Notes under the pieces: model-generated
Told to the model about the DNA's origin: nothing
Database searches by the model: none
What the model saw: only the letters and a program-made list of their open reading frames with translations
Made by a program: the position numbers and the translations under genes
In this document: in pieces, positions 1 through 64,000 of the stretch
Numbering within the stretch: position 1 is the stretch's first letter
Layout of the letters: the number at the start of each line of letters is the position of its first letter
Assembly (NCBI GenBank): GCA_016186645.1
Contig: JACPLF010000005.1
Span: forward strand, 109,995 to 173,994
Length of the DNA stretch: 64,000 bases
Direction of reading: 5' to 3'
From: Candidatus Levyibacteriota bacterium
GTDB lineage: Bacteria; Patescibacteriota; Microgenomatia; Levybacterales; UBA12049

Positions 1-18
1 ATAGATAGCACAAAGGAG

Positions 19-445
19 ATGTCTCCTCTTACGGAGATTAATAGGCTTGCAGAATCTTTGCCAGCAGGAGGTTTGGTATTAGATGCGGGTTGCGCTTTTG
101 GGAGAGACACAAAGCTATTTATGGACAGGGGATTTAGGGCTGTTGGAATTGATTTATCTCAACAACGAAGATCTAAAGAAAGCATTGGAAGAATTTCATA
201 GGGTCATAAAAGAAAAGGGTATCTTATTTGTTTCTTTTAAAGAAGGAGAAGGAAGCGAAGAATTAATAGAATCCTTTAGTAGTGACCATCCAAGATTTTA
301 TAATTATCAAACTGCAAATAGCGTAAGGAGTTTCCTTGAAAAATCGGGTTTTAAGCCAACTGAAGTTTTCGTTGTTAATGAAAAAGAAAGATTTGGAAAA
401 GACAAAAGAGATCTAAATTGGGTCTATGCCTTTGCCAGAAAATAA
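19..445 (+). pseudogene. Class I SAM-dependent methyltransferase, apparently frameshifted near nt 170-200
   Basis: ORF 19..201 carries motif I (VLDAGCAFGRDT) and post-I (AVGIDLS). The continuation (LKKALEEFHRVIKEKGILFVSF...) lies in another frame as ORF 83..445. The two frames overlap at 83..201. Confidence 0.45.
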
Positions 446-782
446 TTTTAGTCGCGTTAAAATACTCTGTATTCATGCAATCGCAGCAATATACGGGAAA
501 TAATAAATTAACTAGTGAGTCTAGGGGCATCAGCCTCGTGGCCTATTGAAATTGTAAATCATCACAAATTTTACAATTGCTCAAATTGTGATGATTATTT
601 CCACGTAGCTGAAATGATAAATGTTGGTTTTAAATTCTGAATTAGTTTCAATGTTTCAAAACATTTAAGTAAGTTCAGATTTAGTCTTCCCTAAAGGCTA
701 ATAACTTGACGGCACAAGTTTTTTTCAGACCAAAAGGGAAGAGATGGGGTAGGTTTGGATCTTTTGAAATGGGAGCTTCTTA

Positions 783-890
783 ATCTCTTGAGCTTGACGT
801 TTTGAATTCTTGAAATCAAGATATCAAAAAGTCAAAATCAAAGACGTCCCACTTCCAACTTCAAGGATTCTAACTTTTACTTCTTGACAT
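783..890. repeat. Intergenic palindromic element, copy A (tcttga/tcaaga word type)
   Basis: Homologous to 1800..1921. It ends with the motif cttccaacttcaaggattcta. Confidence 0.6.
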
Positions 891-921
891 TGGTGTATAC
901 AAAGTATACACTAAGTGTATA
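884..921 (+). promoter_or_regulatory. TTGACA -35 box plus a perfect palindrome GTGTATAC-AAA-GTATACAC (93..911), likely the operator/promoter of the antitoxin gene
   Basis: The 19-bp perfect inverted repeat lies directly upstream of the ATG at 921. A TGTATAT repeat follows it. Confidence 0.4.
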
Positions 922-1094
922 TGAATACAGCGGTGATTAATATTAAAACTGATCCCAAAGTTAAAGCACAGGCAAAAAAAATCGCTCGAAAATTAGGTTT
1001 TAGTTTAAGTTCCATAATCAATGCTTTTCTAAAACAGCTTATTAAAACTAGGCGGGTAACTTTTAGTTTGGATGAAGAGCAAAATTGCCGTTGA
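921..1094 (+). CDS. RelB/DinJ-family antitoxin (57 aa); no cognate toxin gene is obvious
   Basis: The translation MNTAVINIKTDPKVKAQAKKIARKLGFSLSSIINAFLKQLIKTRRVTFSLDEEQNCR resembles DinJ ribbon-helix-helix antitoxins. It is under 60 aa, so it is absent from the ORF track. Confidence 0.55.
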   Translation: MNTAVINIKTDPKVKAQAKKIARKLGFSLSSIINAFLKQLIKTRRVTFSLDEEQNCR

Positions 1095-1105
1095 CAGATT
1101 AAGGA

Positions 1106-1435
1106 TTATTTTAGTTTGCGGTCAGATCGTCTATTCTTGATTTCCCTCGTAGCTCTCTTAAGAGCTGGTTTCAAAATTCCGTCTAAAGCTACTAGAAGTC
1201 CAAAAGCCCCTGTCGCAACAAGAAATCCGTGTTTTAAGGCATCGATGTTTTCTGCATGGCCTATTATTTTGTCAGCTGCTGTAAAACTAACACCAAAACT
1301 TATGGTATACAGACCATACTTTTCAACCTCGTTTACTAAAAATTTTTTTGCTTCTTGTGTTCTTCCTATAATACGTTCTTTCATTTCGAGAGTATCGTAC
1401 TCTACTATAAGATTATTGTCAATAACGTATTGCAT
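1106..1435 (-). CDS. Hypothetical small protein with one hydrophobic segment
   Basis: 109-aa ORF with a protein-like composition. It is convergent with the antitoxin gene. The overlapping plus-strand ORF 1116..1469 looks like noise. Confidence 0.3.
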   Translation of the reverse strand: MQYVIDNNLIVEYDTLEMKERIIGRTQEAKKFLVNEVEKYGLYTISFGVSFTAADKIIGHAENIDALKHGFLVATGAFGLLVALDGILKPALKRATREIKNRRSDRKLK

Positions 1436-1469
1436 AAAGAAAAGGAATTTGATATTCTTAATAAGTTTT

Positions 1470-1796
1470 GTGAGCGATCTAAATTTTACCGATCAAACAT
1501 TTAAGAGCGAAGTTTTGGAAAGCTCTGAGCCTGTTATTGTGGATTTTTGGGCGCCATGGTGCGGTCCATGTAGAATTGTTTCTCCAATTATTGATGAATT
1601 AGCAGCGGAATACGCGGGAAAAATAAAAGTTGGAAAACTTAATGTGGATGAAAATCCCCAAACATCAGGACAATATGGAATAATGAGTATTCCAAGTATT
1701 GTATTTTTCAAAAACGGACAGCCGATTAGGACAATGATCGGCGCGCAGAGTAAGGAGAATTATAAAAAGGAAATAGAGGAGATATTAGGAAACTGA
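1470..1796 (+). CDS. trxA: Thioredoxin
   Basis: A GTG start gives MSDLNFTDQTFKSEVLES... with the WCGPC active site. The order and length match E. coli TrxA. Confidence 0.85.
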   Translation: MSDLNFTDQTFKSEVLESSEPVIVDFWAPWCGPCRIVSPIIDELAAEYAGKIKVGKLNVDENPQTSGQYGIMSIPSIVFFKNGQPIRTMIGAQSKENYKKEIEEILGN

Positions 1797-1799
1797 TAT

Positions 1800-1921
1800 T
1801 CTTGAAGTTAGATCTTCTTGACGCTCTTGAATTTGACTCCTTGATATTCTTGATTTCTTGAATTCAAGATTTCAAATATTCAAGATCAAAAATCTCTAAC
1901 TTCCAACTTCAAAAATTCTAT
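1800..1921. repeat. Intergenic palindromic element, copy B; it fills the trxA-trxB gap up to the trxB ATG
   Basis: Shares tcttgaNtcaaga words and the 3' terminal motif ctaacttccaacttcaaaaattcta with copy A and with the copies at 11961 and 47747. Confidence 0.6.
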
Positions 1922-2842
1922 TTGTTTATGTACGACGTTATAATAATTGGTTCCGGACCTGCAGGACTAACTGCTGCGATTTATACGACTCGAGCGAATT
2001 TGAAAACTCTTCTTATTGCAGGAGTTAAATGGGGCGGACAACTTCAGCTTACAACTCTTGTTGAAAATTATCCTGGATTTGCGGAAGGAATCCAAGGCCC
2101 GGACTTAATGACTGCAATGAGAAAACAGGCAGAAAGATTCGGAGCGGAAATAAAAGATGTGGATTTTAAAACTGCGGATTTCTCCAAACCTCCCTTTAAA
2201 GTCTCAGCAGATATCGAAAGCTTTGAGGGAAAATCAGTCATTATCGCAACAGGAGCAGATACAAAATGGCTTGATGTGCCTGGAGAAAAAGAAAAAATCG
2301 GACGGGGAGTGTCATCTTGCGCTCCATGCGATGCATTTTTCTTCAAGGGAAAAAATGTAATTGTTGTCGGAGGAGGAGATAGCGCGATGGAGGAGGCATT
2401 GGTTTTGACTAAATTCGCAAAAGAAATAACGATTATTCATCGCAGAGATGAGTTTAAAGCAAGTCAAATAATGCTTGATCGGGCAAAAAAGAATCCAAAA
2501 ATAAAATTTATTCTAAACTCGGAAGTAATTGAGGTATTAGGACAAGATAAGGTTTCGGGAGTAAAGATTAAAAATAATAAAACCAATCAAGTATCTGAAA
2601 TGCCAGTTGATGGAATTTTTGTGGCAATTGGCCATATACCGAATTCATCTGCATTCAAAGGAATTGATGTTGACGAGAAAGGATTTATCAAAGTTTCGGA
2701 TCATTACAAAACAAATATTGATGGAGTTTTTGTGGCAGGAGATGTTCACGATAACCATTACAAACAAGCAGTCACCGCGGCAGGGTTTGGATGCTCGGCT
2801 GCCCTAGAGGCTGAAAGATGGTTAAGCAATAATGAAGGTTAA
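1922..2842 (+). CDS. trxB: Thioredoxin-disulfide reductase
   Basis: FAD motif GSGPAGLTAAIY, redox-active SCAPCD and the NADPH motif GGGDSAME. 306 aa. Confidence 0.9.
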   Translation: MFMYDVIIIGSGPAGLTAAIYTTRANLKTLLIAGVKWGGQLQLTTLVENYPGFAEGIQGPDLMTAMRKQAERFGAEIKDVDFKTADFSKPPFKVSADIESFEGKSVIIATGADTKWLDVPGEKEKIGRGVSSCAPCDAFFFKGKNVIVVGGGDSAMEEALVLTKFAKEITIIHRRDEFKASQIMLDRAKKNPKIKFILNSEVIEVLGQDKVSGVKIKNNKTNQVSEMPVDGIFVAIGHIPNSSAFKGIDVDEKGFIKVSDHYKTNIDGVFVAGDVHDNHYKQAVTAAGFGCSAALEAERWLSNNEG

Positions 2843-2884
2843 TTTACTTTCGGCACCAATCTCTGCCGCGTTTGACGCGGTGTC

Positions 2885-2965
2885 GATGTTGCGCGGCAAG
2901 CCGCAGCAGGGTTTGGTTGCATGGCAGCATTGGAAGCTGAAAGGTGGCTTCAAGGACCACCATAA
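2885..2965 (+). other. Degenerate GC-rich duplicate of the trxB 3' end (encodes ...DVARQAAAGFGCMAALEAERWLQGPP*)
   Basis: Aligns to the last ~25 codons of trxB (...GDVHDNHYKQAVTAAGFGCSAALEAERWLSNNEG*) at about 75 percent DNA identity. It lies roughly 60 bp downstream of the real stop. Confidence 0.55.
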
Positions 2966-3166
2966 AATATGTGGGTTTTTTATAGCCTTTTCTTTGCCGA
3001 ATTTTAATTTCTCGGTCATGCTCTTTGGCGCAATTCTACTGGCAATGTGAAATAGCTATTTAACTAAACTAAGCGGTCGCTGCATGTAGTTAAATGTCTG
3101 AACTTCATTCCATTGACTTTCTGATTTAAAGAGTATAAAAATAATTTGTAATTTTATTCAGTCAAT

Positions 3167-3643
3167 ATGGGAAAAAACATCGGTTCTGCTTTGAAAAATA
3201 GTAAGACGCTCCATCATGTGAAACATAGTTTGGTTAGATTATTCAAAGACACGAAAAAGAAAAATAGCATTGAGAAGATAGGTTATGTTGCGGGAATAAT
3301 TACTTCAGGTGGACCTGAATATTTCAAAGCAAATAGAAGACGACTGGCTGATTATGTAGGGAAATTACGTAAAATCCACAACTTTCCAATGTTTTCTGCA
3401 ATAGACGTATTTACGAGCGAGGTTTACGAAAGATTAGAGGAGTGGAAACTTCCATTTAGTGAAAGAGAAGTTAAAGCCAGATCTTTTTGGAGAAAAATAT
3501 TAAAAAGCGGACACGTGACAGATATTTTTATGACACCCCGCTTCAAAAAATCAAAAGGAGCAAGTGATGAACACAAAACAGCAAAAGAAATTGGCCTAAC
3601 GATACATTATATGAATGAAGATAAAAAAACAAAAAACAAATAG
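3167..3643 (+). CDS. Hypothetical protein (158 aa)
   Basis: Clean ORF followed by a strong intrinsic terminator. No motif I can name. Confidence 0.5.
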   Translation: MGKNIGSALKNSKTLHHVKHSLVRLFKDTKKKNSIEKIGYVAGIITSGGPEYFKANRRRLADYVGKLRKIHNFPMFSAIDVFTSEVYERLEEWKLPFSEREVKARSFWRKILKSGHVTDIFMTPRFKKSKGASDEHKTAKEIGLTIHYMNEDKKTKNK

Positions 3644-3687
3644 CCATTGACACGGCAAAATGGCTATGATAATATTGCAAATGGAAT

Positions 3688-3716
3688 CACCCCGCCTAGG
3701 CGGGGGTTTATTCGTT
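3688..3716 (+). terminator. Rho-independent terminator (caccccgcc-tag-ggcgggggt plus a T-run)
   Basis: GC stem followed by TTTATTCGTTT. Confidence 0.6.
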
Positions 3717-3854
3717 TATGATAAGAAACTTTCAAGCAATAAAAGTAGTAAATAATACTCAGGTTCTTTTATTGTCTTCGTAAAAAGGGTTCTTCATAAA
3801 TAGATTTACGCGATCCCGTATTGCCTGCCTGACGGCAGACAGGTCTGACATTGG

Positions 3855-3930
3855 GGGCCGTTAGTTCATCTGGTAGAATACTTCATTTGCAATGAAGAGG
3901 TAGGGAGTTCGAGTCTCCCACGGTCCACCA
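3855..3930 (+). tRNA. tRNA-Ala (anticodon TGC), CCA encoded
   Basis: Acceptor stem gggccgt/acggtcc with G3:U70. Anticodon loop tttgcaa. T-arm gggagttcgagtctccc. Lies upstream of the 23S gene. Confidence 0.85.
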
Positions 3931-4630
3931 GTAAATTAACGGCAAAGATAACGGGATCATGATTTAGTAGCTGGTTCTTGGTCTTTCGTTTCAGAAGTTC
4001 TCTGACAAAGACCAGAAACTAGCGACTAAATATTCTGGCTCTTTGACCCTCCTGCGCTAAAAGCTACGGAAGGGTCAATAAGCAAAAACAAACCGTTAAG
4101 GTTAGAGACGGCATCGCCACTCGAAGCTTTAGCGAAGTGTGGCTCTTTGACAAGTGAGGAGAAGCCCTATACAAAGCTTGCTTCGCGTCGGAGGCTTACA
4201 GTCTCGCGCCCGCGAAGTGCGCTTGTACAGGGTAAATTTTTTAATTTTAAAATCTACTCATAATGCCGATAATGAATGCCTAGGAGATTTTGGCCGAGGA
4301 AGGACGCAGACGGCGGCGATACTCGTTGGGGAGGTGCCATCAACCTTTGATCCAGCGGTTTCCGAATGGAGCAATCCACTCGTCTTTGACGAGGAGCCAC
4401 TCATAAAAATATTACCGCAAGGTTTTATATAGTGTTTGGCAGGGTACGGCGCGAACCGAAACATCCAAGTAGCGCCAGGAAAATAAATCATAGACCCCGT
4501 TAGAACTTTGGTAGTAAAACTTGTTACGTTAAGAAAGATTTTGCTAACTTAACTTGAGAAGAGACTTTATTTCCAGAGTTCTAACGGGGTAGAGATTCCG
4601 TTAGTAGCGGCGAGCGAAAGCGGAACAGTC

Positions 4631-4755
4631 TAAAGCGTGCGTAGCACGCAACAGTCAACCAACAACACTTCGCCTTTGGCGAATTTCAACAAACAACAAA
4701 AATTGTTGTGAGTTGTTTGTTGTAAGTTGAAGGTTGCATGCTGCGCATGCGGTTG
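4631..4755 (+). repeat. IVS-like structured insertion in the 23S 5' domain, copy 1
   Basis: About 85 percent identical to 9214..9333. It contains the hairpins gcgtgcgtagcacgc and caacaaacaacaaaaattgttgtgagttgtttgttg. Confidence 0.6.
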
Positions 4756-4938
4756 CAGGGCAGACGATATTCGATGTATTTTTTGTAGCAGAAGGACCCG
4801 GAATGGTCCCCCAAAGAAAGTGAAAGGCTCGTACGCAAAACAAAAAATACCGATAGTTTGTTCCTAAGTACCATGGAGCACGATAAAACTCTGTGGGAAT
4901 CTGGGGCGTCCACGCTCCAAGACTAAATACCAGAATCT

Positions 4939-4977
<39 letters not shown>

Positions 4978-5562
4978 CACCCCGGAAGGGGAATGAAATA
5001 GAACTGAAATTGTCGGCTGACAAGCAGGCAGAGGAACGTAACGCGCAAGCGTGTACGTTCTGATGCCGTGCCTATTGAAGAATGAACCGGTGAGTTATTC
5101 CCTCACTTTCGTCTAAGCCATTAAGTGGCGCAGGCAAAGTGAAAGCAAGCTCTAATTGAGCATTTTTAAAGTGTGGGATTAGACCCGAAGCTGGGTGAGC
5201 TAACCTTGGGCAGGGTGAATCCCGATGAAAATCGGGAGGAGGCCCGAACTCGTGACTGTAGCAATAGTCTGAGATGACCTGAGGTTAGGGGCAATATGCC
5301 AATCGAACCCAGAGATAGCTGGTTCTCCCCGAAATATATTTAGGTATAGCGGTCGCCATGTAGTTGCCTGGGGTAGAGCACTAAATGGTTCGCGGCAACG
5401 CAAGTTGTCGTAACCAATTAAACTCCGAATACAGAGCAACATTGGGCGACTAGTCAGACTGGTCGGGCTAAGCCGATGGGTCAAAAGGGAAACAACCCAG
5501 ACTCCCAATTAAGGTCTCTAAATAAAAGCTAAGTTTAGAAGGAAGTCAAGTTCCATAGACAA

Positions 5563-5593
<31 letters not shown>

Positions 5594-6488
5594 TAAAGAA
5601 AGCGTAACAGCTCACTGGCGGATTGGAATTTGGCGCCCAAAATTTAACGAGGATTAAGCTTTTTACCGAAGTTGGAGGAACGTACACTTTTGCTTTGCAA
5701 AATGTTACGTTCGGTAGGGGAGCGTTCTAAGTGCAGCGAAGTCGTGGTGTAAACCATGGTGGAGTGCTTAGAAGTGAGAATGCCGGTATGAGTAGCGAGT
5801 GTCTGGTGAGAAACCAGGCCGCCGAAAACCCAAGGTTTCCTCCGCAATGTAAATCAGCGGAGGGTTAGTCGGTCCTAAGGGTGTTCCTCTTTGGTCCTAA
5901 GGGTGTTCCTCTTTTGGGGAGTAGCCCGATGGGCAAGTCGTTGAGATTCGACTACAAATTATACATATTCTAAGGGGAAGTCGAAGATAGAAGAATCAAG
6001 GCCAGCTAAGCTGGCTTTAAGTAGTGAAATAGGATGAAATGGTAAATACGTTCATCTGTTTAATTAAGCTACGATGAAAACCCTGAGAGCAATCGAAGGG
6101 TATTTGATCGCTTTTAACTTCCGAGAAATATCCCATTAGTTCCATTCATTTGTGAAAAAATGTATATTTTACCGTACCGACATCCGACACAGGTGGGTTG
6201 GTCGAGAAGACTAAGGCGAACGGGAGAAAGATGGTCAAGGAACTCGGCAATAAATCTGGGCGTAACTTTTGGAGATGCCCTACCAGCTACCATGCGGTAC
6301 CTGGTTGCAACAAAAGATTATTAAGCGACTGTTTATCTAAAACACAGGTCCATGCAAAACTGAAAAGTTAAGTATATGGGCTGAAGCCTGCCCAGTGCTG
6401 GTAAGTCAAAAGTTGAGAATCAGGCTCGCAAGAGTCAAAGTTTTTAACTTAAGCTCCAGTAAACGGCAGCAGTAACTATAAGAAATTG

Positions 6489-7190
6489 TAGTTGTAAAAG
6501 TCGACTAAATGCTGGAAAATCCGTACCGTGATTCTGCTTTACAGAACAAACGGTTGCAGTATCTGACGCTACCATGTATTATGGTAATAATGCGATCAGT
6601 GCGGACAATCAGCAGGAAAGACTTGACGAAGAAAGAGCTAGGATTTTTCCTTGCTGGGTTTGTTGAAGGAGAAGGAAGTTTTAATGTCTCGTTACGGCGC
6701 AAGCCTGACTATAGACTCAAATGGCAAGCGGTAATGAGTTTTAATGTTTCGCAAAAAGACCCTACCTTATTAAAAATTTTAAAGGAGGAGCTAAAATGCG
6801 GAATTATTAAAACACGTAAAAGAGACAATCTATATTCCTTTGATGCAACAAATCCTAAGGATCTAATCCAGAAAGTCATTCCATATTTCAAAAAATATCC
6901 AGTTCAATCTGATTCTAAAAAGAATAATTTTTCTATTTTTTGCAAGATAGCAAAATTAATGGAAAAAGGGGAACACAGAAATTTGGCTGGATTAAGGTTA
7001 ATCCTAAAACTTCGAGAGAAAATAAACATTGGAGCAGGAAGAACAAGGAAATATGATATAGATGATGTTTTTTCTAAGTCAGGAATCCTCAGAGACTATA
7101 CGTCGACGTCCCGCTCAGCGGGACATGATATAGTCCGACCTCATGAACGATCATGAGACTCTGTAATCAATCAGAGTACCGCGATTAGCG
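6489..7190 (+). mobile_element. 23S intron 1, inserted after GTAACTATAA (E. coli ~1917); carries a LAGLIDADG homing endonuclease ORF
   Basis: The exon sequence breaks after gtaactataa and resumes with ctgttctaaggtagcgaa. The intervening sequence encodes the endonuclease. Confidence 0.7.
6509..7156 (+). CDS. LAGLIDADG homing endonuclease (intron-encoded)
   Basis: Contains LAGFVEGEGSF and a second, degenerate motif. The probable start is the ATG at 6590 (MRSVRTISRKDL...). Confidence 0.75.
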   Translation: MLENPYRDSALQNKRLQYLTLPCIMVIMRSVRTISRKDLTKKELGFFLAGFVEGEGSFNVSLRRKPDYRLKWQAVMSFNVSQKDPTLLKILKEELKCGIIKTRKRDNLYSFDATNPKDLIQKVIPYFKKYPVQSDSKKNNFSIFCKIAKLMEKGEHRNLAGLRLILKLREKINIGAGRTRKYDIDDVFSKSGILRDYTSTSRSAGHDIVRPHERS

Positions 7191-7232
7191 GGATAACAAT
7201 GTGAACTGTTCTAAGGTAGCGAAGCCCCTTGT

Positions 7233-7496
7233 CGGGTGATGGAAAAAGCCCGAAAACTGGCTTAAAACGGTGAAGCCCTACCATGTTGCATCGTACAAGA
7301 CGATGTGTAAAAATAGAGGGTGATACCGTGGGTAAGACTTTCTTTTAAAAGAGAGAACCTGTAACGACTTGTCCCGCCAAAGGCGGGACAGAGACATAAT
7401 TTTTATGTCTAATACGCCAGCATTTAGTATAGATTTCATTGGACATTATCTTTCAGGAGATGCCGAAGCCCTATAAAAATCGGGCAGAAGGACAAT
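7233..7496 (+). other. Highly divergent, shortened 23S domain IV/V segment (corresponds to E. coli ~1936-2440)
   Basis: Only loose similarity to the canonical exon sequence. The universally conserved AAGTTCCGACCTGCACGAATGG and GACGGAAAGACCCCGTGAACCTTTACTATA blocks are not found. A weak match (catttagtatagatttcattggacattat) and gtctggtgggcag follow. Confidence 0.4.
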
Positions 7497-7787
7497 GTCT
7501 GGTGGGCAGTTTAACTGGGACGGTTGACTCCTACAATGCAACGGAGTCGTACAAAGGTTGGCTAGCTCCGGATGGAAATCGGAGTGATAGTGCAAAGGCA
7601 TAAGCCAGCTTGACTGCGAGACTTACAAGTCGAGCAGGGACGAAAGTCGGTCTTAGTGATCCTCAGTAGCATAGTGGTATGCTCTGAGCTTAACGGATAA
7701 AAGCTACCCTGGGGATAACAGGCTTATCGCATCCAAGCGTTCACAGCGACGATGCGGTTTGGCACCTCGATGTCGGCTTAACACAAA

Positions 7788-8186
7788 TAGTGTTTGGGCC
7801 CTTCAGTAAATAATTACTGTTGTAAATTTGGCTAATAACGGTGGACTCCTAATTGACTAAGTAAAGTTTCTCAAGTTATGATAAAGTCAATGGACAATAC
7901 CGTGGGAAGTCGCATTTTTCAGAACACTCGGAAGACTCGGTTTTCCAGGAACATCAGAATATCTGGCTATCAGATTGTCTGAGCCTCTGGTTTACTGAGT
8001 AATAATCTGAGTTTTCTGAAATATTGTTGACCCCGTAACGACTGATTCTTTAGCAAACTAAATTGAACCCTTAGTTTGTAATAGATGAGATTCCAGTTTT
8101 TGGAATCATACGCCGAACCCCTCTCTTTTTTCAAAAAAGTGGGGGTGATGATATAGTCTACACTTCTAGTAACAGAAGATTCATGT
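7788..8186 (+). mobile_element. 23S intron 2 (ORF-less), inserted after GATGTCGGCT; it contains repeat R1
   Basis: The exon resumes with catcgcatcctggggg...gggtcgggctgttcgcccgttaaagcggtacgcgagctgggttcagaacgtcgtaagacagt. Confidence 0.65.
7921..8022. repeat. R-family MITE-like element, copy R1 (inside 23S intron 2)
   Basis: Carries the terminal motifs cagaacactcggaagactcgg and ctgagttttctgaaat shared with R2 to R5. Confidence 0.6.
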
Positions 8187-8212
8187 GCATCGCATCCTGG
8201 GGGTGGAGAAGC

Positions 8213-8272
<60 letters not shown>

Positions 8273-8280
8273 AAGACAGT

Positions 8281-9028
8281 AGACCTATAGCGTTAATTAC
8301 GCTATTAAATGAGCTGTCTATAAATCTAGCTATTTGCTGGAAACTCCGAGTATCTTCAACTACTTGACAAATGACTTATCGTAGAGATACGATATCTCTA
8401 TGTCTAGTGATAATGTTGGAAGTGCGGACAATCAGCAGGCAGCTGGGAAAGAAATTTCTAATGAGTATTTAGCAGGATTCACCGATGGTGAAGGGTGTTT
8501 CTATGTGGGATTTGGTAAGAGAAAAGACCTGCCGCTTAAATGGCAAGTAATTACCGAATTTCATGTAAGTCAAAATCCAGGCGGGAAAAATGTTTTGGAA
8601 GAGTTCAGAGAAAGGCTTGGTTGTGGCTATTTAAAGCCCAATCATGCAAAGAGCTTGAAAGACAAAACTTGGATTTTAATTGTGAAAGATAGAAAGGATT
8701 TAAAAGAAAAACTTATTCCTTTTTTTCAGCAACACAGATTGCACACAAGCAAACAAAAAGATTTTGAAATCTTTGTAAAAGTGCTTGAAAAAATTGAAAC
8801 GGGAAAGCATTTAACTAAAGATGGTTTTAAACAAATCGTTGAATTAGTTTTTGCCACTACCAGGGTAACAAATAAAAGATATTCAAAAGAATCACTTCTT
8901 TCCTAGAGCCTCAGAGACTACATGCTAGATGATGCATTGAATAGTGCGTCAAAGATATAGTCCGAACTGCATGGCGACATGTAGAGCGTATCAGAAATGC
9001 TACGTCATTCGTAAGAATGTAACATATT
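8281..9028 (+). mobile_element. 23S intron 3, inserted after GTCGTAAGACAGT (E. coli ~2595); carries a second LAGLIDADG homing endonuclease ORF
   Basis: The exon resumes with cggtctctatccagga...cccctagtacgagaggac. Confidence 0.7.
8400..8906 (+). CDS. LAGLIDADG homing endonuclease (intron-encoded)
   Basis: Contains LAGFTDGEGCFYV. It shares the 19-nt string agtgcggacaatcagcagg with the first endonuclease gene, in a different reading frame. Confidence 0.75.
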   Translation: MSSDNVGSADNQQAAGKEISNEYLAGFTDGEGCFYVGFGKRKDLPLKWQVITEFHVSQNPGGKNVLEEFRERLGCGYLKPNHAKSLKDKTWILIVKDRKDLKEKLIPFFQQHRLHTSKQKDFEIFVKVLEKIETGKHLTKDGFKQIVELVFATTRVTNKRYSKESLLS

Positions 9029-9160
9029 GTCGGTCTCTATCCAGGACAACCGATTGAGATTTGAGGAGATTCGCCCCTAGTACGAGAGGACTGGGATGAG
9101 GAAATCCCTGGTGTGCCAGTTGTTCTTACAAGAGCATCGCTGGGTAACTATATTTCCAAC

Positions 9161-9193
<33 letters not shown>

Positions 9194-9213
9194 GTCTCCA
9201 ATATTAGATCTCT

Positions 9214-9333
9214 AGCGTGCGTAGCACGCAACAGTCAACAATCAACACAGCCGATTCAATCGGCTTTTCAACAGACAACAAAATTGTTGTAAGTTGTTTG
9301 TGGTAAGTTGAAAGTTGCATGCTGCGCATGCAT
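9214..9333 (+). repeat. IVS-like structured insertion in the 23S 3' domain, copy 2
   Basis: Homolog of 4631..4755. Compensatory hairpin changes (cttcgcctttggcgaa versus cagccgattcaatcggct) show it is a structured RNA. Confidence 0.6.
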
Positions 9334-9563
9334 AAGCCCCTTGTAGATCACGAGGTTGATAGGCAGGCAGTGGAAGAACCGCAAGGTTTTAAGCTTACCT
9401 GTACTAATGGTTGAACGAGTAGATTTAAAAATTACCGTGCCCCGCAAAAAGTGCTCTTCGAGCCCGCTACGAATAGTAGCTAAGGCGAAAAGTAAACTTT
9501 GTGGGGTATTCTCCTCACATGTCAGAGAGTCAATTGTACATTGATTTTTGAAGAAAGTAATTC

Positions 9564-9680
9564 TCTGGTAATTAGAGCGACGTGGAACTACCCTTTCCCA
9601 TTCCGAACAGGGAAGTAAAACGCGTCAGCGCTTACGATACTTTTTGCGTATTGCAGAAGGGACAATAGGTCATTGCCAGG
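9564..9680 (+). rRNA. rrf: 5S rRNA
   Basis: Terminal helix tctggtaat/attgccagg. The conserved CCCATTCCGAACAGGGAAGT block is present. Confidence 0.8.
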
Positions 9681-9733
9681 GGATTTCTTTCTTCAAAGGA
9701 AAATTTAAATAAGAATCCACTCCTCACTTTTCT

Positions 9734-9865
9734 CTAAAAATCTTCGTCTTCGTTATTTATTTTTGGCGTATCAATATTACATTGCATGCACATTCCGTTG
9801 GATTCAGTAGCGGCTCTTTGGCATTGTTTTCCTTCGTGGTCATGTCTATTAAAGCAACTACACAT
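9734..9865 (-). CDS. Cys-rich 43-aa peptide (MCSCFNRHDHEGKQCQRAATESNGMCMQCNIDTPKINNEDEDF)
   Basis: A perfect Shine-Dalgarno AAGGAGG sits 7 nt upstream. A TTGACA-N17-TATATT promoter is present. Six Cys and two His in 43 aa. Confidence 0.5.
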   Translation of the reverse strand: MCSCFNRHDHEGKQCQRAATESNGMCMQCNIDTPKINNEDEDF

Positions 9866-10032
9866 AATTTTTCCTCCTTTTAGCATAAATATACATCAAG
9901 TAATAAATTTGTCAACCCACAGACCTTACCTATTGCAAGCAGAGATTTTTTTGTGCTGAAAATATCTTTAATAAATTCATCTTTGCATTTTATTAATTGA
10001 GGATATAAACTCTAAATGAGGATAAGTTTTTA

Positions 10033-10203
10033 ATGAAAGGCTTTTTCGGAGGCTTCTTGCTAATGTCTGGATTAGGGGGTTTGATTATATATTTACCAAA
10101 ACATGACTTTGATTGGTTAACGCTCCTATTTATTGCGCTTTTCTTTATTGGCTTGAATTATGTAATAGATGACAAAATCGATGACAAGTTGGGTAAGCAT
10201 TAA
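10033..10203 (+). CDS. Small two-TM membrane protein (56 aa)
   Basis: MKGFFGGFLLMSGLGGLIIYLPKHDFDWLTLLFIALFFIGLNYVIDDKIDDKLGKH with an upstream TTGCAT-N17-TATAAA promoter. Confidence 0.4.
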   Translation: MKGFFGGFLLMSGLGGLIIYLPKHDFDWLTLLFIALFFIGLNYVIDDKIDDKLGKH

Positions 10204-10205
10204 AG

Positions 10206-10445
10206 TTAAAATTTAACAGAGACCCCGAAATAGTGAAGTACAAAGATAATTCCTGCTAAGCCTAAAATAAAGCAGATAATGCCGATGAGTCGTATTAGGA
10301 CATATTTAAGAATTGCTTCTATTGAAATACTTTCTGCTGATTTTAGATCTTTCATATCAACAGCTATGCTATCTCTAATATCTTTTAAGTTCATAAATCT
10401 CTTTTCAACATTTTCCCAGTTATTTGCAAAAACACAAGTGTACAC
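10206..10445 (-). CDS. Small tail-anchored membrane protein (79 aa)
   Basis: C-terminal hydrophobic helix LIRLIGIICFILGLAGIIFVL. Convergent with the preceding small gene. Confidence 0.35.
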   Translation of the reverse strand: MYTCVFANNWENVEKRFMNLKDIRDSIAVDMKDLKSAESISIEAILKYVLIRLIGIICFILGLAGIIFVLHYFGVSVKF

Positions 10446-10769
10446 GTTTTAGCCTCAAAATATTAAGAAACCTTCAATCAACCTTTGATTTTTTCTCAAT
10501 TTTTCACTGTTTTCAAGTCTAAAGACGGTTTTTATTTCCTGTCAACCCCCAAAAACGCAAAAAACCGATCACCGTGGCCACCATATCGTTGGCCTTCTGA
10601 TCGGTCTCTGAGGTATATCCTCTTTAGACCTGACTATCTATATATTTTAGTCACTTCTTTTATGAAAGTCAATATGATTCTATTGCGGGGCAAATTATTT
10701 TGTGGTACAATGGCGAGACTGTTAAATCAGGTGCCGAATGGTACCTGAAAAGAAAGGTGAATTTAATGA

Positions 10770-11960
10770 ATGCAAACTCAATTAACAAGTAACAAGTCAC
10801 AAGTAGCAAGTAGCTCCAAGAAGGCTACTTCCATGGCGGATTTAATGAAGAAAGTGGCAGCCGCTAAAACTCCGTTTATCTCTCCTCACAAAGGCGATAT
10901 GCTCATGGGAACCATTACCAAATTAACATCTGGTGAAATTTTGGTGGATATAAATGCCAAGACAGAAGCTGTTGTTTTGGAAAAAGAAAGGCAGATTCTT
11001 AATAAAATTCTTTCCTCTTTCAAAGTAGGGGACAAGATTCAAGTTCAGGTTCTCAATCCTGAATCGGATTTTGGTTATCCGGTTGTATCTCTCAGACGAT
11101 CAGTCGGAGATATTACTTGGGATAGGCTTAGCAAATTACAAAAAGCTCAGGAGGCAGTTGAAGTAACTTTGGATATGGCAACCAAAGGCGGATTTTTAGC
11201 AACCACAACAGATGGAATTTCCGGATTTTTGCCAAATTCCCACACCTCAAGTCTTGAAAATCCCCAAGGATTGATTGGTAAAAAAATAAAAGTTGTAGTT
11301 CTGGAAACAAATCGCGAACTTAACAAGATTATCTTTTCCCAAAAACAAGTCATGGGTCCGGCAGACTTTCAGAAGCTAATTAAGAATCTAAAGGTTGGAC
11401 AAAAAATTGATGCAGTTGTATCCAATGTGGCCCCATTTGGTGTGTTTCTTTCTATCCCAGTTGACCCCGAAGGATCTTCCCGTTCGCCTTCAGGTACTAT
11501 TCGTACACGGCTCACGGAGCGATCTAACGGGGCAGGCTCAGGAAAATTGGCAGAGGGATTTATTCATATTTCTGAAACATCATGGGGAAATGTAGAAAAT
11601 ATTTCAAACCTTTTCAAAATCGGAGACAAAATTACCGGAGTTGTTTTAGGTTTTGACAAAGATTCGAGACGCGTAAATCTTTCTATAAAAAGAACAGTGG
11701 CTGATCCTCTTGAGAAGAAATTTGATGAATTTACAATTGACAAAAAACTCAAAGCAACAATTATCAAAGTTATCTCAACAGGTGTGATTTTGGACCTCGG
11801 AGACAATGTAAATGGATTTATTAAAAAAGAAAAAATTCCGGTTAAAATAACTTACAAAGACGGACAAGAGATTGACGTTACAGTATCCTCAGTTGATAAG
11901 AAAAGACATAGAGTTGAAGTCTCCCCAGTCCTCACGGCGAAGCCGATTGGATATAGATAG
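10770..11960 (+). CDS. rpsA: 30S ribosomal protein S1 (short CPR-type, S1-domain repeats)
   Basis: Several S1-fold repeats (GDKIQVQVLNPE..., ITGVVLGFDKDSRRVNLSIKR). SD-like aaaggtga and a TGTGGTACAAT -10 box lie upstream. Confidence 0.7.
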   Translation: MQTQLTSNKSQVASSSKKATSMADLMKKVAAAKTPFISPHKGDMLMGTITKLTSGEILVDINAKTEAVVLEKERQILNKILSSFKVGDKIQVQVLNPESDFGYPVVSLRRSVGDITWDRLSKLQKAQEAVEVTLDMATKGGFLATTTDGISGFLPNSHTSSLENPQGLIGKKIKVVVLETNRELNKIIFSQKQVMGPADFQKLIKNLKVGQKIDAVVSNVAPFGVFLSIPVDPEGSSRSPSGTIRTRLTERSNGAGSGKLAEGFIHISETSWGNVENISNLFKIGDKITGVVLGFDKDSRRVNLSIKRTVADPLEKKFDEFTIDKKLKATIIKVISTGVILDLGDNVNGFIKKEKIPVKITYKDGQEIDVTVSSVDKKRHRVEVSPVLTAKPIGYR

Positions 11961-12083
11961 AATAGACGGTAGATGATAGAATGTAGAAGATAGTAATTGA
12001 AGATGGAAAATAGAAAGTAGAAAACTATCCTCTAACTTCTATTTTCAAAATTCTACCATCAATCTTCTATTTTCTATCGTCAT
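11961..12083. repeat. Intergenic palindromic element, copy C (tagaa/ttcta word type); it fills the rpsA-radA gap up to the radA ATG
   Basis: Homologous along its length to 47747..47873. Its arms are mutually reverse-complementary. It ends with the motif ctaacttctattttcaaaattctacc. Confidence 0.65.
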
Positions 12084-13583
12084 ATGAAATCAAAGGTTTC
12101 ATTTGTCTGTCAGGAATGCGGTTATGATTCTCCCCAGTGGCTTGGAAAATGTCCTGAATGCGGAATGTGGAACAGTTTAAAAGAAATTTCCCACTTCGTT
12201 GAAACTTCGCGGGACAAGCAAAATTCAATAGGAAATATCAATAAAAATATAACGCCGAAAAGACTTTCGGAAATAAAGTTTGAGAGAAAACAAAGATTAT
12301 TAACAGGGTTTTCGGAATTGGATACTGTTTTGGGCGGGGGAATTGTGAAGGGAAGCGCAGTTTTACTTGCCGGTGATCCGGGCATTGGTAAGTCAACTCT
12401 GTTATTGCAGCTGGCGTTAAATTTAGCATCAACCTCTTCTCAGAAAACTCAGAATACTCAGCATATCAGAAAATCTGATAATCAGAAGCTCAGACAGTCT
12501 GGCTTACTGAGTTTTCCGAGTGTTCCGAATGTTTTATATATTTCCGGGGAAGAGTCTGAAGAACAAGTCAAATTAAGAGCAGATAGAATTAATCCTTCGG
12601 CTCGCTCAGGATCCAAAACTCATTCAAATTTATTACTTCTCTCAAATACAAATACTGATTTGGTTTGTGGAATAATTGTTAAAGTTAAACCAATGCTTGT
12701 GATTATAGATTCAATCCAAACAATGGAATCGGAAAATGTTTCCGGTCTTTCCGGGTCTGTTGGGCAGGTTCGTTATTCTGCTTTTCAATTTATAAAAATC
12801 GCCAAAACATTTGGGATTCCAATTATTATGGTAGGTCATGTAACAAAAGAAGGAATGGTTGCCGGACCTATGGTTTTATCCCACATGGTTGACACTGTTT
12901 TATTTTTGGAGGGAGAAAAATTTACCGCAACCAGAATTTTGAGAAGTCTGAAAAATAGATTTGGTCCGGTTGACGAAGTTGGAATTTTTGCAATGGAAGG
13001 TGTTGGGGTAAAAGAATTAAACAGTCCCGAACAACTTTTTTTATCAAAACACAATGATAAGACTATTTCAGGAAGTATTTTATCTGTCACCATGGAAGGT
13101 ACAAGAGCATTCTTAATTGAAATTCAAGCACTTGTTTTGTCATCGAAAATTCCAATTCCAAGAAGAGTTGCATCCGGCATTGATTACAAAAGATTGGAAC
13201 TTTTATTGGCGGTTTTGCAAAAACATTGTAATATCCCGCTTTCGGGAATGGATGTTTTTGTAAATGTGATAGGTGGAATAAAACTTTCAGATCCGGCAAC
13301 TGATTTGGCAATTTGCCTTGCGATTATATCGAGTTTCAAAAATATTAATTTATCCCAAAAAGTTGGGATTGGAGAAGTAGGGCTTTTGGGAGAGCTTCGT
13401 AAAGCCAGTTCTTTGGAAAAACGCATAAAAGACGCGCGAAAATTGGGGTTTCGCGATATAATAAGTTCGGACAAATTCAAGACTTTAAAACAAGTTGTTA
13501 ATAGTTTAAGCAATGACCCTCCTTCATTAAAATTACGGAAGGGTCATGCCTCGAAGCTTGAGAAAGAGGCAGAAGGTAATTAA
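12084..13583 (+). CDS. radA: DNA repair protein RadA/Sms
   Basis: N-terminal C4 zinc ribbon, Walker A GDPGIGKST, the KNRFG motif and a Lon-like C-terminal domain. Confidence 0.9.
   Translation: MKSKVSFVCQECGYDSPQWLGKCPECGMWNSLKEISHFVETSRDKQNSIGNINKNITPKRLSEIKFERKQRLLTGFSELDTVLGGGIVKGSAVLLAGDPGIGKSTLLLQLALNLASTSSQKTQNTQHIRKSDNQKLRQSGLLSFPSVPNVLYISGEESEEQVKLRADRINPSARSGSKTHSNLLLLSNTNTDLVCGIIVKVKPMLVIIDSIQTMESENVSGLSGSVGQVRYSAFQFIKIAKTFGIPIIMVGHVTKEGMVAGPMVLSHMVDTVLFLEGEKFTATRILRSLKNRFGPVDEVGIFAMEGVGVKELNSPEQLFLSKHNDKTISGSILSVTMEGTRAFLIEIQALVLSSKIPIPRRVASGIDYKRLELLLAVLQKHCNIPLSGMDVFVNVIGGIKLSDPATDLAICLAIISSFKNINLSQKVGIGEVGLLGELRKASSLEKRIKDARKLGFRDIISSDKFKTLKQVVNSLSNDPPSLKLRKGHASKLEKEAEGN
12441..12532. 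repeat. R-family element, copy R4, inserted in-frame in radA (encodes ~33 extra aa, STSSQKTQNTQHIRKSDNQKLRQSGLLSFPSVPN)
   Basis: Nearly identical to the reverse complement of R3 (cagaaaactcagaatactcag ... tactgagttttccgagtgttccgaa). The insertion sits between Walker A and the downstream RadA core, where other bacteria have none. Confidence 0.65.
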
Positions 13584-13627
13584 ACTATGTCAAAAGTACT
13601 ATTGAAAGAAAGGATAAGCGAAGTGGC

Positions 13628-14365
13628 ATGAAAGATAAAACAAAAAATCCTTCGCCAAGATTTCCGAAGAATTTTGTCAGTAATCTGGCTGAGGAAGTAG
13701 CAAAAACTCTTGCCACAAGATTCCGACGCCTGCCGAATAAAAAAAACAAAAAGCAAAAGAAGAAGAAAATAGAGAGCCCAATATTTTTGGATACCTCCGC
13801 AATTATTGACGGAAGAGTATTTGATGTTGCTAATTTGGGCCTATTTACGGGCACATTCGTCATTCTGGAAAGTATACTTTTGGAGTTAAAGCATATCGCC
13901 GATTCTCAGGATATGGTCAAAAGAGTAAGGGGCAGAAAAGGACTTGATCTTTTGGAAAAACTTAAAAAAAGTAGGAGAAATAAAGTTATTGTTCTTCCGG
14001 ATAACGAAGATTTTAAAAATAAAGAAGTCGATGAAAAATTAATCGATGCAAGCCGTAATTACAAAGGAAGAATTATAACATGTGATTATAATCTGGAAAA
14101 AAAAGCTGCAATCAGCGGAGTTTTGCCTATAAATATTAATACTTTGGCAAATCACCTTAAAATAACTGCAGTTCCGGGAGAAGCTCTGCATATAAGCATT
14201 TTGCATAAAGGCAAAGAAATAACACAGGGCGTTGGGTATTTGGATGATGGCACCATGCTCGTTGTAGAGAATGCTAGCGATGATTTGGGGAAGACAGTGG
14301 ATGTAGTTGTCTCCCGAGTTATCCAGACAACCGCAGGACGTATCCTGTTTGCTAAGAAGATCTGA
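13628..14365 (+). CDS. PIN/TRAM-domain protein (YacL-like)
   Basis: PIN domain (IFLDTSAIIDGR...) plus a C-terminal TRAM-like beta domain. It follows radA, as in Firmicutes. Confidence 0.65.
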   Translation: MKDKTKNPSPRFPKNFVSNLAEEVAKTLATRFRRLPNKKNKKQKKKKIESPIFLDTSAIIDGRVFDVANLGLFTGTFVILESILLELKHIADSQDMVKRVRGRKGLDLLEKLKKSRRNKVIVLPDNEDFKNKEVDEKLIDASRNYKGRIITCDYNLEKKAAISGVLPININTLANHLKITAVPGEALHISILHKGKEITQGVGYLDDGTMLVVENASDDLGKTVDVVVSRVIQTTAGRILFAKKI

Positions 14366-15178
14366 TCATGTTGTCATCCTGAACGAAGTGAAGGATCTAG
14401 GTTTATTCCAAGAGATTCTTCGCGTTGCTCAGAATGACATTGGGATAAAACTGAGAAGAGATAGGAATCCCTGCCCAAGACTCCTATCTCATCTCAATTA
14501 ACAAAACTTTTTTTGTATAAAAAAATCAAATCAAATCAATGCAAACGATTAAGTTTAGCCTCATTCACTTTTCTTGACAACAATTATTAATTTTGCTATT
14601 AACTAGTTGACAATTAGTTTTATCCTGCCTGAAAGACTAACTGTCGAATTTCATAAGAGCATTGCTTATCGTACCTGAACTTATATACTGAGTAACGAAA
14701 GCGATGCTCTTTTTTACAAAAGTGCTACCGGGATATTTATTCCTTTTTCAATTAATTTCTTGAATTGATCCCGTCCCTGTTTTACAAGTATTTCCATCTT
14801 GTAATCTGAAACTGTCTTCTGAGATACCTTTTTCTTCCGCCAGCTGGCGGATTTAAATCCGAATATCATACCTAAGGGGATTTTACCATACGTTGTCAAG
14901 TGTGTCAAACCTATAGCATTCTGCAGAGCAGAATTGGCATAACCTAGAGTAAAAAATGTTATGTTTGGATTGCAAAATCAATATAATTTTTTTAAAGAAA
15001 AAAATGTGGATAACTCGGGGAAATTAAAATTGACCTAATTAACCTAATTGCCCACGTCAAACGTGGCAGGTCTAATTTCTAAGTTGGGACTTAGCCCGCC
15101 TTGCCCGTTTCGATTCAACGAGGCGAGCCGGCGAGGCAGAGATTTGATTAGGTTAATTAGAAATTAGGAATTAGAAAT

Positions 15179-15970
15179 TTATCTGGTAGATACTTTTGTG
15201 AAAGGGATGAGAAGTGAGATTAATGAGGGTTTGTAATTATAATTGCTTTTTGAAAGGAGCCAAAGTTTTATGAAGGAAATAATGTTATTTCTCAAATCAT
15301 AGAAATATTCTTTCGGATTTTTCCTGTGATAATGAAGATATTCATCCAAATTCGCAAATTTACCATAGGGAAGAAGCTTTATAAATAAATCGGAATAGAT
15401 GAAAGGCTCAGTTGAATCGCTAAATTTCAATAAATCTTTAGGCATTAGATTTTTGTTGACCATGAGAGTTTCAAATTGCATTGTTATGCCATGAAGAGGG
15501 GATTTGTAGACGAATTGATTTTCTTTTGGAAAGAAACTTTTTCCAATCAACCTTCCTTTATCGTTAATAAATCTGCATTGGGCGCCAACTGCTACAACTC
15601 CGGGATTCCCCGAAATAAACTCAACTTGCTTTTTGATTCTTTGACGGGAGCTTATATCTTTCGCATCCATAAAGGCAATGTAGTCTCCTTTGGCTCGTCT
15701 TAAAAGCCTGTTTAGGGTTATAACTATTCCATATCTTTTTATATTTCTATAAACCCTAACTTTTTTGCCCCGCCCTGAGCCGGTCGTTGGGTATTTTTTA
15801 GCAAAGGACTTAAGGATTTTGAGGGATGAATCGGTTGAGAAGTCATCAATCGCAATGATTTCGATCTGCCGATAGCTTTGTCCAACAAGACTTTTTAGGC
15901 AATCTGCAAGAAAGCGTTCGCAATTATGGACTGGCAATAAAATAGAAACTAATGGTTTGTGATTAATCAT
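15179..15970 (-). CDS. Family 2 glycosyltransferase
   Basis: VSILLPVHNCERFL...IEIIAIDDFSTDSS matches the GT2 N-terminal motifs. Confidence 0.75.
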   Translation of the reverse strand: MINHKPLVSILLPVHNCERFLADCLKSLVGQSYRQIEIIAIDDFSTDSSLKILKSFAKKYPTTGSGRGKKVRVYRNIKRYGIVITLNRLLRRAKGDYIAFMDAKDISSRQRIKKQVEFISGNPGVVAVGAQCRFINDKGRLIGKSFFPKENQFVYKSPLHGITMQFETLMVNKNLMPKDLLKFSDSTEPFIYSDLFIKLLPYGKFANLDEYLHYHRKNPKEYFYDLRNNIISFIKLWLLSKSNYNYKPSLISLLIPFTKVSTR

Positions 15971-16034
15971 AGGGAAGCTAAAAGCTTAGCATACTTGACA
16001 AAATAATGCAAACAATGCCACTATATATAATAGT

Positions 16035-16358
16035 ATGAATCCAAATGCAGGAGAACCGGCTAATCCGAGCGGAGGAGTAGCTTTAGCACCAGAACCTTCA
16101 ATTACTATACCTTCTACCAATATTGGGTCTTCAGATCAGGTAGCTAATTTGCAAGATGTAGTAGATGCTGCGAGAGAGGAAGCTGCTGCCAACCCGATAG
16201 ATCAGTTTAATGCTCAATTTGGCTCCGGGGCAACACCACCTGCTGCTGAAGTTCCAGAATTAAAGCCAGAAGAAAATCCGCAGGCGACTTTTGTGAAAGA
16301 TATTAAAGCCGCTGTTGAAAAGTTAGAAAAAGCAACTAAAGAGAAAGTGGCTGCTTAG
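16035..16358 (+). CDS. Hypothetical low-complexity Ala/Pro/Glu-rich protein
   Basis: A TTGACA...TATATAAT promoter lies about 6 nt upstream of the ATG, so the mRNA is probably leaderless. Confidence 0.4.
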   Translation: MNPNAGEPANPSGGVALAPEPSITIPSTNIGSSDQVANLQDVVDAAREEAAANPIDQFNAQFGSGATPPAAEVPELKPEENPQATFVKDIKAAVEKLEKATKEKVAA

Positions 16359-17082
16359 ATTTTTTTCGAAGTATCCAACCCAAAATTCCTGTTGGAATTA
16401 GAGAAAATAATATCAAAGATTCAGGACCTGTTGGAGGAGCGGTTTTTATGGGAACCGGGGAGAGGACAGGAAATCCTTGTTTGATGATTTTAGCTGGAGT
16501 TGTACTCTTTTTTTCTATGCAAAATTGACTGTTGTCTTGCCCGACAGCAGGATCAGGCACGAAAGCTTTTACTTGATTTACTAAACAAATAACATTTTCT
16601 GAAAAGGAAAGTTGATTCGTATCAACAATTCTTCCAAAGATATTAAAAGTTCTTGTTTCCGAAGGCATTAGATTGTCAGCGTCAAAGGCTAACGTTCTAG
16701 TGGTGCTGTCAAAACTACCGGGTCCCGAACTAAAACTAACGAACTGAGGGAATATGTCTTGTATATGGGCCTTTTCAATAACAGTTTTTCTATTATTTGT
16801 AATTAGAACTTGAAATGTTACGATAAAATCAGATTGATATTTTGCATCATTTGGGCCTAAATTGTCAACCATCTTATTTGTGTCAGGATTTAGCACTTTG
16901 CTGTCAACAGTTATGTCTTGGGTTTTTATACAAGTTGTCCCGCCGCCGTATATGGCTTGACAAGGCTCTTCCGCAAACGCCTTTTTTGAAAATTGAAAAT
17001 TGCTCGCCTCGCTGCGAAGCGGGAAAATTGAAAATTGAAAATTGAAAAAAATAATTACTAATACTGTAAATAGCGTTTTCAT
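16336..17082 (-). CDS. Secreted cell-surface protein with a C-terminal PTG-TM-basic tail, a candidate sortase substrate
   Basis: Signal peptide. The C-terminus reads KTAPPTGPESLILFSLIPTGILGWILRKKSK. The N-terminal region carries an inserted heptamer-repeat/hairpin element. Confidence 0.5.
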   Translation of the reverse strand: MKTLFTVLVIIFFNFQFSIFPLRSEASNFQFSKKAFAEEPCQAIYGGGTTCIKTQDITVDSKVLNPDTNKMVDNLGPNDAKYQSDFIVTFQVLITNNRKTVIEKAHIQDIFPQFVSFSSGPGSFDSTTRTLAFDADNLMPSETRTFNIFGRIVDTNQLSFSENVICLVNQVKAFVPDPAVGQDNSQFCIEKKSTTPAKIIKQGFPVLSPVPIKTAPPTGPESLILFSLIPTGILGWILRKKSKQPLSL

Positions 17083-17236
17083 ATCCTGCCTTTAAGAATA
17101 GGAGTGTATCATAAATTATACCCCTTGACAACGATAGTAATATATGATGTAATACGGATGGATTTAGTCGCCTTCGGAGAAATTTTCCACAAGATGTTTC
17201 AATCTAACTATTAACTATTCACAATTAACTTAACTT

Positions 17237-18535
17237 ATGGTAAGCAAAAAAACCACGCCTCAAAAGGATGAGACTCCGGCAAAATCTGTTGATGAGATAA
17301 TTGGTTCTCCAAAGGAGAATGTTTCTGTAAAACCAGAGCCCTCTGTTATTCCGGCACAAGCTTTACCTATTCAACCAGCGCCAATTTATCCTCAGCCTGT
17401 GTCTTCTTTCGGTTATCGACAAGAACCTACGGTTACTGTTGATGTTTCGGGAATTTTGGATATTCAGCCCGAAGGCCATGGATTTTTAAGACCCAAATTT
17501 ATCCCATCCCAAAGAGATGTTTATATTTCTCAATCCCAAATAAGAAGATTCATGCTTCGTCCTGGAGATTTGATTAAGGGTGTGGGAAGACCTCCAAAAG
17601 ACACAGAGCGATATTTTGGGCTTTTGAAAGTTGAAACAGTTAATGACATGCCAGCGGACAGCTCTCTAAATAGACCATATTTTGATGATCTGACTGCTGT
17701 TTATCCCAAAAAACAAATAACTCTTTCAACCGGTAAGCTGCCTTTGTCAACCCGCATGATTGATCTTATCTCGCCGATTGGATTTGGGCAAAGAGGAATG
17801 ATCGTGTCGCCTCCAAAAGCCGGGAAAACAACAATTCTTAAAGAAATTGCAGCAGGAATTGCGCAAAATTATCCCAAAGCGCATCTCATGGCAGCATTAA
17901 TTGGAGAACGACCTGAAGAAGTCACAGATATTGCGCAATCTGTAAAAGGAGATGTGGTCGCATCGCACTTCGACGAACCGCCAGATGCCCAGACAAGAGT
18001 TGCGGAAATTACTTTGGAGAGGGCAAGAAGACTTGTTGAGATGGGGACAGACGTTATTATTCTTCTTGATTCAATAACACGTTTGGCAAGAGCTTATAAT
18101 TTGTCGGTCGCCCCTTCGGGTCGAACCCTATCGGGAGGATTTGACCCGGCAGCATTGTGGCCTGCGAAAAAATTCTTCGGAGCGGCGAGAAACTGCCAGG
18201 AGGGCGGATCTCTGACAATTATTGGAACCGCTTTGGTTGATACAGGTTCCAGAATGGATGATTTGATCTACGAGGAGTTTAAAGGAACCGGTAATTTGGA
18301 ATTGCATTTGGACAGAAGATTGGCAGACCGAAGAATATTCCCCTCGATTGATATTGCACGTTCAGGGACTCGTCAGGAAGAATTATTATTATCTGAAAAA
18401 GATTTGAAAAAGGTTTCTACAATGAGAAGGATGATTGATATGCTTGGACCTGAAGAACGAACAAGTATATTTGTGGAAAGGCTTTCAAAAACCGCTACCA
18501 ACGAAGAATTCCTAGAGAGTTTGGGAAAGGGATAA
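17237..18535 (+). CDS. rho: Transcription termination factor Rho
   Basis: RNA-binding OB domain, Walker A PPKAGKTT and Q/R loops. 432 aa. Confidence 0.9.
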   Translation: MVSKKTTPQKDETPAKSVDEIIGSPKENVSVKPEPSVIPAQALPIQPAPIYPQPVSSFGYRQEPTVTVDVSGILDIQPEGHGFLRPKFIPSQRDVYISQSQIRRFMLRPGDLIKGVGRPPKDTERYFGLLKVETVNDMPADSSLNRPYFDDLTAVYPKKQITLSTGKLPLSTRMIDLISPIGFGQRGMIVSPPKAGKTTILKEIAAGIAQNYPKAHLMAALIGERPEEVTDIAQSVKGDVVASHFDEPPDAQTRVAEITLERARRLVEMGTDVIILLDSITRLARAYNLSVAPSGRTLSGGFDPAALWPAKKFFGAARNCQEGGSLTIIGTALVDTGSRMDDLIYEEFKGTGNLELHLDRRLADRRIFPSIDIARSGTRQEELLLSEKDLKKVSTMRRMIDMLGPEERTSIFVERLSKTATNEEFLESLGKG

Positions 18536-18576
18536 TCTTTTAAGGTGTCATGCTGAACTAGTTTCAGCATCTCAAA

Positions 18577-18876
18577 TTAAGGCTTGACTGGCGGTCTTGA
18601 GAGTTTCGGTGGTGGGTTTTCAATTACTTCGACTAATTTTTCTCTTGGTGGTGGATTAACTTTGCCTCCTGATCCAGAAAATGGATGCAAGCCTTCTGGG
18701 TTAAAGTTTGTATGTGGTTCTGTGACCGTTAGAGGCTTTTTGTCACGAAGACGTTCTATTTCTTTGTCTCTTCTTCTTCTGGCTTCTGCAGCTCTGTCAG
18801 CTCTTTCTGCCCTTTCTCTTTCTTCTCTTCTTGCAATTTCTGCAACTTTGTCGCTTCTAAGCGTGTATTCTGACAT
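18577..18876 (-). CDS. Hypothetical Arg/Glu-rich protein (99 aa)
   Basis: ORF within the ~1-kb segment bracketed by the duplicated rho 3' end. Confidence 0.35.
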   Translation of the reverse strand: MSEYTLRSDKVAEIARREERERAERADRAAEARRRRDKEIERLRDKKPLTVTEPHTNFNPEGLHPFSGSGGKVNPPPREKLVEVIENPPPKLSRPPVKP

Positions 18877-18986
18877 ATCTTAACTTTATTATAAACTTTT
18901 TTGTCTTTTTGTCAAGCAATGAATTTTTTAGGCCATTTACATTTGTAGGCATTTAACCATTAACAGCGATCGCAGTGTCCAGTTAA

Positions 18987-19322
18987 ATGGCTGGAGAGAC
19001 TGGTGGAGAAATAAACAAAAAAACTACTATACTTTTTGCAGCCATGCTGCATAATACAATTATGAAGAAACAAACAGCGCATTTTCAAGTTATCAATAGG
19101 GGAATTGTTTTTTATTTTACAAAAGAGCCTAAAGGAGGATATGCAGTAGTTGTTCCTTCCTTACCAGGATGTGTTTCATATGGTAAAAATTTTGAGGAGG
19201 CAATGAGAATGATAAAAGATGCTATGCAAGGCTATTTGGCAATCGTAAAAGAAGAAGGACTTTTAATTCCCCAAGAAATAGAAGAAAATAAAGGAAATGC
19301 GGGCTTTGGTCTTGCCTTCTAA
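18987..19322 (+). CDS. hicB: HicB-family antitoxin (UPF0150)
   Basis: GGYAVVVPSLPGCVSYGKNFEEAMRMIKDAMQGYL matches the HicB fold. The true start may be the internal ATG at about 19064. Confidence 0.6.
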   Translation: MAGETGGEINKKTTILFAAMLHNTIMKKQTAHFQVINRGIVFYFTKEPKGGYAVVVPSLPGCVSYGKNFEEAMRMIKDAMQGYLAIVKEEGLLIPQEIEENKGNAGFGLAF

Positions 19323-19429
19323 TGCCAAACTTACCATCTTTAAAACCACGGGAGATTGCTAAACTTCGAGCAATTATTCGCGAAGCGCAATTAACACTGG
19401 ATGACATAGCGAAGTTTTTGAAAAATTAA
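19322..19429 (+). pseudogene. Truncated HicA-like toxin remnant (35 aa, MPNLPSLKPREIAKL...)
   Basis: Its start overlaps the hicB stop (TAATG). Only the N-terminal HicA-like segment is retained. Confidence 0.35.
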
Positions 19430-19599
19430 TCAAATTTATCTCCCAAACAACTCTTCTTACCAAAAGAACTTTTGCCGAGAAACTAGGCATTTGCAGAGTT
19501 TACCTAGATGCTAAGGAAATTGTAGATTGATTTATATCAAACGAAGAATTCCTCGAGAGTCTGGGAAAAGGCTAATTACAGAGAATTAAGATTTACGAT

Positions 19600-19974
19600 T
19601 TAAGAATTAAGAATAGATTTTGTCTTCTGAATAAACCCTTGTAATAATTGATGAGTAAAATTTGCCTGTTTAACTAGATCATCTAAGTCTTTTTTGTTGA
19701 GATATCCCACACCTCTAGCAATAAGAATAAAATTCTTAAGTTCTGTTAATGATCCTTGAGCAGTAAAATAAAATTGAAGTTTTTCTTTATATGAATGTCT
19801 GCCAAAACCCTCTGCGATATTTGCTGTTATTGATGCCGCCGATCTTCTCATCTGATCGATCAAAGAATACATCTCTTGTTTCGGAAAGCCTTGTGTAATT
19901 TTATAAACAAGCAGTACTAATTTATGGCCTTCCTGCCAGACTTTCAAGTCTGTAAAAGACTTAATAGTGCTCAT
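19600..19974 (-). CDS. Four-helix-bundle protein (23S rRNA IVS protein / S23-like family)
   Basis: DLKVWQ...QMRRSAASITANIAEGFGR...AQGSLTEL matches the family signature. It is flanked by inverted 'gatttaagaat' repeats. Confidence 0.7.
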   Translation of the reverse strand: MSTIKSFTDLKVWQEGHKLVLLVYKITQGFPKQEMYSLIDQMRRSAASITANIAEGFGRHSYKEKLQFYFTAQGSLTELKNFILIARGVGYLNKKDLDDLVKQANFTHQLLQGFIQKTKSILNS

Positions 19975-20054
19975 TCTTAAATCTTACATCATAATTCTTA
20001 AATCTCCAAAAAGTTGCTTTTTGGATCCCTTTTTGCTACCATTTTTTCTCAACC

Positions 20055-21164
20055 ATGATTAAACCCTCCCTTAGTTTTTTAGGCGCAAGTATCACAGATT
20101 TCTCTAAATTCTGTCAGTTTTTCTTCTCATATTTAAAGAAAAAAGTCATTATATTATCGCGAATTTTCGAGTCATACAAAAATACTCTAGTTAAATTATT
20201 TACCATCAAAAGAGGCCGATACAACAGGCCATTTATGCATGTTGCGGCAATGGGAGTTTTGGGAATCGGCGTTATTTTATCTCCGTTTTTGGCAGATACT
20301 TACCCAATATTTTCAGGGGATAAGGCAAATGCTTTACAAATCAGTTCTCCATCAGGTCCTGAATCGATTGCAGTAGATAGCGATGTTTTCCAAACAAGTA
20401 TTTCTCTAAAACCAAGAGACAAAATTCTAGATTATACTGTTGAAAGGGGAGACACTCTTTCAACAATTGCGGAGAAATTTGGAATTTCGGTTGAGACCAT
20501 CCGTTGGGCAAATGATTTGACCAATGACAACATTGCTGTTGGAGACAGTCTCAAAATCCTTCCGGTCACAGGTATTGCACACAAAGTTGCCAAAGGGGAA
20601 TCGGTCTATTCTATCGCGAAAAAATTGGATTCGGATGCCCAAAAAATAGTTGACTTTCCATTCAATGATTTTGCAAATCCTGAAACATTTTCTTTGGTGG
20701 AAGGACAGATATTAATAGTACCAGACGGTGTGAAGCCTGCAGAACAGCCGACCTTCAGGCGTCAAGTCTTTATTGCTTCAGGTCCGGTTTCAATTTCGGG
20801 TCTAGGTTTCACATGGCCGGCTCACGGAATCGTGAGTCAGTTTGCTGCTTGGTACCACATGGCTATAGATATTGCTGCGTCAATTGGCACACCTATTGTG
20901 GCAGCCCAAAATGGAGTGGTGGAAAGCGTAAATGTTGGGACATGGGATGGCGGTTATGGAACAAGCGTCTATGTTAGGAATGGAGATGTTCAGACCCACT
21001 ACGCTCATCTTGGGGGAATAAATGTATCTGTTGGGCAATCGGTTTCTGCCGGAGCAACAGTCTTAGGATGGATTGGAATGACAGGAAGAACCACAGGTCC
21101 TCATGTTCATTTTGAGATTATCAAAAACGGCGTTCTGGTTAACCCACTACCGTATCTTCAGTAG
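20055..21164 (+). CDS. LysM-domain M23 family peptidase
   Basis: Two LysM repeats (DYTVERGDTLSTIAEKFGI...) and the M23 motifs HMAIDIA...HYAHL...GPHVHFEI. Confidence 0.75.
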   Translation: MIKPSLSFLGASITDFSKFCQFFFSYLKKKVIILSRIFESYKNTLVKLFTIKRGRYNRPFMHVAAMGVLGIGVILSPFLADTYPIFSGDKANALQISSPSGPESIAVDSDVFQTSISLKPRDKILDYTVERGDTLSTIAEKFGISVETIRWANDLTNDNIAVGDSLKILPVTGIAHKVAKGESVYSIAKKLDSDAQKIVDFPFNDFANPETFSLVEGQILIVPDGVKPAEQPTFRRQVFIASGPVSISGLGFTWPAHGIVSQFAAWYHMAIDIAASIGTPIVAAQNGVVESVNVGTWDGGYGTSVYVRNGDVQTHYAHLGGINVSVGQSVSAGATVLGWIGMTGRTTGPHVHFEIIKNGVLVNPLPYLQ

Positions 21165-21256
21165 AATATAACAATTATTATTGTTATAATGTTTATAATT
21201 TTCGGGCCGTTCGCACAGTGGTAATGCACTGCATTCGCACCTGCCCGACTTTGACT

Positions 21257-21330
21257 GGGCTCGTAGTTAAGTGGCAAAACGATGCATTCGCATTGCATAG
21301 GCGAGGGTTCGATTCCCTCCGAGTCCACCA
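21257..21330 (+). tRNA. tRNA-Ala (anticodon CGC), CCA encoded
   Basis: Acceptor stem gggctcg/cgagtcc with G3:U70. Anticodon loop ttcgcat. Confidence 0.75.
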
Positions 21331-21434
21331 AGGAAAATGAAAAGTTCAAAATGCAAAATTAAAAATTGCAATTCAAAACTTAAAATTTTGGACTATAGCT
21401 TTTCACTTTTAATTTTGAATTTTAAATTTATTCT

Positions 21435-21507
21435 GGGCCCGTAGCGTAACGGCTATCGCGTTTTCATGGCATGAAAAAGATTAGGGGTTCGATTCCCCTC
21501 GGGTCCA
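21435..21507 (+). tRNA. tRNA-Ala (anticodon GGC), no encoded CCA
   Basis: Acceptor stem gggcccg/cgggtcc with G3:U70. Anticodon loop atggcat. T-arm ggggttcgattcccc. Confidence 0.75.
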
Positions 21508-21521
21508 CAAAGGGTAAAGCT

Positions 21522-21746
21522 TCAATAGAAGAATTTTATTATTGTTGCTCCAACAAAAATCAGGCTTAATATAGAGATTATAGTAATGGCAAAAAGGATT
21601 TTTTCAGAAATACCAGGCAGGGGAATTCTGAGTTCGCCTGTAGTTTTTTTAAGGTCTTTCCTGTAGAGCCAGCTATAAATAGCTATGATAATAAGTACAA
21701 AAAATGCTACTATGTATAAAATTAAAATTATTCTTGCATATTCCAT
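21522..21746 (-). CDS. Small two-TM membrane protein
   Basis: 74-aa ORF with two hydrophobic helices. Confidence 0.4.
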   Translation of the reverse strand: MEYARIILILYIVAFFVLIIIAIYSWLYRKDLKKTTGELRIPLPGISEKILFAITIISILSLIFVGATIIKFFY

Positions 21747-21750
21747 AAAA

Positions 21751-22407
21751 TTAGGCTAATCTTACTGACTCTCCGGGAAATATCTCCTCTATAAACCTAA
21801 GACGATTGTCTTTATCTTTTGTTCGAACCCACACAGGGGATTCTATATTGTCAATTCTTGCTTGGTCTAATTGTTCTGTCAATAAAAATCCTACAGATTT
21901 TGGGTCTTTTATGCTATGCATGTAAAACTCCTGTTGATGTGTGGGTCTGTCAAAAGTTACTATAACAGATCCAATGTCTAGTAATTGAGCAAGCATGCCT
22001 TCCATCTCTACGTCTATCTCGGTTGATTTTACTTGATTTATAATTACGTTATTCATATTTTTTGAAAATAAAGGTTTGTACGTAATTTCCATAATTCTTC
22101 GTGATGTGAGTACGTAAAAATGACAATACCAATCAGCTAGAAATTTAATAACAGTATTGATATATACCATTAAAACTATCAAAAGCGTTATGATAAACAA
22201 TAATAAATCGTTAAAAATCTGAAAGAAAAAATAGCTAATGAAAAATATGGCGGCAAAGAAAATAAGAGTAGCAAAACTTAATGGCTGAACAAGAAGATAC
22301 CAATGATTTCTTTTTCTCAGTAATAGAGTTTCTTTTGGTAATACTTTAGATGGATCATTGACCCATCGAGTAAGCGCTCTAGTTTTCTGCATTTTTACCC
22401 TCCCCAT
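21751..22407 (-). CDS. Membrane-anchored bacterial PH-domain protein (YdbS/YdbT-like)
   Basis: N-terminal TM hairpin followed by a soluble domain. The family assignment is tentative. Confidence 0.4.
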   Translation of the reverse strand: MGRVKMQKTRALTRWVNDPSKVLPKETLLLRKRNHWYLLVQPLSFATLIFFAAIFFISYFFFQIFNDLLLFIITLLIVLMVYINTVIKFLADWYCHFYVLTSRRIMEITYKPLFSKNMNNVIINQVKSTEIDVEMEGMLAQLLDIGSVIVTFDRPTHQQEFYMHSIKDPKSVGFLLTEQLDQARIDNIESPVWVRTKDKDNRLRFIEEIFPGESVRLA

Positions 22408-22764
22408 TTAATAAAAATTATAAATGCGAGCTGCCTTGGGCATGCATAAACTATGCTTTTGCGAGTTCACAATATAGCTTATTTTAAGCGTATGCAGTAA
22501 TCTATGTTACAAAATTTGCCTCTTGCTATTTTGTTTTTGACTGCGTATAATTGCAATATATTAATCCATCCTCCTTTCTCTAGATCCCCCAGTACCAGTC
22601 GGTACCGGGCTACGTAGAAAATGGTAGGGGGAATTTAGAGATTCTAATGATAAGCAAAGTTTCAACAATCAAATCGAAAACAGATTGTTTTTCCTGTAGA
22701 AAATTATATATGGCGAACCCTACTTCGCCAAGGCTTCGTAGGGCGAGGGGGGGTGAAAAATAAA

Positions 22765-23064
22765 ATGGCAAATTTTCAAGATCAAAACTTAACATGCCGC
22801 GATTGCGGTAAACCTTTTACCTGGACAGCTTCAGAGCAAGAATTCTATCAGAGTAAAGGCTTTCAAAATGCACCAGTTAGATGCCCAGCATGCCGTGCAT
22901 TGAAAAAGGCTCGTATGGATGGAAATCGAGGAGCGTCTTCCGGACAATCCTTTCCGATAACTTGCGCAAACTGCGGCAAGAGCGATACAGTGCCTTTCGA
23001 ACCGAAAGGAGACAGACCAGTCCTTTGTAAAGACTGTTTTAGAAAACAAAGACAATCTGCATAA
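22765..23064 (+). CDS. Tandem zinc-ribbon protein (zf-trcl-like CxxC...CxxC, two copies)
   Basis: CRDCGKPFTWTASEQEFYQSKGFQNAPVRCPACR, then CANCGKSD...CKDCF. A GGGGGGTGA SD-like sequence lies upstream. Confidence 0.55.
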   Translation: MANFQDQNLTCRDCGKPFTWTASEQEFYQSKGFQNAPVRCPACRALKKARMDGNRGASSGQSFPITCANCGKSDTVPFEPKGDRPVLCKDCFRKQRQSA

Positions 23065-23132
23065 GATATCTTTGGTATCGAAAGTATCACGCGGATATCT
23101 TGTCTTTTGTGATACTTTTGGTATTCCTTGAA

Positions 23133-25229
23133 TTATCTGGAAGATTCGGTTGCAACATTGGGCGGGGGAATTTTAACGGGCGGATTTTGTGGAGGCAGCT
23201 GTGCTTGCGGTTCCTCTATATTGAGTGCCTGTTGATCAACATTAGCCGAACTTCCGCCAGCTTGAAGAGCTGATATCTCTTTCTCTATTTGTTCCAGGCT
23301 TGCCTTGTCCTGAGCAACCAGACTTCTTACTATCTGATATTGCACCAAAGCATTTTCTTTGTCACCCTTTTGTTCCAAGACATGGCCTAGATTGTAATGT
23401 GAATTAGCATAATCTGGTTTGAGAGCTATGGCGATCTGGAACTGACTTTGAGCATTATCCCATTGCCCAAGTTGATAATGAATTCCTCCCAAACTTATAT
23501 ATTGCTGTGGATTATTTGGGTCAAGATTTATGCTTTGCTGGGCTGTTGTGATTGCAAAACTTTCCGCATTTTGTCCAAAACCAATAAGACCCCTATAAAT
23601 GGATGACAAGTTCTGCCAGTTAAGATATGTTTGAGGAGCAATGGTTGTTGCAGTCCGTGCGGAGTTGATAGACTGCTGTATTAAAGTAGTTATGTTCTGC
23701 TGGATTTGCGCGCTTGGAGAAGCCCCTCTTGGTTGTTGAGAAGCCAATGTGTTTGCCAATGCCAAATTCGTTTGAGAAAAGACTCGATAGAACCCATCTC
23801 TATATGGGAATGTTGAAATGGCTTGTGCTTGTTTCTCATAAGTTAGAGATCCATTATTTTGGCTTGCTGCAACAAGAGATTTTTGGAAAGTAATATCCGA
23901 AATTGCGTACTGCATGCCTAAATATCCTATCCATGCAGCAATCAAGATTATTAGCGTAGCAATTGCGGATGGCAAGATCAAGCTTTTTTCATTTTTAGAA
24001 TGAGGCGCTTCCATTGCAATAAGTCCTTTTTTGAGCGCAACCAGCTGAAGTTCAATGTCAAAGAATCTGTCCTGAGCCTTGGTTATCAGACCTTGATTTG
24101 CTGCAAAAAGTCCCAGGATAATGAGAAATAATGTTTGCGTAACAAAGCCCAAAGGCAAAAGTAAAGACAATATCAATAGGGAGACAAGAGAGACAAGCAT
24201 CTTATTTTGAGGAACAGAACGAATTTCTTTTGTTGCTCTAATTAATAAGAATATGAATGCACACAAACCTAGCACTCCTGTTGTCGCCAAAAGCTCAAGG
24301 GCGAAGTTGCTGCTTCTAAAGAAAGTCAGATTCCATAAGTCATTATTTTGATTAAACGCTGCCTGTTTCCATCTGGAAAAATCAACAGCATATGTTCCGA
24401 ATCCCGATCCCAAAAGAAAACCTTGTACTATTCGGCCTGAATCCAAAGATATTTCTGAGAAAGCAGTCTGAAATCCCGTTTCAATAGGAAGAATAGGAGG
24501 CTTATCCAATGTGAAAAGCGCATAAGTGGTTACAATTATGCCCAAAAGAATAATAAAAGATGCTGCTCCAAAACTAACAGCTTTTGCCGTTGCTTGATTA
24601 GTTGTTTTATTTGCTTCCAAAGAATAATCTTGTTCTTGTACGCGAGCTTTTGATCTAAAAAATCTCCATAAATAATAAAAAGATATACTAAAGGCAGCTA
24701 TAAGGTAAATTTCCTGTTCCAATTCCGAGCCTAAAGGAGTAAAAGTTTGGCTATGGGTTGCCGGAAAGGGCAATATATATATCTTAAAAAACGACAATAC
24801 GCTTAATAAAGAAAGTAAAACTGCGCCGATCATAAGAGAAAACATCAGAAAAAGAAGTGAGTTTTTGTCTTTTACTATATTTACAATAAGAAAAAATCCC
24901 AATATTCCCAAAAAGTAGGGAACAAATGCTGTTAGGGAATCAGCTCTATTTATAGCAAAAATGCCTGATAGGAAAGAAAAAATCGTCAGCAAAACAATTG
25001 GAATATCAAAAGATGTTCTTCTCAATTTTACTGATTTTTCCGTGAGCATTTTTATTACCTGAAGGATAAGAAGAACGATTACGACTGCGCCTAACAACAT
25101 TTGCTTGGGAAGAACAATCGGGTTGGTGGTAATTGTTGTGAAGATAACAGGAAACGCCATGAAAAGAACTCCAAGCAAAAAAAGAGAAAGGTTTTGGATG
25201 TAACTGAGGATTTCGTTTTTCTGTTCCAT
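23133..25229 (-). CDS. O-antigen ligase-like polytopic membrane protein with C-terminal TPR repeats
   Basis: More than 10 TM helices with a Wzy_C-like segment, then TPR repeats (YISLGGIHYQLGQWDNAQSQFQIAIALKPDYANSHYNLGH...). Confidence 0.55.
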   Translation of the reverse strand: MEQKNEILSYIQNLSLFLLGVLFMAFPVIFTTITTNPIVLPKQMLLGAVVIVLLILQVIKMLTEKSVKLRRTSFDIPIVLLTIFSFLSGIFAINRADSLTAFVPYFLGILGFFLIVNIVKDKNSLLFLMFSLMIGAVLLSLLSVLSFFKIYILPFPATHSQTFTPLGSELEQEIYLIAAFSISFYYLWRFFRSKARVQEQDYSLEANKTTNQATAKAVSFGAASFIILLGIIVTTYALFTLDKPPILPIETGFQTAFSEISLDSGRIVQGFLLGSGFGTYAVDFSRWKQAAFNQNNDLWNLTFFRSSNFALELLATTGVLGLCAFIFLLIRATKEIRSVPQNKMLVSLVSLLILSLLLPLGFVTQTLFLIILGLFAANQGLITKAQDRFFDIELQLVALKKGLIAMEAPHSKNEKSLILPSAIATLIILIAAWIGYLGMQYAISDITFQKSLVAASQNNGSLTYEKQAQAISTFPYRDGFYRVFSQTNLALANTLASQQPRGASPSAQIQQNITTLIQQSINSARTATTIAPQTYLNWQNLSSIYRGLIGFGQNAESFAITTAQQSINLDPNNPQQYISLGGIHYQLGQWDNAQSQFQIAIALKPDYANSHYNLGHVLEQKGDKENALVQYQIVRSLVAQDKASLEQIEKEISALQAGGSSANVDQQALNIEEPQAQLPPQNPPVKIPPPNVATESSR

Positions 25230-25464
25230 TAACTTAGGTTAACAAGCTCTATGGATAATGTCAACCCCTCAATTTTATTCGGGGTTAACCCTGAGTGTTC
25301 CTCTTGGTACCTACGGCTTGCCGAATGGGTCAAGGAGAAAAAATTGAAATTTTAGGGTCAATTTTTTCGACGAAGACCCCGCCTAAGCGCTCTTCGAGCC
25401 GTATTCGAATAGAATTGAAAAGGCGAGAAGTAAGCTTGTGTGGGGTCAAGGAGAAAAATCCTTA

Positions 25465-28400
25465 TTAGTTCACAATAAGCCAGTTGAAAGGGATTGGGTT
25501 TTTGTTGGGGGATTGGACGCCGACAGTAAACTCCGCAGGTAATTGGCGCATTAAAAATGGCGATTGAGCGCTGGGCGTTCCCACAGGAGTTATATAAATG
25601 ACTGACTCGTTGGTTACAAGAGCGTTTTTGATAGTAAGTTCTGCGTAATAGGGAGCGATATTAGCAACCCCTGCTGAAGAACTTGCTATTGCCTCTGTTG
25701 CAGAAACAGCCAATACAGGCTGGACAAGGCTGAAGTTAAGTTTTGCAAAAGTACCGGAACCTGAGGAAATTAAATCGCCCTTTTGATTTATAGATAAAAC
25801 ACCAGACCCGCTTGCATTATTTACAACCAGATCTGAAGTCGGGAGAGGAGAAATAATATTTACAGCAAGTTTGCCTAAAACAGTTAAATCTCCTTGAGTC
25901 GAAATATTTCCGTGGGTATCAATATAAACAAGTCCTCCCATAATTGAAAGTCCGCCTTGCCTTAAGCTTTGCAAAGATAAATCAGTTCCTAATGTTTCTA
26001 TAGAATTTTGCGTAATAAACATTGTTCCTCCTATTGAAATATTTCCTACGACTGAAAGATCGGATAGAGATGTTGATCCAAATACCATAAGTCCTTGATT
26101 GAAAAGTGCCTGTTCTGCTTGAAGATTAGGTACATAAGCAATTTGAGCCGAGAAAGATGCGACATCTATGTAGTTAGATGAGAGATGAGATGTTAGAAAT
26201 GAAAAAGCTCTTAATGTGCCGCTTATTGATGCATTTTCAAACTGACCGTCAAGAGCTGATAACTGACCGCTGAATGATGCATCGCCTTCATTATTAATAG
26301 TAGTGATTGCAGAGCCGCTTGAGTTTTGAATTATGAATTGTGAATCATGAATCTCTGCCGATGGTGTTGCCAATTTGACGATTAATGATTTACCTAGAGG
26401 TGAAATAATATTGGCTGAGACCTGATCAGTTCTTATAATCGGAGAAATTATTCCTGCTTGCCCCCCGAAGTCTTGACGAAGGGGGGATTCTTGAATCACG
26501 TCAACAATATAATCCCTTAGATTCTGGCCGTTAACTATTATATTATCCGAGGTAACAATCAGTGAGTTTGCAATTATTTCTTGAGCGTTAAGAAGGCCGG
26601 TTTTAATATTAGCAGCTACAACTTTAAAAAATCCTCCGACATTACTTAAAGTTTCATTTTGAGAATCAACAGAATAGCCATTGGATCCTGTTTTATGAAT
26701 AATCAGGTCGCCATTATTAGCTAAATACGCGCCCGGATCAAACCAGGAGATATTTGCAAAAGTATTGATCTTTACAATCTTAATGATGTTTGGTTTTAAC
26801 GGAACATTAGGAAAGCCATCCTTGCTTCTATACTCTTTGCTATCAGGATCATAGAAGCCTACTACTTTTCCCTCATCTATAATGTCTAAATTTTCCAAAG
26901 CCTTTCCGACAATTTGTCCTGCTTTTGTTGCTTTTACTGCTACTCCGGGGATATCAGATGATGCTAACGCATCGCCGGCTTTAATCGTTCCGTTAGAGAT
27001 AGAGACGAGAGTATCAACTTGTCCGATAAGACCAACTGCTATTGAGCTATCACCAAGATTTTCTCCTCCCAGAAATGCTGGTCGCTCGGATGCAATACCC
27101 AAAATTTTACCATTATTATTATCACATGGAACAACAAAGCCATTATTTAGACAGACAACAGAGCCAAATTCTATTTTTAGATATTTATCTTTTTTGAAGT
27201 ATTCAGCAAAGTCAGCGACACCGGATGTTGCATAAGTCACGCCTTTCCCGCCACTTCCTTGAATAGATCCGACAATTCCAATTCCTGCTGTTTGAAAGCT
27301 CACAAAGTGATTTGTGCTGGCAACTGCGGTAGTTGAAGTATTGCCCAGTTTTATAACAAGACCATCCGCATCTGTTCCAGAACTTGTATTGTAAATTTGA
27401 GCAGCAGCGGTTGCTGATTGAGAATCTTGAATGTCTAGTTTTGATAATGGTGTCGTTGTTCCAATTCCTACGTTTCCCGTATTGATCCATGAATTATTTC
27501 CGCTAGTTCCGCTAAACTTAATCAAAGCAGAAGAAGTAGCAGTTGCTCCTAGTAGGATATCATCTGATATATTGGTTGGGCTGAGCGCAGCCGAAGCCCT
27601 TTGCCACGGTCCAAATGTTCCTGTTGAGGCAGAATATATGTTGTCAATATAAGCATTGTCCCAAGGCAGAGAAGCAGACCCTAGATTATTGGTTCCGCTT
27701 GTTCCGATCGGAACAAGACTTGAATCTTGTGCGACTCGACCGGTGAAGGTAATAGTGTCAGTGGCTGCATCTCCCAGCGTAACGCTTCCCTGTATATTGG
27801 CTGTTGCATTTCTTATAGTTATGGTGCCTGTTGACGCTCCAAGAACGAGTGTTGTTGCTGCTCCTCCAACATTTAAGGTAGTAACAGTTGAATTCAGAAG
27901 GTTGAAAGTTGTGGCTGTACTTGTCATATCTCCGCCGTTTATTCCAAGATCTCCGGCAAACAATCCAGCCCCATCGCTTTCAACACCAAATTTGGCAATA
28001 CCGGATGTACTGGCGCTAATCAGACTCCCTATTGAATTCTGATTGATATGAAAGGCTGATTGTGCACTTGTTGTTGCCAGTATAGCCACGTTATCATCGA
28101 ACTCTACCGCCCCTTTCATAAATGATACGTTGCTATTGTTTGTGCTATTCTGAATGGGTTTTGAAAGATCTATTTTTCCGACACCATCAGGCACGATTTC
28201 CACCCTGCTATTACTGCCTGGGACTGTTGTCAAAGACAATATGCTTCCGGAAAGCACGAATTGGCCGCCGATGGTCTGAAAAGTGTGCGCTTTTGAGCCT
28301 GCAATGCTAAGATTGCCCGAGGAATCCAAAGCCAAGACGACATTACTTACTTTGGTTGAATTTGTGATGGGTTCAAGTCCTTGTAATGTTTCAGCATTAC

Positions 28401-29892
28401 TTGCAAAAGGCACTGTAGCCAACTCTTGACGCGGACTAAGCTCTGGACCGCTCCCAATAGTAATTCCCAAGAAAAGCTGCGAATTCTGGCTAAAAAGAGT
28501 ATCAGGAATAGGGGTAGTCTTGCCAAGAAACACTGAGAATATCCCATCTGAATCAGGTTCTATCGAGTTGCTTTCCTGCCAAAGAAAGGCCGCACCTGAA
28601 GCATTTTGGTCATTATAGATAGAAAAGAGAATATTTGTCGCATTGGTTATAGGATTATCAGATGAGTCGGTCAGTTTTCCCTGAAAAGAAAGAATTCGGG
28701 GGGGAGCAAATGAAGCTGCAGCAAGTGTCGCTCCTTCTTTTTGGCTTTGTGCAAAAAGACTATCATATGTTCCAAAACCAAGCGCTGCAGCTACGATAAT
28801 AAGGATCGCAAAATGGAAATAATGGGTAAATGAGTATGAGTGATACTTTTTGTACCAGTTGGGTCGTACATGCCGAATATAATGCCAGACTCTTTTGTGG
28901 TTTGGTAAATAGCGTGTTGAAACGGTGAGGGGGGCATAAAACTCCTTCTTAATATTTGAAACCGGAATTAATGACTCAGAGTCAAATTTGGATTTCTTGA
29001 ATACTCTTTTTCCCGATGCTTTCCAAAATAAATACTGTGTACTCTCAACAGTTTTGACAAGCGGCAATATAAAGATGGCATCAAAGAGGAAATCAGCGCC
29101 ATTTATGAGCTTTTGCGTTAATCTCAGAGGTGGAAAAGAAGATCTGTTCGGAATACTCGGAAGACTCGGTGCGTCAGATTGCTCGCCTCGCTCAAGCTTC
29201 GGCGAAGAGGGTCTTATTATCTGATAGTCAGAATTTCTGATGGTCTGGATTTCGGAGTCTTCTGAGTTTTCTGAAATTAATTTCTGGTTTTTTGCCCAAG
29301 CAATATAATTCCTTAAAGACGAAAGTTTTCTATTGATAGTCCTGGGAGAAAATTTAGCCGCAATTAGTCTTTGCTTGTATTCTTCAATGGTTGTGTAATT
29401 GACTTTGTCTAGTAAATTTCTTTCCGTGACAACCCATGCGTATTTGATAAGCGTTACTTCCTCAAGCCACACGAAGAAACTTTTGATATCGTTGATGTAG
29501 TTTTTTATAGTAAGATTAGATTTTTTATACTCGTAAAGATAGCTTTTGAAATTCCTAAGCATCCATGGATCCGCCTCCGCCAAGGCTTCGGCGGACACAG
29601 TCCTTTTTTCAAGTGGATCTTGTGAGATTATTTTGTTTGTTTGGAGCAACTTAAAAAACTTACGCAAAGAGGAAAAATGTCTCTCCATGGAGCTTGGAGA
29701 AAGACTCCTTGCTTTTTTGTACTGATCTAAGATGACAAGGTTAACTTTTGATGGATCAAAAGGGGAATTAAATTCTTTTTCGAACCAGTTTATAAATTGT
29801 CCGATATCAGCTTTATAATTTTTGAAAGTAGAAAGAGATGGTGTATCTTTTTGATTTATCAGGAAATTAAGGAATTGTTGTAATAAATTCAT
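25465..29892 (-). CDS. Giant (1475 aa) cell-surface protein: N-terminal integrase-SAM-like repeats, one TM helix, then a long Ser/Thr/Gly/Asn-rich extracellular region
   Basis: Three core-binding-like repeats (FKNYKADIGQFINWF / IKNYINDIKSFFVWL / INRKLSSLRNYIAWA). TM helix HYFHFAILIIVAAALGFGTY. No recombinase catalytic domain. Confidence 0.6.
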   Translation of the reverse strand: MNLLQQFLNFLINQKDTPSLSTFKNYKADIGQFINWFEKEFNSPFDPSKVNLVILDQYKKARSLSPSSMERHFSSLRKFFKLLQTNKIISQDPLEKRTVSAEALAEADPWMLRNFKSYLYEYKKSNLTIKNYINDIKSFFVWLEEVTLIKYAWVVTERNLLDKVNYTTIEEYKQRLIAAKFSPRTINRKLSSLRNYIAWAKNQKLISENSEDSEIQTIRNSDYQIIRPSSPKLERGEQSDAPSLPSIPNRSSFPPLRLTQKLINGADFLFDAIFILPLVKTVESTQYLFWKASGKRVFKKSKFDSESLIPVSNIKKEFYAPLTVSTRYLPNHKRVWHYIRHVRPNWYKKYHSYSFTHYFHFAILIIVAAALGFGTYDSLFAQSQKEGATLAAASFAPPRILSFQGKLTDSSDNPITNATNILFSIYNDQNASGAAFLWQESNSIEPDSDGIFSVFLGKTTPIPDTLFSQNSQLFLGITIGSGPELSPRQELATVPFASNAETLQGLEPITNSTKVSNVVLALDSSGNLSIAGSKAHTFQTIGGQFVLSGSILSLTTVPGSNSRVEIVPDGVGKIDLSKPIQNSTNNSNVSFMKGAVEFDDNVAILATTSAQSAFHINQNSIGSLISASTSGIAKFGVESDGAGLFAGDLGINGGDMTSTATTFNLLNSTVTTLNVGGAATTLVLGASTGTITIRNATANIQGSVTLGDAATDTITFTGRVAQDSSLVPIGTSGTNNLGSASLPWDNAYIDNIYSASTGTFGPWQRASAALSPTNISDDILLGATATSSALIKFSGTSGNNSWINTGNVGIGTTTPLSKLDIQDSQSATAAAQIYNTSSGTDADGLVIKLGNTSTTAVASTNHFVSFQTAGIGIVGSIQGSGGKGVTYATSGVADFAEYFKKDKYLKIEFGSVVCLNNGFVVPCDNNNGKILGIASERPAFLGGENLGDSSIAVGLIGQVDTLVSISNGTIKAGDALASSDIPGVAVKATKAGQIVGKALENLDIIDEGKVVGFYDPDSKEYRSKDGFPNVPLKPNIIKIVKINTFANISWFDPGAYLANNGDLIIHKTGSNGYSVDSQNETLSNVGGFFKVVAANIKTGLLNAQEIIANSLIVTSDNIIVNGQNLRDYIVDVIQESPLRQDFGGQAGIISPIIRTDQVSANIISPLGKSLIVKLATPSAEIHDSQFIIQNSSGSAITTINNEGDASFSGQLSALDGQFENASISGTLRAFSFLTSHLSSNYIDVASFSAQIAYVPNLQAEQALFNQGLMVFGSTSLSDLSVVGNISIGGTMFITQNSIETLGTDLSLQSLRQGGLSIMGGLVYIDTHGNISTQGDLTVLGKLAVNIISPLPTSDLVVNNASGSGVLSINQKGDLISSGSGTFAKLNFSLVQPVLAVSATEAIASSSAGVANIAPYYAELTIKNALVTNESVIYITPVGTPSAQSPFLMRQLPAEFTVGVQSPNKNPIPFNWLIVN
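29146..29278. repeat. R-family element, copy R2, in-frame within the giant surface-protein gene (encodes a low-complexity linker)
   Basis: Carries gttcggaatactcggaagactcgg ... tctgagttttctgaaatt. Confidence 0.6.
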
Positions 29893-30556
29893 CTAGATAC
29901 GAAATTATACAGATTATACAAATTATTTCTCTATACAATTAGAATAGACAATAGTTTGAATCTTGTCAATAGGTAAATTAAAGAAAAATTGATATTTTAC
30001 GATATGCTTTGATACGCTTAGAAGAAAACATTATTTCTGTGAAATGTTAGTGAAAACAATTTTCTAGCCGTGAAAACACTGAGATTGGAAAAATACCCGT
30101 ATACCCAGTGAATATCTGGCAAGAATGAGTATATCAAAGAGTCTCAATCTTATTTATTGATTAGTTCAAATTTTGTTAAAATTTTAGCCTCTCTCTTACA
30201 ATTTTATTCCAAAACAAAATTACTAATTAGCAGATGATTCCAATTAGTGATAGGCAATCCAAGGTTTTTATTTGGCCTTTAAATAAAGCGCAAATTTTTA
30301 AGAGATAATTGATTATTAAGATTATCCATGATTGTTCCTGAGAAAAAACAGGCTGTTTTAAGTTGTGAGTATTTCTCGTTATTCGCCCAAAAGATATCTC
30401 TAAAACTAAAAATTGACTTTTCACAACAAGTTTAAAGAAACAGGCGTTTTTCACAGAGCTGACTGGGGAAAATTGTGCTTTTAGGAGGAATTGAGCTGAA
30501 AGCGATTTATACCTACGATTATACAAGCGTTCGACTTTTTTCCGAGAGTCTAAGAT

Positions 30557-31621
30557 TCACTTCTTTATATGAGCACGTACTCTATTTACAACTACAATAG
30601 CACCAATCAGTACAATCACAATCACTATCATTCCCATGAGGGGAAAAGCAAAGAAATGAATAGTTTTAGTAAAGCTTGGCCCTTCATCGGAAAGGCTGAT
30701 ATTAAGAGTTGCGGTATAAAATCCCAAAAGAAAGTCTTCGTTCCATAAAAGCTTAGGGTTTTGGAAACTAAGATTAGAATTTTTCTCGGTATCCTCAGAT
30801 ATCAGCTCCTGGATATAAGCTGTATTCGGAATAGCACGAACACTTTCAGATAGAATGTTCACCTTCATTAGGTCTAGCCTGCCAATGTTTTGACCAAACA
30901 TATTTTTTATCAAAATTTCACCCTTTGGTTTTATAATTTGCTTGCCATTATTCTTAATTCTGAGAGTAAAAGGCACAGGGCCGCTCTCGTAGAAAAGTCC
31001 TGATGAGAATTCTTCAATAACCCCATCAGGTATTTCTTTTGCTCCAATTGACAATAGAATATTAGACGCAATTCCGAGCTGGCCTAAAGAGCTGGTTGAG
31101 ACAGGAGTCGCTGTATTTTGAGAAACGAATATAATGGAGAAATAATGGTCTCGCCCGACTTCGCCTGCGACACCTGCTTGATTTGCTTGTGATTGATTGG
31201 ACGAAGTCGCTGGCGGGCGGGTTGATGCTGGAGTACCTTGCGAAGTATTTACGTTCAAGGTTAAATCTTTTTTCTGTTTTGGACCTAGTGCTATACCTTC
31301 AATAGGAATTCCGCTATCCAGAAGCTGGATATTTTGTGTTAGAAAAGGACTTGGCGAGCTTAAATATTGTAGCTCTCCGTTCTCAGATTTTGCCTTGAAG
31401 GGGACAAGTAATATTTGGAGTTCTACCAGGTTTTCGCTTTTGTTTTGGATTGATAAAGTGCTTGTGGCAACTGATGGGGGCAGGGCATTAATTTCTATAA
31501 CAGAAGGATCCAGGCTCAGCGATAAAGCCGAAGCCTCGGCTTTAGAAATAAGAAGTGAGAAATGAGAAATGAGAAACAAGACAATCAAAAGTCTAATGCA
31601 ATCTCTACTAATATTTTTCAT
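30557..31621 (-). CDS. Secreted protein with a C-terminal TM anchor and basic tail (354 aa)
   Basis: Signal peptide. The C-terminus reads FAFPLMGMIVIVIVLIGAIVVVNRVRAHIKK. Same strand as the giant gene. Confidence 0.5.
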   Translation of the reverse strand: MKNISRDCIRLLIVLFLISHFSLLISKAEASALSLSLDPSVIEINALPPSVATSTLSIQNKSENLVELQILLVPFKAKSENGELQYLSSPSPFLTQNIQLLDSGIPIEGIALGPKQKKDLTLNVNTSQGTPASTRPPATSSNQSQANQAGVAGEVGRDHYFSIIFVSQNTATPVSTSSLGQLGIASNILLSIGAKEIPDGVIEEFSSGLFYESGPVPFTLRIKNNGKQIIKPKGEILIKNMFGQNIGRLDLMKVNILSESVRAIPNTAYIQELISEDTEKNSNLSFQNPKLLWNEDFLLGFYTATLNISLSDEGPSFTKTIHFFAFPLMGMIVIVIVLIGAIVVVNRVRAHIKK

Positions 31622-31642
31622 CTTTCACCTCTCATCTTTCAT

Positions 31643-32410
31643 TTAGAAATTGGGAACTGCAATATAGGTAATAATATTGGTGTAAATTCCTTCTGCCTGA
31701 TTGCCGGGGATGTTTACTTTGTAGGAAATTCTAACGTCTTTATTTTTTGAGCCTATTCCTGACATCATAGACTGCTCTGATTGCCCATTGGAATGATCTG
31801 CGAAGTGTTTGTAGAAATTGGGTTTTGCAAATGAACTATTGCAATCAAAGCCAATTACATTGTCACAGCGATATCCCAATCCATAAGTCAGAGTATTTGT
31901 CCATTCTCGCGCATTTTCTTCACTACACTGGCCATCATCGCAGGTTGTATTGGGAATAGTTGTATTCTCACTTTGAAGCGGATGGTTCTCAAAAGCCAAA
32001 ACAGAATACCCATATGCAGGAAGGCTGTAAATATTAAGATTTGCTGTGCGAACGATTGGATTAGTTGGGCTTAAAGAGCCAAAATCAATTAAATCTGATG
32101 ACAGGGAAATAGAAAAGGCGAGTGTTGAATCAATATTTTCAATTCCCGATCTTATTTTGAAATTTACACCTTCTGAAACAACAGGACTGAGGTCTCCGAC
32201 CGTAGATCGCACTTTGTAATCTGTATTAGTTGTAGTGCCGGAGATTGAATTAAACCCCTGCATCTTAACTTTGTAGTCCTTGTTGGACATTGTCTGCGCG
32301 CTCGCGGTCGGCAAAAATAAGCCAATAAACAAATAAACAAATAACCCAATAGCCATGTAGCCAATTTTAAACCTGCCCGTCCGGCAGGCGGGTCTTAAAT
32401 CATTTATCAT
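31643..32410 (-). CDS. Secreted hypothetical protein (255 aa), first gene of the surface-protein operon
   Basis: N-terminal signal peptide ending ...LPTASAQT. Confidence 0.45.
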   Translation of the reverse strand: MINDLRPACRTGRFKIGYMAIGLFVYLFIGLFLPTASAQTMSNKDYKVKMQGFNSISGTTTNTDYKVRSTVGDLSPVVSEGVNFKIRSGIENIDSTLAFSISLSSDLIDFGSLSPTNPIVRTANLNIYSLPAYGYSVLAFENHPLQSENTTIPNTTCDDGQCSEENAREWTNTLTYGLGYRCDNVIGFDCNSSFAKPNFYKHFADHSNGQSEQSMMSGIGSKNKDVRISYKVNIPGNQAEGIYTNIITYIAVPNF

Positions 32411-32509
32411 AAATCAATCGTAGATAATCTTGGGTAAAAACGCAATATCTCGGCAGCTTGACAAAGACCTATTTTGGAAATAAGATATATCTTGTAGGAG
32501 TAGATTATT

Positions 32510-33343
32510 ATGGCTGAAATTAGTGGAAGTCCAGACTTTGAGCAGCGACCAACGCCCAGCAGGGAAAGTGAATTATTAGGAGCGATCAAAGAAATCGAAG
32601 TTCCGTTTATGGAAGCCTTGAAGCGTGATTACGGAGAGGAACGTGGTTGGAGAATGTGTGCTCCTGCGTCAATTGCTCTTTCAAGGATTCTTTCTGCTCG
32701 TACTGGCGTACCGATTGGGAGAGATATTCCAGGAGAGCACGTTGAGCTTACTGTGGGCATATTTGATCCTAAAACTGCCCCTGACAGACTCAGCAGGATT
32801 GAGGAACAGACTTATATCCGTTACTTTACAGGGGATGGAAACGTCTACTATATAGACCCAATATACGGATTATTGATGCAAACTAGACAACAGCTTAGTG
32901 AGGCAATTCAAGTTGAAAAGTATCCAGTAACGGAAGTAGATCAAGCCCTGATTCGGGAACATCACTTATATCCATTTGACCCAAATCACGACGGATTGGA
33001 CACTTCAGAAGCCTTTGCGCCACATGGAACTTCTGCTGAGGAAAGGAAATCATACATAGCTGAAGTTATTCCTGCTCTCAATGATGAGAGAGCGACTATG
33101 TCAGAATTTGTCGCAGATTCAGGTCGAGTTATGATTACTGATTGGCAGAAAACTGAGGCAATAATCAAAGAGTTTGCTCCCAGCTGGAAACCAGAGCGAT
33201 TAGTCAGAATGGAAAGATTTATTGCTGCAATTCAAGCAATGAATCGTGGAAAGCAATACCCAACCACCCTTTTAAGATTTGCAAAAAGAGGTGCGGGCCC
33301 AAATCCAGATGTTAATAATTTTAAGAAGGTATTGAGGGGGTAA
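32510..33343 (+). CDS. Hypothetical protein encoded by a GC-rich (about 47 percent) gene with a strong SD, a candidate horizontal acquisition
   Basis: TTGACA-N17-TAAGAT promoter and AGGAG SD. Conserved Cys (GWRMCAPAS) and His (EHVEL, REHHLYPFDPNHDG) residues. Confidence 0.5.
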   Translation: MAEISGSPDFEQRPTPSRESELLGAIKEIEVPFMEALKRDYGEERGWRMCAPASIALSRILSARTGVPIGRDIPGEHVELTVGIFDPKTAPDRLSRIEEQTYIRYFTGDGNVYYIDPIYGLLMQTRQQLSEAIQVEKYPVTEVDQALIREHHLYPFDPNHDGLDTSEAFAPHGTSAEERKSYIAEVIPALNDERATMSEFVADSGRVMITDWQKTEAIIKEFAPSWKPERLVRMERFIAAIQAMNRGKQYPTTLLRFAKRGAGPNPDVNNFKKVLRG

Positions 33344-33521
33344 AAAACAGAAATTATCACCCTAACACCTAGAACATCTTAGAAATACTACTGGGACGGT
33401 CTTCGGTTTTATAATTAAGTTTTTCACCATTTTACCTTCGGATACATTTAAATCCCAAAAGAACTGTGTTATACTAAATAAAATTTCTAATTACTAATTT
33501 CTAATTTCTAAATAAATCCAA

Positions 33522-36230
33522 ATGACCAAAAACTCAAAGGTAAGAATTAATCAATATAATCCTTCAGAGATTGAAAAAAAATGGCCCCGCAAGAATCTTA
33601 CCTCGAGACTGAGGCTTCCAGCCTCGCGCTCTCGAGGGGCGATCTCACGGGGTAAACAAGAGTACAGTCCAAGTTTGATTGAATCAAAATGGCAATCTAT
33701 TTGGAAGAAAGAGAAGATTTATTCTCCTAATTTGGATAAGGCGAAGAAGCCGTTTTACAACCTCATGATGTTCCCATATCCCAGTGCCGAGGGAATGCAC
33801 GTTGGAAATATGTATGCTTTTACTGGTGCTGATGTATACGGCAGGTTTCAGCGGATGCAGGGTAAGGATGTTTTTGAGCCGATTGGCTTGGACGGATTCG
33901 GAATTCACAGCGAAAACTACGCTATAAAAACAGACAAGCATCCTGCCAAACAAGCTGAAATTTCAGAGAAAAACTTTTACAGGCAGTTGAAAAGTATTGG
34001 AAATGGTTTTGATTGGTCAAGAACTGTTGAGACTTACGACACTTCCTATTACAAATGGACACAGTGGCTTTTTATCCAATTGTTCAGGGCGGGTTTGGCA
34101 TATCGAAAGAAGGCGCCGGTTAATTTTTGCCCATCATGCAAAACAGTTTTGGCAGACGAACAAGTCTTGGATACCCGATGCGAGCGCTGCAATTCACTAG
34201 TTGAGAAAAGAGATTTGGAACAGTGGTTTTTTGCAATCACGAAATACGCGGATCCTTTGCTAGCTAATATTGATAAATTAGATTGGTCGGAAAAAGTCAA
34301 AATCGCACAGCGCCAATGGATCGGGCGATCAGAGGGAACTCTAATTAGATTTAAGATTAAAGATTTAAGAATTAAGAATGAAATTGAGGTGTTTACGACT
34401 CGTGCAGATACATTATACGGAGCCACATTTATCGTTCTTGCTCCCGAGCACCCCGTTTCAGCAGCTATTAAGGATTCCAAGATCAGAGCTTATATAGAAA
34501 AGGCAAAAGAGATTCAAAAAAGCTTAGAAAAAGATAAAGAAAAAACCGGAGTTTTTACGGGTTTGTACGCAATCAATCCTCTTAATGGCGAGGAGATTCC
34601 TGTTTGGATTGCGGATTATGCATTAATGGATTTTGGAACAGGCGCTTTGTTTGGAGATGCGCATGATGAGCGCGATGTAAAATTTGCCAAGAAATATAAA
34701 ATTCCATTAACGCCAACTCTAATCACCGGAGATAAAGAGTTTGATAAAAAAATCTTAAGTCTTGAAGAGTGTTTTACAGGATACGGAACATTAATCGATT
34801 CAGGTCCCTTTACAGGATTGGACTCAAAGCAAGCAATGAAAAGAGTTGCTGAATGGCTCAAGAAGCATAATGCTGGAGATTTTGAAGCCACTTATCATCT
34901 TCGGGATTGGTTGATTTCAAGACAAAGGTATTGGGGACCTCCGATTCCTATGGTGTACTGTAAAAACTGTGCAGATCAAAAACTTTCTTGGTTTTCCATG
35001 GCCGAAGAGAACGAGCATAAAGTATCAAGTAGCAAGCATAAAGTATTAAGCAAAGACGAAAATATACTTGATACTAAATACTTAATACATAATACAGATA
35101 TGGTTGGTTGGTGGCCGGTTCCGGAGAAAGATTTGCCGGTTGAATTACCGTTTATCAAAGATTACAAGCCTTTGGGAATCCATTCGGCAAGCTCAGGACA
35201 GGCAGTCAAAGCACCTCTTGCAAGCCACCCTGAATTTTACAGAACAAAATGCCCAAAATGCGGAATGAATGCAAGAAGAGAAACAGATGTTTCAGACACA
35301 TTTTTGGACTCTGCATGGTATTTCTTAAGATATGTTTCGACAGAGTTTGATTCTGTTCCTTTTGATGAGGCAAGAGTGAAAAAGTGGCTTCCGGTAAACA
35401 TGTATATTGGCGGTGCAGAACATTCGGTTTTGCATCTTTTATACTCTAGATTTATCACAATGGTTTTAAAAGACTTAGGGTTTATTGACTTTGAAGAGCC
35501 ATTCGCAAGGTTCCGCGCGCATGGCTTAATCGTCAAAGATGGCGCAAAAATGAGTAAGAGCCGCGGAAATGTGGTTGTCCCGGATCAATATGTTAAAAAA
35601 TTTGGCGCAGACAGTCTTCGTACCTATCTAATGTTCATGGGCCCTTTCAGTCAAGGTGGAGATTTTAGAGATACAGGAATAGAGGGAACGCACAGATTTT
35701 TGCGCAGAGTTTGGGCTTTAGCGCAAAAATCAATTTCCAATTCAAAACTTCTAATTTCTAATGAGGGAAAAAGAGCGGTTAATAAAACAATTAAGAAGGT
35801 GACTGAAGATGTTTCAAATCTGTCCTACAACACTGCGATTGCGGGCTTGATGGAATATTATAATTTCCTCTCAGTGCAAAAAGAGGTTTCAAAAGAAGAA
35901 ATTGAAGTGTTCTTAAAATTAATTTCCCCATTTGCTCCGCATATTGCCGAAGAATTATGGTCTATCTTGGGTAACAAAACATCTATTCACAAATCTCAGT
36001 GGCCTACATACGATGAAAAATATCTAGTTTCCGACGAAGTAATTATTGCAGTTCAGATAAATGGAAAATTAAGAGAGGTATTAAAAATTAAAAATGAAAA
36101 ATTAAAAATGAAAAATGATATCGAGCAATTGGCTAAAGAGAGTGCTAAGATAAAAAAATACCTGGAAGGCAAACAAATTAAAAAAGTTATTTATGTCGAG
36201 GGAAAAATCATTAACTTTGTGATTGTTTAA
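33522..36230 (+). CDS. leuS: Leucine--tRNA ligase
   Basis: HVGN (HIGH-class) and KMSKS motifs, CP1 editing and anticodon-binding domains. The N-terminus carries a duplicated YNPSEIEKKW/YSPSLIESKW segment around a palindromic insert. Confidence 0.9.
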   Translation: MTKNSKVRINQYNPSEIEKKWPRKNLTSRLRLPASRSRGAISRGKQEYSPSLIESKWQSIWKKEKIYSPNLDKAKKPFYNLMMFPYPSAEGMHVGNMYAFTGADVYGRFQRMQGKDVFEPIGLDGFGIHSENYAIKTDKHPAKQAEISEKNFYRQLKSIGNGFDWSRTVETYDTSYYKWTQWLFIQLFRAGLAYRKKAPVNFCPSCKTVLADEQVLDTRCERCNSLVEKRDLEQWFFAITKYADPLLANIDKLDWSEKVKIAQRQWIGRSEGTLIRFKIKDLRIKNEIEVFTTRADTLYGATFIVLAPEHPVSAAIKDSKIRAYIEKAKEIQKSLEKDKEKTGVFTGLYAINPLNGEEIPVWIADYALMDFGTGALFGDAHDERDVKFAKKYKIPLTPTLITGDKEFDKKILSLEECFTGYGTLIDSGPFTGLDSKQAMKRVAEWLKKHNAGDFEATYHLRDWLISRQRYWGPPIPMVYCKNCADQKLSWFSMAEENEHKVSSSKHKVLSKDENILDTKYLIHNTDMVGWWPVPEKDLPVELPFIKDYKPLGIHSASSGQAVKAPLASHPEFYRTKCPKCGMNARRETDVSDTFLDSAWYFLRYVSTEFDSVPFDEARVKKWLPVNMYIGGAEHSVLHLLYSRFITMVLKDLGFIDFEEPFARFRAHGLIVKDGAKMSKSRGNVVVPDQYVKKFGADSLRTYLMFMGPFSQGGDFRDTGIEGTHRFLRRVWALAQKSISNSKLLISNEGKRAVNKTIKKVTEDVSNLSYNTAIAGLMEYYNFLSVQKEVSKEEIEVFLKLISPFAPHIAEELWSILGNKTSIHKSQWPTYDEKYLVSDEVIIAVQINGKLREVLKIKNEKLKMKNDIEQLAKESAKIKKYLEGKQIKKVIYVEGKIINFVIV

Positions 36231-36308
36231 TGACTATACCAATATGCTAATCCATACTAATAATACGAATTAGTGTAATTAGCATGAATTCGTATATTAG
36301 AATCGTTT

Positions 36309-36911
36309 ATGGATTTTACTGGCCTGCTTGATAAGTATCTGCCTCTCCTTAAAAAGCATTGGCTTCCTCTGAGCTTGGCATCCTTGGGAATGATATTCTT
36401 TGCATATGGTTTGATAGGGTTATTCTTTGTTAACCAATCAGCCTCGGAAGATATAGTTTTTGAGTCCTCTGAAGAACAGAGTTCTAAGGAAGCAAAAACT
36501 ATTTTTATAGACATAGAAGGGGCTGTGGTGAGGCCGGGATTATATAAATTGCCTCAGGATTCAAGGATTCAAGATGCTCTTGTTGCGGCTGGCGGTTTGG
36601 CTGCTTCTGCTGACAGAAATTTCGTTGCTAAAAATATTAATTTAGCAATCAAACTAACGGACGGCGCTAAAATATATATACCGAATGTTGGGGAAGCAGT
36701 CAGCGGGGCATCAGCGCTAAATGCTTCCTCTCAAGTTAATATTAATACTTCCTCGCAATCTGAGCTGGAGGCATTGCCGGGCATTGGTCCTGTAACTGCT
36801 CAGAAAATCATTGGGAATAGGCCCTACGGCTCTGCAGACGAGCTTCTAAAGAGGAAGATAGTAGGGAGTAAGGTATTTGATCAGATCAAAGATAAAATCA
36901 CGGTATACTAA
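36309..36911 (+). CDS. comEA: Competence protein ComEA (membrane anchor, SLBB, tandem helix-hairpin-helix)
   Basis: ELEALPGIGPVTAQKIIGNRPYGSADEL helix-hairpin-helix. SLBB-like IFIDIEGAVVRPGLYKL. Confidence 0.8.
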   Translation: MDFTGLLDKYLPLLKKHWLPLSLASLGMIFFAYGLIGLFFVNQSASEDIVFESSEEQSSKEAKTIFIDIEGAVVRPGLYKLPQDSRIQDALVAAGGLAASADRNFVAKNINLAIKLTDGAKIYIPNVGEAVSGASALNASSQVNINTSSQSELEALPGIGPVTAQKIIGNRPYGSADELLKRKIVGSKVFDQIKDKITVY

Positions 36912-36935
36912 TTGCTAAATTGTTAAATTGCTATA

Positions 36936-38144
36936 TTGCTAATGAATTTAAAGCTGCTCGTGCTCCTTCTTATAATTCTTAGTTTCAGATTTTATTTTTT
37001 TTATTCAAATCAGCATCAGTTTGCGGATAAGCAGCAAGTCAGTTTCGAAACAACGATTTTGTCCCAGCCGCAGGTCTTTGGCAGTCGACAAGCATTTACT
37101 GCTAATTATCAAAATCAGAAAATCAGAATTACAACGTCACGCTTTCCAGAACTTAATTATGGAGATTTCGTGCGTATTTTCGGCAGAATAAGCAATCAAA
37201 ACAACAGAGTGCTAATGTATTTTCCAAAAATAGAAATTCTGAAGGATAAATCTTTTCTCGGGGGAAGCTTAAAAGCTATAAATCGTCTTAGGGAAAAAAT
37301 GATTTCTTTATTCTCAAAAACTCTTCCGACTCCTGCATCAAGTCTTTTATTAGGAATAATTTTCGGGATAAAAGAGCAGATGCCGAAAGATTTTTCTGAC
37401 AATTTAAAAACTTCGGGCGTTTTTCATGTTATTGCCGCATCAGGAATGAACGTTACATTGGTTGGTGGATTCATCAGCACATTTTGCGCATTTTTTCTGA
37501 AGCGCCAAATTGCAATTGGGTTAAGCATTTTAGGAATTATATTCTATGCAGTTTTGGCCGGATTGGAAGCCTCAATTATTAGGGCGTCGATAATGGGGAT
37601 TCTGGTTTTTTCCGCTCAGATTATAGGCAGACAGACTTTAGCAGTGAACGGATTATTTCTGGCAGGATTTATAATGCTTTTTATTGATCCAACTTTGATT
37701 TCCGACATTGGATTTCAGCTCTCGTTTGCCGCAACACTCGGACTTATTCTTATTCCAAAAATTAGGGCGATTGGGGAGATTAGGGTGATTGGCGATAGCA
37801 TAAATACCACCATTGCGGCTCAGATTGCAACTTTGCCAATTCTTCTGGCTAATTTCGGAACTCATTCTATCTATTCTGTTTTGGTCAACGGCCTGGTTTT
37901 GTGGACTGTGCAAATTCTTATGGTTATTGGCGGAATAGGCGCTTTGATTGGCCTAGTTTTTATGCCTTTGGGACAATTTGTAATTTATATTTCTTATCCG
38001 CTTTTGATTTATTTTGAGACTATTGTACAAATTTTTGGGAAAATTGGGGGAATAATAACTTTACAAAGCGTTCCCTGGCAATTCATTGCAGGATATTATT
38101 GCTTACTGACTTCGATTCTTATTGTTTTCAAAAGAAAGAAATAA
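36936..38144 (+). CDS. comEC: ComEC/Rec2 membrane channel domain (no fused MBL domain)
   Basis: Polytopic Competence-domain protein with a FHVIAASGMNV motif. Confidence 0.7.
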   Translation: MLMNLKLLVLLLIILSFRFYFFYSNQHQFADKQQVSFETTILSQPQVFGSRQAFTANYQNQKIRITTSRFPELNYGDFVRIFGRISNQNNRVLMYFPKIEILKDKSFLGGSLKAINRLREKMISLFSKTLPTPASSLLLGIIFGIKEQMPKDFSDNLKTSGVFHVIAASGMNVTLVGGFISTFCAFFLKRQIAIGLSILGIIFYAVLAGLEASIIRASIMGILVFSAQIIGRQTLAVNGLFLAGFIMLFIDPTLISDIGFQLSFAATLGLILIPKIRAIGEIRVIGDSINTTIAAQIATLPILLANFGTHSIYSVLVNGLVLWTVQILMVIGGIGALIGLVFMPLGQFVIYISYPLLIYFETIVQIFGKIGGIITLQSVPWQFIAGYYCLLTSILIVFKRKK

Positions 38145-38146
38145 GC

Positions 38147-38995
38147 ATGAAAAAATTTTTTTTGATTGGATCTTTGCTTTTATTTTTGTTGGGGTGTATT
38201 TTAATATATCAAAACATAACTTACAATGACAAAAAACTGCATGTTGTAATTTGCAATGTTGGTCAGGGAGATGCAATTTTCATAAGAACACCTCAGGGGT
38301 CGGATATTTTGATTGATGGCGGACCGGATGATTCGGTTTTAAATTGTTTGGGAAAACATATGCCGTTTTGGGATAGAACTTTGGAAATTATAATTTTAAC
38401 TCATCCGGACGCCGATCATGTCACAGGCCTAATAGATGTTATAGAACGATATAAATTGATATTTTTTTACACTAGCAAAATAACCACAAAAACAGCAGTT
38501 TATAACCAATTTCTAAAAACTTTGGAAAAATATAAAATAAAACAAAATTATCTTTGGCAGGGAGACAGGTTTATTTTAAAAGACGGCTTGAGCTTTCAAG
38601 CTCTTTGGCCAGCGCATGAGTGGGAAGAAGAAACTGTTATAGCTGGCGGGGCAACCAATTCATTCTCAGTTATAGGACTCTTGACTTACAAGAAATTCAA
38701 AGCGCTTTTTACTGGAGATTCGGATGCAGAACAGATGGAAGAAGTTGAAGATTTCACGGGAAAAATAAATTTCCTCAAAGTTCCTCATCATGGATCGCGA
38801 TTTGGTTTGACTGCCGAAATTTTAGATGTTTTAAACCCAAGACTTGCAGTAATTTCTGTTGGAAAAAATTCCTACGGCCACCCCACGCAATTCATTTTAG
38901 ACTTATTAAAATCCAAAAATATCAAAACCTTGCGCACCGACCAAGTCAGCGACATCGAAATTGTTTCGGACGGTAAATCCTGGAAAGTCAATTAA
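38147..38995 (+). CDS. Membrane-anchored MBL-fold hydrolase, corresponding to the ComEC C-terminal domain as a separate gene
   Basis: HPDADHVTGL and HHGSR metallo-beta-lactamase motifs. It has its own N-terminal TM helix. ATG lies 3 nt after the comEC stop. Confidence 0.65.
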   Translation: MKKFFLIGSLLLFLLGCILIYQNITYNDKKLHVVICNVGQGDAIFIRTPQGSDILIDGGPDDSVLNCLGKHMPFWDRTLEIIILTHPDADHVTGLIDVIERYKLIFFYTSKITTKTAVYNQFLKTLEKYKIKQNYLWQGDRFILKDGLSFQALWPAHEWEEETVIAGGATNSFSVIGLLTYKKFKALFTGDSDAEQMEEVEDFTGKINFLKVPHHGSRFGLTAEILDVLNPRLAVISVGKNSYGHPTQFILDLLKSKNIKTLRTDQVSDIEIVSDGKSWKVN

Positions 38996-39365
38996 GTAGC
39001 TTCGCAAGACCTAGCTTCGCAAGACCTGGTCTTGCGAAGCTGACTGGCCTTGCAAAGCTGAACAATAGTGAACCATAGTTTGAATTTTCATGTTATTGGA
39101 GATCATGTCACTAAGTACATGTGATACTCAATTAGATTTTTCTCAATTTCCGTAATTTCAATTTTCCCGTTTTAGGCCAGAAAGATGTCATTCTGAAGAA
39201 CGAAGCGACTGCAGAATTTAAAGAAAATGATTCTGGACAAGCCAGAATGACAAAGTGATATGCAATTGAATCATCTGCGTTTAGGAAAAATCAGTGTCGT
39301 GTAACAAGTACACATAATTTGACAGCTTTTAGTTTTTAGCGTATTATGGTATAAGATGCTTTAAT

Positions 39366-40115
39366 ATGTCAGAATCACACTTCGAACAGGAACGGACGGA
39401 AAGAAAAGAAGGGGGAGATCAAGGGAACAGCTCTTTTCTTAGGCGAGTTAGAGGTTTTATAGATCCTAATCCTATAAGAGCTCTTGCTAGGCGAGAAGTT
39501 GCAAAAGCCCTGGAAGAACATCTCTTAGGACCAGAATGGCACAGACAATCTCAATATCTAGCAACCCTCTTTGCAAAAGAATTGAACTTAACACAAGAAC
39601 AATACATTGCTTCTTTACCAAAATTTGGACCTCGACCGGAAAGTTGGAAAAAAAGATCTGGTATTCCAGTTATTGTTGAAACAAGAGTTCCTCTGGAAAG
39701 AATGCTAGAACTAGCAGGTATAAAAGTAGATTCTTTTAATGTAAATTCAATAATAGATTGGAAAAAAGGCAAATTCAGAACTCCTAAGTCTCCATATACC
39801 ACATGGCTTAATGATGGAGAAGTTGATTTAAATACGTCAGTAAATCACGTTCGTAAATCTTTAAAACCTGATGAAAGAGGGGCAACTATATATGATGGTA
39901 TAGCTCTTTGCATAAGAGATCGAAACCTCAATGTTCGGGAAAGAAGTCGCCTTTTAATTTCAAATCTTCCTGGATCGCAGATTGACTTTGGCTTCGCTCC
40001 CCGTCTTGCTCGTATGAGTGTAGATACTTGGGTATATAGGCATTTGGATGACGATGATGGTTCGAATTCTGGTTGTGTTCTCGTTGCGGGAAGAAAAATA
40101 AAAATTACAAATTGA
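39366..40115 (+). CDS. Hypothetical protein (249 aa)
   Basis: Clean ORF, no recognisable motif. Confidence 0.45.
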   Translation: MSESHFEQERTERKEGGDQGNSSFLRRVRGFIDPNPIRALARREVAKALEEHLLGPEWHRQSQYLATLFAKELNLTQEQYIASLPKFGPRPESWKKRSGIPVIVETRVPLERMLELAGIKVDSFNVNSIIDWKKGKFRTPKSPYTTWLNDGEVDLNTSVNHVRKSLKPDERGATIYDGIALCIRDRNLNVRERSRLLISNLPGSQIDFGFAPRLARMSVDTWVYRHLDDDDGSNSGCVLVAGRKIKITN

Positions 40116-40273
40116 ATTCTTGATTTTTTTGAATCTCTGGATGCTACCGTTCTACAAGGTGGGAGTTGGATAAAAAACGTTACTGTAATATATTAATATT
40201 TTATTGCAAAAGAAAGGAGAACAACCGTTTTCCATATATATCCTGCACAAATTAGCCGCAGTCATTCCTCAAA

Positions 40274-41989
40274 TTAGTTAATTGTTTGGGAGAGTTTGGA
40301 GAGGGGGGTTGTGGTTGGTTTTGGGGCCTCCAGAGAAGTTTTAGCATCATCCACAGCAGGGAGGGAGAAAGAGAAGGTTGTACCCACACCTTGCGCGGAT
40401 TTGACCCATATTCTTCCCTCATGGGATTCAACAATTCCTTTGACCAAATAGAGTCCTAGTCCTGTGCCTTGAGTAGAAACTTGTTCTGATGTATTTTGGG
40501 CCTGAGTATATTTGGAGAAAAGTAATTTTTGCTGTTCCGGAGCAATGCCTACTCCTGTATCCGTGACGGAAACAACAATATATTTATCAAGACTCAAAAA
40601 TTCTTCTGTTGGAGGAATTACTTTGTAATCAACTTCAACCTTTATGCGGCCATTCTCCGGTGTAAATTTAAGGCTGTTTGACAAAAGATTATCAATTACT
40701 TGACTTATTCTTATCTCATCAAAGGAAATTTCAGGAAGCGATTTTGCAATAGTTTCAAAGTTCAGAGAAATATTTTTGCGCTCTGCTTGTGGGGCGAAAG
40801 TTTGCATTTGTTCCTGAATCAGTTTTTCAATATCCCCTGGACTTTTTTGCAAAACCAATTTTCCTGCATCCAATTTGGCAGTATCCAAAATAGAGCCTAT
40901 CTGTCCCAAAACTTTTTTTGCCTGGGTATGAATCATCTCCAAAAATTTCAATTTCCTTTCTTCTTCAAGAGTATTTGTTGAAAGGATAAGCTCAGCTGAG
41001 TCTTTGATAGTTGTAACAGGAGCACGAAGTTCATGAACCATGATGTGTGTCAAATCCTCTTTGAGCATTTCTTTTTTCTTATATTCTGTCATATCATGCA
41101 AAACTAAAGAAACCTTGTAATTTCCGATTGGATTTATGAAAAGGTCAGCTGTTTTGCTCCCTATATTAATCCCCTTTTCAATATATGGATTTTTGCTGAG
41201 TATGACCTCACTGATTTTGGGGGCCAAATTCATGTTTTGAGGGAAAACATTTGCAACATCAAAAAAGCTGGCATTCATGTTGGTTATTCCAAGCATTTTT
41301 TTTGCGAAGTCATTTATTGCCAGCAAATTATTTTTATCGTCAATCATAATTATCCCTTCATTCATGCTGTCAATTAGGGATGAAAATTTTTGCGTTTCAG
41401 AATCAATTGCCTGCTCAAAATGTGTTAAAGAAGAAGACGCCGCGTCTATTAATTCGTGAAGATCTTCCATGTTTTTGTAGGCATTCTGCGCAGCTGAAGA
41501 CAAATGTATGAGTGCCAAGACTTTATTTTTGGCAATTAATGGAATATGAAAAGATGATGAATAGATTGATTTGACAGCATCATTCAATGGCACTCCATAG
41601 AATTTTTTGTCAATTATTTCAGGCATTTTCCCAACAAGTTTTTCAAAAGAAGAAATCATACTTTCTTCGACCCTTCTTATATATTCACCTCCAATATTGT
41701 CTTCTACGTATACTTGAAAAATAACGTGTCCATTTTTAATCACCATTGATGCGGCCGCGGAATAGCTGAAAAAGTTTCTCAAGTTCGCCATTATGACATC
41801 AACTACTTTTTCAGGATCTGTTGTATAAGCAATTTTTCCCTGGATTTCTTTAAGGACTGAGAGTTTGTAAATTCTATCCTCCTGAGTCTTTTTTTCTATT
41901 GCATCCTGAGCCTTAAGTCTGTCAAGATGCCAGGAAACTAAAACAGCAATTATTCCCAAGATTGACGCAGCGATCAAGGCAATTTCCAT
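40274..41989 (-). CDS. Sensor histidine kinase (TM, PAS, HisKA, HATPase_c)
   Basis: H-box MVHELRAPVTTI and G2 box GTGLGLYLVKGIVESHEG. Confidence 0.85.
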   Translation of the reverse strand: MEIALIAASILGIIAVLVSWHLDRLKAQDAIEKKTQEDRIYKLSVLKEIQGKIAYTTDPEKVVDVIMANLRNFFSYSAAASMVIKNGHVIFQVYVEDNIGGEYIRRVEESMISSFEKLVGKMPEIIDKKFYGVPLNDAVKSIYSSSFHIPLIAKNKVLALIHLSSAAQNAYKNMEDLHELIDAASSSLTHFEQAIDSETQKFSSLIDSMNEGIIMIDDKNNLLAINDFAKKMLGITNMNASFFDVANVFPQNMNLAPKISEVILSKNPYIEKGINIGSKTADLFINPIGNYKVSLVLHDMTEYKKKEMLKEDLTHIMVHELRAPVTTIKDSAELILSTNTLEEERKLKFLEMIHTQAKKVLGQIGSILDTAKLDAGKLVLQKSPGDIEKLIQEQMQTFAPQAERKNISLNFETIAKSLPEISFDEIRISQVIDNLLSNSLKFTPENGRIKVEVDYKVIPPTEEFLSLDKYIVVSVTDTGVGIAPEQQKLLFSKYTQAQNTSEQVSTQGTGLGLYLVKGIVESHEGRIWVKSAQGVGTTFSFSLPAVDDAKTSLEAPKPTTTPLSKLSQTIN

Positions 41990-41994
41990 AGGTC

Positions 41995-42345
41995 TTAGGC
42001 GGATTTATGTTTCGATAATGCTTCAAGCTTTTCTCCCATGGACTTACTTCCTATAACGATAATATAAGTTCCGATTACAAAAAGAATTTGCCTGATAAAA
42101 AGTAAAATGTTAAGCGTTGGAGAATTACTTGAAACCTGAATATATATTGAGACTGCGTCTATAATTATGGCTAAAGCAACAATAAAAATTCCAAATCCAA
42201 TCGTCTTAAATCCTGTTGCCAGAATTCCTGTAACAAATTTTTTCAAAAATCTTGCCATTATTATTGCGGCTGCAATAGCTGCAAAAGCAGATATGAAAGA
42301 AGATGCCTCAATTAAAATCGGTGAGAGCTTTGTAAAATCTATCAT
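41995..42345 (-). CDS. Small polytopic membrane protein
   Basis: 116 aa with three hydrophobic helices. Lies between the response-regulator and kinase genes. Confidence 0.45.
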   Translation of the reverse strand: MIDFTKLSPILIEASSFISAFAAIAAAIIMARFLKKFVTGILATGFKTIGFGIFIVALAIIIDAVSIYIQVSSNSPTLNILLFIRQILFVIGTYIIVIGSKSMGEKLEALSKHKSA

Positions 42346-42351
42346 GGACAG

Positions 42352-42717
42352 TTACATTTTGAGAGCTTGTTTGACCTTGCTGACAAGGTCCGCAGGCTCG
42401 ACTTGATACTTGAAGACGTAGTCCATAGCTCCATTATTTATCGCTTCTTTTACCAGTTCTTCCTGACTGAAGTTGGAAAGTATTATAACTGGAATATTTT
42501 GGGTTTGGGAATCGGTTTTGAGAGTTTTGAGGACTTCATTTCCTGAAATATCAGGCAAAACTTGATCAAGGAGTATAAGGTCGGGTTTTTCTGATCTGGC
42601 TTTGTCAATTCCGCCCTTTCCATTTAGGGAAAAAACGGTCTGTAAACCATTCTTTTGAAGCGCAGTTTCAAAAACTGCACTTATATTTTCATCATCATCG
42701 ATGATAAGAACCTTCAT
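42352..42717 (-). CDS. Stand-alone response-regulator receiver domain (CheY-like)
   Basis: MKVLIIDDDENI...DLILLDQVLPD...K motif set. Confidence 0.8.
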   Translation of the reverse strand: MKVLIIDDDENISAVFETALQKNGLQTVFSLNGKGGIDKARSEKPDLILLDQVLPDISGNEVLKTLKTDSQTQNIPVIILSNFSQEELVKEAINNGAMDYVFKYQVEPADLVSKVKQALKM

Positions 42718-42839
42718 ATTAGCGTCTAGTTATCAGCGTCTAGCGTCTAGTTTTCGGCAACTGAACGCTGAAGGCTAGTTGCTGAACGCTAATTAAAGGC
42801 TATCAGTTGCGAAAGAAGTTGTCAATACTAAAAAATGAA

Positions 42840-43739
42840 TTATTTTGCGGGATTTGCAGGAATCGGAACGTAGAAATCTTGATAATACCCGCGAAGCTCT
42901 CTTGGCATATTTTGCGCAATTTCAGCCATAGCATAATCAACAATATCTTGTTTATTGTTCTCTCTGCCAGGTGATGTTCCTAGAGCTTCTATAAATTCAT
43001 TGTCAAGTAGAGTAAAGCTTAAATAGCAAGTATTTTCTCCAAACCACGCAGAGGTAGAGATAATGGGAATATTTTTTCGAGCGGCAAATAAAATAATACC
43101 GCCTGCTTTTGGATCGCCTCTTATTAGCTCTCTGTGTTCTTCTCCTTCTGGGTAAAGTCCAACACTTTCCTGATCTGAAAACGCTTTTAATATTAGTTTG
43201 ATTCCTTTTGTCCCGTTTCCTTCTCCGACCGGAATAGAATTAGCGCTTTTTCCTATAGGATTTCCCCTGTTTAGAATAGCACGATGGCTTTCTATTATAG
43301 GATGTCGAAAAAATCTCTGCGTCGTACTCTTATTTTGTCCGGATATCCACCTTATTTCTTTTCCTGTCATCTTTTTAATCAAATAATTTGTAGCAAAAAG
43401 TTTCCATGACCCATTGATGGGACCTTGTATTGTGTGATTTTCTAAAAAAAGAGTTCCTGTTCCTTTTAATCCTTCTAGGAAACTTGATCCCTCTGAGGAT
43501 AGTTTAAATCCATTAAGCACTCCAATATATTCCGACAATGGAGTCTGTTTTCCCTTCTTGATTCTCTCAGCCATTATTTGAAAATTAATTTCCCCTGAGG
43601 CTGTAAGTTGGTCTTCACAATCCAAGAGATAATCTGACCAAGAATCCAGAGCCCTTCTTTGTACCCATCCTGCGGCCAATTCTTTCATAGCCACAATTAT
43701 AGGGTTTTGGATTAGATTATTCAATAATATGTGGTACAA
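42840..43739 (-). CDS. Acyltransferase-like protein (PlsC/LPLAT-like YPEGxxHR motif)
   Basis: LYPEGEEHRELIRGDPKAGGIILFAARKNIPIISTSAWF. The N-terminal half is unassigned. Confidence 0.4.
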   Translation of the reverse strand: MYHILLNNLIQNPIIVAMKELAAGWVQRRALDSWSDYLLDCEDQLTASGEINFQIMAERIKKGKQTPLSEYIGVLNGFKLSSEGSSFLEGLKGTGTLFLENHTIQGPINGSWKLFATNYLIKKMTGKEIRWISGQNKSTTQRFFRHPIIESHRAILNRGNPIGKSANSIPVGEGNGTKGIKLILKAFSDQESVGLYPEGEEHRELIRGDPKAGGIILFAARKNIPIISTSAWFGENTCYLSFTLLDNEFIEALGTSPGRENNKQDIVDYAMAEIAQNMPRELRGYYQDFYVPIPANPAK

Positions 43740-43746
43740 TTATTGC

Positions 43747-45504
43747 ATGTTAAATGTTAGGCAGCAAGTTGCTTTTGATCTAAGAAGAGTACTTAAAAAT
43801 CTGGTTTCGCCGGATCGAGATATTATTCCTCAGCTTGAGCATCCGATGGATGAGAAACATGGCGATTATGCGTCGAATATTGCCCTAGCAATATTCTCCA
43901 GTTCAAAGTTCCCCTCCTCGGTGGGCAGGCAAGTTCAAAGTTCAAAGTTTGGGTCGCCGATGGAATTGGCAGAGGAAATTGTAAAAAAACTCAATAGTTC
44001 AAGCGCAACTTTGCCAAATATTGCCAAAGTTGAAGCAGTAAAACCAGGCTTCATCAATTTCTATTTATCTCAAAATTATCTAATCACTCTAATGATACAT
44101 ATCATTAGAGTGTCGGAGGGGTATGGAGCCTCAGAAAAGCTGAAAAATAAGAAAATAATGGTTGAGTTTACGGATCCCAATCCATTTAAAGAATTTCATA
44201 TCGGTCATTTGTACAGCAATACAGTGGGAGAATCCATAAGCCGAATGCTGGAAGCCTTGGGCGCAAATGTAAAAAGAGCAAATTATCAGGGAGATGTTGG
44301 AATGCATGTTGCAAAAGCAATTTATGGAATCCAAAATTTAGAAATAAAAATTGAAGATTTAGAAAAAAAATCTTTGAAAGAAAAAATTAAAATTTTGGGA
44401 GAGGCATATGCAAATGGTTCAAAAAAATATGAAGACGATGAAAATGTAAAGAAAGAAATCGAAGAATTGAACAAGAAAATATATGACAAAGAGCCTGATG
44501 TAACGGCACTTTACGAAAAAGGCAGGCAATGGAGTTTGGAATATTTCGAAGAGATATATAAACGCCTTGGAACCAAATTCGACTTCTATTATTTTGAGTC
44601 GGAAGTTGGAAGAGATGGATTAAAATTAGTAAAAGAATATTTAAAAAAAGGCATTTTTGAGGAAAGCCTTGGCGCAGTAATATTTCCTGGTGAAAAATAT
44701 GGATTGCACGACAGGGTATTTATAAATTCGCTTGGACTTCCGACATATGAAGCAAAAGAGTTAGGTCTTGCATTAAAAAAATATCAAGATTTTAAGTTCG
44801 ATCAATCAATAGTTGTAACGGGAAATGAAATTATTGGTTATTTCAAGGTCATACTTGTTGCTTTGGGAGAAATAAATCCTGAGCTGGCAACCAAAACGAA
44901 GCATCTATCTCATGGAATGGTCAGGCTTCCAACCGGAAAAATGTCTAGTAGGACTGGAAATATTTTAACAGGAGAATGGCTTTTGGATGAAGCAAAAAGC
45001 CTCTTAAAAGGGAAGTTTAATGAAATGGAAGAAGATATTTTGGAAAAAGTTACAGTTGGGTCTATAAAATACGCGCTTTTGAAAAGCAGTCTTGGTCGTG
45101 ATATTGAGTTTGATTTTGAAGAATCAATAAATATTCAAGGCAATTCTGGGCCTTATTTGCAGTATACATTTGCTCGGACGCAAAGCGTCCTTGCTAAAGC
45201 AGAAAAAGATTTAAGATTTAAGATTAAAGATTTAAGAATAGAACCGGAAGAAATATCTCTGCTAAGAACATTGAGTCGTTTTCAGGAGATTGTAGAAGAG
45301 GCAGCTAATAAATTTGCGCCGAATCTTTTGTGCAATTATCTTTTTGATCTGGCCCAAAAGTTTAATTTATTCTACCAGAGGCGCAAGATTCTTGGGGAGA
45401 TTGGAGATATTAGGGATTTTAGGATTGCCTTAACAAAAGCAGTGGGACAGGTTATCAAAAACGGTCTCCATTTGCTGGGGATTGACTCTCCGGAGAAGAT
45501 GTAG
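43747..45504 (+). CDS. argS: Arginine--tRNA ligase
   Basis: FHIGHLYS (HIGH) and a DALR-type anticodon-binding C-terminus. A TGTGGTACAAT -10 box immediately upstream suggests leaderless translation from the ATG at 43747. Confidence 0.85.
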   Translation: MLNVRQQVAFDLRRVLKNLVSPDRDIIPQLEHPMDEKHGDYASNIALAIFSSSKFPSSVGRQVQSSKFGSPMELAEEIVKKLNSSSATLPNIAKVEAVKPGFINFYLSQNYLITLMIHIIRVSEGYGASEKLKNKKIMVEFTDPNPFKEFHIGHLYSNTVGESISRMLEALGANVKRANYQGDVGMHVAKAIYGIQNLEIKIEDLEKKSLKEKIKILGEAYANGSKKYEDDENVKKEIEELNKKIYDKEPDVTALYEKGRQWSLEYFEEIYKRLGTKFDFYYFESEVGRDGLKLVKEYLKKGIFEESLGAVIFPGEKYGLHDRVFINSLGLPTYEAKELGLALKKYQDFKFDQSIVVTGNEIIGYFKVILVALGEINPELATKTKHLSHGMVRLPTGKMSSRTGNILTGEWLLDEAKSLLKGKFNEMEEDILEKVTVGSIKYALLKSSLGRDIEFDFEESINIQGNSGPYLQYTFARTQSVLAKAEKDLRFKIKDLRIEPEEISLLRTLSRFQEIVEEAANKFAPNLLCNYLFDLAQKFNLFYQRRKILGEIGDIRDFRIALTKAVGQVIKNGLHLLGIDSPEKM

Positions 45505-46402
45505 GGGCGGGTTTTTCTTCTATGCGAAAAGCCCTAACTTTTTTGCCATTTACTTCAGCTTCATATTCAACTAATATGCAGTCATTTTTTCTTAGAATAA
45601 TGTTAGCTCTTTTTACTACTAAATTTACGCTACTTTCACCATCTCGATTATTAAAAGGTGACACCCCTAATGCAGCGATCTCTCCGGCCAAATAGGGAGT
45701 TCCATTTTCCTGAGCCAAAAGAGCTCCCTTTATAGCTCTCGTTTCGAGTGTGTCTCTGTCTACTTTAATTATTCTCCCATTGGGAAGCAAAATATCTTTT
45801 TTTGCCAAAGCTTTCGTGTCTAAAGGATGGGCAAACTGCGGCTCATCTTTATGTCTAAACCAATATTGACGGCTTGTCCCTTCTTCAGAACCTTTAATAA
45901 GCGGAATTGCGTCGATTACCCAACCATGTGGTTTAATTTTTTTACGATAGCTTTCAATCTTAATATATACTTTTTTTCTGGCAGTTGCCTTGCTTTCTTT
46001 AGATCTTTTGGGAGTCGGATCCAAAGCCTGTGCTATTTGTTCTAAGGAAAAAGGCTGTTGTTCTTTTCTTGCTTGTGTTACGATTTCTGTGATTTGTCGT
46101 ATGTGAGATGTTTTTGTTCCAGTTATTTGGTTGCCATCCGGAAGAATAGCCGACTCGAAATCTGCCCTAAGGGAATTATTTTCTGGCTCTTGCATAAATC
46201 CAACTAACCTGTCATGATCTGCTTGTGGATATAGCTCTCGTCCATTAGAATCGGTTTGAGGAGTAAGGCCAACATCACGATCAATTTCTCTTTTCAATCT
46301 GCCCATAGCTTTTGGATCATTAGATTTACCCGCATCATGAAGTATTTGTGCTCTTGTGAATAAAGATTCATCTACAGCATTTGATCGTTGTTCTATTCCC
46401 AT
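45455..46402 (-). CDS. Hypothetical protein with a possible HD-like N-terminal motif
   Basis: ILHDAGKS...ADHDRL. Confidence 0.35.
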   Translation of the reverse strand: MGIEQRSNAVDESLFTRAQILHDAGKSNDPKAMGRLKREIDRDVGLTPQTDSNGRELYPQADHDRLVGFMQEPENNSLRADFESAILPDGNQITGTKTSHIRQITEIVTQARKEQQPFSLEQIAQALDPTPKRSKESKATARKKVYIKIESYRKKIKPHGWVIDAIPLIKGSEEGTSRQYWFRHKDEPQFAHPLDTKALAKKDILLPNGRIIKVDRDTLETRAIKGALLAQENGTPYLAGEIAALGVSPFNNRDGESSVNLVVKRANIILRKNDCILVEYEAEVNGKKVRAFRIEEKPAPTSSPESQSPANGDRF

Positions 46403-46471
46403 AATAACTACGGATTATATAACAAAATACTGCTGATTGTCACTTTTTAACGGATTTGGTAGAATTGAAAC

Positions 46472-47746
46472 ATGCAGTTTCACAGAAAAGTTCTTCCAAA
46501 CGGTCTTCGGGTCATTACAGTTCCAATGCCGTCTTTTGAATCCGCAACAGTCATGGTAATGGTTGGGGCAGGCTCAAGATACGAGACGCGACTTAACAAC
46601 GGAATTTCCCACTTTCTGGAACACATGGCTTTCAAGGGAACTAAAAAGCGTCCAACAGCAATGGATATTTCAAGTCTTATTGACGGAATGGGAGGCCAGT
46701 TTAATGCCTCAACAGGAAAAGAAGTCACTGCGTATTACATAAAATCGGAAGTAAATAAAGTAGAAGTTTCTTTGGATGTTCTTTCAGACATGCTTTCGAA
46801 TTCTCTTTTTGATGCAAAAGAAATTGAGAAAGAAAAAGGAGTAATTTTGGAAGAAATTAGCTACCACGACGATAATCCAACTCATAGAATCGGCGATGTT
46901 TATGAAAGACTTTTGTACGGAGACAGCCCAATGGGATGGAATATTGATGGAGAAAAAGAAATAATCAAAAAAGTAAAACGTGAGGATTTTATAAATTACA
47001 TGAAAAGTCTTTACAGTCCTCACAATATGACTGTTGTTATTGCCGGGGGGATTGAGAGCAAAAAAGCAGAGCAATTAGCAGATAAATATTTGGGGAAAAT
47101 GAGCCGTTTCGATACATTAAAGTATGGAAAATTTGAAGAAAATCAGACTAATTCTGCGGTTCTGATCAAAACCAAAAAGACAGAACAGACGCATTTGGCA
47201 ATAGGATTTCGAACTGTAAAATTGGAGCATCCGGACAAATATTCCTTAGAACTTCTAGCTGCGATTTTGGGCGGGGGAATGAGTTCAAGACTTTTCCATG
47301 AAGTTAGGGAAAAAAGAGGACTGGGATATTATATCTCAACTTCTGCTGACAGTTATCAAGATGCGGGAAGTTTGGTTACGATGGCCGGAGTCGATTCCAA
47401 AAGAGTCAAAGAAGCGATTAAGGTTATTTTGGGAGAACACGAAAAAATCGCAAATCTCAAATCTCAAATCTCAAAAGAGGAATTAAAGAAGGCGAAGGAA
47501 TATTTAAAGGGACATTTGGTTTTGAGCCTTGAGAATAGCCGGTCTGTTGCATATTATTACGCGGCTCAGGAACTTTTGGAAAGAGAAACTGAGAACCCAG
47601 CAGATGTAATTAAAAAAATAGATGCGGTGACAGTAGAGCAAATTGAGAAAGTTGCGAAAAAATATTTTGTTGAGAAGGGTTTGAACCTTGCAATCATAGG
47701 CAATTTTGAAGATAGACAAAGTTTTGAAAATCTGTTACATTTATAA
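46472..47746 (+). CDS. M16-family zinc peptidase
   Basis: HFLEHMAFKGT inverted zincin motif. 424 aa. Confidence 0.8.
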   Translation: MQFHRKVLPNGLRVITVPMPSFESATVMVMVGAGSRYETRLNNGISHFLEHMAFKGTKKRPTAMDISSLIDGMGGQFNASTGKEVTAYYIKSEVNKVEVSLDVLSDMLSNSLFDAKEIEKEKGVILEEISYHDDNPTHRIGDVYERLLYGDSPMGWNIDGEKEIIKKVKREDFINYMKSLYSPHNMTVVIAGGIESKKAEQLADKYLGKMSRFDTLKYGKFEENQTNSAVLIKTKKTEQTHLAIGFRTVKLEHPDKYSLELLAAILGGGMSSRLFHEVREKRGLGYYISTSADSYQDAGSLVTMAGVDSKRVKEAIKVILGEHEKIANLKSQISKEELKKAKEYLKGHLVLSLENSRSVAYYYAAQELLERETENPADVIKKIDAVTVEQIEKVAKKYFVEKGLNLAIIGNFEDRQSFENLLHL

Positions 47747-47873
47747 CTAGACGATAGAAAATAGAGGGTAGAAAATAGTAATTTGAAGATGGACAATAGA
47801 AGATAGATCCATTGTCAATCTTCTACCTTCAAAATTCTACTATCCAGTTTCTATCATCTATCGTCAAAAATTT
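47747..47873. repeat. Intergenic palindromic element, copy D; it fills the gap up to the ndk ATG
   Basis: Homolog of 11961..12083 (gatagaaaatagagggtagaaaatagtaatttgaagatgg ... cttctaccttcaaaattctac ... ctatcgtca). Confidence 0.65.
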
Positions 47874-48338
47874 ATGGAACGTTCAGTTGTGTTGGTCAAG
47901 CCGGATGGGGTACAAAGAGGTCTTATTGGTGAAATAATCCATCGTTTTGAAAGAAAAGGTCTGAAGTTAGTCGGACTTAAAATGATTAGTCTGAATGACG
48001 CTGTTTTGGATGAATGGTATGTTCATCACAAAGACAAACCTTTCTTCGGAGGCTTAAAATCTTACATGAAATCTTATCCTGTCATCGCAATGCTTTTGGA
48101 AGGAAAAGATGTGGTTGCAACAGTTCGCAAAATGATTGGTATTACAAAAGCTCGTGACGCAGAGCCGGGAACCATCCGGGGAGATTTTGCCATGAGCCAG
48201 CAATACAACCTAATCCATGCTTCAGAAAGTATTGAGACAGCCAAAAAAGAACAAAGTCTAATTTTCAGCAAAGAAGAAATTTTCGACTGGGACAAAAAAG
48301 ATATTGAGAGCATCTACCTCCAAGACGAACTTTTATAA
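47874..48338 (+). CDS. ndk: Nucleoside diphosphate kinase
   Basis: NLIHASES catalytic-His loop and the RGDFA motif. Confidence 0.85.
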   Translation: MERSVVLVKPDGVQRGLIGEIIHRFERKGLKLVGLKMISLNDAVLDEWYVHHKDKPFFGGLKSYMKSYPVIAMLLEGKDVVATVRKMIGITKARDAEPGTIRGDFAMSQQYNLIHASESIETAKKEQSLIFSKEEIFDWDKKDIESIYLQDELL

Positions 48339-48339
48339 T

Positions 48340-48840
48340 TTAGGGTTTTATGGGCGTAAATAGATCGCCTAGGATTTTTGGCATTTTTTCCAAAGCACCA
48401 GCTCCTTCGCGTACGTCGAGGCTAGCATCTTGTACTCTTGCAGTGCCATCTGTAAATTGCGATATTTCTCCATGAGTTTCGTCAAATTCAGTGGTCAAAT
48501 CAACATAAAGCAGGTTCCTGGGAAAGGCAACTGGGTTTTTAATAATGGACAAACTTATGGATACATGGGAGGAGGGGTCTCCTTTGGATACAGAATGAGA
48601 CCGTTCAGCTTTATACGCTATGCCATAAATATAACCACCTTTTTGAAACCTAATCCTATCTATGTTTCTACCTTCAAAAGCAAGATTTGTGTTAAAAAAA
48701 GCATCGTAAAGAGCGTTCCTAAATTCAGGCACTTCTTGAAGTTTTGTCGCAACATTTATAATAATTGCATGAGTTTTCTTTCCAAGTTCAACTGGCGATA
48801 ATACTTCTCCTGTTCTAAGTTGTTCTGCGCGTGTGGTCAT
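48340..48840 (-). CDS. Hypothetical protein (166 aa)
   Basis: Clean ORF. Confidence 0.4.
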   Translation of the reverse strand: MTTRAEQLRTGEVLSPVELGKKTHAIIINVATKLQEVPEFRNALYDAFFNTNLAFEGRNIDRIRFQKGGYIYGIAYKAERSHSVSKGDPSSHVSISLSIIKNPVAFPRNLLYVDLTTEFDETHGEISQFTDGTARVQDASLDVREGAGALEKMPKILGDLFTPIKP

Positions 48841-48895
48841 TATGAGAACTATATCATAAATATACTATGTCTGTCAACCTATGGGTTACTTTTCA

Positions 48896-49912
48896 GCGTG
48901 GTGCAAAACTCGTTGTAGATTGATTTGACAATCAAAAAGGCAGTTGACACAATGAAAATGTTGAAGAAACAACGTTTTCTTTCCAAAAGGAGGTGTTAAC
49001 TGCCCATGACTTTTGTACCAAAATTACCGCATAAAGTCCAGTATCTTTTTCATAGCTCATATCCTTTTGTTGCAAAACTTTGTGAGAAAACCAAGATTGA
49101 GAAATTTATCGGTGGAAGACCCGGCTATGATAAAGACTTTTTGTTCTCTCTTCTTTTAATGAAACGGGTAACCAATTGGAGTTTCAGAACTATTGCTGAA
49201 ATGGGAGGAATCTCTCATTCAACCCTTGTCAGGGCAAATACATATTTCTTAACCCATCATGTATATGAAAAATTCTTCCTTTTCTTAGTTAAAAAAGCCT
49301 ACGGGAAAGGATTAATTAAAGGTAAGTTTGTAGCCATGGATTCAAGTTTTGTTCAGACCTTTTCAGGCAAACAAGAAGAAGGAAGTGAAGGATGGAATGG
49401 TTTCAAAGAAGCCTATGGATTCAAGCTCCATTTACTTATTGATTGTGAAACAAAATTTCCCATTGCTTTAACAATAACCAATGGACTGGCAAGTGACAAT
49501 ACTTTAGCAATCCCATTGTTAAAAAGAGCAAAGAATTGGTTGAAAAAATGCGGTTATGTTCTTGCAGATAAAGGATACGATGATGGAGAAATTATTGATT
49601 TCATTGTAAAAGCTTTCTCCGCTAAAGCAGGAATACCAATCAGGAAACACAATAGAGGAAAGAACTATTCATGGAGAGGAGCAACAAAAAACTTTCAGTT
49701 GAAAGCCAAAGGAAGAACATTAAAAAAGAGTGTTTACAACAGAAGAACTGCTGTTGAGAGGGTTTTCTCTGTTCTTAAAAGGGTATTTCATTTAGGAAAA
49801 GAAGAGGTACGGGGAATTCTTTCTTTTGCCAAACAGGTCTATCTGACCTTAATTTGTTACATGCTTAAGCTCTTTGACATTGCTATATCAAGCTAATGGA
49901 TGTTTTGCACCA
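48896..49912. mobile_element. IS4/IS5-superfamily insertion sequence with 12-13 bp target duplication
   Basis: Terminal inverted repeats gtggtgcaaaac / gttttgcaccag. Flanking direct repeat GGGTTACTTTT(T)C at 48883..48894 and 49914..49926. The target lies inside a hairpin gtcaacc...ggttgac. Confidence 0.65.
49006..49896 (+). CDS. DDE transposase (IS4/IS5 family)
   Basis: DDE_Tnp_1-like motifs FVAMDSSFV ... YVLADKGYDDGEI ... AVERVFSVLKR. Confidence 0.8.
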   Translation: MTFVPKLPHKVQYLFHSSYPFVAKLCEKTKIEKFIGGRPGYDKDFLFSLLLMKRVTNWSFRTIAEMGGISHSTLVRANTYFLTHHVYEKFFLFLVKKAYGKGLIKGKFVAMDSSFVQTFSGKQEEGSEGWNGFKEAYGFKLHLLIDCETKFPIALTITNGLASDNTLAIPLLKRAKNWLKKCGYVLADKGYDDGEIIDFIVKAFSAKAGIPIRKHNRGKNYSWRGATKNFQLKAKGRTLKKSVYNRRTAVERVFSVLKRVFHLGKEEVRGILSFAKQVYLTLICYMLKLFDIAISS

Positions 49913-50053
49913 GACTGGGTTACTTTTTCTGCGGCGACCCCTGCGGTTGACCGATAAACTTTGGAGAACTAATTTTTGCGATCGCCGGGAAAAGTGTCAC
50001 AAAAGTTCAATACTACCAAGTATTAGACTTTTTTACGGAATTGCTAATTCTAA

Positions 50054-50772
50054 CTATTTTCTCCTGAATTTTTCTTTTATTCTTTCCTGATCAAGCAGGT
50101 AGGCTTTTTTGTCTTCTTGGAGCTTCTTTTCTAAAGACTGTACCAAAACTCTAAGTAGATAATCCGTTTTATTAATCAACTCAATAAATATCTCGTAAGT
50201 TAAGTCTCGGGCTTTGATTTTAGATAGAGGAGAATAAAGGAGAGTTAGAGGACGGTAAAGGAAAAGACTATCTGAATCGGGAGGAGCTTTCTTACCCGGC
50301 ATAACTTTTTCCTTTATATCTCCTTTAGTATCCTTTAATTGTCCTTTAGGTTTGAGCGCGGTATTCAAATCTTTAAGATTAATACCAATGCCTTGAAGAC
50401 TTAATCCTGGTTTGCTGGGCAGAAATCCATCTTCAGTGAGCTCTCGGATATCTCCTTTGACTTCCTCTAAAGACCCCTGGCTAAAACTTATAAATTCTAT
50501 ATAAGCAGAGGTATTTGAGCGTTTATAGCCTTCCTCAATATTTCGGACAACACTTCGTCCGGCATCATCCAATTGAGCTTTTCTTCGATATTCTGATTTC
50601 GGAAGACTTGATGTGAATGTTCTTATTAAAAAACGAAGTAAAACAGTATTTGATCATTGGACAAGATATCTATAGCCTTGAGGGTGTTGCCAAACCCTAG
50701 AACTTTGTAAGGGCTTACTCGGAACTGAAAGTTCTGCCATTGTTTTGGCGATTAGATCTTTGGCGATATCAG
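50054..50772 (-). pseudogene. Second four-helix-bundle (IVS-protein family) gene, frameshifted
   Basis: The C-terminal frame gives ...LPKSEYRRKAQLDDAGRSVVRNIEEGYKRS...GSLEEV. The N-terminal piece (MTDIAKDLIAK...SSRVWQ...) is in another frame and ends in a stop. Confidence 0.45.
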
Positions 50773-51159
50773 TCATTCTTTATACCTAAAGCTCAGGATG
50801 AAAATTGCTAAGATGATTACCTCGGACAAAAGACAGTATTGGCAGAAGGCGTGGAGAATAAATGCTTGGGTGAAAAAGAAGTAAATAGAAGCAAGTACTC
50901 CTAAGAAAGCAAAGAATTTAAAATATCTGGGAAATTTACCGCTTAAAAGTACAAATATCAAAAAGAGAAAATAGAAAGCCCCCAGAAGAGCTACGGGAAT
51001 GCCAAAAATCGTTGAAAATTGGCTGACCAGTACGGTTTCGCAGCCTTTGGCGATAGCGCATGGCGGAATAACGTTTTTATAGTGTAAGATGGTTAAATAG
51101 GAGCTGTCAAAAAATCCAGCGATTGAGAGAATTAGCAAAAAGGTTTTTTTAAACGTCAT
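50773..51159 (-). CDS. Vitamin K epoxide reductase (VKOR) family protein
   Basis: Loop cysteine pair PPCAIAKGCETV and the TM CxxC motif CQYC. Four TM helices. Confidence 0.7.
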   Translation of the reverse strand: MTFKKTFLLILSIAGFFDSSYLTILHYKNVIPPCAIAKGCETVLVSQFSTIFGIPVALLGAFYFLFLIFVLLSGKFPRYFKFFAFLGVLASIYFFFTQAFILHAFCQYCLLSEVIILAIFILSFRYKE

Positions 51160-51203
51160 TTTTTGTTAATCCGCCTTCACGGAATTTTTTGCTTCGGCGG
51201 ATT

Positions 51204-51872
51204 TCAGTGCGCTTCAATTTCATCTTGGATAATTCTCTTAAATCCCTGATAATCTGGTGGATTTGGAATATGCACCCCATTTACAAAAAATGTCGGAGTA
51301 GAGTTAATGCCGATTGAAATAGCATTGTTTGCGGCTTTACCCATAAACTCTTTTGTTGAATCTGCATCCGCGTCTTTTTTGAATTTGTCCAAGTCCAATC
51401 CTAATTTTTTTGCATAGTCAATAAATATATTTTTGGGATTTGTTGCGGACCAAGAATTTTGATTTTCATAGAGTATGTCATGCATCTCCCAAAATTTATT
51501 CTGCAACCCCGCTGCATAAGAGACTTGGGCCGCAAGCATTGCATTTTGGTGAATATTGGTGAGCGGAAAAAAGCGGTAAACAACTCTCAAGTTATTATTA
51601 AATTCTGCTTCGAGTTGTTTAATAAACGGATAATACGCCCCGCATGCAGGACATTGAAAATCTCCGTATTCAATAAGAGTAACTTTTGCGCTCGGAGTTC
51701 CTATTGCAAAATCATCTTTCGAGACATCGGGAATTTTTATTGCGGCAGGTGCAGAGGGTGATGGAGAATTATTAACTGCGCTAACCAATATCCACAATCC
51801 GCCGATTAATACTGCAATTACTCCTCCCCAAATTCCAAGTTCTTTAAATTTCATTTTATAATTCTGACACAA
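51204..51872 (-). CDS. DsbA-like thiol:disulfide oxidoreductase
   Basis: Thioredoxin-fold CPAC active site (GDFQCPACGAYYP). N-terminal TM anchor. Adjacent to VKOR. Confidence 0.7.
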   Translation of the reverse strand: MCQNYKMKFKELGIWGGVIAVLIGGLWILVSAVNNSPSPSAPAAIKIPDVSKDDFAIGTPSAKVTLIEYGDFQCPACGAYYPFIKQLEAEFNNNLRVVYRFFPLTNIHQNAMLAAQVSYAAGLQNKFWEMHDILYENQNSWSATNPKNIFIDYAKKLGLDLDKFKKDADADSTKEFMGKAANNAISIGINSTPTFFVNGVHIPNPPDYQGFKRIIQDEIEAH

Positions 51873-51940
51873 AATTTGGAAAAAATAAAGTCCTTCGACT
51901 CCTTCGATTTCGCTCAGGACAAGTCCGCTCAGGATTTTTG

Positions 51941-52012
51941 TCGGGGTGCTGGGAATTGGACCCAGTGTTTCTGCGTCCCGAACGCAGCGTGTTACCGATA
52001 CACTACACCCCG
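51941..52012 (-). tRNA. tRNA-Pro (anticodon CGG), no encoded CCA
   Basis: On the minus strand: acceptor cggggtg/caccccg, anticodon loop ttcggga, T-arm ctgggtccaattcccag. Confidence 0.7.
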
Positions 52013-52129
52013 ATTCGTCTCATTTTACTTTCTTTTATGTTAAAATACAATGTCCTCTCAGAAGCTATATGAACAAACAATCCTTTACTAGATTGACAAG
52101 GAGGTTTTAATTTAGTAGGCTAAGATCAG

Positions 52130-52756
52130 GTGAGTAGGCTAAGTAGGAAAAAAATAGAAAAAATCAAATCTTTAAGAAGTAAGGGTTATAGTTTGCCTGA
52201 AATTGGTAAGGCTTTAGGTATAGGTAAAACTACTGTTTTCTATCATATTAAGAATGTAGAAATCTTGCCAGGCTTCATAAGCGAGTGGAGGGGGAAAAGG
52301 GGAGGAAGTAAAAAATTAAAATTAATTAAGGAAAAATTAGCATTTGAGGAAGGCAAAAAAACAATAGATAAGCTTTCAAATAAAGAAAAATTGCTATTTC
52401 TAGCTGCTCTATATTGGGCTGAGGGAAATAAAACAGATTTTATCCTCACTAATTCTGATCCTAACCTAATTATGGTTTTTATTGATGGGTTAAGAAAGAT
52501 CCTAGAAGTATCAGACGATAGAATTCAAGTAACACTTAGGCTTTATGAAGATATTGACAAAGAAAAAAGTTTGTCTTTTTGGTCAGAAGTAGTTAAAATA
52601 CCAAAAGAAAAGTTTTTAAACATACACATATTGCCAGGAAAGAAAAAAGGTAAATTAGAATATGGCATGTGTAGAGTTAGAGTAAAAAAGGGTGGAGATC
52701 TTCTTAAAAAGATTTTCGGAATTAATAAAGCTATTGTTAGTAGTTTGCTCTCGTAG
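52130..52756 (+). CDS. Free-standing HTH + single-motif LAGLIDADG endonuclease-like protein
   Basis: N-terminal helix-turn-helix GYSLPEIGKALGIGKTTVFYHIK. LAGLIDADG-like LLFLAALYWAEGNK. The stop codon lies inside the 5' end of tRNA-Arg. Confidence 0.5.
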   Translation: MSRLSRKKIEKIKSLRSKGYSLPEIGKALGIGKTTVFYHIKNVEILPGFISEWRGKRGGSKKLKLIKEKLAFEEGKKTIDKLSNKEKLLFLAALYWAEGNKTDFILTNSDPNLIMVFIDGLRKILEVSDDRIQVTLRLYEDIDKEKSLSFWSEVVKIPKEKFLNIHILPGKKKGKLEYGMCRVRVKKGGDLLKKIFGINKAIVSSLLS

Positions 52757-52818
52757 CTCAACGGATAGAGTAGACGCGTCCTAAGCGCCCGATGGCCGTT
52801 CAATTCGGCCCGAGAGCA
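52747..52818 (+). tRNA. tRNA-Arg (anticodon CCT), no encoded CCA
   Basis: Acceptor gctctcg/cgagagc, anticodon loop gtcctaa, T-arm ggccgttcaattcggcc. There is one A-C mismatch in the anticodon stem. Confidence 0.6.
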
Positions 52819-52819
52819 C

Positions 52820-53521
52820 ATGACAAGGAAAGAGACGATAAGATATATAATCATCCAGAGCATCGGGAATTTTTTGGTGCTTTTTGCTATTTTCGGAGTT
52901 CTTGCAACTTTTGGTCCGGCACTTTATTACGAAGCTCAATACAGAATTATTCAAATTCGAGGAGTTCATTTTAGCGTCGCTCTGTCGACGCAACAGACAA
53001 CAGTTAACAAACAACAAACAACTAGCGTTTCTTCAGGAGGTTTTGCAGATGTTTTGTCCGGTCCGATAGAGCAAATTCTGACACCAATTGATCCATTGTT
53101 TAATATTTTGATACCCAAGATTGGGGCAAATGCAAGAGTTTTTCCCAATGTTGACCCAGCTAATCAAGATGCTTTTGTCCCTATTTTGCAAAAAGGAGTA
53201 GCGCATTCGCAAGGGACATTTTTCCCGGGACAAGCAGGCAATATTTATTTATTTGCTCATTCAACAGATAATTTTTGGGATGTCGGAAGATATAACGCAA
53301 TATTTTATTTGTTAAAAGATTTAAGTAAGGGCGATGAGGTGGTGGTTTTCTTCCAAAATGTAAGACACAATTATCTCGTAACAGATTCCAAAATCATAAA
53401 TCCTCAAGAAGTTTCATATATAACAAAGGCCGAGACGGGGAAAGAGCTGTTAGTGCTTCAGACGTGCTGGCCCCCCGGTACTACTTGGCAACGTCTCATG
53501 GTTTTTGCTGAGCCTAAATAA
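52820..53521 (+). CDS. Sortase (membrane-anchored transpeptidase)
   Basis: N-terminal TM helix. Catalytic LQTCWP (TLxTC-type) and a conserved His in LFAHS. Confidence 0.7.
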   Translation: MTRKETIRYIIIQSIGNFLVLFAIFGVLATFGPALYYEAQYRIIQIRGVHFSVALSTQQTTVNKQQTTSVSSGGFADVLSGPIEQILTPIDPLFNILIPKIGANARVFPNVDPANQDAFVPILQKGVAHSQGTFFPGQAGNIYLFAHSTDNFWDVGRYNAIFYLLKDLSKGDEVVVFFQNVRHNYLVTDSKIINPQEVSYITKAETGKELLVLQTCWPPGTTWQRLMVFAEPK

Positions 53522-53523
53522 CT

Positions 53524-53622
53524 TCGGAACACTCGGAAAACTCAGTGAATCAGAATTTCAGGAGGTCTGACTGTCTGATTATCTGATAGTCTGGCGTACT
53601 GAGTATTCTGAGTTTTCTGGAA
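53524..53622. repeat. R-family element, copy R3 (intergenic; most complete terminal inverted repeats)
   Basis: Ends ggaacactcggaaaactcag / ctgagttttctggaattac. It exactly fills the gap between two convergent genes. Confidence 0.65.
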
Positions 53623-54822
53623 TTACTTTAGGCCAATGGTATATAGATTTGGGGAGATAGTGGGGTTGCCAAGATCAGTCAAAATCAAGATTTTTGATCC
53701 GTCAGGCCACGCAAATACATAGTTATCGATAAATGGTCCTGCATACACGGTCGTTCGATTTAGCCCGTCATAATCCATAATGCTTATCTTTTTGTCATTA
53801 ACGTAGATCAAATGTTTGGAATCTGGGAACCAGCTTAAGGGGAGAGTTGGAGGCATTGAATCAAATATCTTAAAATTCTTGTCTTCTTTTATGTCATAAA
53901 CATATATGGCATCTTTGGTGATATTTCTTTCTTGCGGAGTTGGATTTGTGCCTATCAATGGAGGATTGATGATTAAGGGCAGACCTGCAAATCGAGTGGC
54001 TGTATAAAGAATTTTTGTTTCATCTTCAGACCAGGACAAAATTTTGAAATTCTCTTTAATAAGACTTTGCAATTTTGCTTTAAATCCTAAAAGCTGAGAT
54101 TTGTCTTGCTGTTCTTTTTGCTGAATCCATGAAGCATTGAGATTGTCCAAGGTTGCAGTTACATCCTGAGGATTTTCATTAAAGCTGGTTTTTAAAAGAT
54201 AAGTTGTATGAAAATTTTGCGTTGCTGCTATTGTTGCGACAAGCTCTTTGGCATCAGGAGACCATGAAAGTGAAGCATTGGAAAAATTGTCAATTGTGTT
54301 GTCTGCTATTTGCGTTGAGGAGCTTTGCAAAGTTAGAATTGGCCGTAATCCCATGTCCAATATATAAACTCCATTCTTGCGCGGATCTTCGAGATCCGAT
54401 ACGGTATAGGCTATTTTGGTACGCGTTGGATCTAGAACGGGACTACTGATTCCTATGTCAGTAACATTGTCAAGCTTTGGAGCTGTTGGTATCAAAAGTG
54501 CGAAAGCGCTTGACACAACTTCTTTGTCAATTTTAATAATTTTGCGCCATGGAAAATAGCCTGATTTAGCAATCTTTACGTCATATTCCCCAGGGGAAAG
54601 GCTAACTGTGTTGTTAGTAGCAGAAGTTAAATGATTGTTAATATATATTCCGGCCCCATCTGGCTGAGATGTTGCTGCCAAAAGTCCTGTGCCAAGGATG
54701 CCTATTTTCCCGTCTCCAAAGCTGAAATTATATCCCTTGCCATACGAAATAACACCTATTGTTACGATGAGTAAAAAAAGAGAAGTGGCAATATAAGCTA
54801 TCTTCTTTTTCATTGAGCCCAT
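53623..54822 (-). CDS. PEGA-domain plus TolB-like beta-propeller protein
   Basis: PEGA motif region (DGAGIYINN...GEYDVKIAKSGYFPW). Repeated WSPD/WFPD/AWPDGSK propeller signatures. Confidence 0.55.
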   Translation of the reverse strand: MGSMKKKIAYIATSLFLLIVTIGVISYGKGYNFSFGDGKIGILGTGLLAATSQPDGAGIYINNHLTSATNNTVSLSPGEYDVKIAKSGYFPWRKIIKIDKEVVSSAFALLIPTAPKLDNVTDIGISSPVLDPTRTKIAYTVSDLEDPRKNGVYILDMGLRPILTLQSSSTQIADNTIDNFSNASLSWSPDAKELVATIAATQNFHTTYLLKTSFNENPQDVTATLDNLNASWIQQKEQQDKSQLLGFKAKLQSLIKENFKILSWSEDETKILYTATRFAGLPLIINPPLIGTNPTPQERNITKDAIYVYDIKEDKNFKIFDSMPPTLPLSWFPDSKHLIYVNDKKISIMDYDGLNRTTVYAGPFIDNYVFAWPDGSKILILTDLGNPTISPNLYTIGLK

Positions 54823-54958
54823 TATATATGTTTAAAATGGTCCTTGCAAGACAAAGAAGAGGGGGATATAATCAAAAATATAAGGCTAAAAGGCTTTTTG
54901 ATCTACTAGTGATATAGTTTGATAGATTATTGGTGTCAGATGACACGGAGGAAAGTTT

Positions 54959-55993
54959 ATGTTTTCATTATCAGGTAAGAGGATTGGGATAGACTTAGGT
55001 ACTGCCAACACGTTAGTCTATTTGGTTGGACAGGGGATAGTTCTTAATGAACCTACAGTCGTAGCTGTGACTGCCGAAGAAAATAGGGTGGTGGCGGTAG
55101 GAAAAGAAGCAAAAGAAATGCTGGGCAGAACTCCGGGAAATATAGTAGCTTTGAGACCCCTTCGAGATGGAGTTATCGCAGACTACACCATAACTGAGGC
55201 CATGCTTTCTTATTTTATAGACAAAGCTGCAGGACGTTCCCGCTTTTTCAAACCCGAGGTAATGGTTTGTATTCCATCAGGAGTAACTCAGGTTGAAAGA
55301 CGCGCTGTTCTGGATGCAACTATGGCAGCTGGGGCAAAAATCGCTTATTTAATAGAAGAGCCTCTAGCTGCTGCGATTGGTGCAAAAATTCCTATTGCTC
55401 AGGCAGCAGGGCATATGGTGGTTGATGTTGGAGGAGGTTCAACTGAATGTGCGGTTATATCTTTGGGAGGAGTAGTTGTGCACAATTCTGTTCGGGCTGG
55501 GGGGAACAAGATAGATGAGGCTATAGCAAATTATACCAAGAAGAAATTTAATCTTCTGGTTGGAGAAAGAACAGCTGAAGAAATAAAAATTGCCATAGGA
55601 AATGCCTACATCGAAGAAAACCCCACTGCGTCCGCCGCTGAACCAGGGAAAATGGAAATAAGAGGCCGTGATACCATAACCGGCTTGCCCCGGACAATTG
55701 AGCTAACCGAAGTACAGATAAATGAAGCAATTCACCCTGTTTTGCTCCAAATTGTAGGAGCAGTCAAGGGTGTTTTGGAGCAGACTCCGCCGGAATTGGC
55801 CAGCGATATCATAGATAAAGGGGTTGTGATGAGCGGGGGAACGTCTCTTATTAAAAATTTCGACAAACTTATGACCAAATTGACAGGAGTTCCATGCCAT
55901 GTTGCTGAAGATGCGCTTTTGTGTGTTGCCAAAGGCACAGGAGTTGCCTTGGAAAACATAGAACTTTACAAAAGAAGTATTAGCAAGAAATAG
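54959..55993 (+). CDS. mreB: Rod shape-determining protein MreB
   Basis: Actin-fold motifs GIDLGTANTLVY ... DVGGGST. GGAGGA SD. Confidence 0.9.
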   Translation: MFSLSGKRIGIDLGTANTLVYLVGQGIVLNEPTVVAVTAEENRVVAVGKEAKEMLGRTPGNIVALRPLRDGVIADYTITEAMLSYFIDKAAGRSRFFKPEVMVCIPSGVTQVERRAVLDATMAAGAKIAYLIEEPLAAAIGAKIPIAQAAGHMVVDVGGGSTECAVISLGGVVVHNSVRAGGNKIDEAIANYTKKKFNLLVGERTAEEIKIAIGNAYIEENPTASAAEPGKMEIRGRDTITGLPRTIELTEVQINEAIHPVLLQIVGAVKGVLEQTPPELASDIIDKGVVMSGGTSLIKNFDKLMTKLTGVPCHVAEDALLCVAKGTGVALENIELYKRSISKK

Positions 55994-56222
55994 TCTTATA
56001 ATATTTTTAGGTAATATTTTTGAAGTTGTGAAAAGTTTAAAAATCAGATAATTTTCACAGAGCAGTAGAATTATAGTATTAGGTTTGTATAATAAGCAAA
56101 ACTAGATAATTTTTAGCTTTACGATCTTAGTTATTAGATACAAGCATTGAGTATATTAAATATTCAAAATGGCCAAAAAGTAAAAACGCAAACCATCTAT
56201 AGAATCTTATAGTCTTAAAAAT

Positions 56223-57104
56223 ATGATTGAGAAAAAAAATATCCTCGGAGTCGGCATTACAAATGCATCCAGAAAAGAAATCCTAGAGTATATTATAAAA
56301 AATCTCGAAAATTTCAAAAAAAAGCTCTTTTTTGTCACCCCCAATCCCGAATTTTTGGTACTTGCCTCCAAAAATCCTACATTCAAAAATGTCCTAAATA
56401 GAGCAAATTTAGCCTCAGCTGACGGCATTGGGGTAATAATTGCTGCCAAGTTTTTGGGTAAACCATTAAAAGGCAGATTTACCGGTGTAGACCTCGTTGA
56501 AAACCTATGTAAACAAGTTGCTGTAAAGCCTATAACAGTGGGCTTTTTAGGTGGTTGGCCTGGCGTAGCAGAGAGGACCGCCGAGTGCTTACGAAAAAAG
56601 TACCCGGGATTAAAAGTAAGTTTTGCTGGCGAAGAATGGCCAAATGATTTAAATACTCGGCAACCACGCGTTTCAGATGACTCTCGGCTGCAAAAATCTG
56701 AAAACCAATCGTTAAATTCGGCCTCGCTAAGTAAAAGTCGGCTCCCATCAGATGCTCAGCCGACTTTTAGTTCATCTAAAAGCGGATTGCCTCGCGATAA
56801 CAATTTAACAATGAAACAATTTAACAATGAAACAATTGACATTCTTTTTGTTGCTTTTGGGGCGCCGAAGCAGGAATTTTGGATTTCGGAGTATTTAGAA
56901 AAGATTCCAGTCAAGATTGCTATTGGAGTTGGAGGAGCTTTTGATTATATCAGCGGAAAAACGCCAAGAGCGCCTTTGTTTTTACAAAACATAGGTCTTG
57001 AGTGGTTATTCCGTTTGATAATGCAACCCTGGCGTATCAAACGCCAACTTTCCCTTCTCCAATTTATTTGGCTTGTCATCAAAGAAAAATTAAGTAAAAA
57101 TTGA
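56223..57104 (+). CDS. WecB/TagA/CpsF-family (GT26) glycosyltransferase containing an in-frame low-complexity insert
   Basis: Conserved GT26 N- and C-terminal halves. The middle ~60 aa (WPNDLNTRQPRVSDDSRLQKSENQSL...) is encoded by an R-like repeat at 56650..56800. Confidence 0.65.
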   Translation: MIEKKNILGVGITNASRKEILEYIIKNLENFKKKLFFVTPNPEFLVLASKNPTFKNVLNRANLASADGIGVIIAAKFLGKPLKGRFTGVDLVENLCKQVAVKPITVGFLGGWPGVAERTAECLRKKYPGLKVSFAGEEWPNDLNTRQPRVSDDSRLQKSENQSLNSASLSKSRLPSDAQPTFSSSKSGLPRDNNLTMKQFNNETIDILFVAFGAPKQEFWISEYLEKIPVKIAIGVGGAFDYISGKTPRAPLFLQNIGLEWLFRLIMQPWRIKRQLSLLQFIWLVIKEKLSKN

Positions 57105-57291
57105 TCTATTAATTAATATTTAGATACATTCAGATACTTCTTGTTATATTAGCTAAATAAAACATTTTTCCCTACGGTTTCCAATTGTTTCTTATTTTAA
57201 CCATTTAACTACATGCAGCGATCGCTGCGAATAGTTAAATGGCATTTTACAAAAAAATTGACACTATAAATATTATGTTATAATACCAACA

Positions 57292-58461
57292 ATGCGAATT
57301 TTGTATTTACAAACTTTTCCACTGTTTGGTTCCGGATCGGGTACCTACGCAAGAGAGCTTGCGGAAGAAGTTGCCAAAAAGCATGAGGTTGCCATGGTTG
57401 CGCCTGAAGACAGGGTGTTATCCGGTGTAAAAATGTACAAAGTTGATCTGCCTGTAAAAATTGCATTTACGGGTCATCCCGAATGGCCGGATTGCAAAAT
57501 GTATACAAAGGTCGGAGGGAAAGATTTATCTGCCAATTACCTTGCTTATTTCCAAAAGACAATTGAAGCTGTTAATGATTTTCAACCAAACATTATCCAT
57601 GTTCATCATCTGATGCCTCTTACTTGGATTGCCCGATTTATCAAAATTGCATACGGACTTAATTTTATAGTTACTGTTCATGGTTCCGAATTACCGACAT
57701 TGGAAAAAGATAAGAGATATCCTTTTTTAACATCTGAAGCCTTGCATAAAGCTGTGCGTATAATTCCGAATAGTTTTTGGACAAGAGATTGGATGAACAA
57801 AGTGCTCAAAGACGGATTTGGTGATCAGATAAGAGTAATTCCCGGTGGCGTTGACATTGATAAATTCAAAAAAGTTGACACAGAGGATATTGATAGGAAA
57901 TTTAACCTTAAAGGGAAAAAGGTTGTTGTTTTTGCCGGGAAACTCACTCCCTATAAAGGAGTTAAGTATCTTGTCTATGCTGCCAAAAAGATAAAAGGGG
58001 AAGTTTTAATTCTGGGAGAGGGAAGTGAGCGAAAAAATTTGGAAGAAATTGTAAATAAAGAACAAATTAACAATGTTAGATTTATCGGCCATCTGGGAAA
58101 CGATACGAAATTTCTGGTTAAGTTTTACAGCAGAGCAGATGTTTTTGTTGCCCCAAGCGTCTGGGATGAGCCTTTGGGACTTGTTATTCTTGAGGCAATG
58201 GCGTGCGAAACTCCGGTTGTTGTTACCAGAAAAGGGGGAATACCTTTGGCCGTGAAAGACGGCAAAAACGGTTTGTTTATCAGATCAAGAAATGCAAATG
58301 ATATCGCGGAAAAAGTTAACTATCTCCTCTCCAATGACGAAAAGCGTTTCAAAATGGGCCAAAAAGCCCGCGAAATTGCGGTAGAAAGGTTCAGCTGGAA
58401 AATAATTGCGCAGAAATTTATTGACAAATACGAGAAATTCGCCACATATCCAAAGAAATAG
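57292..58461 (+). CDS. GT4-family glycosyltransferase
   Basis: EPLGLVILEAMACETPVV (E-x7-E region). Confidence 0.75.
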   Translation: MRILYLQTFPLFGSGSGTYARELAEEVAKKHEVAMVAPEDRVLSGVKMYKVDLPVKIAFTGHPEWPDCKMYTKVGGKDLSANYLAYFQKTIEAVNDFQPNIIHVHHLMPLTWIARFIKIAYGLNFIVTVHGSELPTLEKDKRYPFLTSEALHKAVRIIPNSFWTRDWMNKVLKDGFGDQIRVIPGGVDIDKFKKVDTEDIDRKFNLKGKKVVVFAGKLTPYKGVKYLVYAAKKIKGEVLILGEGSERKNLEEIVNKEQINNVRFIGHLGNDTKFLVKFYSRADVFVAPSVWDEPLGLVILEAMACETPVVVTRKGGIPLAVKDGKNGLFIRSRNANDIAEKVNYLLSNDEKRFKMGQKAREIAVERFSWKIIAQKFIDKYEKFATYPKK

Positions 58462-58505
58462 TTCTCCTTTACTTAAAAACTGAATTCCACTATTATTAAT
58501 TTAAG

Positions 58506-59585
58506 ATGCGACTTGCAATATTAGGATCCGTTGCTCTTTCAGTTCCGCCTCCTGCTCAAGGGGGAACTGAGTGGATTGCTTACTATCAGGCGAAAGGATT
58601 GGGCGAACGCGGCCACAAAGTTTTATTACTTGCGTCTAAAGGAACAGCGGTAAATTTTCAAAACGTATCTAATATTGAGGTGATCGAAGTTGGCGGCGGA
58701 GATGTGGTTGCCGGCAGTTCAACGGAAAATAATTTCGATACGCATTCCGTAGAGTCTTCAAGAAGATTGCGCCTTGAAACAGTATATCTATCAGAGGCTT
58801 TAGAAAAACTTATTGAACGCAAAGACGATTATGATGTTGTTCTTAACAATATGCGTGGAGAAGCTGTGTTTTTGCCGATCGCAAAGCTTTTGAATAAGCC
58901 ATTTGTCAACGTGATGCATCTTAACTTGTTTCCCGAGCTTGCCCAGCTTTTTTCAGAGTTCAACACAAGCATTATTACAATCAGTAACGCGCAGAGAAAA
59001 GAATTTCCAGATCTCAATTATTCTGCGACAGTTTACAACTGCGTTGATGTTGATAAATATTCATTCAATCCAACTCCAGAAGGTTATCTTTTGATGGTAG
59101 GTACAATTGGACGGCACAAAAATCAAGGAGAAGCGATTGCAGTTGCAAAAGAGCTTGGCTTAAAACTTATTCTTGCGGGAAAAATTAGAGACCAGGATTA
59201 TTTTGAAGAGTTAAAGAAGAATATTGACGGAAAACAAATAAAATATCTTTCCGAAGTTGGGCTTGAGGAGAAAGTAAAACTTTATCAGAACGCAAGAGCC
59301 TTTCTTTTTCCCATTCTTTGGGAGGAACCTTTTGGTTTGGTTATGATTGAAGCAATGGCATGCGGAACGCCGGTTGTTGCTTTTAATCATGGAGCAGTTT
59401 CTGAAGTTGTACGAGATGGTTTGACAGGATACGTAGTAGAAAATCATAGTCAAATGGTTGAAGCAGTTAAAAAGATTGACGCTATTGATAGAACAGCTTG
59501 CCGAAAACACGTTGAAGAGAATTTTAGCATTTCGAAAATGATAGATGAATATGAAAAAGCTTTACAAAAATTAATTGCCATATGA
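58506..59585 (+). CDS. GT4-family glycosyltransferase
   Basis: EPFGLVMIEAMACGTPVVA. Confidence 0.75.
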   Translation: MRLAILGSVALSVPPPAQGGTEWIAYYQAKGLGERGHKVLLLASKGTAVNFQNVSNIEVIEVGGGDVVAGSSTENNFDTHSVESSRRLRLETVYLSEALEKLIERKDDYDVVLNNMRGEAVFLPIAKLLNKPFVNVMHLNLFPELAQLFSEFNTSIITISNAQRKEFPDLNYSATVYNCVDVDKYSFNPTPEGYLLMVGTIGRHKNQGEAIAVAKELGLKLILAGKIRDQDYFEELKKNIDGKQIKYLSEVGLEEKVKLYQNARAFLFPILWEEPFGLVMIEAMACGTPVVAFNHGAVSEVVRDGLTGYVVENHSQMVEAVKKIDAIDRTACRKHVEENFSISKMIDEYEKALQKLIAI

Positions 59586-61012
59586 AGGATTTAAAAGTTC
59601 TTATTACCGGTTATGAAGCGGCGCCGTTTTACAAGCGCGGAGGATTGGGGGATGTGATGGGGTCTTTGCCAAAAGCGCTTGTTGAGATTGGCGTTGATGC
59701 GAAAGTTGCCATTCCTTATTATAATGATATAAAAAATAAATATCATTTCGAAAAACAGGGAGAATTTGAGGTTATTTTTGGCGGCAGGACAGAACGTGTT
59801 AGTGTTTTTTTTGAGAAATCCGTAAACGTTCCTTTTTATTTTTTGGAAAACAAAAGCTATCTGTCTTTAAGTAAGGCAAAAGATAAGACTAAAAGAATGG
59901 GGCAATTTGCTTTCTTTGATCTGGCGATTGTTGAGTTTATCCGCTGGTTGGGAACACATCATAAGTGGCATGCGGATATTGTCCATTGCAACGATTGGCA
60001 TACAGCTTTAATTCCTCTTATTCTAGACAAAGTGAAGCTAAAAACTTCGACTATTCTGACCATCCACAATCTTTTATACCAAGGCATAGGCTCTCTAAAA
60101 GTTTTGGATTTATTGGATATTAAAGACCAAGAGACAAAAGTGTTGAAAAGGGGAGTGCCTGCGTCAGAAATGAATGTTTTGGGAGAAGGAATTATCCATG
60201 CGACAAGAGTCTCAACAGTTTCCCCGTCTTATGCTAAGGAAATTGCAAAGATCGAGCACGATCATAACCCGATATCGCCGTTTCTTATAGAAAGAGAACA
60301 CGAAGGTTTAGGAAGGCACGGAAAGATAATAGGAATTCTTAACGGGATTGATTATGATATTTGGAATCCTGCGAAGGATGAGTCTATTTTTCATAAGTTT
60401 GATGTTAGCAATTGGGAAGTTGGAAAAAAGGACAATAAGGATGATTTGCTGAAAAGTTTAGGTTTGGAAGACCGTCCTACTTTTTGTTTTGTCGGCAGAA
60501 TGGCTGCTCAAAAAGGTCTGGATATTTTGATGAAAGCAATTAACAGAATTTCTCATCTTGATATTAACGTAATAATTTTAGGTTCGGGAGATCCAAGAAT
60601 AGAACGCAGTGTTTTAACTGTAGCTAAGAAATTTTCTTGGGTCAAGGCAGAACTGGCTTACAGTGAAGACCTTGCTCATAAGATTTATGCGGGATCGGAC
60701 TTTATAATTATTCCATCTCGATACGAACCCTGCGGATTGATACAGATGATTGCTATGAGATATGGTACGCTACCTATAGCAAGCAATACGGGAGGACTAA
60801 AGGATTCTATTGCGAATGGGAAGAACGGGCTTCTTTTTGAAAAAGGAAAATCAATTCGTCTTAAAAAAGCAATAAGACACGCATTAAATATTCAAAAAGA
60901 TATAATTAGATATAGGAAAATGGTAGCGGCAGCAATGAGAAAAGATTTTTCTTGGGATAAAAGCGCGGTTTTATATAAAAAGTTGTATGGGGAAATGATC
61001 GGCAAAATATAA
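59582..61012 (+). CDS. glgA: Glycogen/starch synthase-like glycosyltransferase (GT5)
   Basis: KRGGLGDVMGSLP (KxGGL motif). 476 aa. Confidence 0.75.
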   Translation: MKDLKVLITGYEAAPFYKRGGLGDVMGSLPKALVEIGVDAKVAIPYYNDIKNKYHFEKQGEFEVIFGGRTERVSVFFEKSVNVPFYFLENKSYLSLSKAKDKTKRMGQFAFFDLAIVEFIRWLGTHHKWHADIVHCNDWHTALIPLILDKVKLKTSTILTIHNLLYQGIGSLKVLDLLDIKDQETKVLKRGVPASEMNVLGEGIIHATRVSTVSPSYAKEIAKIEHDHNPISPFLIEREHEGLGRHGKIIGILNGIDYDIWNPAKDESIFHKFDVSNWEVGKKDNKDDLLKSLGLEDRPTFCFVGRMAAQKGLDILMKAINRISHLDINVIILGSGDPRIERSVLTVAKKFSWVKAELAYSEDLAHKIYAGSDFIIIPSRYEPCGLIQMIAMRYGTLPIASNTGGLKDSIANGKNGLLFEKGKSIRLKKAIRHALNIQKDIIRYRKMVAAAMRKDFSWDKSAVLYKKLYGEMIGKI

Positions 61013-61054
61013 TCGTTATAACTGTTATAATAATTATAAAAGTTATATTGTCCT

Positions 61055-61951
61055 ATGGCTGATTTTGAATTTTTGCAGAACCCTCTTTCAAAAAAATGGG
61101 TTATTTTGTCCCCAAGACGCGCAAAAAGACCTGATATTGCCAATGGAATAGAGCCTGTATGTCCTTTCTGTCTCGGCAAAGAATCTAAGGAAAAAGAAAT
61201 TTACCGAGTGGGAGGTAAGCAGGGCGATAATAACTGGCAGATCAGAGTGGTAAATAACAAATATCCTTTTGCGCCTATTCATGAGATTATAATTCATTCA
61301 CCAGATCACCACAAAAATTTTGGGGAACTGAGTTTGGAGTCTACAGAATTAATACTGCAAACCTATAGACAGCGTTACAATACGCATCAAAAGAATGGGC
61401 AAGTGTACATTTTTCATAACAGGCAGGAAAAAGCAGGGGAGAGCTTACCTCATCCCCATACTCAGATTGCAGTTGTTCCTTTTGATGTGAAGCTGGATAT
61501 CCCGCGGCTTGCAACACCAGAAGAAATGGCCTTAGCAACAGAGGGTCAACAGGTTCATGGAACTCACCGTTTCGTAATCTTTTGTCCCCGTACCTCTCAA
61601 TGGCCTGATGAAGTTTGGATAGCCCCAAAAGAGCGGGGAAGAGCGTTTGGTGAAATAAAAGATATAGAAATTAAGGATTTAGCATTTGTTCTATCACGTT
61701 TAATTAAGATTTTTGATCTTCGTCATGGTTTGGAGTTTCCATTTAATTTTTACATTTATCCGGGAGGGGATTGGTATCTTAGAATTATTCCTAGGGTTAA
61801 AGTTTTGGGCGGATTTGAAATCGGAACAGGCGTTTTTATCAATACTCAGGATCCCCGCGAGACAATAGTGTTTATTAAAGAGCATTTTGATAAGCCGGAT
61901 GAAGAAAAAATAAAAACAGTCCACCGCGCAAAATATCCCAAGAGAGTTTAA
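61055..61951 (+). CDS. GalT-family nucleotidyltransferase (galactose-1-phosphate uridylyltransferase or ADP-glucose phosphorylase-like)
   Basis: HPHTQ active-site motif (HxHxQ) and an N-terminal CPFC zinc site. Confidence 0.65.
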   Translation: MADFEFLQNPLSKKWVILSPRRAKRPDIANGIEPVCPFCLGKESKEKEIYRVGGKQGDNNWQIRVVNNKYPFAPIHEIIIHSPDHHKNFGELSLESTELILQTYRQRYNTHQKNGQVYIFHNRQEKAGESLPHPHTQIAVVPFDVKLDIPRLATPEEMALATEGQQVHGTHRFVIFCPRTSQWPDEVWIAPKERGRAFGEIKDIEIKDLAFVLSRLIKIFDLRHGLEFPFNFYIYPGGDWYLRIIPRVKVLGGFEIGTGVFINTQDPRETIVFIKEHFDKPDEEKIKTVHRAKYPKRV

Positions 61952-62059
61952 CACAATTCAGAATCTAGAATTCAAAATCTACTCAAGCTAAAGAGATAAG
62001 TTTAGGCATTTAATCATTGACCGCGGCCGCTTGATATGGTTAAATAAATTTATTTTATT

Positions 62060-62950
62060 ATGAAGAAATTATTAAGATCCCGCGATATATTGCTTTTGGG
62101 TTTGACTCATGCTTTAGATCTATTCGAAGAGATAAAAGATCCGTTGCATCTTGTAAGCAAAAGCTATGAGAACATGTATGGATGGGTACCCAAACAATAC
62201 AAAAAACATCAGTTTAATCACTTGGTCTGGAGGACATTAAGAGCGGGTTATATAGAAAAAATAGAGAAGGAAGGCAAAATGTATATTCGGATAACATCCC
62301 AAGGAGCAAAAATGGCTCAAAGAGATTTCCCGCTATTGCATTTGCAAAATAAGAAGTGGGATGGCAAGTGGAGGATTGTTATGTTTGACATTGCAGAAAT
62401 TCAGAAAAGGAAAAGAGATTATTTACCCCGTTACCCAATGCCCCATCCGTTAGGATGCGGGTTTCTAATGGCGTGAAACGAAAATTCAATAATGCCCCGA
62501 CCATAAGGTCGTGGGTAACGGGGTTTACGAGAAAAACTGAAAGAGTTAGGGTTTGGCATGCTTCAAGAATCTGTTTTCATAACTCCTCATGATATTATCA
62601 GAGATTTTTCAGAGTATATAGAGAATGCTGGTTTGCAAAATTCGGTCGATATTCTTGAGGCTACATATATTTTAGGAGACTCAAAAGAGTTAGCAAAAAG
62701 AATATGGAAGATAGAAGAGCTGAACGAAAAGTATCTAGAAATTTTGCAAAAGGCACAAAAAATGAAAAATAGCCATTTAATCACAACACGCGGCCGCACG
62801 AAACAGTTAAATAGCTTAAATAGTAAAGTAAAGGAAATAAAAGAAAAATATGTGAAGGTGTTATTGGGTGATCCTTTTTTGCCCTCAGCGCTTCTTCCAA
62901 AAAATTACAGTCGTGATCAGGCAGGAAGGCTTATAAAAGAACTATTTTAA
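62060..62950 (+). pseudogene. PaaX-family regulator gene split into two ORFs by a 98-nt MITE
   Basis: ORF 62060..62476 and ORF 62558..62950 are in the same frame. Removing the element plus one TTTA copy restores ...KWDGKWRIVMFDIAEIQKRKRDYLREKLKELGFGMLQESVFITP..., the PaaX W-x-G-x-W...GFGxL signature. Confidence 0.55.
62426..62523. mobile_element. 98-nt MITE with perfect 12-bp terminal inverted repeats (CCCCGTTACCCA / TGGGTAACGGGG) and a TTTA target duplication
   Basis: TTTA flanks both ends. Element plus duplication is 102 nt (3n), but it carries in-frame TGA and TAA stops. Confidence 0.6.
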
Positions 62951-62955
62951 GCTTG

Positions 62956-63219
62956 TTACGATTTAAAGTTGACGTAGACGTACACCTTGTCTTTATATAT
63001 CCGCACAATGCCATTCTCGATTTGAATCTCCTTATTCTCCCGTAAGGTTGGATGGATTATCACTTTTTCTTTTATAAGAGTAATAAAATTTTCGTGTCTG
63101 GGTAAAACATCAAAAACACCCTTTTCATTCACAGAGGTTATCGCAGCAGCCTGACCGCTATACAGAACTTTTTCTTTATTTCGTATTACAACAGTTAGAT
63201 TAGTTGTAGAGTTAATCAT
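62956..63219 (-). CDS. atpC: ATP synthase epsilon subunit
   Basis: 87 aa with the beta-sandwich/helix pattern. It lies directly downstream of atpD. Confidence 0.65.
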   Translation of the reverse strand: MINSTTNLTVVIRNKEKVLYSGQAAAITSVNEKGVFDVLPRHENFITLIKEKVIIHPTLRENKEIQIENGIVRIYKDKVYVYVNFKS

Positions 63220-63232
63220 TCTTGATTTCTTA

Positions 63233-64000
63233 TCACTTGCTGCTTATTTCTTGTATGCTGCCGATAAAGCTGAATTTATCATCTGTTATGTCGTCATATT
63301 TTCCGGATAACAAATCATTTACATCATTGACAGTTGTCTCCCGAGGGACATAGGCGCCTTTTCTTCCCGTCTGATTTTCAGTAACGAAAAAATTTTGGGT
63401 CATAAAATTGCGAAGTTTTTTTGCTCTTTCATAAATAAGCTGATCCGCAGGAGAAAGTTCGGATTCTCCAACCAATGAGACAATTCTGTCTAAAGCTGTT
63501 GCCTGTTTTAATAAATTTAAAGCCTTTAGGGCAACATCATAATGAAGCTGTCCTACAGTTTCAGGATTTAAGTTGGCTGATGAAGAAGAAAGAAGATCTA
63601 TCGCGGGAAGAAGACCCTCCTGATAAATACTTCTGGACAGCACAACAGATGAGTCAAGGTATGGGAAAATTGCCTGTACGCCTTGATCGAGAATATCGTC
63701 GTTGGGGATATAAATTGCCTCGATTGATGTTATTGAATTATCTTTGTTGGAAACTAATCTTTCATGGAAAGATGCCATTTCGGATGTTAAAGTTGCCTGA
63801 TAGCCGTCTTCAGATGGAATTGTGTTCATCAAAACGGAGAGCTCGTTTCCGGCTTGGGCAAGCCTAAAAACATTGTCGATAAAGAATAATACATCCTTTT
63901 TAAGACTGTCTCTGAAATATTCTGCAAGAGCGACCGCAGTGTACCCGGTTAGAAACCTGACAGCCGGGTTTTCTCCCATTGTTCCTAAGACCAAAGAAAC
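63233..64000 (-). CDS. atpD: ATP synthase beta subunit (3' portion; the gene continues beyond the window)
   Basis: ...FIDNVFRLAQAGNELSVLMNTIPSEDGYQATLTSEMASFHERL... matches the beta-subunit C-terminal region. Confidence 0.8.
   Translation of the reverse strand, partial: VSLVLGTMGENPAVRFLTGYTAVALAEYFRDSLKKDVLFFIDNVFRLAQAGNELSVLMNTIPSEDGYQATLTSEMASFHERLVSNKDNSITSIEAIYIPNDDILDQGVQAIFPYLDSSVVLSRSIYQEGLLPAIDLLSSSSANLNPETVGQLHYDVALKALNLLKQATALDRIVSLVGESELSPADQLIYERAKKLRNFMTQNFFVTENQTGRKGAYVPRETTVNDVNDLLSGKYDDITDDKFSFIGSIQEISSK

Follow-up and report, generated by a model that had tools for sequence, protein, structure and literature searches.

The 3′ end of the rho gene of a Candidatus Levyibacteriota bacterium is repeated about 1 kb downstream of the gene, in a window of 64,000 nucleotides (the whole stretch of DNA analyzed here), and this repeat is real and beyond chance. 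We favor, at a probability of roughly 0.55, the reading that the downstream copy (copy 2), a duplicated rho tail now orphaned, marks the downstream edge of an insert of about 1 kb and originated in a Campbell-type insertion.

Taken alone, this locus is a decayed island of modest interest. The rho end is, in addition, a recurrent site of 3′-end duplication in Candidate Phyla Radiation bacteria, organisms with tiny genomes, few recognizable mobile elements, and no genetics, and a second essential gene bears this signature too, around the same cassette gene and without any recombinase in evidence. Moreover, the frequency with which the displaced copies keep their amino-acid sequence is far above that expected of dead relics. 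If genes are inserted at the ends of essential genes by a recombinase-free or PaaX-dependent route, this would help to explain how accessory genes are gained and shuffled in reduced genomes, and it might offer a handle for engineering Candidate Phyla Radiation bacteria; if the process is simply Campbell-type recombination following DNA uptake, the loci would be a natural record of it.

The two copies of the rho tail and the empty site

The repeat search returned a single repeat family, made up of copies 1 and 2 (Table 1), with a length of 37 nt, identity at 33 of 37 positions (89%), and a spacing of 1,040 nt. The earlier note was thus right that the rho end recurs about 1 kb downstream and that copy 2 is a displaced rho 3′ end; its coordinates held for copy 1, whereas those given for copy 2 (19542-19578) were about 3 nt too high. 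Both copies encode NEEFLESLGKG followed by a stop codon, and the four mismatches between them (CTA/CTC, TTG/CTG, AAG/AAA, and GGA/GGC) are all synonymous and were each scored as third-codon-position differences. In local alignment, the similarity started at the Asn codon and stopped 1 base past the stop codon, and a longer duplication concealed in the flanks was rejected, since similarity was confined to these 37 nt. Read in frame, copy 2 gives D, a stop codon, FISNEEFLESLGKG, and a second stop codon, the last of these being the copy's own at 19573-19575. Translation of copy 2 by read-through, by frameshifting, or from its own start was also rejected, as the copy lies at offsets 0, +1, and +2 across genomes, with no consistent start codon.

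Table 1. Features of the rho-tail island and its surroundings (window coordinates)
Feature	Position	Strand	Basis or remark
rho gene, 432 aa, intact	17237..18535	+	Pfam Rho_RNA_bind and ATP-synt_ab
Copy 1, functional final 11 codons and stop of rho	18500..18536	+	NEEFLESLGKG and stop
Terminator-type hairpin between convergent rho and ORF99	18538..18582	+	Core stem 18551-18558 / 18564-18571
ORF99, Arg/Glu/Pro-rich, 99 codons, orphan, no family	18577..18876	-	
Promoter-like consensus site directly upstream of ORF99	18888..18915	-	TTGACA-16-TATAAT (12/12), consensus match only
Remnant of a palindromic operator/promoter region of the kind found ahead of PaaX-like genes	18948..18990	+	GGCATTTAAC...GATCG...GTTAAATGG
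hicB antitoxin gene, 86 aa (NCBI annotation)	19062..19322	+	Pfam HicB_lk_antitox, PF15919, E = 8.5e-10
hicA remnant, 35 codons	19322..19429	+	Alignment to 76-aa HicA_toxin of L178
Pseudogenized final 23 codons of a PaaX-like gene	19454..19525	+	tblastn; FLPKELLPRN-stop-AFAEFT-stop-MLRKL
Junction directly before copy 2, GATTTATATCA	19529..19539	+	Homologous to GATTTATCTC in L179 and TTGTCTC in L089
Copy 2, displaced, untranslated rho-tail copy	19540..19576	+	In-frame stop ahead
Separate four-helix-bundle cassette, outside the rho-tail island	19582..19998	.	Gene 19600-19974 (-), 23S_rRNA_IVP, Pfam E = 9e-35
Native downstream neighbor, promoter/5′ region and LysM/M23 peptidase gene (20055-21164)	19999..21164	+	Pfam, synteny

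When the last 36 nt of rho was compared with the downstream sequence in 80 related loci, the window reached 32/36, while loci without the duplication reached at most 23/36; a peptide-level scan gave the window a score of 57 against a background of at most 24. Chance similarity or an assembly artifact, which has nothing in its favor except the shortness of the repeat, deserves practically no credence and is already refuted by this background, for which 160 loci were drawn on in all, by the presence of the same structure in an NCBI MAG and several independent Logan assemblies, and by homologous copies at the same junction in two related loci, L089 and L179. In the window, L089, and L179, copy 2 is conserved better than its flanks and the differences between the copies are synonymous. 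A replacement site co-varies across the copies: the two window copies have S, as do the two of L089, and the two of L179 have A.

Inspection of relatives revealed the state of the locus without the insert. Of 157 related Levybacteria/Microgenomates loci, 115 have a LysM/M23 peptidase gene no more than 350 nt after rho, at a median gap of 129 nt, whereas the gap in the window is 1,519 nt, and the empty site was inspected base by base in L093, L088, L002, and L001. These results indicated that the window contains inserted DNA relative to a conserved empty site, as the earlier note had supposed. The 5′ region of the M23 gene is also conserved, with the elements TTTTTGCTACCATTT and TCTCAACC-ATG aligned by eye with L001, L002, L088, L093, and L179, and in the window this promoter region starts right after the four-helix-bundle cassette. 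The latter is bounded by 26-nt inverted repeats (19582-19607 and 19973-19998) and folds as a long stem-loop; it is missing from the spacers of the relatives, and the same inverted-repeat layout occurs in L034, L038, and L062.

The rho survey covered 160 loci, drawn from more than 1,000 hits, and the window Rho is 63 to 95% identical to the proteins of these loci. The gene itself is a mosaic: L087 is closest across alignment codons 100 to 280 (88 to 92% nucleotide identity mid-gene), and the PaaX-bearing L089 and L092 are closest over the final 40 codons. The hairpin that follows copy 1 (fold of -13 kcal/mol, z = -2.3) aligned as a homolog of the hairpin directly 3′ of rho in L091 and L001 and of that 3′ of copy 2 in L179. 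This native-type terminator hairpin therefore stands after copy 1 in the window and after copy 2 in L179, no genome having both, which would require either a longer original duplication of tail plus hairpin with differential loss or later rearrangement. The only known RNA families found in the region were two downstream tRNAs.

Contents of the island and its relatives

The contents listed in the earlier note were recovered, namely HicB (by Pfam), a truncated hicA-like ORF, and an Arg-rich ORF. The last of these, ORF99, gave no Pfam match and retrieved only itself among 5.8 billion proteins, and its C terminus (RPPVKP and stop) alone is common to ORF162 of L089, with 24 nt at 96% and a weak BLASTP match (E = 0.028). 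The product of hicB is 100% identical to P0002, named HicB family antitoxin, and all 60 HicB homologs carry PF15919; a 111-codon ORF starting at 18987 is a mechanical extension of the 86-aa gene. At the nucleotide level, the hicB region is 77% identical to hicB-hicA of L178 and 93% identical to L176. As in HicAB type II toxin-antitoxin systems, the antitoxin gene overlaps the start of the hicA frame. However, comparison with the intact HicA of L178 revealed a clean in-frame deletion of core residues 16 to 56 (41 codons), and a toxin without these residues cannot work as HicA; the remnant gave no Pfam match, and an intact HicA toxin is absent from the island.

Between these genes and copy 2 lies the end of a PaaX-like gene. 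The remnant matches the PaaX C termini of L089 and L179 at 61 to 65% identity (E of about 1e-5), with two stops inside, and is 74% identical in nucleotides to positions 3311-3383 of L179. A search of the window island for an open PaaX_M or PaaX_C reading frame found none, only the operator and the last 23 codons surviving. The operator motif is also present upstream of PaaX in L179, L089, L092, and L170 and at 62005, ahead of a second PaaX copy in the window, and is shortened in L176. The hicB-hicA module arrived secondarily and sits between the surviving operator and the surviving 3′ end of PaaX, an arrangement shared with L176, and the earlier proposal of an element that carried a toxin-antitoxin module is not supported. 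hicB-hicA is a passenger module and not the cause of the rho-tail duplication.

Better-preserved versions of the island were found in two relatives. L179, which is complete, has the order rho, PaaX, copy 2 (34/37, with 3 synonymous differences), native terminator hairpin, and M23, and the nearly complete L089 has rho, ORF162, PaaX, and copy 2, followed by the contig end. In both, the PaaX-like gene is intact and is accompanied by a small ORF or a small repeat element, and the best-preserved versions measure 1.2 to 1.5 kb. The window, L179, and L089 have homologous junctions ahead of copy 2, window positions 19529-19576 being 83% identical to 3486-3532 of L179. These comparisons support a history in which the inserted DNA descends from a small cassette whose central gene encodes a PaaX-like regulator with a winged helix and a Cas2-like domain. 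In the window, on this history, the PaaX gene body was replaced by hicB-hicA, hicA then lost its 41 core codons in frame, the small ORF adjoining rho shrank or was exchanged, and the four-helix-bundle cassette landed separately, after copy 2.

Origin of the duplication

When a circular molecule recombines with the chromosome by one crossover, the shared segment is documented to end up in duplicate on either side of the insert, and one-sided illegitimate recombination normally yields deletions (PMC3240628). We propose that one such Campbell-type crossover could have joined the chromosomal rho 3′ end to incoming DNA carrying its own copy of that end, this DNA being derived from a related genome and probably circularized. 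The crossover would leave rho intact, with the second tail copy beyond the insert, and both copies would have begun as working alleles that differed at synonymous sites only. The host's own homologous recombination might have carried out the crossover, or else a recombinase supplied in trans, none being encoded by any version of the island. In Campbell-type insertion-duplication, the shared segment is likewise duplicated on both sides of the insert without an element-encoded enzyme, and the copies may differ wherever the donor and recipient alleles differ; if both began as functional alleles, synonymous differences between them would be expected. The borders of the island share only 37 nt, and the differences are synonymous, as this reading expects. 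The island is now probably immobile, passing on by vertical inheritance and between lineages by homologous recombination within rho.

Several observations count against the Campbell-type reading. RecA-type recombination has a lower length limit, and 37 nt lies close to it. The differing place of the native-type hairpin, after copy 1 in the window and after copy 2 in L179, also counts against this reading. The conservation of copy 2 and the co-variation of its S/A site are not predicted for a passive relic. We saw neither a circular form nor a donor genome nor an excision product, and the search for near-identical strains lacking the island found none, all contigs with identical Rho, ORF99, or M23 protein carrying it. 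The duplications made in experiments were 109 to 950 bp long (PMC3240628), versus 37 bp here (perhaps about 85 bp originally, if it took in the hairpin). Furthermore, a Campbell-type event alone leaves the PaaX-like gene at the junction of two targets unexplained, and the abutment of this gene on a displaced tail at the second target, PBP2, hints at a mechanism tied to the gene and not at an accident.

The duplication could alternatively be the footprint of an integrase element, whose attP included the rho tail and which recombined into the rho 3′ end, so that the copies would be attL and attR and later deletions would have removed the integrase along with most of the element. We consider this unlikely, even though the locus resembles such elements in many ways. 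The textbook footprint of integration consists of direct repeats that begin within a conserved gene and extend as far as the stop codon, one of them completing the gene, and integrative elements are known to enter the 3′ ends of tRNA, tmRNA, and protein genes, examples being SGI1 in trmE and ICEs/IMEs in guaA, rpsI, and fda. Here too, one repeat completes a highly conserved, essential target gene, the other lies displaced on the far side of the inserted DNA, the end of the repeat roughly coincides with the stop codon, relatives have an empty site, and the distribution among close relatives is patchy. In addition, in the window as in L089, the two copies are identical over the left 11 to 14 nt (GAAGAATTCCT), which form an imperfect palindrome around GAATTC, as would be required of a crossover region.

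However, no recombinase was found in the five island versions (window, L176, L089, L179, and L003) or among the 20 largest ORFs of other inserts downstream of rho, the cargo of the larger inserts consisting of a copper ATPase, a cellulase, CAP/dockerin proteins, AbiEii, and unknowns. Ten candidate ORFs of the window gave no catalytic integrase domain, only non-catalytic SAM-like domains in a 1,475-aa protein. The earlier note had regarded the locus as a decayed integrative element that had lost its integrase, but the better-preserved islands of L179 and L089 hold a PaaX-like regulator and no recombinase, and an island of just 1 to 1.5 kb differs from attL/attR elements. Conserved arm sequences beside the repeats were absent when L003 was compared with the PaaX islands, and two degenerate rho-tail patterns, used to look for a possible attP on viral contigs, had 0 matches in IMG/VR. 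The same type of duplication also occurs with a hairpin alone between the copies and at an unrelated target, the PBP2 tail, beside the same cassette gene. The literature consulted contained nothing on integration at the rho end or on PaaX in Patescibacteria. Elsewhere in the window there is one DDE transposase, 30 kb away.

A diversity-generating retroelement was considered on account of the Avd-like neighbor and was rejected: the A/C, T/C, G/A, and A/C differences are all silent, with no adenine-specific pattern, and the repeat has 37 nt where about 100 nt or longer is needed. The four-helix-bundle gene matches 23S_rRNA_IVP in Pfam far better than bAvd, and no reverse transcriptase domain was found among 16 window ORFs run against Pfam.

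Tail duplications at other loci

A systematic scan of ORFs of at least 120 aa in about 1.6 Mb revealed tail-only duplications solely at rho and PBP2, and tail duplication as a general trait of these genomes was rejected on this result; an extra match in L054 was a tandem paralog pair. A match in L027, weak and 15 nt long, was put down to chance. Other Levybacteria have the PBP2 tail in duplicate, on the flanks of PaaX cassettes. The PaaX-like 3′ end lies 0 to 110 nt from the displaced tail both at rho (L179, L089, and the window remnant) and at PBP2 (L167, L170, L171, L173, L174, and L175). In all, 11 PaaX-like contexts were examined, out of at least 426 homologs.

It is conceivable, but distinctly unlikely, that the PaaX-like protein directs the insertion of its own gene at the 3′ ends of essential genes, the cassette bringing a replacement tail in homing style. 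PaaX-like cassettes would then be unrecognized integrative or homing elements of Microgenomates, which lack a canonical recombinase, target essential-gene 3′ ends (rho and PBP2/mrdA), and carry the replacement last 10 to 12 codons, and the window would hold a dead copy whose PaaX was overwritten by hicBA. The protein combines a winged helix with a Cas2-like domain in which the Asp motif of Cas2 is preserved, and 18 family members share an invariant FD(I/V)...Q.SV motif that is missing from E. coli PaaX. The adjoining displaced tails at two targets, the restriction of tail-only duplications to these targets, the patchy distribution, and the co-transferred rho segment are consistent with such a process. 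There is also a precedent in Allomyces atp6, where a free-standing homing endonuclease gene at the gene end provides a replacement C terminus and the native one is left downstream. Organelle homing endonuclease genes show the same mostly silent differences in the duplicated tail, patchy occurrence, co-conversion of flanks, and later decay. In contrast to these, the gene inserted here encodes a PaaX-like regulator that has a Cas2-like domain, and it belongs to no known homing endonuclease family. PaaX is a characterized repressor family, the conserved palindromic operator is typical of autoregulators, and we know of no nuclease or recombinase activity in the family. Moreover, PaaX copies without a tail duplication exist (for example, window positions 62060-62950), as do rho-tail duplications without PaaX (L003 and the Curtissbacteria-type loci), and the association with PBP2 is partly a matter of ascertainment, since those cases were reached by following PaaX homologs.

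A third alternative, which we regard as very improbable, is that the second tail copy and the hairpin are kept for a role in cis and that the island landed between pre-existing copies; they could serve as a rho terminator/RNA-stability module or as a regulatory region of the next gene. The better conservation of copy 2 than of its flanks would fit such a role, and in the PBP2 cases the displaced tail contains a purine-rich stretch just upstream of the dprA start. On the other hand, the closest relatives of the window (L087, L093, L001, L002, and L088) have the same M23 promoter and no second copy, and decayed second copies are known in L003, L144, and L149 and at PBP2. Copy 2 occurs in all three frames relative to rho without a start codon, and its variation is codon-periodic and includes Ser TCN/AGY switches, a periodicity that points to a protein-coding past and not to an RNA or DNA signal.

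The arrays of Curtissbacteria-like loci, whose Rho is 66 to 74% identical to that of the window, also speak for a role in cis. In these loci the rho tail is present two or three times, with hairpin spacers of 31 to 71 nt and no cargo, and the repeated unit consists of the tail plus TTCYTTGCG-hairpin-CTAAAG. That relatives might show the duplicated segment without any island content, as a terminator repeat would, had been named in the earlier note as the observation to set against integration, and this was found in part: the distant Curtissbacteria-like loci duplicate the tail without an island, but the nearest relatives have no duplication at all, so a conserved terminator repeat does not by itself account for it. 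We rejected the idea that the hairpin unit is a mobile repeat of general occurrence, since TTCYTTGCG...CTAAAG was found only after rho in 1.5 Mb. The hairpins differ among themselves by compensatory changes, and at the base of each stem the end of a tail is paired with the beginning of the following one. As a possibility, these arrays of tail plus hairpin may be the record of serial events of the same cassette process.

The duplicated rho tail and the empty site

A repeat search of 17000-21000 in the window, which comes from a Levybacteria-like genome (Microgenomates, Candidate Phyla Radiation; G+C 38%), returned one pair of strong direct repeats, 37 nt long, 33/37 identical and 1040 nt apart: the end of rho (copy 1) and a displaced rho tail (copy 2). 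In the local alignment, similarity ran from an Asn codon to one base past the stop; the four mismatches were all silent, at third codon positions, and despite them copy 2 encodes NEEFLESLGKG-stop. Copy 2 has no start codon, and an in-frame stop lies four codons before it. The same test applied to 80 related loci gave 32/36 for the window versus at most 23/36 in loci lacking the duplication, which excluded a chance origin. All that the earlier note described here was present, except that its coordinates for copy 2 were about 3 nt too high.

The comparison set was 160 related rho loci, half of them (80) taken from species-representative genomes and half (80) from metagenomes. The LysM/M23 peptidase gene started within 350 nt of rho in 115 of the 157 loci with the rho stop on the contig, and the median rho-to-M23 gap was 129 nt, versus 1519 nt in the window. 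The peptidase promoter and leader (..TTTTTGCTACCATTT..TCTCAACC-ATG), conserved with L001, L002, L088, L093, and L179, lies in the window immediately 3′ of a four-helix-bundle cassette. The window gap therefore divides into three stretches. The first, 1040 nt long, closes with copy 2; next comes an independent 417-nt cassette in which 26-nt inverted repeats flank a 23S_rRNA_IVP-type gene; the remainder, about 60 nt, is native spacer. Every contig with an identical Rho, ORF99 (the Arg-rich ORF), or peptidase protein also carries the island. Here, a displaced rho tail marks the boundary of an old insertion; this part of the earlier note was borne out by the empty site in relatives and by a repeat above background.

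The window rho is itself a mosaic, with alignment codons 100-280 being 88-92% identical in DNA to L087 and the last 40 codons closest to L089 and L092, both PaaX-bearing, suggesting recombination within the gene.

Relatives have a hot spot for accessory genes between rho and M23. Their other insertions 3′ of rho carried a copper ATPase with a CsoR-like gene (CsoR by eye), a GH5 cellulase, CAP/dockerin proteins, the AbiEii toxin, and unknown proteins; neither a tail duplication nor a recombinase accompanied the accessory genes in L087, L015, L009, and L126.

Features of the window and of related loci (L handles)
Feature	Locus	Coordinates	Remarks
rho	window	17237-18535	Pfam
Copy 1; copy 2	window	18500-18536; 19540-19576	
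PaaX operator	window	18948-18990	
Last 23 PaaX codons	window	19454-19525	two stop codons inside
Island	L179		rho, GC-rich repeat element, palindromic operator, intact 268-aa PaaX-like gene, hairpin, second rho tail, native terminator hairpin, peptidase gene
Island	L089		rho, 162-codon minus-strand ORF, 263-aa PaaX-like gene (PaaX_M + PaaX_C), second rho tail at contig end
Island	L092		rho, PaaX-like gene, contig end
Island	L176		rho end, different ORF, truncated PaaX operator, hicB-hicA
Spacer accessory genes	L087; L015; L009; L126	2100-5044; 7212-9032; 7357-8892; 2459-3094	
Tandem [rho tail + hairpin] units	L143; L139; L063	6069-6270; 6264-6450; 7069-7175	two or three units, cargo-free; also L072/L154, L144, L149
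PBP2-tail copies	L167	3591-3627; 5297-5324	
Four-helix-bundle cassettes (23S rRNA intervening-sequence protein family)	window; L034; L038; L062	19582-19998; 115-538; 2251-2710; 10847-11277	
1475-aa ORF	window	25465-29892 (-)	two integrase-type SAM-like N-terminal domains, Peptidase_G2; catalytic recombinase domain absent
IS-type DDE transposase ORF; adjoining truncated second four-helix-bundle ORF	window	49006-49896; 50054-50572	
Second PaaX-like gene	window	62060-62950	split into two ORFs
GC-rich element	window; L179; L180	62421-62527; ~2320-2480; 1225-1247	between rho and PaaX in L179/L180
23S rRNA pieces (Rfam)	window	4263-7299; 7426-7707	within 4263-9681
LAGLIDADG-like ORF	window	8400-8906	motif by eye
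5S rRNA	window	9564-9681	
GC-rich hairpin	window	16988-17050	upstream of rho

Related islands and the history of the cargo

Related islands lie downstream of rho in four relatives, L179, L089, L092, and L176. L179 (Rho about 89% identical to that of the window) retains the complete arrangement, and its second rho tail matches at 34/37 positions, with three differences, all silent. In L089 (Rho 86% identical), the 162-codon ORF matches ORF99 at its C terminus, and the contig end interrupts the second rho tail. Since the 10 nt preceding copy 2 are homologous among the window, L179, and L089, the junction has a single origin.

The hicB-hicA DNA, 93% identical between L176 and the window, is located in the window between the PaaX operator and the last 23 PaaX codons. 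Thus, the toxin-antitoxin pair came later, taking the place of the body of PaaX, and is not the original cargo, in contrast to the earlier note's view of an integrative element that carried the module. Judged from these remnants, the window island is what is left of a PaaX-type cassette that hicBA overwrote. Its 35-codon ORF is HicA minus residues 16-56, as aligned to the intact HicA adjoining a 72%-identical HicB in L178. ORF99 has a promoter-like site (consensus match only), and a protein database search found no relatives of it.

Other tail duplications and their origin

Scanning every ORF of at least 120 aa in all loci and the window, we found tail-only duplications for rho and the penicillin-binding protein 2 (PBP2) gene alone. 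In L003 (Rho 84%), a second rho tail, now decayed, lies 565 nt downstream, and a different ORF is the only one between the tails. In six Curtissbacteria-like loci (L063, L072 = L154, L139, L143, L144, and L149), the tail recurs after a mere 31-71 nt, with three copies in L143. The spacer there forms a hairpin whose flanks, TTCYTTGCG ... CTAAAG, are conserved and whose stems vary by compensatory changes; the end of one tail pairs with the start of the next at the stem base, and this unit did not occur away from rho in 1.5 Mb. All differences between copies are silent in most of these loci, including serine TCN/AGY switches, while tails decay in L144 and L149. The tail copies in these loci occupy all three frames relative to rho, and read-through or frameshifting therefore fails to account for them.

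The PBP2 target was reached by following PaaX homologues. In other Levybacteria (L167, L173, and L175), the PBP2 gene is followed by a small ORF and a PaaX-like gene; the last 9-11 codons of PBP2 are repeated directly at the PaaX stop, and dprA-topA comes next. A copy likewise follows PaaX in L170, L171, and L174, with no fewer than two displaced copies in L171. The PBP2 copies contain replacement changes and are decaying.

The comparative evidence supports insertion of DNA at the 3′ end of rho, tail copies with the look of two functional alleles, and later cargo turnover. As the origin of the duplication, we favor a Campbell-type single crossover, in which the chromosomal rho 3′ end would have recombined with incoming DNA carrying its own copy of that end. 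Single crossover has been documented to leave an insert flanked by a duplication, while one-sided illegitimate recombination usually deletes (PMC3240628); it requires no element-encoded enzyme and would account for the silent differences.

Classical integrase-mediated integration at the rho 3′ end, the mechanism in the earlier note, appears unlikely, the footprint itself being its one positive support. No recombinase gene was found in the island versions of the window and relatives or among the 20 largest ORFs of other insertions downstream of rho, and 10 candidate window ORFs included no catalytic integrase: the hits were limited to non-catalytic integrase SAM-like domains, all within one protein of 1475 aa, and to a DDE transposase located 30 kb away. 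An integrase-borne element was not demonstrable; the earlier interpretation is partly right. The rho tail was not found in IMG/VR contigs. We regard a mechanism that depends on the PaaX-like gene as quite improbable; the Cas2-like domain of its product retains the invariant FD(I/V)..Q.SV motif, which E. coli PaaX lacks. In the window, copy 2 is unlikely to act in cis, as the nearest relatives lack the copy. Across the window, L089, and L179, copy 2 has diverged less than the sequence on either side of it, and the copies co-vary at a replacement site (Ser in both in the window and L089, Ala in both in L179); the native terminator hairpin comes after copy 1 in the window and after copy 2 in L179. 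These data suggested an original duplication that included the hairpin, gene conversion between copies, or reversible excision. Taken alone, the window rho locus is ordinary decay; as one instance of a pattern that recurs, free of recombinases, where two essential genes of these bacteria end, it merits a broader survey.

Small cassettes, repeats, and rRNA

The four-helix-bundle cassettes are about 420-460 nt long and end in 22-44-nt inverted repeats that differ in sequence between cassettes; they resemble rRNA intervening sequences yet lie outside rRNA. That of the window, inserted separately after copy 2, forms a single long stem-loop when folded. The second PaaX-like gene of the window is split by about 105 nt of GC-rich DNA with terminal inverted repeats (TTTACCCCG...CGGGGTTTAC); this element shares an exact 23-mer with its counterpart in L179 and L180 and resembles a small mobile repeat.

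The missing 3′ part of the window 23S rRNA must be interrupted, and the separate pieces together with the LAGLIDADG-like ORF make introns or intervening sequences likely. The hairpin upstream of rho is flanked by tandem GAAAATT repeats, and many intergenic hairpins of related loci are bordered by similar AT-rich short-repeat tracts.

Follow-up and report, generated by a model that had tools for sequence, protein, structure and literature searches.

The closest described counterparts of the locus analysed here are the ORF-carrying IVS elements of 23S rRNA genes, which encode S23p (PF05635) and are found in Leptospira, Coxiella burnetii and Brucella. A second relevant group consists of the STRRs of cyanobacteria, heptanucleotide repeats with the consensus units CCCCAGT, TTGGTCA and CAACAGT, and Vioque reportedly described in 1997 an STRR within the gene for RNase P RNA in heterocystous cyanobacteria. 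To our knowledge, no function is known for the S23p/IVP proteins and no origin for the heptamer/STRR repeats.

The 23S IVS of Coxiella has a 28-bp terminal stem at which RNase III cleavage has been mapped experimentally, and tandem GACAGAT heptamers, whose copy number varies between strains, lie just upstream of its S23p start (PMC4990558). IVP ORFs are also known within rRNA insertions of CPR bacteria (PMC11270868) and within cas loci (PMC3936711). For the repeats, heptamer over-representation, STRRs and TAACTGA repeats have been described (PMC4679880), as have GGGAATC arrays in Xanthomonas, which often form convergent pairs (PMC4692102); PMC4679880 and PMC4692102 cite earlier work on STRRs and heptanucleotide simple-sequence repeats (SSRs), including Mazel 1990 and Mrazek 2007. 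Borg tandem repeats are described as features of extrachromosomal elements which create disordered protein regions (PMC9879509). Our literature search, which was incomplete in coverage, returned no paper in which free-standing IVP genes are described with heptamer arms, although an earlier description is possible, and no report of dispersed heptamer repeats in CPR bacteria or of their association with IVP genes.

In the window (the whole 64,000-nt stretch of DNA that was analysed, from a Candidatus Levybacteria genome, in the CPR group Microgenomates, of about 38% G+C), an IVP, or four-helix-bundle, ORF of 124 aa lies on the minus strand at 19600..19974. It matched both PF05635 (E=9e-35, 119.5 bits, cutoff 33.8) and TIGR02436 (E=3e-32, 111 bits, cutoff 24), and the nearest solved structure to its product is XCC0516 (PDB 2GSC, five chains in the entry). 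The top-scoring inverted pair, at 19581-19614 and 19973-20006 (34 nt, 85% complementary, 358 nt spacing), forms two arms around the ORF. On the sense strand, the 5' arm (19973..20006, minus strand; GAGATTTAAGAATTATGATGTAAGATTTAAGAAT) leads into the ATG start codon and the 3' arm (19581..19614, minus strand; ATTCTTAATTCTTAAATCGTAAATCTTAATTCTC) overlaps the TAA stop and the final four codons; the left arm was read as gaattaagatttacgatttaagaattaagaat at 19583-19614. Both arms, together with one site in leuS and one in argS, are tandem arrays of about 4.7 units of the heptamer AAGATTT/AAGAATT/AAGATTA. When the sense-strand RNA was folded, the arms paired in both the MFE and the centroid structure (z = -2.3), with the ORF as the loop and the AUG at the top of the predicted arm stem. 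A 9-bp hairpin, TCCAAAAAG-TTG-CTTTTTGGA (20005..20025), touches the 5' arm and has been kept along with the cassette in related strains. The first-pass annotation, made from the letters of the sequence, had reported inverted repeats flanking a four-helix-bundle gene, and its sequence and coordinates were borne out to within 1-2 nt.

The cassette has the ORF family of the 23S rRNA IVS (PF05635/TIGR02436), terminal inverted repeats around the ORF, as in the IVS, and a long stem in the same range of about 28-34 bp. As in Coxiella, tandem heptamers of variable copy number are placed directly upstream of the start codon. The location is different, as the cassette has an M23 peptidase gene on one side and hicB/rho on the other, outside the rRNA gene (the 23S rRNA of the window is at 4263-~9500), and this is likewise the case for the best 80 related loci. 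Therefore, the cassette is likened here to an rRNA IVS but is not regarded as a strict member of that class. It also differs in that both of its arms are plainly heptamer arrays, and excision by RNase III has been demonstrated experimentally in Coxiella only.

Several other features were looked for around the cassette. The DGR accessory protein Avd was rejected as an identity for the IVP protein, with scores below the cutoffs (PF22296, 23.8 bits, cutoff 40; NF033474, 23.7 bits, cutoff 80), and the scanned ORFs adjoining the cassette, which are HicB-like and M23/LysM peptidase ORFs, did not include a reverse transcriptase. The scan for promoters and terminators around the cassette gave nothing exceeding shuffle expectation, the PADLOC defence models gave no match, and RNase III was absent from the Pfam-scanned ORFs of the window, although its gene may be outside the window. 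A target-site duplication was sought at the arm boundaries, where the outer sequences, ending in TAATTACA on one side and beginning with CAAAAAGTT on the other, have no direct repeat in common. A second, longer PF05635-like gene (50054..50776, minus strand) has no heptamer arms. It had been annotated at 50054-50772 as a frameshifted family copy next to an IS element; a DDE transposase ORF (49006-49896) does adjoin it, but the gene keeps to one frame, which contains a single in-frame TGA as an interruption.

When species-representative genomes were scanned, 408 IVP relatives were found, and the best 80 loci, which hold 85 homologous ORFs, were examined. All of these 80 loci are from Patescibacteria and none of them (0/80) contained rRNA. 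Inverted matches were scored between the 60-nt flanks of each ORF, with 434 other ORFs from the same loci as controls; a score of at least 10 was reached by 50/85 IVP ORFs (59%) compared to 13/434 controls (3%). Near-perfect adjacent heptamers were present upstream of 68/85 IVP ORFs, compared to 105/434 controls. The heptamer arrays reach the ATG, typically ending in GATTTATG, and reverse-complement arrays resume at the stop (TAAATC... or TGAATC...), with the 3' arm starting at or overlapping the stop codon in about 32 of the 50 loci and a purine-rich 5' arm in 42 of them. Inverted arms are therefore a conserved property of the PF05635 gene family.

Arm length among these loci ranged from 10 to 36 nt, and the unit of the arms changed with lineage, being GATTTAA in Microgenomates and GAATTAT, GGAATAT, AGTATTA, GAAGTAA, ACGAATT and others elsewhere. 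The arm (TIR) sequence was therefore not constant among copies, while paired arms co-varied: the mean arm score was 10.7 with the own partner and 7.4 with swapped partners, for which 30 permutations gave means of at most 8.2. The cassette conserves structure rather than sequence. The mismatches within the arms included 12 of the G-U type and 12 of the A-C type, a result that is uninformative or negative for selection on the sense RNA, so arm complementarity may be kept at the DNA level.

The same layout was found beyond Patescibacteria. A tblastn search against plasmids gave 31 records, mostly from Nostocales, and in most of the 18 that were inspected the IVP gene was arranged as in Patescibacteria with other heptamers in its arms. 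These were (AGGAGTC)n in Nostoc, Trichormus and Aulosira, (GGGAACA)n in N. edaphicum, (AAAGGGA)n in Geminocystis, (GGGTGTA)n in Calothrix brevissima, (AGGAGAT)n in Picosynechococcus, within a cmr2-cmr3 operon, and (AAGGTTT)n in Riemerella (Bacteroidota). The exceptions were Pseudanabaena and PCC 7120 gamma, whose arrays seem to be direct and not inverted over the 70 nt that were examined, and a Calothrix homologue without arrays. With inverted heptamer arms at most of the related loci and on cyanobacterial and Bacteroidota plasmids, the earlier suggestion that the gene sits in a small cassette with terminal repeats is supported and can be generalised.

In the related genomes, a sample of only three, the cassette occupied the same locus in every case (3/3), with the M23 peptidase gene on one side and rho on the other. 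Their comparison indicates that it ancestrally abuts the rho end; in the window, a 1040-nt insertion carrying hicB, at whose borders 37 nt of the rho 3' end are duplicated, parts the cassette from rho. DNA identity with one relative (L085) was 96% in the cassette and 79% in rho, and with another (L086) it was about 90% in the cassette and about 80% in the flanks, with the raised identity restricted to the cassette and some 60 nt upstream. This excess points either to nucleotide-level constraint or to exchange or conversion among copies, and it is the best argument for mobility of some form. As the cassette is far better conserved than its neighbours, there is a hint of exchange or conversion, which the IVS-type explanation does not need.

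Away from the cassette, arrays of the arm unit lie in frame in two genes that profile matches identify as LeuS and ArgS. The leuS array (34343..34379, plus strand) takes up codons 276-286 (RFKIKDLRIKN), which belong to the first hairpin of the CP1 editing domain; this domain's Pfam match begins at LeuS residue 264. The argS array (45206..45239, plus strand) covers codons 493-503, KDLRFKIKDLR, in a hypervariable loop after the first DALR helix. As previously noted, an exact 26-mer is common to both genes; this is AGATTTAAGATTAAAGATTTAAGAAT, at 34347-34372 in leuS and 45214-45239 in argS, translated as RFKIKDLRI in both enzymes. Allowing up to three mismatches, it was found in the window only in leuS, argS and the left arm, and it had 0 occurrences in 100 dinucleotide shuffles. 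The view that such a match cannot be chance was correct for random sequence, but the match is much less surprising when two arrays of the same unit have one open frame, and the need for a special explanation was not supported. Each frame of (AAGATTT)n meets a TAA once per 21 nt and the only open frame is DLRFKI, so that the TAA must mutate; here it is altered to AAA, and AAGATTA is the one-step fix. This forces leuS and argS into a common frame and a near-identical sequence, and their use of the arm unit can be explained by AAGATTT being the commonest unit in Microgenomates.

The CP1 hairpin was hypervariable among 60 LeuS orthologues. The closest orthologues (66-69% identity) had FKIQNSKFKI and others had FSIFNFQFSI, while about 10 of the 60 (55-62% identity, including a Roizmanbacteria protein) carried KDLR[FL]KN or DDLRFKN, so that specificity of the leuS copy to this lineage is not supported and the first-pass proposal is partly contradicted for LeuS. 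In the DNA of five LeuS orthologues the peptides proved to be arrays, such as (TTCAAAA)4 in L096, (CAATTTT)4 in L097 and AAGATTT-type arrays in L001 and L002, and each array is anchored on the conserved F-K/S-I codons, an indication that it originated in situ. The ArgS loop varied widely in length and content among 120 orthologues, and KDLRFKIKDLRI was present in this genome only (0/120 orthologues carried the peptide), which does not contradict the first-pass proposal for argS. In other lineages, the ArgS loop contained (AAAGTCA)4, translated as KSQKSKVK, or (GAATTAC/GAATCAT)n, translated as ITNHELRIMNYE, and also translated palindromic elements. Pure arrays with different units at these two loops in other Microgenomates support the in-frame simple-sequence element as a description. 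Clean insertions were rejected for both segments because of their orthologue-like lengths (that of LeuS also matches E. coli LeuS) and their sites in hypervariable loops.

The proposal that the cassette gave rise to solo copies in leuS and argS was not upheld, as solo arrays near IVP genes carried the local arm unit in 15.6% of cases compared to 12.8% at swapped loci, which is no enrichment. The leuS array, the argS array and the arms all terminate in ...GATTTAAGAAT, and because of this common end some copying between them may have occurred. A 20-mer of the array, AAGATTWAAGATTTAAGAAT, was found in at least 120 metagenome stretches, and its contexts among the matches listed were intergenic DNA, ORF-less hairpins, two IVP starts and unrelated proteins. 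Inverted partners were searched for with a looser motif, as the strict first motif passed over variant units, and ORF-less hairpins made up 15/118 (13%) of the metagenome arrays listed, compared to a background of 1.2%. Also among the matches listed, at least 29 long ORFs of unrelated proteins contained the 20-mer, which was read as DLRFK in all of them; the hosts included LeuS again, prepilin leaders, a methyltransferase and a recurrent ...YHIDCYR protein that is TsaE-like by eye.

Heptamer arrays are a general feature of the window. The run detector found 15 period-7 runs, compared to 0.05 in block shuffles, and 10 period-14 runs, which can be explained by the same arrays since 14 is 2 x 7; every other period was at background. 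TRF reported about 30 period-7 rows. The units are diverse and AT-rich (AAGATTT, ATAGAAA, GAAAATT, AAATCTC, AATTTCT, ATTAAAA and others), and most arrays have units unrelated to those of the cassette arms. Ten arrays are in frame in seven genes, encoding ribosomal protein S1, a DUF11 protein, LeuS (3), ArgS (2), an M16 peptidase, a sortase and the product of an unnamed gene. An ORF-less hairpin of (ATAGAAA)n/(TTCTATT)n at 11976..12074 belongs to the same structure class as the cassette stem with another unit, and an ORF-less heptamer hairpin of AAAATGC/AAAATTA units lies at 21333..21429, between two tRNA-Ala genes. Hairpins in the 23S rRNA region likewise host arrays. The 23S rRNA of the window is interrupted by LAGLIDADG ORFs.

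The window arrays are dispersed, strongly over-represented tandem 7-nt repeats of about 3-8 units, as are STRRs and heptanucleotide SSRs, and they share with these the intergenic and 5' UTR positions and the hairpin-capable convergent pairs. In contrast to STRRs, they occur in a CPR host, with many coexisting units and a large share in frame within essential genes, and the cyanobacterial STRR consensus units were absent from the window arrays. The abundance of heptamers at first suggested that the window might be cyanobacterial, but this was rejected, as HIP1 occurs only three times in the window, its 23S rRNA has the LAGLIDADG interruptions and its best protein matches are to Levybacteria. 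The STRR in RNase P RNA offers a parallel for heptamer arrays tolerated in a functional gene, within an element that is variable and structurally permissive, the difference being that the element there is an RNA helix while here the arrays are in LeuS and ArgS protein loops and in hairpins of the 23S region. MITEs and REP-type palindromic elements are similar in being dispersed short inverted repeats with ORF-less hairpin versions, but the arms described here are tandem simple-sequence arrays with no fixed sequence, and no target-site duplication or cognate transposase was found. Borg repeats resemble the arrays as fast-evolving tandem nucleotide repeats expressed in frame within proteins (PMC9879509). 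The unit here is however 7 nt, which is not a multiple of 3, and as stops recur every 21 nt the coding heptamer arrays stay short.

Taking these results together, we lean towards a free-standing IVS-type cassette accompanied by independent heptamer SSRs in leuS and argS, an explanation that we regard as somewhat probable. It starts from what was observed, namely the anatomy of the cassette and its conservation, the covariation of the arms, the enrichment of arrays and the orthologue comparisons. The four-helix-bundle gene would be a free-standing form of the ORF-carrying 23S rRNA IVS. In its transcript, pairing of the arms would give a helix of about 34 bp, with interruptions, which could conceal the start codon and, on the model of the Coxiella S23p IVS, may be a substrate for RNase III. 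Cleavage by RNase III could then free or inactivate the ORF RNA and excise the cassette from a host transcript. The leuS and argS copies would stand outside the cassette as part of genome-wide heptamer SSRs, a putative CPR counterpart of the cyanobacterial STRRs, which probably originate by slippage and would appear in situ, in tolerant loops, and turn over there. The stem model leaves the heptamer nature of the arms unexplained.

Another explanation is that the cassette is a small mobile element with heptamer TIRs, moved by a host or unlinked enzyme, and that the leuS and argS arrays are its solo arms or footprints. The cassette-confined tract of raised identity over the flanks speaks for this, as does the 70-80% identity of IVP proteins among Levy-, Davies- and Roizmanbacteria, compared to 55-69% for LeuS. 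Some genomes have multiple copies, and the length of many IVP contigs, only about 1 kb, suggests that assembly broke at repeats. The contexts of homologues are also varied, including cas operons, plasmids and CPR rRNA insertions (PMC11270868), and there are ORF-less hairpins of the same unit and the ...GATTTAAGAAT end that the arms have in common with the leuS and argS arrays. However, the cassette has no linked transposase or integrase and no target-site duplication at its arm boundaries, and it occupies the same locus in three genomes despite a divergence of about 20% in their flanks. Across lineages, the protein is conserved and the arm sequence is not, the opposite of what is expected for a recognised TIR, and a close IVP relative was not found in viral contigs. 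Footprints in leuS and argS are implausible because a 450-bp insertion there would be lethal, distant orthologues also have the LeuS array, and the local arm unit is not over-represented in solo arrays. We therefore consider mobility of this kind rather unlikely.

It is also conceivable, though we think it improbable, that the IVP protein is joined with the heptamer arrays in a single protein-nucleic-acid system, in which the protein might bind in a putative 7-nt register, regulate itself via the arms and possibly take part in the birth or spread of arrays. The gene-array association in Patescibacteria, Cyanobacteriota and Bacteroidota, and in Coxiella by literature (PMC4990558), would agree with this, as would the heptamer repeats reported in cyanobacteria, Bacteroidetes and Xanthomonas (PMC4679880, PMC4692102). 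IVP homologues are present in cyanobacterial and Riemerella plasmids and, as XCC0516, in Xanthomonas campestris, and the source strain of XCC0516 has 186 GGGAATC arrays, 70 of them in inverted pairs (PMC4692102). The IVP protein is weakly similar to the nucleic-acid-binding DGR protein Avd, and the arrays here have about 4.7 units while 2GSC has five chains. Such a system is difficult to reconcile with the free variation of the unit while the protein stays 50-80% identical, with the spread of arm lengths from 10 to 36 nt and with the many window arrays, a majority, whose units are unrelated to the arms. Its widest form, in which S23p/IVP and heptamer arrays would be one system in Patescibacteria, Cyanobacteriota, Bacteroidota and Pseudomonadota, with putative 7-nt-register action and autoregulation via the arms, and in which the protein or a selfish cassette would underlie the prokaryotic heptanucleotide excess, including that in rRNA and essential-protein loops, appears to us just as doubtful. 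Finally, the similarities might be a by-product of AT-rich composition and low-complexity coding rich in Lys, Ile, Leu and Arg, with no repeat process involved. The base composition of the genome and the K/I/L/R-rich peptides would suit this, but it is refuted by the absence of the 26-mer from the shuffles, by the excess of period-7 runs with enrichment of periods 7 and 14 only, and by the pure four-unit arrays at the same sites in orthologues, and we give it hardly any weight.

If the preferred explanation of a free-standing IVS-type cassette with independent heptamer SSRs is true, the IVS would be a general cassette, consisting of a heptamer-array stem and a four-helix-bundle ORF, that is found mostly outside rRNA. 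This would recast an IVS puzzle of about 30 years' standing and provide a simple genomic signature for finding further cassettes. It would also mean that CPR genomes put fast-turning 7-nt repeats in surface loops of essential enzymes, LeuS, ArgS and S1 among them, and that coding heptamers affect alignments, phylogenies, annotation and assembly breaks in CPR bacteria. Two orphan phenomena, the S23p/IVP proteins and the heptamer/STRR repeats, would be linked, which could be tested in cyanobacteria. The association of IVP genes with inverted heptamer arrays across phyla is the most interesting result of this analysis and is directly testable.

Between rho and the IVP cassette, the PF05635 four-helix-bundle gene enclosed by inverted heptamer arms, lies a 1040-nt insertion (18537-19576) that carries a HicB-like ORF (18987-19322) and is missing in the related contig L085. 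On its two sides stands a 37-nt duplication from the 3' end of rho, with copies at 18500-18536 and 19540-19576 that are 89% identical. Directly after rho, a palindromic element, GTCATGCTGAACTAGTTTCAGCATC, was found at 18547-18571. It matches a kind of element that occupies the linker of three ArgS orthologues (P0142, P0151 and P0167), where its translation reads CHPELVSGS...MLKQVQHD.

The window holds a second PF05635-like gene, a longer variant at 50054-50776 on the minus strand, which is without heptamer arms. The first-pass annotation had placed this copy beside an IS element, and a DDE transposase ORF (49006-49896) does adjoin it; the frameshift that had been ascribed to the gene was instead found to be a single in-frame TGA.

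IVP cassettes were also found within CRISPR-cas operons on cyanobacterial plasmids (L091, L095 and L228), in the same orientation as their neighbours, with the gene orders cas6-IVP-cas4, cmr2-IVP-cmr3 and IVP-cas4. This is consistent with an earlier report in which IVP genes were noted in cas loci (PMC3936711).

In six LeuS orthologues (P0016, P0017, P0020, P0045, P0059 and P0060), a whole alpha/beta-hydrolase domain (PF06821/PF12697, ~170 aa) is inserted, and the insertion point is exactly the hairpin that bears the heptamer array in the LeuS of the window. Arrays of the AAGATTT type, the heptamer of the cassette arms, also encode the extreme N-termini of proteins in the locus L001 (8405-8432) and in the metagenome loci L151, L215 and L157, where the products include MINDLRFKI..., prepilin leaders (MIKDLRFKNK-GFTLVELL) and signal-peptide N-regions.

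Other repeats were observed in the window. An (ATAGAAA)n array of ~7 units is present in two intergenic regions (11976-12024 and 47754-47807), and the genes just downstream start at 12084 and 47874, respectively. A thioredoxin-domain ORF (1116-1796) is enclosed by 28-nt inverted repeats with period-8 units (CTTGATTT) at 794-821 and 1848-1875, which are 82% complementary.

The 23S rRNA gene (4263-9500) is interrupted, with its Rfam match limited to model positions 15-2044 and 2097-2466. Two LAGLIDADG homing-endonuclease ORFs (6509-7156 and 8400-8906) lie within the 23S region, and these interruptions are typical CPR rRNA insertions. Two near-identical hairpins of ~110 nt (4640-4750 and 9220-9330), whose arms consist of heptamer-like CAACAAN/TTGTTGN units, were also found. 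One is inside the 23S rRNA, and the other is upstream of the 5S gene, close to the 3' part of the 23S rRNA; both are similar to IVS-like elements without an ORF.

Follow-up and report, generated by a model that had tools for sequence, protein, structure and literature searches.

How a dispersed DNA repeat comes to be read as part of a giant membrane-anchored protein, and whether it does anything there, is the question raised by a gene in the 64-kb window, the whole stretch of Candidatus Levybacteria DNA analyzed here. The gene (25465..29892, minus strand) encodes 1475 amino acids in an uninterrupted frame and contains, as a preliminary description of this DNA had stated, an in-frame copy of a palindromic repeat family (R), recognized by its nhmmer match, together with the peptide quoted there.

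Family R consists of palindromic repeats of about 100 nt, of which the window holds exactly four copies (7917-8021, 12439-12529, 29147-29276, and 53522-53622; nhmmer profile, E = 1e-22 to 4e-26). The 23-nt pattern of its arms matches the window seven times, against 0.00 matches expected from shuffles. The termini are in inverted orientation (TTCRGAAnACTCRGAAnACTC... and ...GAGTnTTCYGAGTnTTCYGAA), with 9-nt units of the TCRGAAAAC type at the arm ends; the interior comprises a variable number of 8-9-nt units that carry TC(A/G)GA in one arm and TC(T/C)GA in the other, and the length of the element (85-137 nt) follows the number of units. The copies possess terminal inverted repeats and lack coding capacity, both of them traits of MITEs. 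The family is widespread in Levybacteria and other Microgenomates, with 56 near-full copies in other genomes of CPR bacteria, which are tiny and uncultured, and its terminal arms of about 23 nt are conserved over many genomes and contexts. No long DNA similarity to the window was found among the loci of the genome scan. Matches to the arm pattern in Prevotellaceae and Bacteroidaceae are weak and restricted to half-arms.

The four copies in the window are distributed over a group I intron, an intergenic gap, and protein genes. The copy at 7917..8021 caps a peripheral hairpin of the intron, which interrupts the 23S rRNA gene as a 421-nt insertion at position ~2552 of the LSU model; the intron was identified by cmscan (Intron_gpI, 7770-8179) with 38 bits, a score below the gathering threshold, and with a 90-nt insert in a loop. 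The intergenic copy (53522..53622; 86.5 bits with nhmmer; fold z = -6.7), whose hairpin was rated best of those formed by non-coding copies, spans precisely the interval from the stop codon of one convergent gene to that of the other; these genes encode a sortase (52820..53521) and a PEGA-domain protein (53623..54822; both Pfam). When located in genes, R is read in three different frames (SENSENSE, QKTQNTQ, or LRKLGKLG) and on either strand. Because of this variety of contexts and frames, the likeness among the copies lies at the level of DNA and not of protein, and the presence of R in non-coding DNA and in other genes bears out the earlier proposal that the linker of the giant protein stems from a dispersed repeat. 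Since no consistent target-site duplication was present in the usable flanks that were compared, which are merely A/T-rich, and no autonomous insertion sequence with R-type terminal repeats and a transposase was found (the larger forms found carry only a gene of family PF05635), the putative mobility of R is argued from the distribution of its copies and from their presence or absence at particular sites.

The copy in the giant gene, here called R2 (29147..29276, minus strand; nhmmer E = 2e-25, 84 bits), encodes residues 206-249 (ISENSE...SIPN; ISENSEDSEIQTIRNSDYQIIRPSSPKLERGEQSDAPSLPSIPN). Its arms match the family pattern at 29147-29169 (minus strand) and 29253-29275 (plus strand), and the element is colinear with the canonical R that orthologue L122 carries at this site. 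Relative to the latter, it contains exactly 30 additional nucleotides, which form a nested, GC-rich hairpin (29180..29209, ±2 nt, no strand assigned; plus-strand sequence TGCTCGCCTCGCTCAAGCTTCGGCGAAGAG); R2 thus consists of a canonical R of ~100 nt plus a mini-element that contributes 10 codons (approximately the PSSPKLERGEQ region). The 14-mer TTGCTCGCCTCGCT and the sequence GCGAAGCGGG of this mini-element recur at positions 17000-17024 of the window, at loci L005 and L118, and in the linker of orthologue L125. In the structure of minimum free energy, the two arms of R2 pair to form one long, imperfect hairpin with a z score of -3.3, which is weaker than those of the other R copies (-5.6 to -8.5; non-coding copies, -6.7 and -8.5) because of the nested insert. 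The R2 hairpin may be decaying and no longer functional as DNA or RNA. The corresponding peptide is a low-complexity, hydrophilic stretch of ~44 residues with low predicted order (AlphaFold [AF2] pLDDT of 40-56 for residues 206-250), and the domains on either side are predicted with values above 90; this is consistent with the disordered spacer that the preliminary description had envisaged. The peptides deduced for the segment include the tryptic peptide NSDYQIIRPSSPK and the junction or internal peptide LISENSEDSEIQTIR.

The protein that harbors this linker starts with two core-binding domains of the Phage_int_SAM-like type. The first comprises residues ~3-97 (29602..29886, minus strand; pLDDT > 90) and matches positions 1-91 of the NCBIfam XerD model with residues 5-97; the second comprises residues ~112-205 (29278..29559, minus strand) and matches PF02899 with residues 114-204. 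An integrase-like N terminus had been suspected from the sequence and is now supported by profile and structure searches: PF02899 scores 62 bits for the protein (cut-off, 22.3) over two Phage_int_SAM_1 stretches, the N-terminal regions of the NCBIfam XerC and XerD models match, and the best Foldseek hits of the N terminus are XerD 1a0p and 3nrw. The two domains also resemble each other (hhalign, 99.7% probability). The third repeat claimed at the same time was rejected, as residues 250-352 align with either domain at a probability of only 0.1-0.2%. Instead, the linker is followed by a conserved juxtamembrane module of ~105 residues that is not SAM-like (residues 251-353; 28834..29142, minus strand; 37-sequence alignment, AF2 helices, and hhalign) and is marked by FPPLRL..., a long helix (residues 254-292), NIKKEFYAPL, and RPNWYKKYH. 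The linker had been placed between a SAM-like domain and the transmembrane helix; its position behind the second domain is correct, but the helix is preceded by this module. There is a single transmembrane helix (residues ~354-381; 28750..28833, minus strand), which contains the only Kyte-Doolittle windows above 1.6 and coincides with an AF2 helix at residues 354-387. The N-terminal flank of the helix is rich in lysine and arginine, so that by the positive-inside rule the N terminus of the protein would be cytoplasmic.

The remainder is a fibre-like ectodomain of ~1090 residues. It includes a partial match to the Peptidase_G2/intramolecular-chaperone type of tail-fibre and endosialidase-type proteins (PF11962; residues 878-944; 27061..27261, minus strand), which scores 31.4 bits (cut-off, 25), lies in the middle of the protein and not at the C terminus, and covers only positions 33-99 of the 228 of the profile, and a match to the fibre N terminus Bdello_MAT_N (NCBIfam; residues 390-461) that stays below its cut-off. 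The likeness to XerC/XerD-type tyrosine recombinases is confined to the two tandem N-terminal, SAM-like four-helix core-binding domains; in place of a catalytic domain, the protein has the linker, one transmembrane helix, and the long ectodomain. No match to Phage_integrase, the catalytic domain with the R-H-R-Y residues, was obtained even at E ≤ 1, and the XerC/XerD models match the protein only with their first ~90 positions and score far below their cut-offs. The 42 homologs, which stem mostly from Levybacteria, are annotated as "site-specific integrase, partial", and the synteny of the gene is conserved, with comEA/comEC adjoining in three genomes. The public label "site-specific integrase" is a misnomer. 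Two recombinase core-binding domains that lack a catalytic domain and are connected across the membrane with a long fibre represent an undescribed architecture.

Comparison with the orthologs reveals what R2 replaces. All of them possess a non-conserved spacer of 29-65 residues between ...WAKxQGLI and ...YSxFPPxRL, so that a linker as such is not absent from orthologs. R is present at this site only in the window and in one other lineage (L122/123/124), where nucleotide position and reading frame agree with those in the window; many other orthologs carry an unrelated palindrome, the syntenic ortholog L117 lacks R, and the linker of L118 contains tandem TTCAGA and AATCGAAC units without a palindrome. 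Orthologs that lack R encode different peptides at this site, so the refutation set out in the preliminary description, namely the same linker peptide in orthologs devoid of R-like DNA, is not borne out. Since every ortholog has a variable spacer, often derived from a different palindromic element, R appears to have replaced, or to occupy, a pre-existing spacer and not to have created one. The protein of the window and that of the L122 lineage are only 74% identical, and the identity of their R elements (72-78%) is similar to that of the flanking gene; no relatives closer than 79% protein identity were found. Recent recombination of the R linker between the two lineages is unsupported, because the similarity of the flanks does not exceed that of the remaining gene. 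In a neighbor-joining tree, the protein of the window is nearest to L120, which lacks R, and R-bearing L122 branches outside. This topology does not fit a single, simple insertion, and either several replacements or two insertions at the same linker site would be needed.

We consider it likely that R2 is a copy of a dispersed, MITE-like element that occupies a hypervariable spacer, is translated as a passive flexible tether, and has later received a nested hairpin. An R copy would have come to occupy the spacer that joins core-binding domain 2, on the cytoplasmic side, to the juxtamembrane module of this membrane-anchored fibre protein, where an insertion is tolerated because the position requires only a flexible spacer. 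R2 would then be transcribed and translated together with the gene to yield a hydrophilic, disordered tether of ~44 residues, and the 30-nt hairpin would have been acquired subsequently, likewise in frame. The same logic of tolerance would apply to RadA, DnaX, NrdJ, MurD, and other proteins that contain R in frame in their surface loops.

The alternative that R2 has been domesticated appears rather unlikely. The element would then have a sequence-specific role, for instance as an mRNA hairpin that stalls the ribosome until the N-terminal DNA-binding domains have folded or ahead of membrane insertion, or as a docking or phosphorylation site in SENSE.../...PSIPN. Two lineages with proteins and elements diverged to the extent given above share its exact site and frame, which would fit a long retention, as would the still recognizable arms. 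However, most orthologs lack R and have unrelated sequences of other lengths at this site, R2 has tolerated an insertion of 10 codons, and its peptide is of low complexity and probably disordered. These observations favor the view that R2 acts as a passive spacer.

Almost half of the near-full copies (25 of 56) are located within long open frames, whose identity was verified with NCBIfam models; the hosts include the products of essential genes such as DnaX, NrdJ, MurD, and RadA, as well as YchF, RecG, DprA, and DNA ligase, and the family models match the host proteins on either side of the insert. The radA gene of the window (ORF 12084..13583) contains an R copy (12439..12529, plus strand; nhmmer) that forms a clean in-frame insertion of 29 residues after the Walker-A helix; in an alignment with RadA of S. 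pneumoniae (5lkm), residues 117-145 of the query are unmatched. The site is empty in L165, occupied by R in the window and in L164, and occupied by another palindrome in L163; inserts of at least six element families are present in ~45 of 120 orthologs (about 40%). Each of the 19 well-supported copies in genes is open in its host's frame and leaves the frame downstream intact, whereas only ~15% of the frames of non-coding copies are free of stops. The possibility that R is pre-adapted by being open in most frames was rejected, as the copies have on average 1.2 open frames of six; non-coding copies have 0.9, which is below the value for random genomic segments (1.4).

Only ribosomes that read through R would impose such a constraint, which argues against a removal of the hairpin from the RNA. 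According to this very unlikely alternative, the hairpin would be cut out, for example by an RNase III-type activity, or the mRNA would be cleaved there, with the result that no R peptide arises or that expression of the gene is lowered. It would be in keeping with the occurrence of R arms around PF05635 genes, which recalls the intervening sequences excised by RNase III from 23S rRNA (PMC4990558), and with the R copy in the rRNA intron. However, excision would leave two mRNA fragments for which there is no known mechanism of rejoining, and the frame record of the 19 genic copies suggests that R2 is translated and not removed.

Little speaks for an origin without mobile DNA, in which a low-complexity protein motif or replication slippage of TCNGA units would have given rise to each copy independently. 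The interior of R does consist of short units in variable number, and the tandem units in the palindrome-free linker of L118 would fit such a process; however, the long arms are conserved across genomes and contexts where none are expected by chance, the copies are palindromic as a whole, are present also outside coding DNA, and have more than one reading frame, and orthologous sites are either cleanly empty or filled, which renders this explanation extremely unlikely. It is likewise extremely unlikely that the gene is decaying or misassembled, with the repeat as the sign of a pseudogene or of contigs wrongly joined: repeats are classic sites of assembly errors, and the ortholog in the complete Levybacteria genome L119 is called as two genes (677 and 868 residues), but the frame is open over 1475 codons with orthologous similarity in the same frame on both sides of R, and R occurs in the same place in a separately assembled lineage (L122-124, three contigs).

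The origin of R may lie in a larger element. The R arms flank a gene of PF05635, the 23S rRNA intervening-sequence protein (S23p), at four loci (L001, L017, L034, and L057) among 116 that had themselves been chosen for the presence of an R arm. These long forms have a total length of ~450-570 nt, with an inverted-repeat stem around the S23p/PF05635 ORF. The window itself contains a PF05635 gene (19600..19974; Pfam, E = 9e-35) in a cassette (19581..20006, minus strand) whose 34-nt inverted repeats (29 of 34 positions matching) belong to a different short-period family; solo copies are located at 34347-34382 and 45207-45242. The cassette illustrates the kind of layout from which solo hairpins such as R may have arisen. 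The interpretation of the R-flanked cassettes as true rRNA intervening sequences was rejected, because the loci contain no rRNA and the cassettes are intergenic. R2 itself lacks an ORF and lies in a protein gene, hence outside any 23S rRNA helix. Since the same arms enclose a PF05635 gene in four genomes, R looks like an ORF-less derivative of an intervening sequence-type cassette. It is possible, if doubtful, that PF05635 cassettes are the parents of many palindrome families of CPR bacteria (R, the GTATCAAAG family, and others), whose ORF-less hairpins would spread and land in, or replace each other at, a few permissive hot spots within essential proteins, rRNA introns, and intergenic gaps. 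If true, the classical intervening sequences of 23S rRNA and the in-frame palindromes of the Rickettsia type would be manifestations of a single type of mobile element. S23p, to which to our knowledge no function has been assigned in 30 years, would then be the factor that moves or maintains this element.

Among known systems, the closest analogs of R appear to be the Rickettsia palindromic elements (RPEs; Ogata et al. 2000, as summarized in PMC10969869). They share with R a palindromic structure of ~100-150 bp, an occurrence in small genomes, in intergenic DNA, in RNA genes, and unusually often in frame in unrelated housekeeping genes, and the addition of hydrophilic residues where the fold of the protein permits them. 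As the host of R is an unrelated member of the CPR (Candidatus Levybacteria), sequence homology to the RPE families is not expected. R differs from RPEs also in its arms of 8-9-nt TCNGA units, which account for its variable length, in its larger form with a PF05635 gene, and in the competition of several unrelated palindrome families for the same sites in host proteins.

Intervening sequences with an S23p/PF05635 ORF that are excised by RNase III are known from the 23S rRNA of Coxiella and Leptospira (PMC4990558). The long forms of R resemble them in their long inverted-repeat stem, the heptamer-like tandem units beside the ORF, and the gene for a four-helix bundle of ~115-120 residues between the arms, but they are intergenic; most R copies lack an ORF, and the rRNA-linked copy is located in a group I intron loop and not in helix 25 or 45. 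Bacterial MITEs (Correia, ERIC, BOX, and RUP; reviewed in PMC10969869) are, like R, non-autonomous elements with terminal inverted repeats that are present in tens to hundreds of copies, form occasional in-frame fusions, and lie like terminators between convergent genes. R differs from them in that neither a parental insertion sequence with a transposase was found nor a target-site duplication established. REP/REPIN elements with their RAYT transposases share with R the dispersed hairpin repeats and a small, element-flanked gene of low copy number. The flanked gene of R, however, encodes PF05635, for which we know of no HUH or Y1 motifs, instead of RAYT, and R enters coding regions, from which REPs generally stay out.

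Until now, palindromic "selfish DNA" that lies in frame within housekeeping genes has been regarded as peculiar to Rickettsia (PMC10969869). No account of palindromic elements inside CPR genes was found in the full-text literature searched, although such absence is not proof of novelty. The same behavior is now encountered, at high frequency, in a very large and poorly understood bacterial radiation, together with several new features: unrelated palindrome families that share sites in one protein, the frame-keeping nesting of elements within elements, and a physical link to PF05635 cassettes of the 23S rRNA intervening-sequence kind. From this link follows a testable lead on how intervening sequences arose and what S23p does. 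Mobile DNA can furnish a protein with a ready-made disordered linker, and many of the odd low-complexity inserts in the proteins of CPR bacteria are explained by such elements and should not be taken for lineage-specific functional domains.

The linker of the giant protein is one of four places in the window where R, a family of dispersed palindromic elements of about 100 nt, is strongly represented (exactly four members, with E values of 1e-22 to 4e-26 over 64 kb in an nhmmer search whose profile was derived from the initial copies identified by repeat finding). The linker copy (29147-29276) supplies codons 206-249 of the uninterrupted, 1475-codon ORF 25465..29892 (-). A second copy (12439-12529) is in-frame in radA (ORF 12084-13583), where alignment to RadA of S. 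pneumoniae (5lkm) reveals a clean insertion of residues 117-145 just past the Walker-A helix. Of the other two copies, one (7917-8021) is located at the tip of a peripheral hairpin in a group I intron, which is inserted in the 23S rRNA gene at model position ~2552, and one (53522-53622) occupies the exact interval, from stop codon to stop codon, that separates two convergent genes, for a sortase and a PEGA-domain protein. The element is a long imperfect palindrome that ends in 9-nt units of the TCRGAAAAC type and contains a variable number of 8-9-nt interior units, which are TC(A/G)GA in one arm and TC(T/C)GA in the opposite arm; its conserved 23-nt arm (CYGAGTNTTCYGAGTNTTCYGRA and complement) has seven matches in the window but none in 100 shuffles. 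The register of the element differs between the two genic copies, which read ..SQKTQNTQHIRKSDNQ..LSFPSVPN in RadA and ..SENSEDSE..IRNSDYQ..SLPSIPN in the giant protein.

The preliminary observation is real, and its view of the linker as a dispersed repeat read in-frame as a disordered spacer is right in its core. The quoted peptide lies in frame within the ORF, nhmmer confirms family membership, and AlphaFold (37 homologues) assigns a pLDDT of only 40-56 to residues 206-250. Some details of the protein anatomy were wrong. The similarity of the N-terminus to integrase SAM-like domains is corroborated by Pfam (Phage_int_SAM_1, 62 bits in two stretches; cut-off 22.3), by NCBIfam models of XerC/XerD, whose first ~90 positions alone match the protein twice, and by Foldseek, which among solved structures ranks the XerD N-terminal domain (1a0p), 3nrw, and further core-binding domains of the Xer/IntI type highest; an integrase catalytic domain was not detected by Pfam or NCBIfam even at E<=1. 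Profile-profile comparison identified residues 1-100 and 105-207 as duplicates (99.7%), whereas residues 250-352 scored 0.1-0.2% against either; there are therefore two core-binding-like domains (pLDDT >90) and not three. They are followed by the linker, a confidently predicted long helix (254-292), a further low-confidence stretch (298-321), and a transmembrane helix (354-387) that coincides with the sole strongly hydrophobic window of the protein (354-381). Thus, the linker does begin after a core-binding domain, the second, but it ends at a conserved juxtamembrane module of ~105 residues and not at the transmembrane helix. The K/R-rich flank preceding this helix would, by the positive-inside rule, place the N-terminus in the cytoplasm and the C-terminal ~1090 residues outside the cell; the putative ectodomain has a partial Peptidase_G2/intramolecular-chaperone match (Pfam) and a weak match to the N-terminus of a Bdellovibrio fibre (NCBIfam).

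The architecture is common to 42 homologues, mostly from Levybacteria, which are publicly annotated as "site-specific integrase, partial". The gene neighbourhood comEC-comEA-leuS-...-giant-protein gene, which includes two or three unknown genes, is shared by three Levybacteria genomes (window 25465-38995; loci L117 and L118); in both the window and L119, a gene for a TPR/O-antigen-ligase-like membrane protein follows downstream. Each of the orthologues has a non-conserved spacer of ~29-65 residues between the conserved motifs NRKLSSLRxYxxWAKxQGLI and YSxFPPxRLxQK. The syntenic orthologue L117 is devoid of R-like DNA (no nhmmer match at E<=10), and its 33-residue spacer is unrelated to the R peptide; therefore, the same peptide is not encoded where R is missing. 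Among 19 closer relatives from a metagenome scan, a canonical 100-nt R (83.5 bits) is present in one lineage (three contigs, L122-124; 74% identical), where its nucleotide position and reading frame coincide with those of the window copy; R was not found in L120 (79%), L121, or the remaining closer relatives. Many R-less relatives have a different palindrome at the linker site (GTCATGCTGAATTxATTTCAGCATC...GTTCAGAATGAC; hairpin z-scores of -4 to -5.6), which yields the peptides SSGHAEFISASQ...VQNDK. A neighbour-joining tree joins the window protein to L120, which lacks R, and puts L122 outside this group; across R, the window and L122 are 72-78% identical, a level similar to that in the gene on either side. 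Two histories would fit, namely one old insertion that several replacements followed, or two hits at the same site. The orthologue at L119 10001-14627 (Levybacteria chromosome OY970292.1) has been annotated as a pair of overlapping genes (677 and 868 aa), and its ectodomain part has its own in-frame R (13729-13828) in a region shared with L104.

Alignment with L122 also indicates that the window copy has exactly 30 extra nt at its centre. The left arm of this insert (TTGCTCGCCTCGCT; partner GCGAAG(C/A)GGG) and its counterpart recur in the window (17000-17024), in L005 and L118, and in the linker of orthologue L125, against a calculated expectation of ~5e-4 for the chance recurrence of a 14-mer in 64 kb. 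The extra nucleotides and the recurrence of the arms argue that the linker combines R with a GC-rich hairpin mini-element nested in it, and that both are in-frame. A GC-rich hairpin (CTCGCCTCGCTGCGAAGCGGG) bordered by heptamer repeats (GAAAATT) is located at 16985-17050, in the would-be signal-peptide region (..FNFQFSIFPLRSEASNFQFSK..) at the 5' end of ORF 16336..17082 (-), which encodes a DUF11-domain protein; it represents either an in-frame repeat or a mis-called start codon.

In-frame copies of R are not confined to the window. A scan for the arm pattern in one genome per species yielded at least 116 loci, and those among the matches listed include many Levybacteria, Collier-, Davies-, Curtiss-, and Chisholmbacteria, Parcubacteria/Paceibacterota, and some evidently mislabelled MAGs. 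Among the matches listed, nhmmer recognised at least 56 near-full copies, and 25 of the 56 lie in open frames (at least 40 codons on both sides), two of which look spurious. NCBIfam family models that match both sides of the insert confirmed as hosts DnaX, class II ribonucleotide reductase (two to three copies in one gene), YchF, RecG, GalT, MurD (same site in two genomes), ATP-dependent DNA ligase, and DprA; copies also occur in LeuRS, in an O-antigen-ligase/TPR protein, and in the ectodomain of a further giant-protein orthologue (L104/L119). All 19 well-supported genic copies have an open host frame and keep the downstream frame, whereas only ~15% of the frames in non-coding copies are stop-free; this makes sense only if ribosomes read through the element, and we infer that genic copies are translated. 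The copies in class II ribonucleotide reductase genes of a Collierbacteria genome, two to three in-frame per gene, are located at L004 1669-1774 and 2280-2413 and at L060 4563-4670 and 7592-7681. The murD copies (L040 4200-4300, VSEHSENS...; L069 1959-2067, LRILGKLG...) occupy the same MurD position in different element frames, which implies either independent insertions or frame-shifting indels inside the element. In leuS of L087, R is accompanied by two other similar low-complexity inserts (..QLKTDQPNSDNRQQKTD.., ..KQKTVKPKSDNRQQRTDN..), which look like in-frame copies of one more repeat family.

RadA has a hot spot of insertion. In 71 of ~120 close orthologues (P0043-P0162), which lack an insert, GIGKST and YxSGEE are 16 residues apart, and ~45 of the ~120 have inserts of 15-45 residues in a single loop after the Walker-A helix. 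These inserts come from at least six palindrome-derived families, namely R (six orthologues including one remnant), FIVHG..STMNNEP, VVLxExKDP..ILRSAQNDN, RGPAxxFPPASAR..RAVGSP, VSKVPKVSK..SPSDTxDT, and STDYRL..TVDSSQSTVD. At the DNA level, the site is empty in L165, filled by R in L164 (77 bits), and filled by a palindrome of GTATCAAAG units in L163. Comparison of the flanks of R copies gave no consistent target-site duplication, and no transposase was identified. Inverted copies of a family with 7-nt units (TCTATTTTCTACC-type), another member of the short-period palindrome class, are located just upstream of radA (11938-12082) and at 47750-47880.

A possible origin of R is suggested by its association with genes for PF05635, the four-helix-bundle protein of 23S rRNA intervening sequences. 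In four loci, R arms ~350-440 nt apart enclose a gene for a PF05635 protein of 113-121 residues (E 1e-19 to 5e-23), forming cassettes of ~450-570 nt (L001 1552-2005, L017 1156-1722, L034 1806-2280, L057 1825-2304). All seven PF05635 genes examined are bracketed by inverted repeats of short periodic units, in four of the seven by R arms, although this sample is small and biased towards loci picked for having R arms. The PF05635 gene of the window (19600..19974 (-)) is flanked by 34-nt inverted repeats of 7-nt units (AGAATTAAGATTT-type; 19581-20006), which also occur as solo copies (34347-34382, 45207-45242), and that of L074 by the GTATCAAGA family, whose unit is in-frame in RadA of L163. The design matches that of classical intervening sequences, such as the 428-nt element of Coxiella, which RNase III excises and which combines a terminal stem of 28 bp with tandem heptamers adjoining the S23p ORF (PMC4990558), but the R-flanked cassettes differ in being intergenic. 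A location within rRNA is ruled out by this position and by the lack of rRNA in the loci. With the design shared, R looks like an ORF-less derivative of such a cassette.

The window harbours additional palindromes. The heavily interrupted 23S rRNA gene (4259-9427) contains group I intron-like insertions with LAGLIDADG ORFs (6509..7156, 8400..8906), a 421-nt intron that holds the R copy, and a 109-nt palindromic insertion (9219-9328), with a counterpart of 90-94% identity at 4629-4750, towards the 5' end of the gene. Another palindromic family (CATTTAAC...GCGATCGC...GTTAAATG) has five copies (3050-3098, 18943-18991, 57195-57243, 62000-62048, 62767-62815), two of which adjoin an apparently split PaaX-like gene (62060..62476 and 62558..62950).

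R behaves like the Rickettsia palindromic elements, still presented in a 2024 review as the prime example of MITE-like insertions that are in-frame (PMC10969869). However, its hosts belong to a different phylum, its arms are unit-built and variable in length, several families compete for the same protein sites, and both in-frame nesting and a link to PF05635 are present. A full-text literature search found no account of such palindromic elements in CPR bacteria. Although the single linker alone is a modest curiosity, it is one case of a widespread and apparently undescribed phenomenon of CPR genomes.

Follow-up and report, generated by a model that had tools for sequence, protein, structure and literature searches.

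Probable inactivation of a PaaX-family regulator gene by a 98-nt MITE whose ends recur in distantly related bacteria

A gene for a PaaX-family regulator is interrupted, at positions 62426-62523 of the window (the whole 64-kb stretch of DNA analysed here), by a 98-nt element with perfect terminal inverted repeats and a duplicated 4-bp target. We interpret the element, with a probability of about 0.82, as a recent MITE insertion that was moved in trans by a DDE-type transposase and that inactivates the gene. Evidence for this interpretation includes the restoration of an intact reading frame when the element is cut out in silico, the comparison of the filled site with empty orthologous sites, and the recurrence of the same ends in many other genomes.

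The insertion in the PaaX-family gene

The element begins with CCCCGTTACCCA (62426-62437) and ends with the exact reverse complement of that sequence, TGGGTAACGGGG (62512-62523), as read directly from the sequence. The tetranucleotide TTTA abuts it on both sides, at 62422-62425 and 62524-62527. Both repeats and both TTTA copies are given on the + strand, and the element itself is left unstranded. Only the outer 8 nt of each 12-bp repeat correspond to the ends that are conserved throughout the family described below. The G+C content of the element is 53%, against 38% for the window. None of the six frames is both long and free of stops, leaving the element with no coding capacity and no transposase gene, and its length falls within the size expected of a MITE (less than about 500 bp). 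It is predicted to fold into a closing stem with internal hairpins at −50.7 kcal/mol (z = −6.1 relative to shuffled sequence).

The 5' part of the gene (62060-62476, + strand) encodes 122 native residues followed by 16 residues contributed by the element, after which it ends at a TGA. The 3' part (62528-62950, + strand) continues in the same frame with native residues 123-262, and its first ATG lies at 62558. The open reading frames 62060-62476 and 62558-62950 thus share one frame, and the public assembly calls the two halves as separate genes, the 5' one encoding 138 aa. The element together with one TTTA adds 102 nt, a multiple of three, and places three stops in the frame of the gene: TGA at 62474-62476, TAA at 62504-62506 and, within the right terminal repeat, TAA at 62516-62518. 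Because two of these stops are TAA, a genetic code in which UGA is reassigned would not rescue the gene.

When positions 62426-62527 are cut out in silico, a continuous protein of 262 aa results. It carries both the central Cas2-like domain of PaaX (PF20803; E = 1.2e-24, 86.6 bits against a cut-off of 24, residues 98-174) and the PaaX C-terminal domain (PF08223; E = 4e-8, 34 bits against a cut-off of 22). The restored protein is matched by 519 database proteins, the top ones being 78-84% identical over their full length. In an alignment with 22 homologues the junction between KRKRDYL and REKLKELGFGMLQESVF (REKLKELGFGM) is free of gaps, and every residue that is invariant across the 23 sequences is retained. 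At positions that do not vary among its 10 closest homologues, the window protein has five changes of its own; the homologues themselves have 1-7 each. Both halves are thus otherwise undamaged, which argues that the insertion is recent. The break falls at codon 122/123, inside the Cas2-like domain; by sequence pattern it would lie in the first helix of that domain, after the strand WRIVMFDI. An N-terminal product would keep the winged-helix part, and neither the element nor the sequence after it showed a promoter-like site. Most likely, as judged from the reading frame, no full-length regulator can be produced any more and the gene is inactivated.

The orthologous contigs carry the gene order glycogen synthase, galT, paaX, atpC, atpD. 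Two of them (L127 and L130), aligned through galT-paaX-atpC synteny, have an empty site that reads gattaTTTAcgaga with a single TTTA. Comparison of the filled site, with its two copies of TTTA, with these empty sites establishes a 4-bp target-site duplication. A perfect 12-bp inverted repeat is not by itself significant in 64 kb, since several perfect inverted repeats of 13-14 bp are present in the window. The combination of a gap-free PaaX match after excision and empty sites with a single TTTA is far beyond chance.

These results bear out the first-pass annotation of the locus, which had proposed a 98-nt MITE with perfect 12-bp repeats and a TTTA duplication, an insertion of 102 nt with TGA and TAA in frame, two same-frame reading frames and a PaaX signature restored by excision. 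The profile matches place both halves as contiguous parts of one protein family, the uninterrupted allele that was to be sought in relatives exists at L127 and L130 and in the aligned homologues, and the empty sites show that the TTTA flanks are not coincidental. Absent from the annotation were the copy in the 23S rRNA gene, the spread of the family across phyla and the restriction of the conserved ends to 8 nt.

The source name of one homologue (P0013) indicates a host close to Candidatus Roizmanbacteria. A stretch of 2,020 nt that includes the insertion is 100% identical in the public contig CAZDTO010000012.1. The contig (L093/L164) is labelled as uncultured Gammaproteobacteria; its genes and the relatives of its 23S rRNA are those of Roizmanbacteria-like Patescibacteria, and the label is probably wrong.

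A second copy in the 23S rRNA gene

The sequence CCCCGTTA occurs only twice in the window, and each occurrence is the left end of a hairpin of about 95-98 nt flanked by a 4-bp direct repeat. The full pattern CCCCGTTA(N70-100)TAACGGGG was observed twice, where 0.00 occurrences were expected. The second occurrence is a 95-nt element at 4495-4589 (unstranded), within the 23S rRNA gene. It has the same 8-nt ends and forms a rod-like hairpin with an imperfect 25-bp stem, its interior is unlike that of the 98-nt element, and it is flanked by TAGA at 4491-4494 and 4590-4593. Once the element and one TAGA are cut out, the gene is colinear with its E. coli counterpart at about positions 227-229 of the 23S rRNA.

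When metagenomes were scanned with the right flank, the empty site, aaatcatTAGAgattcc, with a single TAGA, was recovered in ten close relatives. A filled site in one relative (L132) has the same 16-nt ends and the TAGA duplication, and its interior is homologous to that of the window copy but diverged, with the rod fold kept. The two filled genes do not group as sisters in a neighbour-joining tree built from the flanking 23S sequence, and empty sites fall between them, which makes the filled state patchy. This pattern could have arisen by independent insertion at the same site, by clean loss or by recombination. We propose that the 23S copy forms an additional helix that would be tolerated in the rRNA.

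The 23S rRNA gene of the window contains other insertions. Two of them, at 6481-7204 and 8280-9073 (about E. coli positions 1918 and 2604-2648), contain LAGLIDADG-type reading frames at 6509-7156 (215 aa, LAGFVEGEGSF) and 8400-8906 (168 aa, LAGFTDGEGCF), and both are probably group I introns that carry homing endonucleases. A third insertion, at 7785-8188 (about E. coli position 2515), is about 400 nt long and is without a long reading frame on the sense strand.

The family in other genomes

Genomes representing one per species (596 Gb) were scanned for the pattern ACCCCGTTA(N65-95)TAACGGGGT, which yielded at least 120 loci with the family ends. By our own arithmetic, chance alone would give about 270 matches to this pattern in 596 Gb. 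The matches are nonetheless not chance occurrences, because positions outside the search pattern are conserved, stems are usually longer than the pattern demands and the 4-bp flanks are in most cases identical. The consensus end is CCCCGTTAGAaat, and among the matches listed repeat positions 9-10, which lie outside the search pattern, are G in 90% and A in 96%. The ends can be written 5'-CCCCGTTA(G)...(C)TAACGGGG-3', with the outer 8-10 nt conserved family-wide and stems that usually run beyond the pattern.

Record titles of the matches listed place about 42 hosts in Patescibacteria, 25 in Desulfobacterota or "delta" lineages, 13 in Planctomycetota including Brocadia, 9 in Omnitrophota and 6-7 in Nitrospirota, with scattered others. 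Interiors vary widely. One subfamily has oriented GGGGCATT motifs and hairpins, and the window element aligns with it; the ends CCCCGTTA...TAACGGGG and these interior motifs together tie the 98-nt element to the family. Consensus folding of an alignment of 15 members of the subfamily recovered only the terminal stem, the interiors being aligned too poorly.

The first-pass annotation had suggested a search for other copies of the 12-bp repeat, and here the outcome was divided. The exact repeat pair had no match in the metagenome scan, and the sole match in the genome scan for the subfamily defined by it was the same locus, making this subfamily single-copy in everything searched. Elements sharing the 8-nt ends, by contrast, are the two in the window and those at the loci elsewhere, as expected of a multi-copy MITE. 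Five matches were obtained in a scan of viral contigs, about the number expected by chance, and none was informative.

Identical 4-bp flanks border 82 of the 122 elements among the matches listed. The other 40 have non-identical flanks that still conform to TNNA and are often inverse-complementary (TTCA/TGAA), as at two Brocadia loci (L020, 5514-5613; L066, 6964-7061), where such flanks lengthen the hairpin outward. These cases are attributed to putative rearrangements between copies, and a simple target-duplication model leaves them unexplained. Since the scan pattern fixed A at −1 and T at +1, the frequency of TNNA among the matches is partly built in. In 25 further elements that lie in the same loci and do not match the pattern, T at −4, A at −1, T at +1 and A at +4 were each found in 19-21 cases (about 75-85%). 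Duplications such as TATG and CGAG among the non-pattern elements show that the duplication is 4 bp long, that CCCC...GGGG is the element proper and that TNNA is a preference. Immediately beyond the duplication, R and Y are the favoured bases in the larger set, so that the target is often R-TNNA-Y.

Several loci point to mobility and to selection against genic insertion. Two elements on different contigs of JAFDFZ01 (L100, 2858-2969; L118, 6915-7026) are identical at 111 of 112 positions, have unrelated flanks and are each bordered by TAAA, which indicates recent transposition; another locus (L077) holds three copies inside 8 kb. A restored reading frame of at least 150 aa spans the site for 8% of elements, compared with 68% of random positions in the same loci, which means that genic insertions are normally lost. 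The clear genic copies in other genomes are all multiples of three in length and free of stops, and are read as inserts of 31-37 residues: a 108-nt insertion at 1700-1803 of L110, in what appears by eye to be the frame of an ABC-F-type ATPase, and insertions of 111 nt (L069, 1732-1838) and 93 nt (L032, 6059-6147) in other protein-coding frames.

Rfam at the gathering threshold gave no match to the elements at 18 family loci, and a literature search on the end sequences, on MITEs in Patescibacteria or the Candidate Phyla Radiation and on TNNA duplications found nothing relevant. With no Rfam match and no paper found, the family appears to be undescribed.

Mechanism and mobilising enzyme

In the mechanism that we propose, a DDE-type transposase supplied in trans would recognise the ends of the element and cut with a 4-nt stagger at a target that is usually TNNA and often R-TNNA-Y. 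At the PaaX locus, insertion duplicated TTTA and put the three stops into the reading frame. Selection keeps most family elements outside genes, with genic copies persisting where they are a multiple of three and stop-free or where, as in the 23S rRNA, they could be tolerated as an extra helix.

The mobilising enzyme is inferred, because about 0.9 Mb of DNA flanking the elements, in the fetched loci, yielded neither an autonomous element nor a transposase with family ends. In these loci no convincing pair of ends was seen at a spacing of 0.6-5 kb when up to 2 mismatches were allowed, and when 576 of their ORFs were compared all against all by BLAST, ABC ATPases and similar common families recurred and no transposase did. 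Paired copies in L011 and L114 enclose ORFs that were inspected for an autonomous partner, those in L011 being ordinary host proteins, and the ORFs beside solitary ends likewise encode host proteins.

One locus of the same genome, just beyond the 3' end of the window (L164; features at 5257-6769 and 8449-9069), encodes an orphan 206-aa HTH_28/HTH_32 protein that looks like an N-terminal transposase remnant, with no catalytic domain adjoining. The same locus has two PF05635 genes (23S rRNA intervening-sequence protein) that adjoin the ATP synthase genes.

Alternative explanations

The element and its duplication add a multiple of three nucleotides and the two halves are intact, facts that are compatible with a gene that stays in use. 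One alternative is that full-length PaaX is still produced, either through removal of the element from the RNA, with RNase III or another endonuclease cleaving at the foot of the 12-bp stem and the ends then being ligated, or through translational bypass. The closing stem would juxtapose the exon ends within a very stable fold, and the persistence of a family member in a presumably essential 23S rRNA gene in two lineages suggests that the RNA is either tolerated or processed. However, an Rfam scan of the 98-nt element at E values up to 10 gave no match covering it, intron and ribozyme models included, and exact restoration would require the loss of 102 nt and not of the hairpin alone, owing to the 4-bp duplication. 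When RNase III excises intervening sequences from bacterial rRNA, moreover, the RNA is not re-ligated. Across the family as a whole, neither the avoidance of coding sequence (8% versus 68%) nor the bias of genic copies towards stop-free multiples of three would be expected if the elements were spliced from RNA, where such properties would be needless. We therefore regard RNA-level removal or bypass as very unlikely, and of the explanations offered by the first-pass annotation it is the recent inactivating insertion that is favoured, whereas the idea of removal from the RNA lacks support, there being no intron or ribozyme signature and the family avoiding genes.

A somewhat less remote alternative, though still an improbable one, is that the gene is split and both halves are used, with a 138-aa N-terminal winged-helix protein and a 130-aa C-terminal protein starting at ATG 62558, acting separately or reassembled. 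This would fit the two intact ORFs and their separate calls in the public assembly, the lack of an excess of private substitutions and a TAGGG located 6 nt upstream of the ATG. Yet the putative ribosome-binding site is ordinary coding sequence, KELGFGM being conserved in all homologues, and a restart at Met133 would lose native residues 123-132. The break also falls inside the Cas2-like domain (PF20803, residues 98-174), a promoter-like site is absent in and after the element, and none of the aligned homologues is split at the junction. That the insertion is not mobile at all, but an inverted repeat that arose by chance, an insertion particular to the lineage or an artefact of assembly, is scarcely credible. 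While perfect 12-bp inverted repeats are not rare in 64 kb and the exact subfamily lacks another copy in the collections searched, such an origin is at odds with the exact 4-bp duplication revealed by filled and empty sites, the ends and interior motifs common to at least 120 loci, the second copy in the window and the identical sequence in an independent public record. A recent, inactivating MITE insertion remains the explanation that we prefer.

Comparison with known elements

The family resembles Correia/NEMIS elements of Neisseria, RUP of Streptococcus pneumoniae and ERIC in being about 100-150 nt long, non-coding and bounded by hairpin-forming terminal inverted repeats, with a short target duplication, many mostly intergenic copies and presumed mobilisation in trans by the transposase of an insertion sequence. 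It differs from them in its ends (CCCCGTTAG...), in a duplication of 4 bp, mostly TNNA, in place of TA, in far more variable interiors and in ends that span several phyla and not one genus; no partner insertion sequence was found at the fetched loci.

Rickettsia palindromic elements are palindromic, about 100-150 nt long and located in both protein-coding and RNA genes, the genic survivors being in frame and read through (PMC10969869). The copies in L032, L069 and L110 behave in the same way, each being in frame and translated within its host protein. The window copy, in contrast, carries three in-frame stops and so cannot be read through. Whereas Rickettsia palindromic elements are often genic, the present family avoids genes, and the two share no sequence similarity and differ in host range.

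The 23S copy at 4495-4589 resembles the intervening sequences of 23S rRNA, which are classically excised by RNase III, in being an extra helix of about 100 nt with a long stem. It is distinguished from the classical ones by its family ends, its TAGA duplication and the empty sites in relatives. Classical intervening sequences occupy 23S helices 9, 25 and 45, and the window copy lies at about E. coli 227-229.

Two other kinds of palindromic sequence were considered and rejected. Integron attC sites have their GTTAG/CTAAC cores in the opposite arrangement, and the family additionally shows target duplications and genic insertions; an IS200/IS605-type palindromic element is at variance with the identical 4-bp flanks of two thirds of the copies.

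A possible relationship to piggyBac is suggested by the target site and the ends taken together. Transposons of the piggyBac/IS1380 group make a 4-bp T..A duplication, TTAA with variants such as TAAA and TCAA, and have repeats that start with CCC, and IS1380 elements are the prokaryotic relatives of piggyBac (PMC10813416). The present family likewise has a 4-bp duplication and repeats starting with CCC. Unlike in piggyBac, the two central target bases are free, and no IS1380- or piggyBac-type transposase was found near the copies at the fetched loci. The piggyBac repeat CCCTAGAAAGATA apparently resembles CCCCGTTAGAAAGATA of L006. We treat this kinship, drawn by analogy, as a lead and not as evidence of membership.

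An extension of this lead, which we consider doubtful, is that the window and 23S elements are the first recognised members of a cross-phylum MITE superfamily (CCCCGTTAG...CTAACGGGG, with 4-bp, mostly TNNA duplications) moved by a seamlessly excising IS1380/piggyBac-type transposase. Seamless excision, if it takes place, would allow an element to sit reversibly in an essential gene, and would account for the uneven distribution of the filled 23S site in closely related genomes.

Implications

In one Roizmanbacteria-like lineage the insertion has probably knocked out a regulator of the PaaX type, and the disruption of a single gene by a MITE is ordinary. The very small genomes of the Candidate Phyla Radiation are generally seen as containing little mobile DNA. 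Here, genomes of this group bear active-looking MITEs whose ends are held in common with those in Omnitrophota, Desulfobacterota, Planctomycetota and Nitrospirota, and such shared ends point to a transposase that is shared, or that moves horizontally, in communities of anoxic groundwater and sediment. Insertion of family members into both rRNA and protein genes suggests one concrete origin for some of the short insertions in the rRNA genes of these bacteria. The conserved ends also offer a simple annotation signature for genes that have been falsely split.

A palindromic sequence of a different setting was seen elsewhere in the window, where two tRNA-Ala genes with CGC and GGC anticodons (21257-21508) are separated by an A+T-rich palindromic spacer (21333-21429).
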